A stretch of 32,000 nucleotides of DNA from positions 1,470,001 to 1,502,000 of the forward strand of contig NZ_CP019633.1 in the NCBI RefSeq assembly GCF_001997385.1. The letters run 5' to 3'. Below, piece by piece: positions 1 through 32,000 of the stretch (position 1 is the stretch's first letter; every line of letters starts with the position of its first letter). Below the pieces are notes generated by a model, which worked only from the letters and a program-made list of their open reading frames with translations, had not been told where the DNA came from and did not search any database. Position numbers and translations under genes: made by a program. This DNA is from Sedimentisphaera cyanobacteriorum (GTDB lineage: Bacteria; Planctomycetota; Phycisphaerae; Sedimentisphaerales; Sedimentisphaeraceae).

Positions 1-64
1 TTTCCTTTCGTTAAATTTTCGCTGCTGGCGGCAAGCTGCAGGAGCCGAGAAGCAGCATTTCCCC

Positions 65-81
65 GCCGGCAAAACGCCGGC
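65..81 (-). terminator. GC hairpin just downstream of rpmI (possible terminator or attenuator)
   Basis: GCCGGC-AAAAC-GCCGGC (65-70 and 76-81) lies 6 nt after the rpmI stop on the minus strand. No U-tract follows, so intrinsic-terminator status is doubtful. Confidence 0.25.
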
Positions 82-87
82 AGATAA

Positions 88-294
88 CTATTTCGATTTC
101 TTCAAACCAAGCATATCACGGCATTTACCCGCATACTCATCACTGATATAACCGTCTTTGCCGAGATTGCGGCGCCTCTTAGGGCTCATCGCACTCATAA
201 GGTGGTTGCTGCCGGCACGCTTATATTTGAATTTGCCCTTGGCAGTTATCTTTACCCGCTTGGACAATCCTTTGTGGGGCTTCATCTTAGGCAT
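88..294 (-). CDS. rpmI: 50S ribosomal protein L35
   Basis: The 68-aa ORF MPKMKPHKGLSKRVKITAKGKFKYKRAGSNHL... matches the conserved L35 N-terminus (MPKxKTxxxxxKRxKxTxxGK) and has the typical size and basic composition. Confidence 0.93.
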   Translation of the reverse strand: MPKMKPHKGLSKRVKITAKGKFKYKRAGSNHLMSAMSPKRRRNLGKDGYISDEYAGKCRDMLGLKKSK

Positions 295-427
295 AATAAG
301 TTTACCCGTTTTCGATAAATTATTTTACTCCGCCCGAACGACCGCCGCCCGAGCAAATTGAAAACGTGATTATCTGAAAAAAAGACTCAAGGTCAAGTGA
401 TATTTTTGGGGCGAGGCTGCGGTGTGG

Positions 428-491
428 TTAAAGTATTGTATATTTAGCTGTTATAATTATCTGTTGTTGATATTCAGCAAGCGGATATAAT
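428..491 (+). promoter_or_regulatory. candidate sigma70-type promoter region for the MFS gene
   Basis: Two perfect TATAAT boxes sit at 452-457 and 486-491. The first is preceded by TTAAAG (428-433) at 18-bp spacing, the second by TTGTTG (464-469) at 16-bp spacing. The -35 matches are weak. Confidence 0.3.
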
Positions 492-523
492 TTTATGTTT
501 TATATTCTCAGGGAACTCTCTCA

Positions 524-1756
524 TTGAAAAACAGGAAGATTTACACATTATTCCTCGGTCTGCTTGCGGCTGTTCCGCCTCTTGCAACTGATATGTATCT
601 TGCAGCGATACCTCGGATAGCAGATGAGTGGAGTGTTGAAAAATCTGTCATCAACCTCTCGCTTGTTCTTTGGTTTGCGGCATACGGTATTGCGCTTCTA
701 ATCTGGGGCGGTTTATCCGACCGATTCGGCAGAAGACCTATCTTGCTCAGCGGTCTTATAACGTTTATCGTATCTACAATACTCTGCTCACTCTCTCAGA
801 ATGCTAATCAGCTGATCGCGGCGCGTCTTCTTCAGGGAATCGGTGCGGCAGGGGCATCCTCAATGGTTCTTGCAATAGCCCGAGACCGCTTTGAGGGCAA
901 AGAGCGTCAGAAGCTGCTGGCATGGATAGGCATAATTCTTGGAACAGCTCCAATGATCGCCCCGTCTTTCGGTGCGCTGATCCTCAAATACAGCAGCTGG
1001 CGGATGATCTTTATTGCTCAAGCCCTTCTCAGCGTGATATCGCTTGCAGTCACGCTCAATATCTACACAGAAACGGCAGTATCACTAGATAAAGGCGGCT
1101 TTACAGCAATGCTGAAGCGATATGTACGACTGAGCAAAAATGCTGATTATATGCTTAGTAATGGTGCGATTGGATTGATAAATCCGCCCTTTTTTGGTTT
1201 TATTGCTTTTTCTGCTACTGCATACATCTTACACTTTGGAATGAGCGAACAGAGATTCGCAGCTTTGTTCGGAGCCAATGCGATGTGTGCTATACTCGGT
1301 TCAGCCCTGTGCACTCAATTGATAAAGAGATACAGCGAATATCGCCTGCTCACAATCTGTTTTACCGGCTGCCTTATTGGGGGATTGACACTTCTTTTGA
1401 TGGGCGTGCCAAAATGGTACGTGTTCTTTATTGGTATGGGGATATATTCGTTTTTCCTCGGCTTAAGCCGTCCGCTGATAAATCACCTTATCGTTGAGCA
1501 GGTCAGCCAAGACATAGGCGCAGCGAGCTCAGGCATCGTGTGCTATCAATTTATAGCAGGTGCGATTGGGATGTATATCGCTGAACAGCCTTGGCTCAAG
1601 CCATTTCTTGCATTCGGCATAATGGCAGCAATATGCCCGCTTGCTGTACTGCTGATATGGCCAGTACTGCTCAAACGAATCCGACAAAATCAGAGCACCG
1701 CCTCAGCAGACACCACGGCAAAAGAGGCATCTATCGAGGAAGCAAGCGGAGGATAA
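524..1756 (+). CDS. MFS transporter, Bcr/CflA drug-resistance subfamily
   Basis: A 410-aa polytopic ORF with a TTG start. It has the N-terminal LATDMYLAAIP motif typical of Bcr/CflA, the MFS loop motif GGLSDRFGRRPILL, and about 12 hydrophobic segments. Confidence 0.88.
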   Translation: MKNRKIYTLFLGLLAAVPPLATDMYLAAIPRIADEWSVEKSVINLSLVLWFAAYGIALLIWGGLSDRFGRRPILLSGLITFIVSTILCSLSQNANQLIAARLLQGIGAAGASSMVLAIARDRFEGKERQKLLAWIGIILGTAPMIAPSFGALILKYSSWRMIFIAQALLSVISLAVTLNIYTETAVSLDKGGFTAMLKRYVRLSKNADYMLSNGAIGLINPPFFGFIAFSATAYILHFGMSEQRFAALFGANAMCAILGSALCTQLIKRYSEYRLLTICFTGCLIGGLTLLLMGVPKWYVFFIGMGIYSFFLGLSRPLINHLIVEQVSQDIGAASSGIVCYQFIAGAIGMYIAEQPWLKPFLAFGIMAAICPLAVLLIWPVLLKRIRQNQSTASADTTAKEASIEEASGG

Positions 1757-1796
1757 GGGCAGGAAAATTGAGCCTTAAAGGTTGCAGTGCGGCCTT

Positions 1797-2663
1797 TTAT
1801 CCAACGATATTGAAAAACAGATACGCAAACGGAGCCGTGAAAACGAGCGAATCGACGATATCAAGCACGCCTCCAAAGCCCGGGAGTTTGTCGCCGGAGT
1901 CTTTTATGCCGGCATCCCTTTTGAGCATAGATTCGGCGAGGTCTCCAAGCTGGCCTGCAAAAGCGAATATAATCCCGAAAATGGCCCCCTGCCACCACAG
2001 CATAACAGAGAATATAACGGAAAATAGCACACCTGTAACGGCTGAGAAAATGCAGCCTCCCACCATACCTTCCCATGTTTTTTTGGGGCTTACAAGAGGG
2101 GCAAATTTTGTATGGCCGAAGATTTTGCCGAAGGTGTACGCCCCTACATCACACATTTTCACCACAGCAACAAACAGAATCAGTGCGGAAATGCTGTGTT
2201 CCACTCGTATTGCAAGGAAGAATGAGCTGAAAAATCCCCAGTACATCACTGTGAATACGGTGGCTCCGCAATTCAGGATTGTACCTTCGTTCGTTTTTGC
2301 TCTGCCTTGGGCGATAAATGAGAGCAGGACTGCAGAAAGTACTGCGGCAAACATAATTATAAGATGCAGATAAGCCTGTGAGATTTCGAAAGCAAATCCG
2401 AACTGCTTGAGAAAATAGCTGAGGCAGAAAAGTGAAGCCCCGATATATGATGCAAGGGGGAATACCCTCGCCCCCTTGCCTTTTACCAATTTTGAGAATT
2501 CATTAACAGCAGACAGCATCATTGCCTCTGCGATAAATGCCCATATAAACCCCTGCACCTGCTCCCCGCTGCCGGTACGCCAAATCAGCACGCTGTCCAG
2601 CCAGCAGAGGAGTGTGGCTGAGGCGGCCATTATTATACCGAAAAAGATGCGCTGCTTTACCAT
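1797..2663 (-). CDS. cdsA: phosphatidate cytidylyltransferase (CDP-diglyceride synthase) family protein
   Basis: A 288-aa polytopic protein. Its C-terminal signature is SMLKRDAGIKDSGDKLPGFGGVLDIVDS, against the E. coli type [28 protein letters not shown]. Two normally fixed positions differ (see findings). Confidence 0.85.
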   Translation of the reverse strand: MVKQRIFFGIIMAASATLLCWLDSVLIWRTGSGEQVQGFIWAFIAEAMMLSAVNEFSKLVKGKGARVFPLASYIGASLFCLSYFLKQFGFAFEISQAYLHLIIMFAAVLSAVLLSFIAQGRAKTNEGTILNCGATVFTVMYWGFFSSFFLAIRVEHSISALILFVAVVKMCDVGAYTFGKIFGHTKFAPLVSPKKTWEGMVGGCIFSAVTGVLFSVIFSVMLWWQGAIFGIIFAFAGQLGDLAESMLKRDAGIKDSGDKLPGFGGVLDIVDSLVFTAPFAYLFFNIVG

Positions 2664-2726
2664 ACTCGCCTTCTTAGAATCTCCCGCCTAAAAGGCAGGG
2701 CTGTATAATAGTTCATCTTAAGCTTC

Positions 2727-3734
2727 TTAGAAATCCATAGCCTCTGCTATCTGCACGGCGTTCAAGGCTGCTCCTTTGCGAATCTGATCGCCGCAGACCC
2801 AGAGATTGATTCCTCTTCCGTCCGGGATGGATTCATCTTGGCGGATTCTGCCCACGTAGATGTCGTCTTTGCCGTCTGCGTCTATGGCAGGCATAGGGAA
2901 GCGGTTTTTATCGCGGTCGTCGATTACGATAACGCCCGGGGAATCCTCAAGCACCTCACGAACCCAAGCGGGATCTGCCGGCTTTTCGAATTCGAGATTG
3001 ATGCTCTCGCTATGCGCCCGCATTACCGGCACGCGAACGCATGTGCAGGTAATTGCGATCTGCGAATCATCGAAGATTTTTCTGGTTTCGTTTACCATCT
3101 TCATCTCTTCTTCGTTGTAGCCGTTTTCGCCGATCTTGGAATCATGGCAGAAAACATTAAAGGCAGCCTGATACGGAAGCGCCTCGCATACCGGCTCCCT
3201 GCCTTCGAGTATATCTGCGCTTTGCTTTTTGAGCTCATTCATCGCAGCTATTCCCGCCCCGCTGGCGGCCTGATAGGTGCTTATAACCATACGCTTAACG
3301 CTGTTCTGCTTATGCAGCGGCCATACCGGCACGAGGGCAATGATCGTAGAGCAGTTTGGGTTTGCAATTATTCCCTTGTTGGCCTTGATTGCCTCTGGAT
3401 TAACCTCAGGCACCACGAGCGGCGCAGCTGGGTCCATGCGGAATGCTGAGGAGTTGTCTATCATTACAGCTCCGCTCTGAACAACCGCATCGGCAAACTT
3501 CTTGCTCTGCGAGCCGCCTGCGCTGAACAGCGCAACATCAACGCCTTTGAAGCTGTTTTCTGTGAGCTCTTCTATCGTATATTCCTCGCCCATAAAAGCA
3601 ATTTTCTTACCTGCTGAACGCGAACTTGCAAGCATTTTGAGCGAATCGAATTTGAAGTTTCGCTCTTCTATGAGTCTCAAAAATTCCTGGCCTACAACGC
3701 CTGTAACACCAGCTATAGCAATATTGCGGCTCAT
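2727..3734 (-). CDS. asd: aspartate-semialdehyde dehydrogenase
   Basis: The sequence MSRNIAIAGVTGVVGQEF..., NPNCSTI and SGAG motifs match Asd. I trimmed the start to ATG 3734 (GGAGAA upstream), because the first 42 codons of the tracked ORF (to 3860) look non-coding. The product is 335 aa. Confidence 0.93.
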   Translation of the reverse strand: MSRNIAIAGVTGVVGQEFLRLIEERNFKFDSLKMLASSRSAGKKIAFMGEEYTIEELTENSFKGVDVALFSAGGSQSKKFADAVVQSGAVMIDNSSAFRMDPAAPLVVPEVNPEAIKANKGIIANPNCSTIIALVPVWPLHKQNSVKRMVISTYQAASGAGIAAMNELKKQSADILEGREPVCEALPYQAAFNVFCHDSKIGENGYNEEEMKMVNETRKIFDDSQIAITCTCVRVPVMRAHSESINLEFEKPADPAWVREVLEDSPGVIVIDDRDKNRFPMPAIDADGKDDIYVGRIRQDESIPDGRGINLWVCGDQIRKGAALNAVQIAEAMDF

Positions 3735-3921
3735 AATATTTCTCCGTTTTCTTAAAATTACAAATTGATGAGTTCCTGCGGGTGCGGGATTATAGCAGAA
3801 TAAGCTCGATAAAGCAAAACAATTCGCAAACAAAGAAGTATAATGATTAGAATTATGCAAGCCAAAGCAATTGTGTTAGCTGGAACCGAGATATTGTGTA
3901 AAATACAGCCGGCTGGAATTT

Positions 3922-4722
3922 ATGAAGAAAGAGACTATGAACATAAACAAAACAAACTACCATATACATACTTACCGCTGCAAACACGCTGCTGGCGATG
4001 CGGCAGACTACTGCTCAGCAGCAGAAAAAGCCGGACTCGAGGCGATCGGTATAAGCGATCATACCCCTCTGCCGGACGGGAAATGGGGTTCTGTGCGAAT
4101 GGATATAGACGAGCTTCCAGACTACTGCGAAAAAATCGAGGATGCGCGAAATGAATTTGCCGGCAGGCTGGAGGTGTATGCGGGGATGGAATGCGAGTAT
4201 TTCCCGAGATACGAGAAATTCTACAACGACACGCTCAGGGAGGAATTCGGAATTGAGTATCTCGCAATAGCTCTGCACTTCTATCCGCTCGGCGGCGAGG
4301 AAATAAGCACACACGCCTATCCGATGGATAAAGATGCATTGAAAAGCTATACAGATTTGTTTGTGGAGGGGATCAAGACGGGGATGTTCGAATTTGCTGC
4401 TCATCCGGATTTGTTTCTCGCTAGATACCCGAGCTGGGACAGCTATGCAGAGAAGTGCAGCGAGAGAATCTGCAATGCTGCCACTGATTCAGGGACGGCC
4501 TTAGAGATAAACGGCTACGGCTTCTGCCGAGATGACTTTTCGGGCTATCCGAGCGATAATTTCTGGCGCATTGCAGCAAGCTGCGGGGCGAAAGGCGTAA
4601 TCAATTCCGATGCCCACTGCCCGGAGCATATAGATATAGGCTTCCAGAGATGCCTCGAACTGGCTGAAAGGCTTGGTATTTCGCTGGCTGACCCTGTACG
4701 CAGGGCTGCTAAACCTTCCTGA
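3922..4722 (+). CDS. histidinol-phosphatase, PHP (HisJ-type) family
   Basis: NYHIHTYRCKHAAGDAADYCSAAEKAGLEAIGISDHTPLP follows the HxHTxxCxHxxxxxxxYxxxAxxxGxxxxxxxxHxPLP pattern of HisJ-type PHP phosphatases. An alternative start lies at 3937. Confidence 0.8.
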   Translation: MKKETMNINKTNYHIHTYRCKHAAGDAADYCSAAEKAGLEAIGISDHTPLPDGKWGSVRMDIDELPDYCEKIEDARNEFAGRLEVYAGMECEYFPRYEKFYNDTLREEFGIEYLAIALHFYPLGGEEISTHAYPMDKDALKSYTDLFVEGIKTGMFEFAAHPDLFLARYPSWDSYAEKCSERICNAATDSGTALEINGYGFCRDDFSGYPSDNFWRIAASCGAKGVINSDAHCPEHIDIGFQRCLELAERLGISLADPVRRAAKPS

Positions 4723-5653
4723 TGGCAAACTGCGGGCAAGCAGATACGCAGTAGCCGCATTGCAGGCATTTATCGCTGCTGATATCGGCCTTGCCGTCCC
4801 GCATTGAGATTGCTTCGTTCGGGCAGGTTTCAATGCATTTACCGCAGGCAGTGCAGACGATGCGTACAACCTGAAAACGCTTGCTGAAGCCTTGGAGCTT
4901 GGGCAGGTTTTCTCGCTGGCCGGAGAAATACCTTACGTTGCAGTCTATCTCCTCCATGCTCACCATCCCGATCGAGATTGAGTGATAGCCTTTCAGGCTG
5001 CGGGCATATTCAAGGCAGTCGGCGTAGTTATCCACGTAATTCCCGCCTCCGAGAACCTTCATCAAATATACGCCCTTGCCGGCATCGCTGCATTGCTCGA
5101 TTGCCCGCTCCATATCTTCTCTTGTGCCGTTGATGATGCCGATCCCGCCGAGGCTGATAAGCGCAAATACCACGTCGATATCTTCCCGCTCTGCTGCAGC
5201 GGAAACCACTTTCGGGCTGTGGCAGCTGATGCCGATCGCACGAACTTTCCCGGCTAGCTTGTTCTCTTTGAGGCATTTGAGGGCTTCGCTTCTCTGCTGG
5301 AATATATCAGGCGCTGCCCGAGCGGCGTGCATATGGAAGATGTCGATATAGTCTATTTCGAGCTTCTCGAGGGCCTCGTCTATCGCTTCCTGCATAGCAT
5401 CAAAATCGGCGGCGGTTGATTTGGAAGCGATTACAGGACGCTTGCCGGTGAGCTTCATTGCCTCGCGTACAGGCGTGTATGTCTGATACATTTGGGCGGT
5501 ATCGATAAAATTTATGCCGCTGTTTATGGCTTCCGCTGTGAGGCGGGCGTTGAAATCTGCCGGCTGGTTCTTCTGGAGAGGCCCCATCGGAAGAGCACCA
5601 AAGCAGAGCTCTGTTACTTCTATGCCCGTATTTCCTAAAACATTTTGCTTCAT
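4709..5653 (-). CDS. aldo/keto reductase fused to a C-terminal 2x[4Fe-4S] ferredoxin domain
   Basis: The N-terminus is AKR-like (MKQNVLGNTGIEVTELCFGALPMG). The C-terminus carries two CxxCxxCxxxCP motifs (CTACGKCIETCP and CLQCGYCVSACP). I trimmed the start to ATG 5653 (AGGGAAA upstream). The 3' end overlaps the convergent gene by 14 nt. Confidence 0.85.
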   Translation of the reverse strand: MKQNVLGNTGIEVTELCFGALPMGPLQKNQPADFNARLTAEAINSGINFIDTAQMYQTYTPVREAMKLTGKRPVIASKSTAADFDAMQEAIDEALEKLEIDYIDIFHMHAARAAPDIFQQRSEALKCLKENKLAGKVRAIGISCHSPKVVSAAAEREDIDVVFALISLGGIGIINGTREDMERAIEQCSDAGKGVYLMKVLGGGNYVDNYADCLEYARSLKGYHSISIGMVSMEEIDCNVRYFSGQRENLPKLQGFSKRFQVVRIVCTACGKCIETCPNEAISMRDGKADISSDKCLQCGYCVSACPQFAIRKV

Positions 5654-5730
5654 TATTTCCCTAAATTTATGATGCTTGCAATTCAGCAATACATTTTAAT
5701 CTCGTAAAAGAAAATTTCAAAAATGAGCCG

Positions 5731-5763
5731 AAAAAAAGCCCGCCTGCTGAAAGCAAACGGGCT
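5731..5763 (-). terminator. rho-independent terminator ending the giant-protein/beta-barrel unit
   Basis: On the minus strand the stem AGCCCG...CGGGCT (5737-5742 and 5758-5763), with an inner TGCT-GAA-AGCA stem, is followed by a 7-nt U-tract (A-run 5731-5737 on plus). It lies 24 nt after the stop at 5787. Confidence 0.7.
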
Positions 5764-5786
5764 TGAAAATCGTTCTTGATTTCGAT

Positions 5787-6692
5787 TTAGAAATCTATTG
5801 AGTATGTGATAGCAGCGAACCAGTCGTCATCGACCATATTGCCCATCTCATCATCGAGTGCGAACTGATAGTAAACTGCCGGCTTAACCATACCTGGGCC
5901 GACTACCATCTGTGTACCGAGACCAGTAAGGATTCTCTTGAAACCCTCGTCTGCGGCGTCGTTTCTGCCGTCTTCGTAGATTGCATCAACACAGCCGTGC
6001 AGAGGCATCATATCAATATCCATAGTTGTTTTTATGCCAATAGTGTGCTCAAGATAGTTCACGCCCTGGCCAAATGGAACTTCTTGGTCGAGGTCTGAAT
6101 TCGGGCCGCCGCCGTATCCGCCGGCTTCAAAGATATATGAAAGCCTGTAATGCGGTACAACGTATTCAGAGATCATATTCGGAAATTCAATCCCGAGAGC
6201 AAGCTCCTGCATATCTCTGTCTTCGCCAGACCAGTCGAGTGTGCGCTGATTGATCGGGCCTGCCATTGTGTTTAATGTTTCGTACCTGCTCACATCACCA
6301 AAGTTGTAATAGGTGTAAGACAAGTCAGCATCCATCTGCATTGCATCGCCCTGCATCATAGAATGCTTCATGCCGAAGCTATAATCCCACTGATCGCTCT
6401 GGCCAACCGGATAGCCCGTGTTGGTGTTGGCGAGTCCCTGGAATTGGTCTTCGTAAGCAGAAGCTGATCCTGTGGGCATAACATAACTCACTTCTGCATA
6501 AGCTCCGCTTTCTTGATGAGCAACATTCAATGTAGTCTTAACCGCAGGCCTGTCATCGTACATGTCAAAGCCATGCCATAAGTACTTGCTCATAAAGGTA
6601 GAGCTGACATTAAACTCGAAATCCTCCGCAGCACCGGCCAGCGATGCGAGGACAACTACCGCAAGAATAGATACTAGTTTTGTAATTTTCAT
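5787..6692 (-). CDS. putative outer-membrane beta-barrel protein (TorF/Gcw_chp-like)
   Basis: It has a signal peptide (MKITKLVSILAVVVLASLAGAA), an alternating-hydrophobic C-terminal strand ending in Phe (ITYSIDF), and an N-terminal pattern NVSSTFMSKYLWHGFDMYDDRPAVKTTLNV resembling the Gcw_chp/TorF family opening. The family call is tentative. Confidence 0.75.
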   Translation of the reverse strand: MKITKLVSILAVVVLASLAGAAEDFEFNVSSTFMSKYLWHGFDMYDDRPAVKTTLNVAHQESGAYAEVSYVMPTGSASAYEDQFQGLANTNTGYPVGQSDQWDYSFGMKHSMMQGDAMQMDADLSYTYYNFGDVSRYETLNTMAGPINQRTLDWSGEDRDMQELALGIEFPNMISEYVVPHYRLSYIFEAGGYGGGPNSDLDQEVPFGQGVNYLEHTIGIKTTMDIDMMPLHGCVDAIYEDGRNDAADEGFKRILTGLGTQMVVGPGMVKPAVYYQFALDDEMGNMVDDDWFAAITYSIDF

Positions 6693-6807
6693 AATTTATT
6701 CCCTGTCTAAAGTTACTAACAACAGTTTATACGCACTTGTAAAAGCTATTATTTAGCATGCTCCACATTTGCGAGCTAAACAAGTTTCAAGTTTCCTATT
6801 ATTCCCA

Positions 6808-9800
6808 CTAGAATTCATCGTCAGTTGATTGAGAATCAGTAACAGTGCCTGAAGGATCAGAACCGACAATTCCGATACTTCCGCCTTCATAGGTTCCGCT
6901 GAATACGCAGTTGTCAACAGTGCCTCTGTTGGTTCCAATAGCCCAGCCGACAACTTCGCCAATACCCAGACCAGCATCAGAGCTGCAGCCGGTAATCAGG
7001 CCTCTGTTTTCGCCAACAAACGAACCAACGAATTTATCGCCATCAACAATGCCGCTTACTGAACAGTCTTTGATAGTGCTGTCTGCAAAGTAGCCTGCAA
7101 TACCGCCAACTACGTTCCGGCCTGTTACATCAACATTGAAATTCAAGTACTCTATGAGAGCCCCGTCTGATACTACAGCAAACAGACCTACGTAATCCAG
7201 TCCCGCAGCATTAATCTGATAAGAGAGTGTTGCGTTGGTTTCAGAGTACAGATGACCGGAAAACGGTACAGTAAGCGGGTTGGTTAAAGGATTAGTTCCA
7301 AAATCAACATCGCCGTTTACTATGAAGTGATCTGAAGGATTGTCGATAATCTTCTGCCAGTCAGTAGGATCATCAATTATCCAAGGGTCTTTTTCAGTGC
7401 CGTCTTCATCTTCCTCAGCGGGACCTTCTTCATACTGCGCGGTTACTGTCAAGTCGCTTGTAACATTATCGAAAGCTGTGTCCCAGCCGTCAAACTGCCA
7501 GCCCACTATAGGAGTAACTGTTGGGGCCGCTGCAGCGTCGCCGTATTCTACGGTTTGCACTGCCTGCCCGGCAGTTATCAATCCTTTATTGCCCGGCATA
7601 AATGTTACAGTAAACTCAGCAGTCTGATACTGAGCAGTAACTGTTAAATCGCTTGTAACGTTATCGAAAGCTGTATCCCAGCCGGTGAATTCCCAGCCGG
7701 CATCAGGAGTTACAGTGGGCTCAGCTGCAGCCTGTCCGTGCTGGACGATCTGCGAATCATCGCCTGCTGTAATGCTTCCGTGAGCTCCCGGAAGGAAGTC
7801 AACGGTGTAACCGGTAACTTCATACTGAGCTGTTACTGTCAGGTCAGAAGATACGTTGGTAAAGTCTGTGTCCCAGCCGGTGAATGTGTAGCCTGCATCA
7901 GCTGATACAGCAGGCTCTACAGCATCGCCGCCTGACGGGACTGTCTGAAGCTCATCGCCTGAAGTAATTTGACCGTTAGCTCCAGGATTGAATACTACTG
8001 TATAAGTTACATCGGTGTACTGAGCTGTGATATTGCGGTCTGAGATAACGTTCTCGAAGCTTCCGTCCCAGCCGGTGAATTCCCAGCCCTGGTTTGCTAT
8101 AACGAGCGGCTCAGAAGCATCCTCGCCTAAATCTACCGTTTGGTCTACGTCGCCCTGAAGCGTTCCGTTGGCTCCGCCCCAGAAGTTCACTGTGTAGGAA
8201 TCTGCCTGCTCGCCTGAAACCGTAAGCTCTTCAAGAGAGGTTACGTTTCCTATTTGAGCATCGGCCTGGAAGTCGAGCGTTTCATTAATATCATACACAG
8301 TATCAGTTGCTGCGTCATAAACCTTGAATATCAGGCCTGTAAATGAATCTTCGTCGCTGAAAATAGTAAGCGGGAAGTATTTCGTTCCTGATGGATTCGC
8401 TGCCACTTCTGCCACACCTGCAATATTTCCTGATGGAGTTATTGCAGTGAGAAGGCTTCCGTCCGGCTGAGCTATTGGTACGCCGCCCTGTGTAACTTTA
8501 GCGTACAACTGCATCTGGTTCTGCAGGCCGCTCGGGGACTGCCAGTCCGGAGCGTTCTCGCCGATAGTGTACACCTGAAGCGTGAGAACATTACCAAGAT
8601 CGGTGTCTGCCTCGAAGTCCGGCCTCTGTATGATCTCATAAACCTGATCAGCAGCAGCATCGTAAACCTTCAGCCCCATACCCGGAACCGAGGTTTCATC
8701 GCTGAATACCACCAGCTGGAAGTGATCGTCAGTAGGCCCTGCTACTACTTCATCTGTAACACCGGCTATCTGGCCGGCAGGTGTCCAAGCAGAGAGCTCA
8801 CTATTATTAGCTGTTGCAATCTGGTCTCCGTTCTGGTCAACAACCTTGGCGTAAACCTTCATGCTGTTCATCAGCCCCGTAGGATTCTGCCAGTCCGGCA
8901 CGTTAACCGGCATACCGGCATCTGTGCTGTAAACCTGAAATGTAACAACATTGCCCAGCTCGGTATCCTTCTGGAAATCAACCGTATGAACAATATTGTA
9001 AATTTTATCAGAATCTGCATCGTAAACCTTCAGACTCATATCCTCAACAGAGTTTTTATCGCTGAATATAACGAGCTGGAAGTGATTACCTGCTGGTCCG
9101 AGGATAACTTTATCTGTAGCACCTGCAATAGTGCTTGGGTTATCCGGAGTCCAAGCGGAGAGCTCGCTGCCGTTTGATGCTGCAATCTGATCGCCGTTTT
9201 CATCAACGATTTTCGCATAAACCTTCATCTGGTTTGAAAGCCCCAGAGGAGCACTCCAGTTCGGTTTATTGTTCACAGCAGTCTCGATAGACATCGCTTC
9301 AAGCGGTGAAACCTGATGTGTATAGCTGAAGCCCTGAGCTTTAGATACGTTGAATTTATATCCAACACCCGGCTCGAGCGTATCGAGAGTTCCGTACCAC
9401 TGATTTCCGTAGTACTGAGCAACCTCACCATTCGGTGCTATAATCTGATCCAAATCCTGAACATCAAGATGCTGGAAGGCATCCGCTATAGGCATGCTCT
9501 GGTTCTGGAAGAACGGCAGCCAGTTCCAGCCCTGATAAAGATTCATTACTCCTTCAGGACCTACCTCATTTCCGGAGACTTCAAATGTACCGCCGTTTGC
9601 GCTGTAAAGCACATACATTCTGGTAGGTACAATATTCTGAATCGTTCCGTACCACTCTCCGTTGAAATACTGAGCGGTCTTGCCGTTAGAGGCTGTAATG
9701 CTGTCGAAGTCTTCAACGATCTGTTCGTAACCTTCCATTACATTTGCAAGGCTCTTGTCTTCAGGGAGAACTGGGAATGAAATCCAGTTGTAGCCCTGAA

Positions 9801-12800
9801 CGAGATTGTATGTAAAGCTCTCTTCGAAGCTCTTGAGCCAGTTATTGCTGAACAGATAGAAATCGCCGTTGTCAACCCATTGGTTGCTGTCTATATCGCC
9901 GTACTGATCGCCTGCAAACAGCGCTGCTGCTGTATCGCTTGCCAGCGAGCCTTCTGCAGTAAGATAGGATTCCATCAGTATTGCAAGATCATCTGTACCT
10001 ACATACTTATCGCCGTTGAAATCTGCATCAGCAGGTTCGGGCTCGGGCTGGAGTGAATATGCAGCAGTAAGCTCCATATTTTCAGTAACGTTCTGGAGGG
10101 CGGCAAGTGAATACCTTGTATCGTTATTATACCAGCCTTCAAACCTGTACTGGAAGTCCGGCACGAGCGTTGGAAGCTCTGCGGCCTCACCTTCATCTAC
10201 CTGCTGGCTTGCGCCGGAGAGTATCTCGCCGTAATCGCCCGCATAGAAATTAACAGTATAAATATCAGGCAGTTCGCTGTAGATTGCAGTTACAGTCAAG
10301 TCGCTTGTAACATTATCGAAAGCAACATCCCAGCCGGCAAACTCCCAGCCTTCGTTAGCTTCGATTGTAGGCTCAGCTGCATCTTCGCCTTCGTAAACAG
10401 TCTGCACTGCGTCGCCTGAGGTAATAGTACCGTTGGCGCCCGGCATGAAGGTTACAGTATATGTTATCTGCTCATACTGAGCTGTAACTGTTAAATCGCT
10501 TGTAACATTATCGAAAGCAACATCCCAGCCGGTGAACTCCCAGCCTTCGTTTGCTTCGATTGTAGGCTCAGCTGCATCTTCGCCTTCATAAACGGTCTGA
10601 ACTGAGTCCCCAGCGGTTATGCTCCCGTTAGCTCCTGAGTCAAATGTTACTGTGTACTGAGGTATTTCGGTATAAGTTGCAGTTACAGTTAAATCGCTTG
10701 TAACATTATCGAAAGCAACATCCCAGCCGGTGAACTCCCAGCCTTCGTTTGCTTCGATTGTAGGCTCAGCTGCATCTTCGCCTTCATAAACGGTCTGAAC
10801 TGAGTCCCCAGCGGTTATGCTCCCGTTAGCTCCTGAGTCAAATGTTACTGTGTACTGAGGTATTTCGGTATAAGTTGCAGTTACAGTTAAATCGCTTGTA
10901 ACATTATCGAAAGCAACATCCCAGCCGGTGAACTCCCAGCCTTCGTTTGCTTCGATTGTAGGCTCAGCTGCATCTTCGCCTTCATAAACGGTCTGAACTG
11001 AGTCCCCAGCGGTTATGCTCCCGTTAGCTCCTGAGTCAAATGTTACTGTGTACTGCGGTATTTCGGTATAAGTTGCAGTTACAGTTAAGTCGCTTGTAAC
11101 ATTATCAAAGGCTGTATCCCAGCCGGCAAACTCCCAGCCGGCATCAGCTTCAACCGTTGGAGCTATCGCTGCGCCGCCGTAAGCAACGGTCTGCTCGGTA
11201 TCGCCTGAGGTTATAGTTCCGTTAGCTCCTGGGTCAAATGTTACTGTGTACTGCGGTATTGCGGTATAAGTTGCAGTTACAGTTAAATCGCTTGTAACAT
11301 TATCGAAAGCTGTATCCCAGCCGGCAAACTCCCAGCCTTCGTCTGCTTCTACAGTCGGAGCTGTCGCTGCGCCGCCGTAAGCAACGGTCTGCTCGGTATC
11401 GCCTGAAGTTATAGTACCGTTGGCGCCCGGCATAAAGGTTACTGTGTAAATCTCTTCTGTGTACTCTGCAGTAACGGTAATATCAGACGTTACGTTTGTA
11501 AAGTCTGTGTCCCAGCCTGTGAACTCCCAGCCTGCATTTGCAGTAACTGTAGGAGCATCTGCATCTTCGCCTTCGTAAACAGTCTGCACTGCGTCGCCTG
11601 AGGTTATAGTTCCGTTAGCTCCTGGGTCAAATGTTACTGTGTACTGCGGTATTGCGGTATAAGTTGCAGTTACAGTTAAGTCGCTTGTAACATTATCGAA
11701 AGCTGTGTCCCAGCCGGCAAACTCCCAGCCTTCATCTGCTTCTATTGTTGGAGCTGTCGCTGAATCGCCTTCTTCAACTTCCTGAACTTCATCGCCGGCT
11801 GTTATTGTTCCGTGATCGCCCGCATCGAATGTAACAGTGTATGTTGCAGCCTCAGCAGCTATCTGCTTTTCAACAGGTGTAAATATGTTTCCAACTGTCT
11901 CGTCAGAAATAAATTCAAAAGTTCCCTGTATATCGTAAATTTCATCTTCCGCGGCATCGTAAACTTTAAGTGTCATCCCGCTAACGGTGGACTCATCACT
12001 GAATACTACAAGAGGGAAGATTCTCTTCGTTGGTCCATCTGTTACATCTGAAACCCCTGCAATTTCTCCTCCCGGGGTCCAAGCAGAAAGCAGACTGCCG
12101 TCTGCGACGGCAATCTGCTGTTCATTTTCGTCAACCACGTAAGCCGTGATTGTCATTTTGTTTTTAAGCCCTGTTGGTGATGTCCAGTCAGGCGCCCCAG
12201 CTGGAAGCTGTTCTGAAAGCTCGGGCTCAGACTGGCTCGCTGGAGCTAAGGCACCATCAAAAAAAAAAGACTGTGCTGTAGCTACGTTAAGTTTATACCC
12301 CACACCGGGCACTAACGACTGCAAAGTACCATACCACTGTCCCTGATAGTACTGAGCGGTCTGTCCGCTTGGAGCAACGATTGTATCGAAATCGCTGAGC
12401 TGGGCATTCTGGAATGCGTCATCCAGACTTATAGGATCCTGAAGCGTAGAGCCGATCCAGTTCCAGCCTGATACAAGCGTTATTTCAGTTTCGGGGTCAA
12501 CAGGGAAACCAGTTACATCAAAGCTTCCGCCTGCCCCGCTGTTAAGTATGTACATCTTGCCCGGCTCAATAATATCGAGAGTTCCATACCAAGTTCCCTG
12601 ATAGTATTGAGCAGTTTCGCCTGCTGCGGATACAATAGAATCAAAGTCCTGAGCGATATTGCTGTAGTCAGCGAGTACGTTTTCAAGACTGTCATCATCA
12701 GGCAGAACAGGGAATGAAATCCAGTTGTATCCCTGATCCAGATTGTATGTCATAGAAGCTCCGCCAATCTGGAAAGTGAGAACCGGATAAGCTGCTCCCA

Positions 12801-14265
12801 TAGACCAAATTTGAGCGAAATTGAAATTCGGGAAATTGCTTTGCTGCGCCATCTGGGTTGAATTAAGAGCTGTTGAGTTTGTCTCGTTCTGGTCGCCCCA
12901 GCCGATAAACTCGCTTACGCCTGCCAAGTCGCTGTCGTAATGTGCGCTGTCAAGGCTTCCGCCATTGTTCCAGCCGATTACTGCGCCGAGGTATCCTTCG
13001 CCGCCCTGCTTGTCCATTATAGTACCCGCATAGTGTACGTACTGAACAGGGGCTTCGCCGCCGTTTTGGTCGTCTGTTTCGTTCAGGCCTACAACGCCGC
13101 CGAGTACTGTGTTATCCCCGTTAGTCTCATTTGCTACAACATTGCCTGCTGCATAGCAGTTCATTACCATACCGCTTGAATTGCGTCCGGCAACTCCGCC
13201 TGCATAGCCGAGGTATCCTGTTTCAACGTAACCCAGTGAAGCAGCTTCGCTTATTTCTGCGCTCTCGCCGGCAGTGGATATGCCGCTGTAGCCCACAATA
13301 CCGCCTGTATCGCTGTAGCGTCCGCCGATAACAGAGGCCTGTTCAGCCAAAACAGCCTGCTGAACGCTGCTGTTTAGAGACTGGCCTACAATACCGCCGA
13401 CTATTGAGCCGTTAAACGGTGCAGATGGTACAGTAACACTTCCGCCTGCCATTTCCGCGCCGGTTACTGCGCTGGACTCAAGATAGCCTACAACGCCGCC
13501 TGCTACCACACCGCTTGCATCAGCGATGATTTCTGCATTAACGCTCAGGTTGGTATATTCAGAGCCGTTATAAGCGTATCCCACGATACCGCCTGCAATG
13601 GTAGGATTCTCTGAATCGTCAATGCTCGCAAAGCCGGAATCTGCCACATCCATACTTCCCATGAATGAGCATTCGTCAATCGAACCGGTGGACTGTCCTG
13701 CTATACCGCCTGCGTTGCAGCCGTAGTCTGTTGCGATAGACACCTCAGACTGGCAATTCTGCAGAGTACCTGCGTTTGAAGCAACGATACCGCCAACAGC
13801 AAGGCCTTTGTCCTGGGCATCTATTGAACCAGCCGCAGAGCAGTTCTCGATAGTACCGCCGTTGTTAAAGCCGGCAATACCAGCTACAAATTCCCAGTTT
13901 CCGCTGTAAGCGCTGAGGTCGTAGTCGAGGTTTACGTTTAAGTTTTTGACAACTCCCTGCTGGCCGATCTCTTCGAAAAGAGCATCGTCGCCGGTTAGGG
14001 TGCCTTGATAGGAAACGTCTATAGTATTTCCGTCTCCATCAAAATTACCATTAAAACTACCGCCAATAACAAAGTCAACACCTGTGATGCTGCTTGTAAG
14101 AACGAAATAATCGCCGGAGTTAGGATTGTTCGTCGCTATCTCCTGCAAATCGTTCGTATTGGCAACCTGATAAGGATTAGCCTGTGAACCATCGCCGCCA
14201 GAGAAGGCAAGTGCGATAGAGGCCAGAGCCATAATACTGAGAGAAACTAATTTGAATCTTTTCAT
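6808..14265 (-). CDS. giant secreted modular surface protein (GLUG regions + Listeria-Bacteroides repeats + dockerin-like segment), 2485 aa
   Basis: This is an uninterrupted 7.46-kb ORF. I placed the start at ATG 14265 (GGAGA 5 nt upstream; MKRFKLVSLSIMALASIALA is a Sec signal peptide) rather than the first ATG at 14301. The domain order read from the translation is as follows. GLUG-motif region (about 12922-13899). Module A (12256-12750). Module B (11878-12195). Nine tandem Listeria-Bacteroides/InlB-B-type repeats (YTVTF..GWEFxGWD..VTAxY; 10057-11841). Dockerin-like double EF-hand (9835-10023). Module A (9322-9816). Three copies of module B (8230-9267). Four more Listeria-Bacteroides repeats (7432-8196). 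A second GLUG-type region (6811-7402). I recognised no LPXTG, PEP-CTERM, T9SS CTD or RTX motif at the C-terminus (...TVTDSQSTDDEF). Confidence 0.9.
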   Translation of the reverse strand: MKRFKLVSLSIMALASIALAFSGGDGSQANPYQVANTNDLQEIATNNPNSGDYFVLTSSITGVDFVIGGSFNGNFDGDGNTIDVSYQGTLTGDDALFEEIGQQGVVKNLNVNLDYDLSAYSGNWEFVAGIAGFNNGGTIENCSAAGSIDAQDKGLAVGGIVASNAGTLQNCQSEVSIATDYGCNAGGIAGQSTGSIDECSFMGSMDVADSGFASIDDSENPTIAGGIVGYAYNGSEYTNLSVNAEIIADASGVVAGGVVGYLESSAVTGAEMAGGSVTVPSAPFNGSIVGGIVGQSLNSSVQQAVLAEQASVIGGRYSDTGGIVGYSGISTAGESAEISEAASLGYVETGYLGYAGGVAGRNSSGMVMNCYAAGNVVANETNGDNTVLGGVVGLNETDDQNGGEAPVQYVHYAGTIMDKQGGEGYLGAVIGWNNGGSLDSAHYDSDLAGVSEFIGWGDQNETNSTALNSTQMAQQSNFPNFNFAQIWSMGAAYPVLTFQIGGASMTYNLDQGYNWISFPVLPDDDSLENVLADYSNIAQDFDSIVSAAGETAQYYQGTWYGTLDIIEPGKMYILNSGAGGSFDVTGFPVDPETEITLVSGWNWIGSTLQDPISLDDAFQNAQLSDFDTIVAPSGQTAQYYQGQWYGTLQSLVPGVGYKLNVATAQSFFFDGALAPASQSEPELSEQLPAGAPDWTSPTGLKNKMTITAYVVDENEQQIAVADGSLLSAWTPGGEIAGVSDVTDGPTKRIFPLVVFSDESTVSGMTLKVYDAAEDEIYDIQGTFEFISDETVGNIFTPVEKQIAAEAATYTVTFDAGDHGTITAGDEVQEVEEGDSATAPTIEADEGWEFAGWDTAFDNVTSDLTVTATYTAIPQYTVTFDPGANGTITSGDAVQTVYEGEDADAPTVTANAGWEFTGWDTDFTNVTSDITVTAEYTEEIYTVTFMPGANGTITSGDTEQTVAYGGAATAPTVEADEGWEFAGWDTAFDNVTSDLTVTATYTAIPQYTVTFDPGANGTITSGDTEQTVAYGGAAIAPTVEADAGWEFAGWDTAFDNVTSDLTVTATYTEIPQYTVTFDSGANGSITAGDSVQTVYEGEDAAEPTIEANEGWEFTGWDVAFDNVTSDLTVTATYTEIPQYTVTFDSGANGSITAGDSVQTVYEGEDAAEPTIEANEGWEFTGWDVAFDNVTSDLTVTATYTEIPQYTVTFDSGANGSITAGDSVQTVYEGEDAAEPTIEANEGWEFTGWDVAFDNVTSDLTVTAQYEQITYTVTFMPGANGTITSGDAVQTVYEGEDAAEPTIEANEGWEFAGWDVAFDNVTSDLTVTAIYSELPDIYTVNFYAGDYGEILSGASQQVDEGEAAELPTLVPDFQYRFEGWYNNDTRYSLAALQNVTENMELTAAYSLQPEPEPADADFNGDKYVGTDDLAILMESYLTAEGSLASDTAAALFAGDQYGDIDSNQWVDNGDFYLFSNNWLKSFEESFTYNLVQGYNWISFPVLPEDKSLANVMEGYEQIVEDFDSITASNGKTAQYFNGEWYGTIQNIVPTRMYVLYSANGGTFEVSGNEVGPEGVMNLYQGWNWLPFFQNQSMPIADAFQHLDVQDLDQIIAPNGEVAQYYGNQWYGTLDTLEPGVGYKFNVSKAQGFSYTHQVSPLEAMSIETAVNNKPNWSAPLGLSNQMKVYAKIVDENGDQIAASNGSELSAWTPDNPSTIAGATDKVILGPAGNHFQLVIFSDKNSVEDMSLKVYDADSDKIYNIVHTVDFQKDTELGNVVTFQVYSTDAGMPVNVPDWQNPTGLMNSMKVYAKVVDQNGDQIATANNSELSAWTPAGQIAGVTDEVVAGPTDDHFQLVVFSDETSVPGMGLKVYDAAADQVYEIIQRPDFEADTDLGNVLTLQVYTIGENAPDWQSPSGLQNQMQLYAKVTQGGVPIAQPDGSLLTAITPSGNIAGVAEVAANPSGTKYFPLTIFSDEDSFTGLIFKVYDAATDTVYDINETLDFQADAQIGNVTSLEELTVSGEQADSYTVNFWGGANGTLQGDVDQTVDLGEDASEPLVIANQGWEFTGWDGSFENVISDRNITAQYTDVTYTVVFNPGANGQITSGDELQTVPSGGDAVEPAVSADAGYTFTGWDTDFTNVSSDLTVTAQYEVTGYTVDFLPGAHGSITAGDDSQIVQHGQAAAEPTVTPDAGWEFTGWDTAFDNVTSDLTVTAQYQTAEFTVTFMPGNKGLITAGQAVQTVEYGDAAAAPTVTPIVGWQFDGWDTAFDNVTSDLTVTAQYEEGPAEEDEDGTEKDPWIIDDPTDWQKIIDNPSDHFIVNGDVDFGTNPLTNPLTVPFSGHLYSETNATLSYQINAAGLDYVGLFAVVSDGALIEYLNFNVDVTGRNVVGGIAGYFADSTIKDCSVSGIVDGDKFVGSFVGENRGLITGCSSDAGLGIGEVVGWAIGTNRGTVDNCVFSGTYEGGSIGIVGSDPSGTVTDSQSTDDEF
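7432..8196 (-). repeat. 4 tandem coding repeats (Listeria-Bacteroides repeat units, about 64 aa each)
   Basis: The translation shows four consecutive units: YTVNFWGGANG...ITAQY, YTVVFNPGANG...VTAQY, YTVDFLPGAHG...VTAQY and FTVTFMPGNKG...VTAQY. They are divergent at the DNA level. Confidence 0.8.
8230..9267 (-). repeat. 3 tandem copies of an unassigned ~115-aa module (module B)
   Basis: Unit starts lie at about 9267 (KPNWSAPLGL), 8905 (VPDWQNPTGL) and 8555 (APDWQSPSGL). Each contains SAWTP/TAITP, FxLVxFSDE and LKVYDAxxDxxY motifs. A fourth copy is at 11878-12195. Confidence 0.75.
10057..11841 (-). repeat. tandem array of 9 units with a ~198-bp (66-aa) period encoding Listeria-Bacteroides repeats
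   Basis: The landmark TTAA(A/G)TCGCTTGTAAC recurs at 10491, 10689, 10887 and 11085, exactly 198 bp apart. The translation gives 9 consecutive YTVTF...VTAxY units, aa 821-1415 counted from the 14301 ATG. Confidence 0.92.
10491..11084 (-). repeat. three consecutive 198-bp units, nucleotide-identical except for one base
   Basis: Segment 10491-10688 equals 10689-10886 base for base. Segment 10887-11084 differs only in TACTGCGG versus TACTGAGG. The encoded protein units are identical (EIPQYTVTFDSGANGSITAGDSVQTVYEGEDAAEPTIEANEGWEFTGWDVAFDNVTSDLTVTATYT). Confidence 0.95.
12259..12268 (-). repeat. A10/T10 homopolymer inside the giant CDS
   Basis: Ten consecutive A on the plus strand give T10 on the coding strand (TCT TTT TTT TTT GAT), encoding S-F-F-F-D at the end of the first module A. 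Confidence 0.95.
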
Positions 14266-14302
14266 TTTAATCTCCATGCATCTATTTATAACAAACAGCA
14301 TA

Positions 14303-14935
14303 TTAGTTGGAATTCTTTTTTCTTAATCTTCTCGCCGCGAGTCCTGCAGCTCCTGCCGCAAGCAGAGTTACGGTAGCAGGCTCAGGAATGATCGGATTCG
14401 GATTCACATCAGATGGTCGTCTGTAATCAGGGGCGCTGACGTTAGTAACATCAGGTTTTGAAAGTGTACCCGGGCTTTCAGCCGCTGCGAGATAACTTTC
14501 TACACTGCTGCTGTAGTCAGTACTGCTGATTGAATCGTTAAATCCGATATTTGGAGCAGGTATGCTTCGGCTCCTTCCGCCTTCTTCCAAACTTTTAATT
14601 CCTACCTCAACAGCTTCGTCTGATTCAGCAACCTGAAATGACGCTACCACATACCTCGGTCCATCCATAACCACTCTGGTAGATCTGCTGTCCGGGTTTT
14701 CCACATCGCCAATCCAGCACACAAACTCATAGCCTTTATAGGGCTGAGCAGCGATAGTAGCCACCTCACCTTCTTCATAGTAGTGAGCCTGACTCACTGA
14801 AGGGGTTACCACGCCGGCCTGTGCGAGTGTCGAGTCGGTGTAGAGCATGTAGCGTTTTGCCATCACAGTTCCGCTTGCCAGCAGAACCGCAATCAAAGCC
14901 AAGACACTACGGCCAAATAAACTTTTTGCACTCAT
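14303..14935 (-). CDS. PEP-CTERM-anchored small secreted protein with a divergent InlB-B-repeat-like domain
   Basis: The C-terminus IIPEPATVTLLAAGAAGLAARRLRKKNSN shows the PEP motif, a hydrophobic helix and a basic cluster, which together form the PEP-CTERM exosortase sorting signal. The N-terminal signal peptide is MSAKSLFGRSVLALIAVLLASGTVMA. I placed the start at ATG 14935 (GAGG upstream), giving 210 aa. The central segment YYEEGEVATIAAQPYKGYEFVCWIGDV...RYVVASFQ resembles a B-repeat. Confidence 0.85.
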   Translation of the reverse strand: MSAKSLFGRSVLALIAVLLASGTVMAKRYMLYTDSTLAQAGVVTPSVSQAHYYEEGEVATIAAQPYKGYEFVCWIGDVENPDSRSTRVVMDGPRYVVASFQVAESDEAVEVGIKSLEEGGRSRSIPAPNIGFNDSISSTDYSSSVESYLAAAESPGTLSKPDVTNVSAPDYRRPSDVNPNPIIPEPATVTLLAAGAAGLAARRLRKKNSN

Positions 14936-15046
14936 TTTCAACCTCTTACAGATTAGTATAATTTCGTTTGCTTTCACTATACAACTTTTTAAACTGCTAT
15001 TCAAGCAAAAAATTTTAAAAAGCTGATTTTTATTTTACTAAAAATT

Positions 15047-15076
15047 ATTATAATTCCTTCATCAAAGGATTTTCAA
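15047..15076 (-). promoter_or_regulatory. candidate sigma70 promoter for the PEP-CTERM/giant/barrel unit
   Basis: On the minus strand, TTGAAA (15071-15076) is followed by an 18-bp spacer and a perfect TATAAT (15047-15052). This lies about 110 nt upstream of ATG 14935 in an AT-rich divergent intergenic region. Confidence 0.4.
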
Positions 15077-15122
15077 TATCTGCGTTAGCCTTTAATTAGT
15101 ACTATATTATAAAAAAACTAAA

Positions 15123-15803
15123 ATGCAAGAAAAAATATACTCATTTTTCAATTCAGCAGCAAACAGCCTGAACCCCGAGGAATTCTGGGCATTAACGGCC
15201 GCAGAAGCCATTATTCCCCCAATAGTCTATATGACAATAGGGGTTTTGTATTTATGCTGGGGTTGGAAATTTTTTAAAGTTTTAACAGCGGTAACTTTTG
15301 CTATTACTGGTTTATTTCTCGGATTTAAGCTGGGGGAATTACTTGGTAGCCCCGTATTAACAGGGATAATTTTTTCAATAATTTTTTTATTTTTATCATT
15401 TCCAGTACTGAGATTTGCCGTTTCGCTTCTGAGCTGCATTATATTTTCCGCATTGAGCTGTATGTTCTGGATAGAGCAGGGGATGCCTGAGAAGTATATC
15501 ATAGCGGTATTTGTTGCCGGCTTGATCCTCGGAGCAGTCTTAGGCTACTGCCTCTTCAGGGCAGCTATAATAATCATAACCAGCTCTGCTGGGTCGTACT
15601 TCCTGCTTGCAGGGATATGGGCAGTGCTAAGGAAAAGCACCGAGCACACGGGCATAAACGCTGAGGAGCTTTTCAACGAGATCTCCGGCAGCGGGGTATA
15701 TATACTGATGTTTGTTTTGCCTGCTTTGGGAGGGGTATTAATGCAAATGCGAGAATTCCCGCTCCGAGAGAAGAAAAAGGATAAGAAGGAGGAAGAAGAC
15801 TAA
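15123..15803 (+). CDS. polytopic membrane protein of unknown function (DUF4203/TMEM198-like impression)
   Basis: A 226-aa ORF with about 6-7 hydrophobic helices and a charged C-terminal tail (REKKKDKKEEED). I recognised no catalytic motif, and the family call is weak. Confidence 0.7.
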   Translation: MQEKIYSFFNSAANSLNPEEFWALTAAEAIIPPIVYMTIGVLYLCWGWKFFKVLTAVTFAITGLFLGFKLGELLGSPVLTGIIFSIIFLFLSFPVLRFAVSLLSCIIFSALSCMFWIEQGMPEKYIIAVFVAGLILGAVLGYCLFRAAIIIITSSAGSYFLLAGIWAVLRKSTEHTGINAEELFNEISGSGVYILMFVLPALGGVLMQMREFPLREKKKDKKEEED

Positions 15804-17095
15804 TCATCTTCAATCCTTTCAAGCCTGCCGCCAATACTGCTCATCAGTTCGGGGAAAGTGGGGAAAGTAACGTCAACAGCCTCTGCGGCAGAAATAGAAA
15901 GCTCTATCCCCCCTGCAATCGCTGCCACGGCCATAGACATTATTATACGGTGGTCGTAATACCCGCTGACCTCACCTGAGAAAAGCTTACTGCCTCCCTT
16001 TATAATAAGCCCGTCGGGGAGTTCGGCTATATCCGCTCCGATTTTACCCAGCACCTCTGCCATACATTTGATTCGGTCTGTTTCCTTGTTCCTTGCCTGT
16101 GCCACATTATAAAGCCTCGTTGTGCCCTCAGAGAGCGCAGCAGTAACAGCCATAATCGGAAGCGCATCGGGGGTTCTGTTCATATCTATGTCGATCCCCT
16201 TCAGCGAAGAGGCCTTAACAGCGGTTGTGCCGTCTTCGAAAATCTCTATATCCGCCCCCATCTGCCTTAGATAGTCTGCAACAGCCTTATCGGGCTGGCT
16301 GTCTGAATAGTCAAGCCCTTCAATTACCACATCCTCCCCGCAGAGCGCCGCTGCGCAGAGAAAGAACGAAGCGCTTGAAAAATCTGCCGGCACAGTTTCA
16401 TCAAAATTTTTGTAGCTCTGGCCTCCTTCAATACGAACGTTTGAAAAATCCTCTTCGCAGGAATATTTAATATTCTGCTTATCGAGCCAATCGAGGGTTA
16501 TGCCCACATAATCGGGCTCATAAAGAAGAGGAACCTCTATCTCACTGCGTCGCTCTGCAAGCGGGCAGCAAAGAAAAAGACTCGAAAGATACTGGCTTGT
16601 CCTGCATTCAATGCTCGTTCGTCCGCCTTTGAGCGTTCCTTTAATCTCCACAGGCGGGAAGCCGTCGCTGTTTACCGAAACCGCCTCTGCCCCGAGGTCG
16701 CTGAGCGAATCCAGCAGAGGCTGGACAGGACGCGAGCAAATCTGACGGTCTCCTGTGAACCTGACCGGCCTGCTGCCTTTAGTTAATGCAGCAAGGCCTA
16801 TCGCAAGGCGGAGAGTGGTTCCGGAATTGCCTACATCAATCTCGCCGTTTGGAACGGACGGGCTGCCAGCAACCCCCGAGATCTTCCATACATCATGACT
16901 GCCCCTTTCTATCTTAACGCCCATTGCCTCAAAGGCCTTCAGTGCGCTTAGAGTATCACTGCTGAGAAGAGGGCTGCGAATCAGGCTTTCCCCCTTGGCA
17001 AAGCCTGCAATAGCGGCAGCTCGTATCGTATGAGATTTAGACCCGGGAATCTTGACACTGCCGGAAAGACGTGAACCTGAGGCTTTAATTATCAT
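15800..17095 (-). CDS. aroA: 3-phosphoshikimate 1-carboxyvinyltransferase (EPSP synthase)
   Basis: MIIKASGSRLSGSVKIPGSKSHTIRAAAIAG... is the EPSPS N-terminal PGSKS motif, and the length is full at about 431 aa. ATG 17095 has AGGTG 6 nt upstream. A GTG at 17104 is an alternative start. Its stop overlaps the stop of the convergent gene (CTAA at 15800-15803). Confidence 0.92.
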   Translation of the reverse strand: MIIKASGSRLSGSVKIPGSKSHTIRAAAIAGFAKGESLIRSPLLSSDTLSALKAFEAMGVKIERGSHDVWKISGVAGSPSVPNGEIDVGNSGTTLRLAIGLAALTKGSRPVRFTGDRQICSRPVQPLLDSLSDLGAEAVSVNSDGFPPVEIKGTLKGGRTSIECRTSQYLSSLFLCCPLAERRSEIEVPLLYEPDYVGITLDWLDKQNIKYSCEEDFSNVRIEGGQSYKNFDETVPADFSSASFFLCAAALCGEDVVIEGLDYSDSQPDKAVADYLRQMGADIEIFEDGTTAVKASSLKGIDIDMNRTPDALPIMAVTAALSEGTTRLYNVAQARNKETDRIKCMAEVLGKIGADIAELPDGLIIKGGSKLFSGEVSGYYDHRIIMSMAVAAIAGGIELSISAAEAVDVTFPTFPELMSSIGGRLERIEDD

Positions 17096-17268
17096 AATCA
17101 GCACCTATATTTTCGAACATTTTTAGAGAATAATACATAATACAGCTGGCAAAACAACCCATAGAAACCAGCATCTTCAAATTTCATATTTAAAAGATTA
17201 TTTCAAAATCAGCAAAAAATCAGTATATTACGCCGGCTGAAAAATTAAATTAGAAAAGGAGACAAACC

Positions 17269-19020
17269 TTGGCGGAACTTTTATCAGGTAATGCAGCGAT
17301 TGCCAGAGGTGCATACGAGGCCGGAGCAGTGTTAGCGGCAGGCTACCCGGGCACTCCATCCACCGAAATTCTGGAGAATGCTGTAAAGTACAAAGACGAC
17401 ATTTACCTCGAATGGGCTCCGAATGAGAAAGTGGCTCTTGAGGTAGGGGCGGCCGCTGCGATGGGCGGTACGAGAAGCATTGTTACGATGAAGCATGTTG
17501 GGCTGAATGTGGCGGCGGATCCACTGATGACGCTAGCTTATATAGGCGTTGAAGGCGGACTGGTGATCTGCGTGGCAGACGACCCGGGCATGCACTCCTC
17601 CCAAAATGAACAGGACACGCGAAACTACGCAAAATTTGCAAGGCTTCCTATCTTCGAACCGACAAGCAGTCAGGAAGCTAAAGACTTCGTTGCTATGGCT
17701 ATGGAGGTTTCTGAGAAACACAAAACCCCCGTACTGCTGAGAAGCACAACGAGGGTGAGCCATTCACGCAGCCTCGTGGAGCTGGGCGAAAGACAGGAGC
17801 ATAAGAGCAAAGGCTTCCAGAAAGACGTTCAGAGGTTTGTTACCGTGCCTGCATTCTCAAGGCAGATGCGGCTGAAAGTGGAAAAACGCACCGCAGAGCT
17901 AAAGGCTGAGGCAGAAAGCAGCCCTGCAAATAAAATAGAAATGGGCGATAAAAGCCTCGGTATTATAGCGTGCGGAATCACTTATCAATATGTTAAGGAA
18001 GTTTGGCCGGAGGCCTCAGTTCTCAAGCTTGGCTTCTCTCAGCCATGGCCGGATGATTTGATAGGCAAATTCGCCGGCGATGTTGATAAGCTTCTTGTCG
18101 TTGAAGAGCTCGATCCTCTGCTCGAAGAGCATATCAAAGCGATGGGCATTGAATGCCACGGGCGTGATGCAGTAAGCGGAATCGGGGAGCTCAGCGTAAG
18201 CACACTACGTGAATCAAGGGCAAAGCTTGAAGGCCGCCCTGCTGAAAAACCTGCGTACGAGAATAACGCTGACAAGCTGCCTGGCAGGCCGCCGGTGCTT
18301 TGCGCAGGCTGCCCGCACAGAGGGGTTTTCTATGCGCTCACAAAGCACGATGTGGTAGTGGCAGGGGATATCGGCTGCTATTCGCTCGGTGCGTTCAAGC
18401 CTCTCGAACGGCTTGACATTATACTCTGCATGGGCGGAGGCGTTTCTATGGCGCACGGACTCGACAAGGCCGGCGAAAAAAAGAAGGTTGTGGGGATCGT
18501 AGGAGATTCCACCTTCTTCCACTCCGGCATAACAGGCCTTCTGGATATTGCGTACAACAAGGGCAAATCCACGATTATCGTTGTTGACAACCGCACCACC
18601 GCAATGACAGGCCACCAGGACCACCCGGGCACAGGACGAACGCTTATGGGCGAGCCCACTGTAGAGGCGTCAATCGAAGATATAGGCAGGGCCTGCGGTA
18701 TCAAACGAATCAGAACGCTGAATCCGTATGATCAGCAGGCAACACAGAAGGCTCTGGATGAAGAGATAAACGCCGACGAGGCGAGCCTCGTAATCTCGAA
18801 AGCCCCATGCATTCTTCACGACAGAAGCGGCGTTAAGCCGGCGCTGGAGATAGACAGCGAGCTTTGCAAGAACTGCCGGATGTGTCTGAAGCTGGGCTGC
18901 CCGGCGATCGAGGCTTCAGAAGGCGAGAAACCCTCAATCAGCTCAATTCTCTGCACCGGCTGCGGTCTGTGCAGGCAGATATGTAAATTCGGAGCAATCA
19001 GCGGAGGCGAAAATGAGTGA
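17269..19020 (+). CDS. iorA: indolepyruvate:ferredoxin oxidoreductase subunit alpha
   Basis: The N-terminus LLSGNAAIARGAYEAGAVLAAGYPGTPSTEILE matches IorA, and the C-terminus has two Cys clusters (CKNCRMCLKLGCP and CTGCGLCRQIC). It uses a TTG start with AAGGAG upstream and encodes 583 aa. Confidence 0.92.
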   Translation: MAELLSGNAAIARGAYEAGAVLAAGYPGTPSTEILENAVKYKDDIYLEWAPNEKVALEVGAAAAMGGTRSIVTMKHVGLNVAADPLMTLAYIGVEGGLVICVADDPGMHSSQNEQDTRNYAKFARLPIFEPTSSQEAKDFVAMAMEVSEKHKTPVLLRSTTRVSHSRSLVELGERQEHKSKGFQKDVQRFVTVPAFSRQMRLKVEKRTAELKAEAESSPANKIEMGDKSLGIIACGITYQYVKEVWPEASVLKLGFSQPWPDDLIGKFAGDVDKLLVVEELDPLLEEHIKAMGIECHGRDAVSGIGELSVSTLRESRAKLEGRPAEKPAYENNADKLPGRPPVLCAGCPHRGVFYALTKHDVVVAGDIGCYSLGAFKPLERLDIILCMGGGVSMAHGLDKAGEKKKVVGIVGDSTFFHSGITGLLDIAYNKGKSTIIVVDNRTTAMTGHQDHPGTGRTLMGEPTVEASIEDIGRACGIKRIRTLNPYDQQATQKALDEEINADEASLVISKAPCILHDRSGVKPALEIDSELCKNCRMCLKLGCPAIEASEGEKPSISSILCTGCGLCRQICKFGAISGGENE

Positions 19021-19591
19021 TACAACAAGCGTAGTGCTTGCAGGCGTAGGCGGGCAGGGGATTCTGCTCGCAAGCGAAATCACTGCTCAGGCAGCGAGGA
19101 TTTCCGGTTTCGATGTAAAAACAAACGAAGTGCACGGTATGGCTCAGCGAGGCGGGTCTGTGATAGCGCAGATTCGCTATGGCACGAAGGTACACAGCCC
19201 GCTTGTGGCAAAGGGCGAGGCTAAGGTGCTCGGGGGACTGGAGAGAATCGCAGCGATTAGATACGCAGACTACCTCTCCAAAGGCGGGCTCGTAGCGGTG
19301 AACAGCCAGATGATGGTTCCGGTTACTGTATCGATGGGCATGGGCGAATATCCGGCAGATGCGGAAAAAATGCTCAGAGATAAATTCGAGAACCTTATCT
19401 ATATAGACGCCTCAGAAGAGGCAAAAAAGCTCGGGAACGTGAAAGCAGCAAACGTTGTGCTGCTGGGGGCTCTTTCAAAAGGGCTCGATAAGCTCAGCGA
19501 AGAGGCTTGGCTTGAGGCGGTGAAGATCAGCGTGAAGCCGAAATTTATAGATCTCAACATCAAGGCCTTCAAAACCGGAAGAGAAATTTAA
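19013..19591 (+). CDS. iorB: indolepyruvate:ferredoxin oxidoreductase subunit beta
   Basis: VVLAGVGGQGILLASEITAQAA...NEVHGMAQRGGSV is typical of IorB and the gamma-type subunits of 2-oxoacid:ferredoxin oxidoreductases. It overlaps iorA by 8 nt. Confidence 0.92.
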   Translation: MSDTTSVVLAGVGGQGILLASEITAQAARISGFDVKTNEVHGMAQRGGSVIAQIRYGTKVHSPLVAKGEAKVLGGLERIAAIRYADYLSKGGLVAVNSQMMVPVTVSMGMGEYPADAEKMLRDKFENLIYIDASEEAKKLGNVKAANVVLLGALSKGLDKLSEEAWLEAVKISVKPKFIDLNIKAFKTGREI

Positions 19592-19617
19592 CCGAAAGCG
19601 ATAAATCAGCGAAACCC

Positions 19618-19656
19618 AAAGCCCCGGCAGAACCACCTGCGGGGCTTTTATTTTTC
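19618..19656 (+). terminator. rho-independent terminator after iorAB
   Basis: The stem AAAGCCCCG (19618-19626) pairs with CGGGGCTTT (19640-19648) and is followed by TATTTTT. Confidence 0.75.
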
Positions 19657-19687
19657 CCTCTACCGGAAAACAGTAAGCTTGAAAACA

Positions 19688-19939
19688 CTAATCTTGCTTT
19701 TGTAGATATCTGCTCTTATCCAACTGAGCTTCGATAAAATTGATTATCTCCTTCCATGCCTCTTGATCTATATTCCTGCTTTCTTTCTGCGAACTGCTTA
19801 TCTTCTTCAGTAAATGTAAAGTATTTTCAAGCTGTTTAATTTGAGCCTCTCGGTCTTGAGCAGATTCTGTTTCAATTGCAGATAATCGCATTATTTCAGA
19901 AACTTCTTCAAGAGAGATATTCATAGATAACATTTCCAA
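19688..19939 (-). CDS. hypothetical small helical/coiled-coil protein (orphan)
   Basis: An 83-aa ORF with a TTG start (an ATG lies 2 codons in). It is visibly AT-rich compared with its neighbours. I recognised no motif and saw no convincing promoter or RBS. Confidence 0.4.
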   Translation of the reverse strand: MEMLSMNISLEEVSEIMRLSAIETESAQDREAQIKQLENTLHLLKKISSSQKESRNIDQEAWKEIINFIEAQLDKSRYLQKQD

Positions 19940-19959
19940 ATCTTCAAGACTTGAAGATT
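19939..19959. promoter_or_regulatory. perfect 21-bp palindrome at the 5' end of the small ORF (candidate operator or hairpin)
   Basis: The sequence is AATCTTCAAG-A-CTTGAAGATT. A third half-site, CTTGAAGA, recurs at 19987-19994. Confidence 0.3.
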
Positions 19960-20015
19960 GTGCATAACAAGGCCTCCAAAGCCAGTCTTGAAGAAGAACT
20001 GAAAGATCGTCTGAG

Positions 20016-20037
20016 TTAACCCCGATTTCTCACTTAG
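20016..20037. repeat. IS left terminal inverted repeat
   Basis: TTAACCCCGATTTCTCACTTAG is the exact reverse complement of 21986-22007. Confidence 0.95.
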
Positions 20038-20166
20038 CGTTCAAAATCGTGAAAAATCAAAATTTTTTCTTTGATTCTGCGTTGTAATCGGCGTTTAAAA
20101 GTCTCTTTAGTCTCTGGTACAGACCTGCCCTATTGCAAGTGATTTTTCATCAGCAATAATATTGTT

Positions 20167-21927
20167 ATGTACTTGAAGAAGCACAAGCGAAAGAAGAATG
20201 GTAAGATCAATTCCTATTACAGCATAGCGGAGAAGCGTAAGGTTTCTCGCGGGCGTTATGTTGAGAAGATGGTGCTGTATCTTGGTGAAATCTCTGATTC
20301 TCAGAAGAAGTCTTGGCAGAGATCCATTGAGATAATCAACGAGGACAACAAGCCTGTCCGCAAGTCATTATTCGCTTTTGATCAGGACAATCACACACAT
20401 CACGACATAGATACGATTCCGGTAAAGCTCTCAAAGATGAAGCTTAACAACCCCAGAACATTCGGGGACTGCTGGCTCGGCTGCGAGATATGGGATATGC
20501 TGGGATTAGACACCTTCTGGTCGGAGAGGATAGACACTGCCAAATCGCCGGTTGACTATTCCAAAGTTGTAAAATTGCTGACAGTAAACCGTCTTATCAA
20601 GCCCGGAGCGGAGTTTTATGTCCACCGGCACTGGTTCACTCAGACCGCAATGGATGTATTGCTGGGCTGTGAATTTGATGTTGCCGAAAAAAACCGGCTT
20701 TACCGTTGTCTGGACAGGATATTGCCGTATAAAGAAGAGCTTTGTTCTTATTTGAAAGACACATGGCAGATGATGTTCAATCTGGAATATGACATTCTGC
20801 TTTACGATATAACCAGTACTTATTTTGAGGGATTATGCAAAAGCAATCCCAAGGCAAAATTCGGCCACAGCAAAGACCGCAGAGGCGATTGCAGGCAGAT
20901 TCTTATCGCTTTGGTAGTTACCCCTGAGGGATTTCCGATCAATTATGAGATACTCGCCGGCAACACCTCAGAGAGAACAACGCTTAAACCCTTGTTAAAC
21001 AAGATAGAGTCGAAATACGGCAAGGCAGGCAGGTTATGGCTGATGGACAGAGGTATTCCAACAGAAGCTGTGCTGGAGTATATGCGTGATAACGGGATTG
21101 ATTATCTTGTCGGAACGCCCCGTAAGCTGCTGGATGAATTCCAAGAAGAGCTTTCTGTGAAAAGCTGGTTTGATGTAAATGGAATCGTTCGCATAAAGCA
21201 TATAGCCAAAGATGACGAATGCTATATTCTTGCTCGAAGCAAAGAGAGAATGGCTAAAGAACGGGCTATGCGTAAAAGAAAGCTCCGTAATTACTTAGAA
21301 GGACTGGAGAAGTTAAAGAAATGCCGCAGCCGAGATGTTTTTATGCAAAGGCTCGGCAAACTCAAACATCAGGCGGGCAGCTGCCGTAAGTGTGTAACTC
21401 TTACGATTCCCCGAAATAAGGAAAGGATTGAGAAGGGCGAGTTTGATTATAAGTTTGAAGCGAGCAAATATAAAGAAATGATATACCGCGACGGCACATA
21501 CTTTTTGCGTACAAACCAGTCTGGCAAGGATGGTGCAGCCCTGTGGAAGGAATATATGCTTCAGTGCAACGTTGAGCAGGCATTCAGGGAGCTCAAGAGC
21601 GATCTGGGAATTCGTCCTGTCTATCACCATAAGCAAGACAGGGTTGAGGCTCACGTGTTTGTAGCGTTTATGAGCTATTGTTTGCAAGTAACACTGAGGC
21701 ATAAGCTCAGGGCAAGCGCCTGCGGGATGACTGCTCAGGCGGCATTAGCAGCAATGTCTCGGATCCAGATGCTGGATGTTTCATTTGAAACGCAAGACAG
21801 CAGAACTCTGCTTATGCAGAGATATACCGAACCGGAAGACGAACACAAGCTGCTGCTGCAGAAATTGAAGATAGAACTGCCGCCGCAAAAACCTCCGAAA
21901 ATATACAGCGGGAAACTGAAAAAATAA
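20167..21927 (+). CDS. IS1634-family DDE transposase
   Basis: The N-terminus MYLKKHKRKKNGKINSYYSIAEKRKVSRGRYVEKMVLYLGEI is typical of IS1634-type transposases. Candidate DDE residues lie in LLYDITSTYFEG, LWLMDRGIPT and NVEQAFRELKSDLGIRPVYH...EAHVFV. Confidence 0.92.
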   Translation: MYLKKHKRKKNGKINSYYSIAEKRKVSRGRYVEKMVLYLGEISDSQKKSWQRSIEIINEDNKPVRKSLFAFDQDNHTHHDIDTIPVKLSKMKLNNPRTFGDCWLGCEIWDMLGLDTFWSERIDTAKSPVDYSKVVKLLTVNRLIKPGAEFYVHRHWFTQTAMDVLLGCEFDVAEKNRLYRCLDRILPYKEELCSYLKDTWQMMFNLEYDILLYDITSTYFEGLCKSNPKAKFGHSKDRRGDCRQILIALVVTPEGFPINYEILAGNTSERTTLKPLLNKIESKYGKAGRLWLMDRGIPTEAVLEYMRDNGIDYLVGTPRKLLDEFQEELSVKSWFDVNGIVRIKHIAKDDECYILARSKERMAKERAMRKRKLRNYLEGLEKLKKCRSRDVFMQRLGKLKHQAGSCRKCVTLTIPRNKERIEKGEFDYKFEASKYKEMIYRDGTYFLRTNQSGKDGAALWKEYMLQCNVEQAFRELKSDLGIRPVYHHKQDRVEAHVFVAFMSYCLQVTLRHKLRASACGMTAQAALAAMSRIQMLDVSFETQDSRTLLMQRYTEPEDEHKLLLQKLKIELPPQKPPKIYSGKLKK

Positions 21928-21959
21928 CACATCTTTGGCGACAGACCAACCCCTCTGAC

Positions 21960-21986
21960 GGGGGTAAAAACGCACTTTTTACCCCC
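21960..21986. other. subterminal 11-bp-stem hairpin abutting the IS right inverted repeat
   Basis: The structure is GGGGGTAAAAA-CGCAC-TTTTTACCCCC. It lies between the transposase stop and the right IR, and could end the tnp transcript or block read-in. Confidence 0.6.
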
Positions 21987-22007
21987 TAAGTGAGAAATCG
22001 GGGTTAA
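21986..22007. repeat. IS right terminal inverted repeat
   Basis: CTAAGTGAGAAATCGGGGTTAA is the exact reverse complement of 20016-20037. Confidence 0.95.
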
Positions 22008-22068
22008 GTAATTATTCTTAATGCCAATGAACTGGAAAGGCCTAAAAGCCATAGATAAAATGACAAAT

Positions 22069-22117
22069 AAAAAAACCGCAATTAATGGTGTAAAATAAAT
22101 GACACCAAAAATTGCGG
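22069..22117 (-). terminator. rho-independent terminator after the sulfatase gene
   Basis: On the minus strand, CCGCAATT...(GGTGT..ACACC)...AATTGCGG (22076-22083 and 22110-22117) is followed by a U7 tract (A-run 22069-22075 on plus). It lies 29 nt after the stop at 22147. Confidence 0.7.
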
Positions 22118-22146
22118 CTGTTATTACTTTAAGTATCAGCTTAAGG

Positions 22147-23580
22147 CTATGGGTATTTTCTCTCTTCTGCCCTCGTATCAACTTCCATTCGGTGTTTGAG
22201 AATTTGATTGCGTTCCCATTTTTTGCCTTCTCGCCACTTCGGCTCTTTAAGCTGTTTTTCCCAATTTTCATACTCTTGGAGGAGTTCTTTCACCTTATCA
22301 GGATGTTTTTTGGCAAGATTAGCGGTCTCAGATTCATCCTCAGCGAGATTGAAAAGCAGCAGGGGATTATCACCTGCCTTTATGAGCTTCCAGTCGCCTT
22401 TTCGAACTGCACCAGCAACCGCCCTTCTCCAGAAAAGGATATTATGAGGTCTGCTTTTGTTTTTGCCCTGCAAATACGGAAGCAGATTAACGCCGTCCAG
22501 AGGCTTGCCAGAATTCATCTGCTTCTTATCCGCGCCTGCAGCAGCGAGGGAAGTAGGCATTATATCAAGCGTGCTTACCGGGTAGTTATAGTCTTTGCCG
22601 GCAGGGATCTCGCCCGGCCATTTAACTATAAACGGCACTCTTATACCGCCCTCCCACTTCGAGCCTTTCATTCCGCGCAGCTTTCCGTTGCGGGAGCCGT
22701 TGTTGGTTGCGCCGCCGTTATCGTTTACGAAAAACAGCAGGGTGTTATCGTCAAGGCCGAGCTTATTGAGCTTATCCTGAAGCCTTCCGACGTTGGTATC
22801 GAGAGATTCTGTCATGGCGTTGTGGATTCTTCTGCGTCTGGGGTCTATTTTTCGGTACTTGTCTATGAGGTGGTCCGGGGCCTCCATAGGCGTGTGAACT
22901 GCATTGTAACAGAGGTAAATGAAAAACGGCCGGTCTTTATTATTCTCTATGAATTTCATCGAAGCATCGGTGAGGTCTGTAGTCATATAGCGGATTTTAT
23001 CCTCATCAATCTTTTCATCGCAGGTTCTCAGGGCGTGGGTTTCGTCCACGTCTTTGTTAGTAAAGTAGTGCCGTGCGCCGGAAAGAAAGCCGTAGAATTC
23101 GTCAAAGCCTCTTTTGCACGGGTGAAACTGCTCCTGATAGCCGAGGTGCCATTTGCCTGCAGCGAAGGTTTTGTAGCCTTGGGTCTGCATTCGAGCGCCG
23201 ATTGTTTTCTCTGAAGGGTCGAGCCCCATATCATCCATCGAATAGCCTTCAACAGGGGAATTCGGCCCGTTGCATTCATGCCCGAATCTCTGCTGATACC
23301 TTCCTGTTATGAGCCCAGCGCGGGAAGGCCCGCATACAGATGCGGTAACGTACCCTTGGCGGCAGGTTGTTCCTTGGCGGGAGAGGGCGTCGAGATTGGG
23401 GGTTGGGGTATCCTCGCAGCCGGTAAAGCCGAAATCTGCATATCCTGCATCGTCGGAGAGAACGACAATTACATTCGGTTTTCTTTCAGAAGCCGCTGCG
23501 AAACCTGCCGGTGCAAAGGCAGCGAGCCCCATCATTTTAAGAGCCTGTCTTCTTGAGAGCATACATAAGCCTTTCAACAT
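22147..23580 (-). CDS. Cys-type (formylglycine) sulfatase with a Tat-like signal peptide
   Basis: SRRQALKMMGLAAFAPAGFAAA is a twin-arginine-type signal. VVLSDDAGYADFG...SVCGPSRAGLITGRY is the sulfatase CxPxR signature. An alternative start at ATG 23562 has the better RBS (GAAAGG). Confidence 0.9.
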   Translation of the reverse strand: MLKGLCMLSRRQALKMMGLAAFAPAGFAAASERKPNVIVVLSDDAGYADFGFTGCEDTPTPNLDALSRQGTTCRQGYVTASVCGPSRAGLITGRYQQRFGHECNGPNSPVEGYSMDDMGLDPSEKTIGARMQTQGYKTFAAGKWHLGYQEQFHPCKRGFDEFYGFLSGARHYFTNKDVDETHALRTCDEKIDEDKIRYMTTDLTDASMKFIENNKDRPFFIYLCYNAVHTPMEAPDHLIDKYRKIDPRRRRIHNAMTESLDTNVGRLQDKLNKLGLDDNTLLFFVNDNGGATNNGSRNGKLRGMKGSKWEGGIRVPFIVKWPGEIPAGKDYNYPVSTLDIMPTSLAAAGADKKQMNSGKPLDGVNLLPYLQGKNKSRPHNILFWRRAVAGAVRKGDWKLIKAGDNPLLLFNLAEDESETANLAKKHPDKVKELLQEYENWEKQLKEPKWREGKKWERNQILKHRMEVDTRAEERKYP

Positions 23581-23622
23581 AATATTCTTTTAAGGTTTTA
23601 TGTTTTAAAATGGCAGTATTTT

Positions 23623-24498
23623 TCAGAAATTGCAAAGAAAAATCGCCAGTAAGCACCAAATGGCTACAGAAACTGTAAACGGGATATCTTTGAGCACAAT
23701 ATCAACAGGCCCTTCGTATTTGCCGCGCATTGATACAAGGGCAAATCTGAATGTTCCGTACACAATTAAGGGAAAGGTGTAAACCAGCCTTTCAGAGCCT
23801 ATTCTCGCAATCGTTTCAGGGCTGGTGGACCAAGCGAGAAACGCCATAAGAGCGAGCGAGGCGCTGAGAGTGATCAGATGGGTGAGAAGGTTTGGGGTGT
23901 AATGCTGCATCGTGCTTCGGTGGCTGTTTCTCTTTTCGCTGTCCTCAATGGCCACCATCTCGCTGTAGCGTTTGCAGAAGCCCATAAACAGACAGAGGGT
24001 GAACATACATACAAAAAGCCACGGACTAATAGCCACGCTGATAGCCTCTGCGCCTGCACTTGCGCGAAGTACGAAACCCAGCGCTATGATAATTACATCC
24101 AGCAGAACAAAGCTCTTGAGCTTTGCGCTGTATAGAAGCTGCATAAAGAAATAACATGCTGAGAAGACCAGAAATGCAGTTCCAAGCAGAAAGCTTAAAC
24201 CTAACCCCAAAACAGCGAGCAGCCCGCCGGTAAGCAGGCCTGCTTTTTGGGAAATCTGACCGCTTGCTATAGGCCTGAAACGCTTTCTGGGGTGATGGCG
24301 GTCTTCTTCGGCATCGAAGCAGTCGTTTATCGCATAAACAGCAGAAGAAAGCAAACAGAAAATAACGAATCCCTCTGCGGCAGATAAAATCGCTCCTGCA
24401 TCGAAAATCCGTCCTGCAAATATGATCGGCAGGACAACTGCACCGTTTTTCACCCAGTGAGCAGGTCTTAGCAGACGGATTAGTGCAGGGAGCTTCAT
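23623..24498 (-). CDS. UbiA-family prenyltransferase, decaprenyl-phosphate phosphoribosyltransferase-like
   Basis: LIRLLRPAHWVKNGAVVLP...YAINDCFDAEEDRHHPRKRFRPIASGQIS matches the N-terminus and first Asp-rich motif of DPPR synthase (Rv3806c-type) homologues. The protein is 291 aa and polytopic. Confidence 0.82.
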   Translation of the reverse strand: MKLPALIRLLRPAHWVKNGAVVLPIIFAGRIFDAGAILSAAEGFVIFCLLSSAVYAINDCFDAEEDRHHPRKRFRPIASGQISQKAGLLTGGLLAVLGLGLSFLLGTAFLVFSACYFFMQLLYSAKLKSFVLLDVIIIALGFVLRASAGAEAISVAISPWLFVCMFTLCLFMGFCKRYSEMVAIEDSEKRNSHRSTMQHYTPNLLTHLITLSASLALMAFLAWSTSPETIARIGSERLVYTFPLIVYGTFRFALVSMRGKYEGPVDIVLKDIPFTVSVAIWCLLAIFLCNF

Positions 24499-24503
24499 TA
24501 AAC

Positions 24504-25307
24504 TTACTTACCCCTAATACCTTTTTCTGCAGCGTCCTGATTCATTTTGCGGATTTTCTCCCGCAGATCTTCCAGCTGCTTATCACTAGCTCCAGGCGGG
24601 AGACTGCCCATCTCAGTTAGAGGGTCTTCAGCTTCCGGGACAAACTGCTGAGTGTTCTGCTGTGGCTTTGTCTGAGAAGTTTCGGGCAGAGCCTTCGACG
24701 AAGAAGAAGCCTGTTTTTCAGCGGGGATCTCGGATTTAAGGATATTCTTGATTGAAGATTTGTGTTCCTTTATTTCGAGCTCTGAAACTGAGCCGTTATT
24801 ATCAAGATATATCGAATCATCGTTGATCTTGCGAATCCTCAAATGGCCAACTTTCTGCCCCTGATAAACCCATTTCTTCCCCTCACCCGGGAGGTCCACA
24901 AAGGCCATTGAAAGCTCTGGTCGGTCTTGATTAACACAAGTTCCCTCAAGCGTAAAACGCACCTTAATCGGCGAGGGCGGCTTAGGCTCCTGCTGTTTTT
25001 TTGGCTGAGGGTCAGGACTCGTGTTTTTTGTTCTGGGCTGTATATTTGAGCGGCTCGCAGTTCTTTTTGGATCAGGCTTTTCAGGCTCTTTTGTGTACTG
25101 CCTTGCCGCCTTAACCAGAGCAGACTCGGAGTTTTGGTCTGAATTGGAAGAATCGGCTTTTGCCTTGAAGTCTTCAGCCACAGAGGCATTTGCAAGAAAT
25201 TCCTGCACTTTCTCGCTCTCAGGAGCGGGCTTTTTGATAAGCATAACCGCCATAACCGCTGAGCCTATCAAAACGAGAAAAGAAAATATTTGAAATAATC
25301 TTAACAT
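24504..25307 (-). CDS. bitopic membrane protein, Pro/Lys/Gln-rich linker plus a small beta domain (function unknown)
   Basis: It has an N-terminal TM segment (FQIFSFLVLIGSAVMAVMLI) and a low-complexity linker. The segment VRFTLEGTCVNQDRPELSMAFVDLPGEGKKWVYQGQKVGHLRIRKINDDSIYLDNNGSVSELEI loosely resembles GspC-HR/PilP-type domains. It ends 5 nt before the UbiA start. Confidence 0.7.
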   Translation of the reverse strand: MLRLFQIFSFLVLIGSAVMAVMLIKKPAPESEKVQEFLANASVAEDFKAKADSSNSDQNSESALVKAARQYTKEPEKPDPKRTASRSNIQPRTKNTSPDPQPKKQQEPKPPSPIKVRFTLEGTCVNQDRPELSMAFVDLPGEGKKWVYQGQKVGHLRIRKINDDSIYLDNNGSVSELEIKEHKSSIKNILKSEIPAEKQASSSSKALPETSQTKPQQNTQQFVPEAEDPLTEMGSLPPGASDKQLEDLREKIRKMNQDAAEKGIRGK

Positions 25308-25350
25308 AATTTTTTCCCGGCTATATTACCAGTTTCAATTTTCTCTATAT

Positions 25351-25379
25351 ATTACAATGATATTAGACAGTGAAGTCAA
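25351..25379 (-). promoter_or_regulatory. candidate sigma70 promoter for the bitopic-protein/UbiA operon
   Basis: On the minus strand, TTGACT (25374-25379) is followed by a 17-bp spacer and TGTAAT (25351-25356). This lies about 45 nt upstream of ATG 25307. Confidence 0.45.
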
Positions 25380-25392
25380 TATTTTGTTTCGG

Positions 25393-25417
25393 ATAAAATA
25401 AAGGTCTGAAACAGCCT
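25393..25417 (-). terminator. probable rho-independent terminator after uvrB
   Basis: On the minus strand the hairpin AGGCTG-TTT-CAG(A)CCT (25402-25417) is followed by TTATTTTAT. It starts 1 nt after the uvrB stop. Confidence 0.5.
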
Positions 25418-25418
25418 T

Positions 25419-27404
25419 CTATTTCTTCTTTTCTATCTTCGGCATTGATTCAAATTCCTTTATCTTGTCGCGCAGCTTGGCGGCCTTTTCGAAATTGAGC
25501 TCTTCTGCCGCTTTCATCATTTCCTTCTCAAGCATAGCGACCATCTCGGTCTTATCATACTCTTTTTCGTCCATAGAAACAGCCTGTCTTGCCGTTTTTC
25601 TCGCTTTCAGTGAGTCCGAGAGGGCTGTTCTGATGGATTTCCTGATCGTTTCAGGTGTGATATTATGCTTTTTGTTATACTCCATCTGAATCTTGCGTCT
25701 TCTCTCGGTTTCATCCATAGCACGTTTCATAGATGGTGTAACCTTATCACCATAGAGGATAACCCTTGAATCCACGTTTCTTGCTGCTCTGCCGATTGTC
25801 TGGATAAGGGAAGTTTCGCTTCTAAGGAAACCCTCCTTGTCCGCATCCATAATTGCCACCATTGCCACCTCCGGAAGGTCGAGCCCTTCTCGAAGCAGGT
25901 TGATCCCTATGAGCACATCAAACTCGCCTTTCCTCAGGTCTCTGAGGATATCCACACGTTCTATAGCATCGATTTCACTGTGCAGATAGCGGCATTTGAT
26001 TTTCTCCTTCTGGAAGAAGTCTGTAAGGTCTTCAGCGAGTCTTTTTGTAAGAACTGTAACCAGAACCCTCTGCCCAGCTTCAACTCTTTCATAAATCTCA
26101 GATTTCACATCGCTTACCTGACTGCTCGCAGGACGCACCTCAACTTTCGGGTCGAGAAGGCCTGTCGGGCGGATAATCTGCTCAACGATTTCCCCGCCGG
26201 TAAGGCCGAGCTCATAATCGCCGGGGGTTGCGGAAACGTAAACCGTTCTGCCCGGACGCTGCTCGAATTCATCAAAACGCAGGGGCCTGTTGTCCATTGC
26301 GCTTGGCAGACGGAAGCCGTGGTCAACGAGCACCTGCTTTCTGTTTCTATCTCCTGCATACATCGCTCTAACCTGCGGGAGGGTAACGTGGGATTCATCA
26401 ATAAACATAATGAAATCCTTCGGGAAATAATCGAGCAGGGTGTAGGGCTTAGCCCCCGGGCGCAAGCCGGCAAGATGCCTTGCATAGTTCTCGATTCCGC
26501 TGCAGAAACCAACCTCGGCTATCATCTCCATATCGTATTTTGTGCGAGCCTCGAGCCTCTGGGCTTCAAGGAGCTTTCCCTGCTCTCTAAACTCTGCGAG
26601 CCTTTGGTCGAGCTCCTGCTGTATAGATTCAAGAGCAGTTTGAACCCTGTCCTGAGCCATAATGTAGTGCGCAGCGGGGTAGATGAAAACCTGCTGCTCT
26701 TCTGCGAGAGCCTCGCCGGATACGGGATTTATATACTTTATGCTCTCAATCTCATCGCCGAAGAATTCCACTCGGACAGCGTAAGACTCGTAAGAAGGCC
26801 AAACCTCCACCACATCGCCCCGAACCCTGTATGTCCCTCGAGTGAAATCTATATCATTTCGTTCATAGAGGACATCTGCAAAGCGTCCGAGAAGATCGTC
26901 GCGTTCGATAATATCGCCTTTCACCACAGGCACAACGTTCTTTTTGTACTCCTCCGGCGAGCCTAAGCCGTAGATGCATGAAACGCTGGATACCACAATC
27001 ACATCGTCTCGGGTGAGAAGGCTTGTTGTTGCTGCAAGGCGGAGACGGTCGAGATCGTCGTTTCTGCTTGCATCCTTCTCTATGTATATATCCCGCTGAG
27101 GTATATAGGCCTCAGGCTGGTAATAATCGTAGTAGCTGACGAAATACTCAACCGCATTTTCCGGAAACAGCTCCTTCATTTCCTCATAAAGCTGTGCTGC
27201 AAGAGTTTTGTTGTGCGAGATAATAAGCGCAGGCTTCCTCACCGTTTCAATCACATTTGCCATTGTGAAGGTTTTGCCCGTACCCGTAGCGCCGAGGAGA
27301 ACCTGATGGCGGCTGCCTGAGCTTATCCCTTCCACAAGCTTTCGGATTGCCTCGGGCTGGTCGCCTGAAGGGTTGTATTGACTTTTTAAGTTGAAGTTGT
27401 CCAT
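25419..27404 (-). CDS. uvrB: excinuclease ABC subunit B
   Basis: The 661-aa protein begins [44 protein letters not shown] (Walker A). It carries helicase motifs and a C-terminal UVR domain ([24 protein letters not shown]). Confidence 0.96.
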
Positions 27405-27430
27405 ATTATCTCTGCATGCTCACGAATCAG

Positions 27431-27931
27431 CTATTTCACAGTGTATGTAAAGCGAAGGGTAGCCTTCCAGTCGTCCTCTGCGTCATTAGAACGCAGGTCG
27501 AGAGTGTCAATTTCGAGTCCGGGCCATGTTTCGAGAAACTCATTGAGAAATGAAGTTAGGCTCATCATATCAACGGTTTTTATTATCATAGTTGCCCCCT
27601 GAGTCTGCCGGCTGCTGCGTTTTATAACTGCCTCAGTTCGAATATCGTAATCTGAAGGGCCTATTCCATGAGCCCTTGCAAGCTTATCGACAACCGTTGT
27701 GTACCGGAATTTGCCGACCTCTTTGCGTGCCTCTGAAAATTTCAGCCGGGCAGGATCAAGCTCGTATATCTTTTCACAGTTTGCCAGCACCTTTTTCCCT
27801 GTTTTAATGCTGCTGTTAAGGGACATTTCATTTTTGGGCACTAAGAAAAACTGCGCCGCAGCATACCACACAGCAGCCGCTGCGAGGATACCGAAAGAAA
27901 TAAAATGTATTTTAATTTTCTTATTTTCCAT
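27431..27931 (-). CDS. type II secretion GspM/PilO-like assembly protein
   Basis: A 166-aa protein with a single N-terminal TM segment (ISFGILAAAAVWYAAAQFFLV) followed by a small alpha/beta domain. It sits directly after the GspL-like gene with a 9-nt gap. The assignment rests on architecture and position only. Confidence 0.55.
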   Translation of the reverse strand: MENKKIKIHFISFGILAAAAVWYAAAQFFLVPKNEMSLNSSIKTGKKVLANCEKIYELDPARLKFSEARKEVGKFRYTTVVDKLARAHGIGPSDYDIRTEAVIKRSSRQTQGATMIIKTVDMMSLTSFLNEFLETWPGLEIDTLDLRSNDAEDDWKATLRFTYTVK

Positions 27932-27940
27932 ACCGCCCCA

Positions 27941-29341
27941 TCACTTTCTTGTATTCAGGCTGACAGTAAAGCTGTCTTCAGAGCCAACCTGCTTCAATGA
28001 TTCCTGCGAACGCTCAAGGTTTTCATGACTGTCAATTTTTTTCAGGAAATTCTGCGTATCTCTTCTTGATGAAGTGCTTCCGTCGAGGCGGAGAGCCCTG
28101 CTTGTAATGCTTACAGAATCGAGCTTCACAGATTTCTTGTTGGGCATTGAATTGAGAATCTCAAGGGCAAACTGAAGCCTCGTAGGCACAGACTCCACAT
28201 CTGCCGTCTCGCCGGCCTTTATGCGTTTGAGCCGGTTTATCTCGCTTTCCATGCTCAGCTCGGCCTTGCCCAGATTGTCCATATCCCTGCCTTTCATGGC
28301 AACTGAATACTCCTCAGCGACCTTCTCATAAATCTGATCCTGCCATTGAGACAGGTGATTTGCGTGAAGAGTGGCTTTCCAAGCGAAAACAGCAACAATC
28401 ACCGCCGCTGCAAGATACAATGCGCTGAGCGATGTTCTGATAATCCTTTTCCTGCCCTGATAAGTCATAAAATCGATTCTCAAATCGCTCTGGGCATCAT
28501 CTTTAGACATCATAGATGCACCTAAGAGAACATACTCAAAACCGCTTCGATGCTCCTCTGGAGCCTCAATCTTTTCGGCCTCTACTCCCGAAATAGACTG
28601 AATGGAATAAGGGTTGATATTGCTGCCTGCTATGTATATCTTCTCCACAGGCTCTGCGGGGCTGCAGGCAGCGATTGTGGCCATAATCCTTCTTGCGATA
28701 TCCGAATCGGAGCGTGATGAGCCCGTTTTGAAAGAACGTATGTATTCAATGCCTCTTGAAGGGCTTATAATACCGATATACCCGTAACTCTCGCTTCTCC
28801 CTGCCAGCAGAACTGAGGCCTGCTTCGGAGTTTCAATCTGGCCTGCTGCTGCCCTGAGAAAACAAACCGAATCGGGCTGAATAACCTCCGGGTCGATTTT
28901 ATTTTTTTGAAAATCTTTCAGCAGGGATATCAGCTCGGCCTTGCCGGAGGTGAAAACTGTGCAGTTAGTTCCCCCGCTCGGTGATTCGCCGTGATTTATA
29001 AACGAAGCAGCGAGAGTGGAAACATCCACGCCTACCTCGTCTTCTACATCAAATTTGATTGTTCTTGCAATCCTTCGGCGGTCTGTAAAACCGCTTGTAA
29101 CGTAATGCTGAACAAATTTGCCGCTTCCAATCGCAAGCCCAACGTAATCATAGCTTATTTGAAGCTCTGATATCTTTTCTGCAAGAAGCCTGCCGAGGCT
29201 TTTGGAGGAATCTTCCTCTTGGGCAGACAAAGAAACGCTGAAGCTCTGCAAGAGCTGTTTCTGGCCAGCCTTGGCAGAGAACAGTCCGGCGTAAGCGGTG
29301 TCGCCGGATATGAATATTCCTAAGTGTTTTCCGTGTTCCAA
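27941..29341 (-). CDS. type II secretion GspL-like (PilM/PilN-type bitopic) assembly protein
   Basis: A 466-aa protein with a TTG start. It has an N-terminal actin-like/PilM-like region (HLGIFISGDTAYAGL..., IKFDVEDEVGVDVSTL), a central TM segment (LSALYLAAAVIVAVFAW) and a periplasmic C-terminal domain. Confidence 0.6.
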   Translation of the reverse strand: MEHGKHLGIFISGDTAYAGLFSAKAGQKQLLQSFSVSLSAQEEDSSKSLGRLLAEKISELQISYDYVGLAIGSGKFVQHYVTSGFTDRRRIARTIKFDVEDEVGVDVSTLAASFINHGESPSGGTNCTVFTSGKAELISLLKDFQKNKIDPEVIQPDSVCFLRAAAGQIETPKQASVLLAGRSESYGYIGIISPSRGIEYIRSFKTGSSRSDSDIARRIMATIAACSPAEPVEKIYIAGSNINPYSIQSISGVEAEKIEAPEEHRSGFEYVLLGASMMSKDDAQSDLRIDFMTYQGRKRIIRTSLSALYLAAAVIVAVFAWKATLHANHLSQWQDQIYEKVAEEYSVAMKGRDMDNLGKAELSMESEINRLKRIKAGETADVESVPTRLQFALEILNSMPNKKSVKLDSVSITSRALRLDGSTSSRRDTQNFLKKIDSHENLERSQESLKQVGSEDSFTVSLNTRK

Positions 29342-29371
29342 TTTTCAGCTCCAATTTAATATAGCAGCTTA

Positions 29372-30742
29372 TTATTCATAAACTGTGGCAATCTTAACAT
29401 ATTTTTTTTTATCTCTCATAAAGGCTGTTGTAGAGCTGGCTGAGGCATTGCCCGAAACGGCCTTTATATGTACCGACCAGCATATACTCCTGCAAAGCAC
29501 CCTGTCTTCTACTTTATCGAGCGAATCAGAATAGCTGTAGAGCCTGTCTCTTAAATCATCAAAGCTCCTGAAAGGCTCCTGATACCTTTCCGCTATAACA
29601 GCGTCTGCCAAATCCACTTCATTGCCGCCGTAAACAAAAAGGGCCTCTAGCACCTGACGCGGAGCAGTATTCACATTCACTCTCTTAGCGCCCCAGAGGC
29701 CGAGATATTTGGCAATATTTTCGTTTCTGTAATCGTCAGAGAAGTAATTCTGCCTGAGAGACTGCAAATCCAGATGCCCTTTGAGAACAAACATAAAATC
29801 CATATACAGCGAATTCTGCCCCCTTGGAACTCTTCGAGTTCGGTATCTTGTTTTAAAAACCGATTTTCGCTTGCCGTCTTTATCACGCACTACCGAACGA
29901 GTTTTGAATTTTTCCTTTTTCGTAACATATCCCGGGTCCATATCAATCTGAAAGGGCTTAACCTCTCCTGCCTCTTCGAGAGACTCTAAAAATCTTTTCC
30001 TTGTCTGCTCGTCCATACCCATCCATTCGGTAAAAATCTGTGTTGAGGCCTCTGTTTCCCTTGCATTGCCTTTCTTATTGCTCAGCGCCCAGACTACTGG
30101 ATATTTTGCGTTTTCATCTTCAATTGTAATCTCAATTTCTGCTTCTGAGAGCTCAATCTTCTTTGGCTCAATAATATTCGGCCATTTCGGGCCGTAAGGG
30201 CCCGGGACAGTAAGCTTTGCGGGGTCAACCGCTGAAACGAGCGTTCTTGCCTTGGCAGCTGAGGTTGAGAGCTGTGAATTATCACTGCTGTTAGCAAAGT
30301 CGCCTGAGCTTCCTTGGCCTTCGTTAATCAGCTCATCAATGAGCAGTTCTGCCTGGCCTTGGGACGTTTCAATATCGAATTCGCCTGTCTGAACGTAATG
30401 TTCATAACGTTCGGATTTACGCTGAGCAAGGGTTTCGGCAAATTGAGAAAGCATATACTCGTACTGCTCTGTATCCTGCATAAACAAATCAGAGAAGTCC
30501 GGGAGGTATCTTCTGCTTTTCAGCTTAAGGTCAACGCTGTTGTTGAATCGATTCTCGGCGTATCTGGTTGCTGAGTCGCAGGCATAATTGGCCTTCATAT
30601 AGTTTACAATGTAGTTGTGGCGTCTTTCCCGCGAAAGAAGCTTGGATACAGTAACATAGCTCATCGAAACAAGAACGGCCATAGCCATCATTGTAATGAT
30701 AAGAGCAGCTGCTTTTCTGTTTCCAGTGCTTTGCCTTTTCAT
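29372..30742 (-). CDS. type II secretion minor pseudopilin GspK-like protein
   Basis: It has an N-terminal hydrophobic segment without Glu+5 (RKAAALIITMMAMAVLVSM) and is large at 456 aa. The motif RVNVNTAPRQVLEAL...FRSFDDLRDRL matches the GspK helix-hairpin-helix region. An ATGA overlap joins it to the upstream gene. Confidence 0.68.
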   Translation of the reverse strand: MKRQSTGNRKAAALIITMMAMAVLVSMSYVTVSKLLSRERRHNYIVNYMKANYACDSATRYAENRFNNSVDLKLKSRRYLPDFSDLFMQDTEQYEYMLSQFAETLAQRKSERYEHYVQTGEFDIETSQGQAELLIDELINEGQGSSGDFANSSDNSQLSTSAAKARTLVSAVDPAKLTVPGPYGPKWPNIIEPKKIELSEAEIEITIEDENAKYPVVWALSNKKGNARETEASTQIFTEWMGMDEQTRKRFLESLEEAGEVKPFQIDMDPGYVTKKEKFKTRSVVRDKDGKRKSVFKTRYRTRRVPRGQNSLYMDFMFVLKGHLDLQSLRQNYFSDDYRNENIAKYLGLWGAKRVNVNTAPRQVLEALFVYGGNEVDLADAVIAERYQEPFRSFDDLRDRLYSYSDSLDKVEDRVLCRSICWSVHIKAVSGNASASSTTAFMRDKKKYVKIATVYE

Positions 30743-31581
30743 TCTCTGCTCTCTGTTCTCTCAGACTCACTTTCTTGACGGTCAGATTCGGAAGCGGGTA
30801 TTTCCGGATTGTCTTCACGGCTCACATCTTCCTGTTCAGCAGAATCCTGCTCGCTTTCAGATTCCTCCTGACCTTCTTCGAGAAGCTCCTCATACTCTGC
30901 TTCGAGGTCTTTCTCTACAAACTTGAAGTCGTAGTTTCTCGCCCTGCTCACAGAGACTGTTCTGTAAAATCTGTCTTCCTCTGGTACAACCACCTCGCCT
31001 GTTATAAGCTCCACGGGCGGATCGAATGATACGCCAATAAACATCGCTCCTGGCATATCATCATCTTTCCACTCGTCAAGAAGTTTATCGTTATCGTAGG
31101 CCTGCAGGCTGAAGTATGTAGCGCCGGTAGTTACCGGCACATAGATCTCTCTTTCCGGGTTCTGCTTCTGTTCAGTGCTTACTACGCTGTCTTCAAGCTG
31201 CATTCCGCTTCTGCTTCTGTATATAACGAATGTGCCGAGCATTACATCAAAATCACTCTGCCAGACTACCTTCTTGAAAACATCCTTCTGGTTAGAAGTA
31301 GTATTAAAGTAGTTTGTCATTTCAAATCTGTAGAGCAGGCCTTCAGGGGTATTCTTAGATTCAAGCTTGAAAGTTACGTTTTCTCCTTCAGCAGCAAATT
31401 CATTTATGTCTTCTGCGATCTTCTGGAGAATTTCCTGAGATCTTGTGCTTGCGTCCAGCTCGGTATTAATAGTTTTCAGCGTATTCTGGGAGGCATACAA
31501 AAGCGTTACCATGGTAATCAGAATAATAGAAGTAACAGCGAGAGCTGCGAGAAGCTCGAGAAGTGTAAGCCCTTTTCTCAT
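30739..31581 (-). CDS. prepilin-type pseudopilin (GspJ-like) with a polyacidic C-terminal tail
   Basis: MRKG/LTLLELLAALAVTSIILI is a prepilin cleavage/methylation motif with Glu at +5. The protein is 280 aa. Of its last 58 residues, 26 are Asp or Glu. It has ATGA overlaps at both ends. Confidence 0.75.
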   Translation of the reverse strand: MRKGLTLLELLAALAVTSIILITMVTLLYASQNTLKTINTELDASTRSQEILQKIAEDINEFAAEGENVTFKLESKNTPEGLLYRFEMTNYFNTTSNQKDVFKKVVWQSDFDVMLGTFVIYRSRSGMQLEDSVVSTEQKQNPEREIYVPVTTGATYFSLQAYDNDKLLDEWKDDDMPGAMFIGVSFDPPVELITGEVVVPEEDRFYRTVSVSRARNYDFKFVEKDLEAEYEELLEEGQEESESEQDSAEQEDVSREDNPEIPASESDRQESESERTESRE

Positions 31582-32000
31582 TCCTGCCCTCCGAACATAT
31601 CATTTACTTCATCTTTAAGATCCTCAAAATTACTCTGGGACTGACCCCGCCCTGAAGCTGAATCCTGCTGAGAGCCGCTGCTATCCTCGTCATTGTCCTG
31701 CTTGCCCTGTTCATCAGCCTTCGATTGCTCGGAGCTTTCGTCCTGCTGCGCCTCATACTCAGCGTCTTCTTCTGAAAGCTGGTCTAAATACTCCTGCTCT
31801 AATTGACGCTGCTCTTCAAGCTGTTGTGATTCCCTCATACTCAGCTTTGCAAGCCAGTTCTCCAGTTCCACGCTCTCGAGCTCATTCTCGCTGTTGTAAT
31901 ATTCTACCACAGAAAAAGCCATCACCCACTGCTGGTCTGTATCGGGAAAGGTTTTCACCTCATAGCCCATCTCCCAGCTGAGATTCGTATTGTATTCATC
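31578..32000 (-). CDS. T2SS-cluster protein, 5'-truncated by the window edge (possibly GspI/H-like), with a Q/E/D/S-rich tail
   Basis: The reading frame stays open to position 32000 (DEYNTNLSWE precedes the tracked Met). It is translationally coupled (ATGA) to the pseudopilin gene. Its last 87 residues are low-complexity and acidic. Confidence 0.55.
   Translation of the reverse strand, partial: DEYNTNLSWEMGYEVKTFPDTDQQWVMAFSVVEYYNSENELESVELENWLAKLSMRESQQLEEQRQLEQEYLDQLSEEDAEYEAQQDESSEQSKADEQGKQDNDEDSSGSQQDSASGRGQSQSNFEDLKDEVNDMFGGQE

Follow-up and report, generated by a model that had tools for sequence, protein, structure and literature searches.

In the 32,000-nucleotide stretch of Sedimentisphaera (Phycisphaerae) DNA analysed here, referred to as the window, three genes on the minus strand follow one another in the order small gene (14303..14935), giant gene (6808..14265) and barrel gene (5787..6692), separated by spacers of 37 and 115 nt; the layout in S. 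salicampi is identical. The original prediction of three same-strand genes with these gaps, encoding a PEP-CTERM protein, an anchorless 2485-aa giant and a Phe-ending barrel of ~280 aa, is borne out by re-inspection of open reading frames (ORFs) and start codons and by domain searches. The ORF of the small gene covers 14303..15004, but translation really begins at the ATG at 14935, behind an AAGAGG, which yields a 210-aa precursor equal in length to the 96 % homologue P0006. The ORF of the giant covers 6808..14301; its likely start, the ATG at 14265 with GGAGA before it, gives 2485 aa and corresponds to the residue at which homologous giants begin.

Two promoter-like sites precede the small gene on the minus strand. 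The first (15047..15076; TTGAAA-18-TATAAT) matches 11 of 12 consensus positions and is the promoter originally proposed; it is present as described, but its function is doubtful because both hexamers are altered in S. salicampi (CTGAAA...TATAAC), and such matches are common in the region (26 vs 14.4 +/- 3.8 in shuffles). The second (14976..15004; TTGAAT-17-TATAGT; 9/12 matches), which precedes the small gene by ~40 nt, is the better conserved promoter candidate, with an identical -35 hexamer and a -10 element reading TATATT in S. salicampi. As predicted, an intrinsic terminator lies 3′ of the barrel gene (5736..5764, minus strand), made up of a T-run and a 13-bp stem in which 7 pairs are G-C; S. 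salicampi retains the stem but has an altered loop. The 115-nt spacer between giant and barrel genes (6693..6807, minus strand) contains no terminator and no Rfam match, and its predicted RNA fold is not significant (z = -0.54). It differs from its S. salicampi counterpart by a handful of substitutions, and the neighbouring barrel ORF by many third-position changes (1.1 kb aligned, 91 % identical overall). Elsewhere in the window, IS elements occupy 20167-21927 (S. salicampi likewise has IS elements near the trio), T2SS-like genes lie at 24504-31970, ~10 kb from the trio, and no exosortase gene is found.

The small protein and the giant

The small precursor consists of a signal peptide, one divergent InlB B-repeat, a conserved stalk rich in Ser, Thr and Pro, and a PEP-CTERM tail. 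The B-repeat (aa 40-102; 14630..14818, minus strand) matches Flg_new_2 (PF18998; E 1.3e-10), scoring 41.5 bits where the cut-off is 23.6. The sorting signal IPEPATVTLLAAGAAGLAARRLRKKNSN (14306..14389, minus strand) exceeds both the Pfam and the TIGRFAM cut-off (PF07589, 23.7 vs 20.7 bits, spanning aa 183-203; TIGR02595, 18.8 vs 16), and its PEP motif, hydrophobic helix and basic cluster are all visible in the sequence, as in proteins sorted by the PEP-CTERM/exosortase (EpsH, Xrt) system (Haft et al. 2006, PMC1569441), which Planctomycetes are among the phyla to possess. Such proteins, however, are not known to be paired with one particular giant protein and one particular barrel, and the barrel of the trio has no NCBIfam match except a weak one to TorF. 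The small protein has 14 homologues of 207-228 aa with 48-96 % identity, in which the stalk motifs are conserved too; judged from their alignment, this conservation is greater than a bare sorting tag would need. More distant relatives, with 30-37 % identity, are widespread without giant or barrel.

The giant (263 kDa, pI 4.05) is built from GLUG regions, two types of unnamed β domain, 13 B-repeats and a dockerin-like piece, all on the minus strand, with domain matches to Flg_new_2 (1.2e-56), Flg_new (2.9e-51) and GLUG. Its N-terminal GLUG-motif region (aa 23-496; 12778..14199; E 2.9e-15) contains five GLUG stretches and is followed by two copies of domain D1 (aa 497-675; 12241..12777) and one D2 domain (aa 685-800; 11866..12213), both being delineated by self-comparison. 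D1 has no match in Pfam or the PDB; its AF2 model is all-β (pLDDT 61) and gives no significant Foldseek match. Nine Flg_new/InlB B-repeats of ~66 aa, recognized by Pfam and self-comparison, come next (aa 805-1408; 10042..11853); this region contains a 198-bp DNA tandem array (10284-11748) and two 120-aa stretches that are 100 % identical, and it is here that the S. salicampi assembly breaks. Beyond a dockerin-like segment of Ca-binding type (aa 1412-1480; 9826..10032), self-comparison reveals a second D1 pair (aa 1483-1650; 9316..9819) and three D2 domains (aa 1666-2012; 8230..9270), before four further Flg_new B-repeats (aa 2023-2282; 7420..8199; Pfam, self-comparison) and a C-terminal GLUG region (aa 2290-2485; 6811..7398; GLUG E 1.6e-5) ending in ...STDDEF. 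This tail is not conserved: it reads ...VVTGGE in S. salicampi and ...ISGNIK at locus L003, and the giants of loci L007 and L009 carry a different β domain at the C-terminus.

The earlier claim that the giant lacks an anchor or sorting signal stands, as Pfam and NCBIfam return no such domain and the Sec signal peptide is its only hydrophobic stretch; Pfam recognizes no enzymatic domain in it either. The proposed kinship between its repeats and the B-repeat of the small protein extends to membership of the same Pfam family and no closer, with pairwise identities of 27-29 % (E 0.2-0.4). An anchorless multi-domain giant with a dockerin-like segment, encoded beside a small, covalently sorted surface protein, recalls cellulosome anchoring with its dockerin-bearing cargo and anchored scaffold protein. 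The Dockerin_1 match, however, is partial and below threshold (20.7 bits, cut-off 22.9), neither the small protein nor the barrel has a detectable cohesin, and the 806-aa GLUG protein at locus L104 has no Dockerin_1 match. The segment has a weak PDB match (8x39) and recurs at the equivalent position in L003, L007 and L009 with 33-45 % identity.

The barrel and its enlarged loops

The barrel gene (minus strand) encodes a 301-aa precursor of a mature, ~280-aa outer-membrane β-barrel ending in ...YSIDF, whose AF2 model (pLDDT 70.1, pTM 0.68) has 12 core strands. Profile matches are sub-threshold only (Gcw_chp, 21.2 vs 24; TorF, 19.0 vs 47.15). The N-terminal signature SKYLWHGFDMY, the size and the terminal Phe nevertheless resemble the TorF/Gcw_chp family (TIGR02001, PF09694); PF09694 clearly matches 18 of 61 members of the barrel family, and P0001 is named 'TorF family putative porin' by NCBI. 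On these sequence features the barrel is placed as a distant branch of TorF/Gcw_chp, distinguished by scores below both curated cut-offs, by the enlarged L2, L3 and L4 loops of the giant-linked clade and by its fixed position behind GLUG genes. The wider family comprises 536 cluster representatives, of which almost every one is 250-290 aa long; in other Planctomycetota, ~70 relatives are encoded by stand-alone genes with housekeeping neighbours, adjoining genes for a PALP enzyme, MgsA or a B12-radical SAM enzyme.

Such kin, together with the presence of two small specific porins of 12-14 strands (OmpG and a KdgM-type porin) among the structural matches, would fit a diffusion or substrate-specific porin merely co-expressed with a surface binder, the giant capturing a polymer or partner cell and the barrel importing small solutes without any complex between them. 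We regard this account as unlikely, if quite conceivable: a plain porin would not need to stay strictly adjacent to GLUG genes while the flanks are rearranged, nor would it be expected to carry a conserved, enlarged L2 confined to the linked copies; moreover, no hydrolase or transporter genes lie beside the trio in the loci examined, and the giant shows no recognizable enzymatic activity domain.

The predicted extracellular loops are the feature that sets the linked barrels apart. The window barrel has an enlarged L2 (aa 74-100) and an enlarged L3 (aa 132-160). L2 measures 22-30 aa in every giant-linked barrel; of 72 stand-alone barrels, 64 have an L2 of 9 aa and none exceeds 16 aa. Across the linked clade L2, L3 and L4 are all enlarged, L3 and L4 differing between its two sub-clades, and conservation within the enlarged loops is similar to that of the strands (for L3, the window barrel and P0003 share 76 % identity). 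As their pLDDT falls below 50, their position would follow from standard barrel topology only. At the opposite face, linked barrels lack a periplasmic domain, which argues against a dedicated exporter. As in stand-alone relatives, strand 1 opens the mature chain and turns on the periplasmic side span 2-8 aa, so that any added function would be located outside the cell. In a neighbour-joining tree the giant-linked barrels form a clade with 86 % bootstrap support, although long branches may have inflated it: in raw distance, the L007 barrel is closer to stand-alone L014 (1.44) than to the window barrel (1.69). With regard to the initial concern that the barrel might group with general porins, the wider family does consist mostly of stand-alone genes in unrelated housekeeping contexts, from which the linked barrels are separated by their long L2 and their position in the tree.

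Conservation of the trio

The complete trio is present in the window and S. salicampi, the metagenome-assembled genome (MAG) CA_2019_NHSR_9, Sedimentisphaeraceae JB056 and GCA_036681025.1. The three homologues thus co-localize, as a gene-neighbourhood search had been proposed to establish, in four or more Sedimentisphaeraceae-like lineages, whose flanking genes are different on one side of the trio or on both. The window and S. salicampi have EPSP synthase and a TM gene on one side and an aldo-keto reductase on the other; the flanks are EPSP synthase and UDP-glucose dehydrogenase in the NHSR_9 MAG; NrdR on one side and an 87-aa gene and Mur ligase on the other in JB056; and LexA-like/ImpB genes and an 88-aa gene with Mur ligase in GCA_036681025.1. 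Over these loci the gap between small gene and giant ranges from 21 to 64 nt and that between giant and barrel from 38 to 115 nt. Giant orthologues of 1753-2526 aa lie behind the small gene in L003, L007 and L009, and a GLUG protein is likewise encoded behind the small gene in L087, L104 and L107. Identity between the window and L007/L009 has fallen to 53/51 % for the small protein and 26/24 % for the barrel, and even the EPSP synthase of the closer NHSR_9 lineage is only 61 % identical; the linkage survives deep divergence. It is also specific: among 74 genome loci with barrel relatives, giant and small gene are found within 10 kb in only two, both from this lineage. All lineages with the trio belong to one narrow clade, however, and accordingly provide few independent observations. 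That relatives of the small protein and of the barrel stand alone elsewhere suggests that each accessory protein can work by itself.

The three genes might have no joint mechanism at all and simply be surface or envelope genes carried along together by a segment that is mobile or prone to rearrangement, or have a strong promoter in common. The tyrosine recombinase genes that immediately precede the small gene in L107 and L112, a LexA-like/ImpB cassette upstream in L009, the IS elements in both Sedimentisphaera species and the fairly close relationship of all the lineages would fit, and yet this explanation seems very unlikely, given that order, orientation and short spacers are retained at 24-26 % barrel identity and that the linked barrels have a structural change in common. 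Cargo genes, moreover, appear to have been swapped while the bracketing small gene and barrel were kept: in the nearest relative, whose loci L104 and L001 are joined by inference and have no DNA overlap, the two appear to enclose three different GLUG proteins, with GLUG-only and PASTA+GLUG proteins in the cargo position. The apparent replacement of the giant by three GLUG proteins points to GLUG as the constant feature of the cargo.

Proposed retention of the giant at the cell surface

As the trio stays together within this planctomycete group, it represents a credible, albeit unproven, kit for holding giant proteins at the surface of some anaerobic planctomycetes; searches of the literature and of Pfam/NCBIfam-type families found no paper or curated family describing it. 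Our preferred reading, to which we assign a probability of roughly one in three, is a lineage-specific operon in which an outer-membrane dock and an exosortase-sorted tether retain the anchorless, very acidic GLUG giant on the cell. All three proteins would leave the cytoplasm via Sec, the barrel would be inserted into the outer membrane by BAM, and an exosortase encoded elsewhere would cleave the small protein at its PEP-CTERM signal, leaving it tethered to the outer face of the envelope with its single B-repeat head on a stalk of ~80 residues.

How the giant might reach the surface is a separate matter. The original prediction held that the set fits none of the familiar adhesin export types, and by domain content it does not fit two-partner secretion, T1SS, autotransporters or T9SS, but the T2SS-like genes ~10 kb away mean that a general route may serve the giant. 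Like two-partner secretion (type Vb; TpsA/TpsB), the locus pairs a Sec-dependent giant repeat protein with an adjoining outer-membrane barrel gene; it differs in that the barrel has 12 strands, ~280 aa and no POTRA, the giant has no TPS domain and the cargo gene comes first. With autotransporters (type Va) and FapF the barrel shares size and strand number, and they are its top Foldseek matches in the PDB. Here, by contrast, the barrel is a separate polypeptide with neither linker helix or plug nor Fap genes.

These likenesses would suit a barrel that acts as a dedicated, POTRA-less outer-membrane translocator, through or alongside which unfolded GLUG proteins are threaded to fold outside, the small protein then tethering the product. 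Its gene does lie directly downstream of the cargo in every complete locus, a single barrel appears to serve all three GLUG proteins of L104 and L001, and the conserved N-terminal repeats of the Sec-dependent, 263-kDa giant could fold outside as a ratchet. Such a role is nonetheless distinctly unlikely: the Foldseek matches are generic (TM 0.44-0.49), OmpG scoring equally well; Pfam matches to autotransporter, POTRA/ShlB or TPS domains are absent; the barrel offers no recognition domain on its periplasmic side, where the turns are short; the distinctive feature of the linked barrels is their predicted extracellular loops; their kin are ordinary stand-alone barrels; and the C-terminus of the giant, the pore-resident part in an autotransporter, is not conserved.

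The GlyGly-CTERM/rhombosortase pathway, as in VesB of Vibrio, combines inner-membrane processing with surface retention after export by T2SS. The trio likewise has a C-terminal tripartite sorting signal, as GlyGly-CTERM is (PMC3237569), and T2SS-like genes in the window; it differs in signal and enzyme family and in that the sorted protein of the known pathway is the cargo itself rather than the partner of another protein.

Under the retention model, the giant would be held non-covalently once outside, its conserved N-terminal GLUG region binding the barrel through the enlarged loops, the small protein through its head, or the two together, and its B-repeats and D1/D2 domains would point outward as an adhesin or binding stalk. 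No module other than the N-terminal GLUG region is shared by every protein identified between small gene and barrel, and this region evolves fast, being 40 % identical to its counterpart in L003 and 28-29 % to those in L007 and L009. Barrel and GLUG region identities, both of fast-evolving sequences, run in parallel (48/40, 26/28 and 52/46 %).

Gene set and recurrence

The three genes lie on the minus strand of the window, with open reading frames at 14303..15004 for the small PEP-CTERM protein, 6808..14301 for the anchorless giant and 5787..6692 for the outer-membrane beta-barrel. Ribosome-binding sites and homologues place the start of the small gene at 14935 and that of the giant gene at 14265, giving products of 210 aa and 2485 aa, and with these starts the originally predicted gaps of 37 and 115 nt between three same-strand genes are confirmed. 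The terminator expected after the barrel gene is also present, as a strong element at 5764-5736, and judged from the sequence the three genes are likely to be co-transcribed. The TTGAAA-18-TATAAT promoter proposed upstream of the small gene is found at 15076-15047, but both hexamers are altered in Sedimentisphaera salicampi, where a second promoter-like site (15004-14976) is better preserved. The 115-nt spacer between giant and barrel differs from that of S. salicampi by a handful of substitutions, while the barrel reading frame alongside has many third-position changes; the spacer may hold an internal promoter or a translation signal. The terminator scan found no terminator in this spacer, and a regulatory RNA was rejected, its fold being no better than those of shuffled sequences (z = -0.54); an Rfam search of the whole window returned no match. 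The terminator scan also flagged a 14-bp G+C-rich hairpin inside the giant coding region (12089-12119, minus strand), which has a poor T-run and is probably incidental.

The closest proteins (94-96% identity) are those of S. salicampi, with the same layout in an assembly that is broken within the giant repeats. Co-localization of homologues elsewhere, by which the original prediction was to be checked, was found in a Phycisphaerae MAG, in Sedimentisphaeraceae JB056 and in GCA_036681025.1. The MAG locus reads EPSP synthase, small gene, a giant of 2521 aa, barrel and UDP-glucose dehydrogenase, its barrel (P0003) and small protein (P0008) being 48% and 65% identical to those of the window. JB056 and GCA_036681025.1 were found through their small-protein homologues (51-53% identity) and share the order small gene, giant (1753 and 1801 aa), barrel, a gene of 87-88 aa and a Mur ligase, with unrelated genes upstream; their barrels share no more than 26% and 24% identity with that of the window, yet the matches are clear (E 2e-26 and 9e-21). 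The 87-88-aa reading frame (L007:17052-17315 in JB056, L009:17259-17525 in GCA_036681025.1) is conserved, has no family match and does not occur in the window. Two short contigs (L087, L107) carry the small gene followed by the giant N-terminus, and the intergenic spacers are short in all trio loci. As far as the searches reach, the trio appears confined to a narrow clade of Sedimentisphaerales.

Between the window and the NHSR_9 lineage, identities are 61% for EPSP synthase, 65% for the small protein, 48% for the barrel, 40% for the N-terminal GLUG region of the giant, 57% for D1 (one of its two unnamed beta domains, D1 and D2) and 62% for the B-repeats. The window and JB056 share 53% for the small protein, 26% for the barrel, 28% for the GLUG region, 49% for D1 and 64% for the B-repeats, and JB056 and GCA_036681025.1 share 74%, 52% and 46% for small protein, barrel and GLUG region; EPSP synthase is not shared in either pair. 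Barrel and GLUG region may thus be two fast parts that move together, a parallel that three comparisons make only a hint.

A variant comes from sample ERZ18242372, the nearest relative outside Sedimentisphaera. On one contig (L104) the small gene is followed by an 806-aa protein with GLUG motifs only, a 1717-aa protein in which 16 PASTA repeats and GLUG motifs are joined by a dockerin-like tail, and a third GLUG protein that is represented by its start; another contig of similar coverage (L001) opens within a PASTA and GLUG protein and continues into a barrel gene. The end of the first and the start of the second fit consecutive parts of one GLUG unit, with no DNA overlap, and we infer that the contigs are contiguous. 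If joined, the small gene and the barrel would bracket three GLUG proteins, and the constant feature of the cargo would be GLUG rather than B-repeats or D1/D2. The secreted planctomycete proteins that combine PASTA with GLUG (L104:3887-9040 with 16 PASTA repeats, L001:3-1691 with two) occupy the position of the window giant; to our knowledge, PASTA repeats are unusual in such secreted proteins.

The small protein and the giant

The small protein ends in IPEPATVTLLAAGAAGLAARRLRKK, a PEP motif followed by a hydrophobic helix and a basic cluster, and the predicted PEP-CTERM anchor is borne out by scores above both curated cut-offs (PF07589, 23.7 bits against 20.7; TIGR02595, 18.8 against 16). At the N-terminus a hydrophobic window spans aa 1-26; by inspection, the signal peptide would be cleaved between MSAKSLFGRSVLALIAVLLASGTVMA and KRY, and this A-x-A-type site is kept in 15 homologues. 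The mature protein holds one divergent InlB B-repeat (aa 40-102; PF18998, 41.5 bits, E 1.3e-10) and some 80 residues rich in Ser, Thr and Pro. All 14 close homologues are 207-228 aa long and conserved end to end, including the stalk motifs KSLEEGG, RPGT, YRPP and NPNPxIPEPAT. A sequence search of the family against the PDB gave no match. The B-repeat had been described as related to the dominant repeat of the giant, and both do match PF18998, but their pairwise similarity is not significant, so recent copying of a giant repeat into the small protein was rejected. More distant relatives (30-37% identity), also small B-repeat and PEP-CTERM proteins, are common in metagenomes, often two to four in tandem and without giant or barrel. 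Such arrays, with genes for about 190-235 aa each and at least one or two B-repeat and PEP-CTERM proteins per array, occur at L089:9265-10495, L095:8035-9286, L096:6613-8700 and L093:3719-5063.

PEP-CTERM systems comprise an exosortase (EpsH/Xrt) in the same genome and usually several PEP-CTERM paralogues. Exosortase families had no match among the scanned window ORFs of at least 120 aa.

The giant (263 kDa, pI 4.05) has a Sec signal peptide as its sole hydrophobic segment and a C-terminus that is not conserved, in agreement with the proposal of a secreted protein lacking an anchor. It begins with a GLUG region of five motifs (aa 23-496), followed by two D1 copies (aa 497-675), one D2 (aa 685-800) and nine B-repeats (aa 805-1408), which are encoded by a 198-bp tandem array and include two identical 120-aa stretches. 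After a partial dockerin-like segment (aa 1412-1480) come two further D1 (aa 1483-1650), three D2 (aa 1666-2012), four B-repeats (aa 2023-2282) and a C-terminal GLUG region (aa 2290-2485). The B-repeats score above the Pfam cut-off, with 189 bits for PF18998 and 171.9 bits for PF09479 over ten stretches each; GLUG reaches 56 bits over five stretches in the N-terminal region and 25.5 bits in the C-terminal one (cut-off 20.5). The dockerin-like segment, at 20.7 bits against a Dockerin_1 cut-off of 22.9 and with half of the model covered, is below threshold, and a weak dockerin-like match is all that a sequence search of the giant against the PDB returned.

D1 and D2 have no match in Pfam or the PDB; an AF2 model of aa 497-805 from four sequences (pLDDT 61) is too weak to place them, and Foldseek of this model against the PDB gave nothing with E < 0.001. 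A word-indexed search for D1-D1-D2 homologues found two short proteins only, P0020 and P0021, in which the domains precede a tail (...WYTLEGFKIGRRP..GIYIHNGKKV) that by eye resembles a T9SS C-terminal sorting domain; an NCBIfam search of these tails did not confirm one. If they are truly T9SS signals, another phylum uses T9SS to sort these surface modules.

The C-terminal tail of the giant differs in every lineage, which rules it out as a conserved signal for sorting or docking; its terminal Phe was accordingly rejected as a beta-signal or docking tail. In JB056 (L007:15210-15959) and GCA_036681025.1 (L009:15327-16076) the giants close with another beta-rich domain (...RWTYSKG...VWVWNFALNN) in place of the GLUG region of the window; it has no match in Pfam or NCBIfam.

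The barrel and its family

The barrel is 301 aa long, carries a signal peptide and ends in ...YSIDF. Its AF2 model from six sequences (pLDDT 70, pTM 0.68) contains 12 confident core strands, in keeping with the predicted outer-membrane barrel ending in Phe, and leaves three long loops at low confidence (aa 74-100, 132-160 and 190-211). With both termini periplasmic, as in the standard topology, the long loops would be extracellular. Foldseek returned FapF, OmpG and autotransporter barrels at generic TM-scores of 0.44-0.49, and a sequence search of the family against the PDB gave no match.

Scores for the TorF/Gcw_chp family fall below both curated cut-offs (TIGR02001, 19.0 against 47.15; PF09694, 21.2 against 24) and cover the N-terminal 50-70 residues only, while the other family features do fit: it has a signal peptide, falls in the usual barrel size of about 240-300 aa and ends in an aromatic residue. 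Since 18 of 61 barrel relatives match PF09694 (best E 3.6e-11) and no other family, the barrel is a distant relative rather than a member by the curated rule. On sequence grounds, its family is a distant branch of TorF/Gcw_chp, most of it unlinked to giants.

A genome scan yielded 74 loci with barrel relatives (19-27% identity), nearly all in Planctomycetota MAGs. HMMER searches of these loci with the window small protein and giant found partners in two only, both of the trio lineage. The remaining barrels (258-285 aa) stand alone in recurrent housekeeping synteny: they follow the gene for a PALP enzyme of about 462 aa, run divergently from that for MgsA, or precede that for a B12-radical SAM enzyme. 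Examples among loci L014-L086 are L018:8563-9954, L023:8366-9781 and L020:9551-11011, and in L026, L030 and L035 two barrels occur in tandem. An exhaustive profile search of the family gave 536 cluster representatives, nearly all of 250-290 aa.

The original prediction was to be refuted if the barrel grouped with general porins in unrelated contexts. Most relatives do stand alone, as expected for a porin that is co-expressed with the other two proteins and forms no complex with them; linked barrels are distinct, however, in their second loop, L2. It measures nine residues in 64 of 72 stand-alone barrels (maximum 16), whereas all giant-linked barrels, in both sub-clades, have 22-30. The window group also has an enlarged L3, and the second group an enlarged L4 and L5; the enlarged loops of the window group are about as conserved as the strands. 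In a neighbour-joining tree all linked barrels form one clade with 86% bootstrap support, a value that long branches may inflate, so that the shared L2 insertion is the sounder argument. We regard the porin reading as unlikely, though the most probable of those that compete with the docking model set out below.

Putative docking, known export routes and genomic setting

A joint function of the three proteins is favoured by a gene order that persists although the flanks are rearranged, by the specific linkage and by the outer loop peculiar to the clade. That the genes are linked without any joint function is improbable. No periplasmic extension is found in any of the barrels, and their novelty lies on the predicted outer face, which makes docking a likelier role for them than that of a dedicated export pore. 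The giant lacks an anchor, and GLUG appears to be what all cargo proteins have in common; the GLUG region is therefore proposed as the part that is retained. The giant would be exported by a general route, and its GLUG region would be bound by the loops of the barrel, the exosortase-sorted small protein or the two together. We give this putative docking a probability of roughly one in three. The barrel might instead be a POTRA-less translocator, but its lack of any periplasmic module counts against this reading, which we consider less likely still than the porin. A bolder version has the linked barrel as the outer-membrane part of a new export-and-anchoring route for GLUG proteins, in which a 12-stranded barrel derived from TorF and devoid of POTRA domains would let through or capture a giant encoded by its own gene, in concert with an exosortase-processed B-repeat protein. 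This is quite doubtful; if true, it would provide the first defined molecular partner for PEP-CTERM proteins.

Scans for the defining domains of two-partner secretion, T1SS, autotransporters and T9SS found none of them, consistent with the predicted misfit to these systems. In two-partner secretion, TpsB is a 16-stranded Omp85 barrel with POTRA domains and the cargo has an N-terminal TPS (haemagglutination activity) domain, whereas here the barrel is 12-stranded and lacks a periplasmic domain, and the N-terminal 478 aa of the giant match GLUG only; POTRA, ShlB and Bac_surface_Ag had no match among the window ORFs scanned, all of at least 120 aa. Classical autotransporters carry the barrel fused to the passenger C-terminus, in contrast with the separate genes, the 115-nt spacer and the lack of a PF03797 match seen here. 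RTX adhesins of T1SS have no Sec signal, a C-terminal secretion signal, RTX repeats and ABC/MFP/TolC genes nearby; the giant, in contrast, has a Sec signal, and window scans found no RTX repeats and no ABC or MFP genes. A T9SS sorting domain had no match in the giant, where the C-terminus is the unconserved GLUG region. FapF, the top Foldseek match of the barrel, aligns with TM 0.44-0.48 and 10-11% identity, but has an N-terminal periplasmic coiled coil and plug and belongs to a fapA-F operon, whereas the barrel lacks an N-terminal extension and the window holds no fap genes. Cellulosome-like assembly pairs a complete dockerin on the cargo with a cohesin on the anchor; the giant has a partial, sub-threshold dockerin match, and neither the small protein nor the barrel matches cohesin.

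Each part is a member or distant kin of a known family. We take the trio to be an operon for a surface protein and its envelope accessories, and give a modest chance to its being a novel route of anchoring or export. As a system it is not in Pfam or NCBIfam, and literature on Sedimentisphaera, Planctomycetes PEP-CTERM, TorF/Gcw_chp and GLUG yielded no description of the gene set. The destination and binding partners of PEP-CTERM proteins were left open by Haft et al. 2006 (PMC1569441), and we found no later paper that settles their fate or partners in Planctomycetes. The trio bears on where these proteins end up and what they bind, and on the export and retention of the many giant surface proteins of planctomycetes. 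Being small and conserved, and found in a genus that can be cultured, it lends itself to testing: there is a single small, well-conserved PEP-CTERM protein, a single defined cargo class (GLUG) and a barrel whose outer loop is specific to the clade. A complex of the three proteins would mean a new way to display anchorless giant proteins on a diderm cell and the first functional handle on the TorF/Gcw_chp barrel family; without one, the locus would be a surface-protein operon of the usual kind, of local interest.

Housekeeping genes surround the module in the window, for an aldo-keto reductase with Fe-S domains, EPSP synthase and indolepyruvate oxidoreductase; a sulfatase gene is present as well. 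Divergent from the small gene, 15123-15803 (plus strand) encodes a 226-aa membrane protein with a weak TM7S3/TM198-like match; it overlaps the EPSP synthase 3′ end by 4 nt, lies in a stretch of lower G+C (0.416), and is present in S. salicampi and absent from the NHSR_9 locus. A T2SS/T4P-like set at 24504-31970 (minus strand) comprises a weak GspC-like protein, a GspK-domain protein, a pseudopilin-like protein with an N-methylation motif and three ORFs without Pfam match, with uvrB (25419-27404) inside the run; it could possibly be a general export route for the giant.

An IS4-type DDE transposase gene (586 aa; 20167-21927, plus strand) lies 5 kb upstream of the module, and the matching upstream region of S. 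salicampi has rve-type transposase genes. The idea of an invertible promoter, raised by tyrosine recombinase genes in L107 and L112, was rejected on finding weak AT-rich inverted repeats only, both there and in the window. These recombinase genes (Phage_integrase with a SAM-like domain; L107:1-1008, L112:2-934) belong to separate metagenomic lineages and in both immediately precede the small gene, which suggests that the module is mobile or phase-variable.
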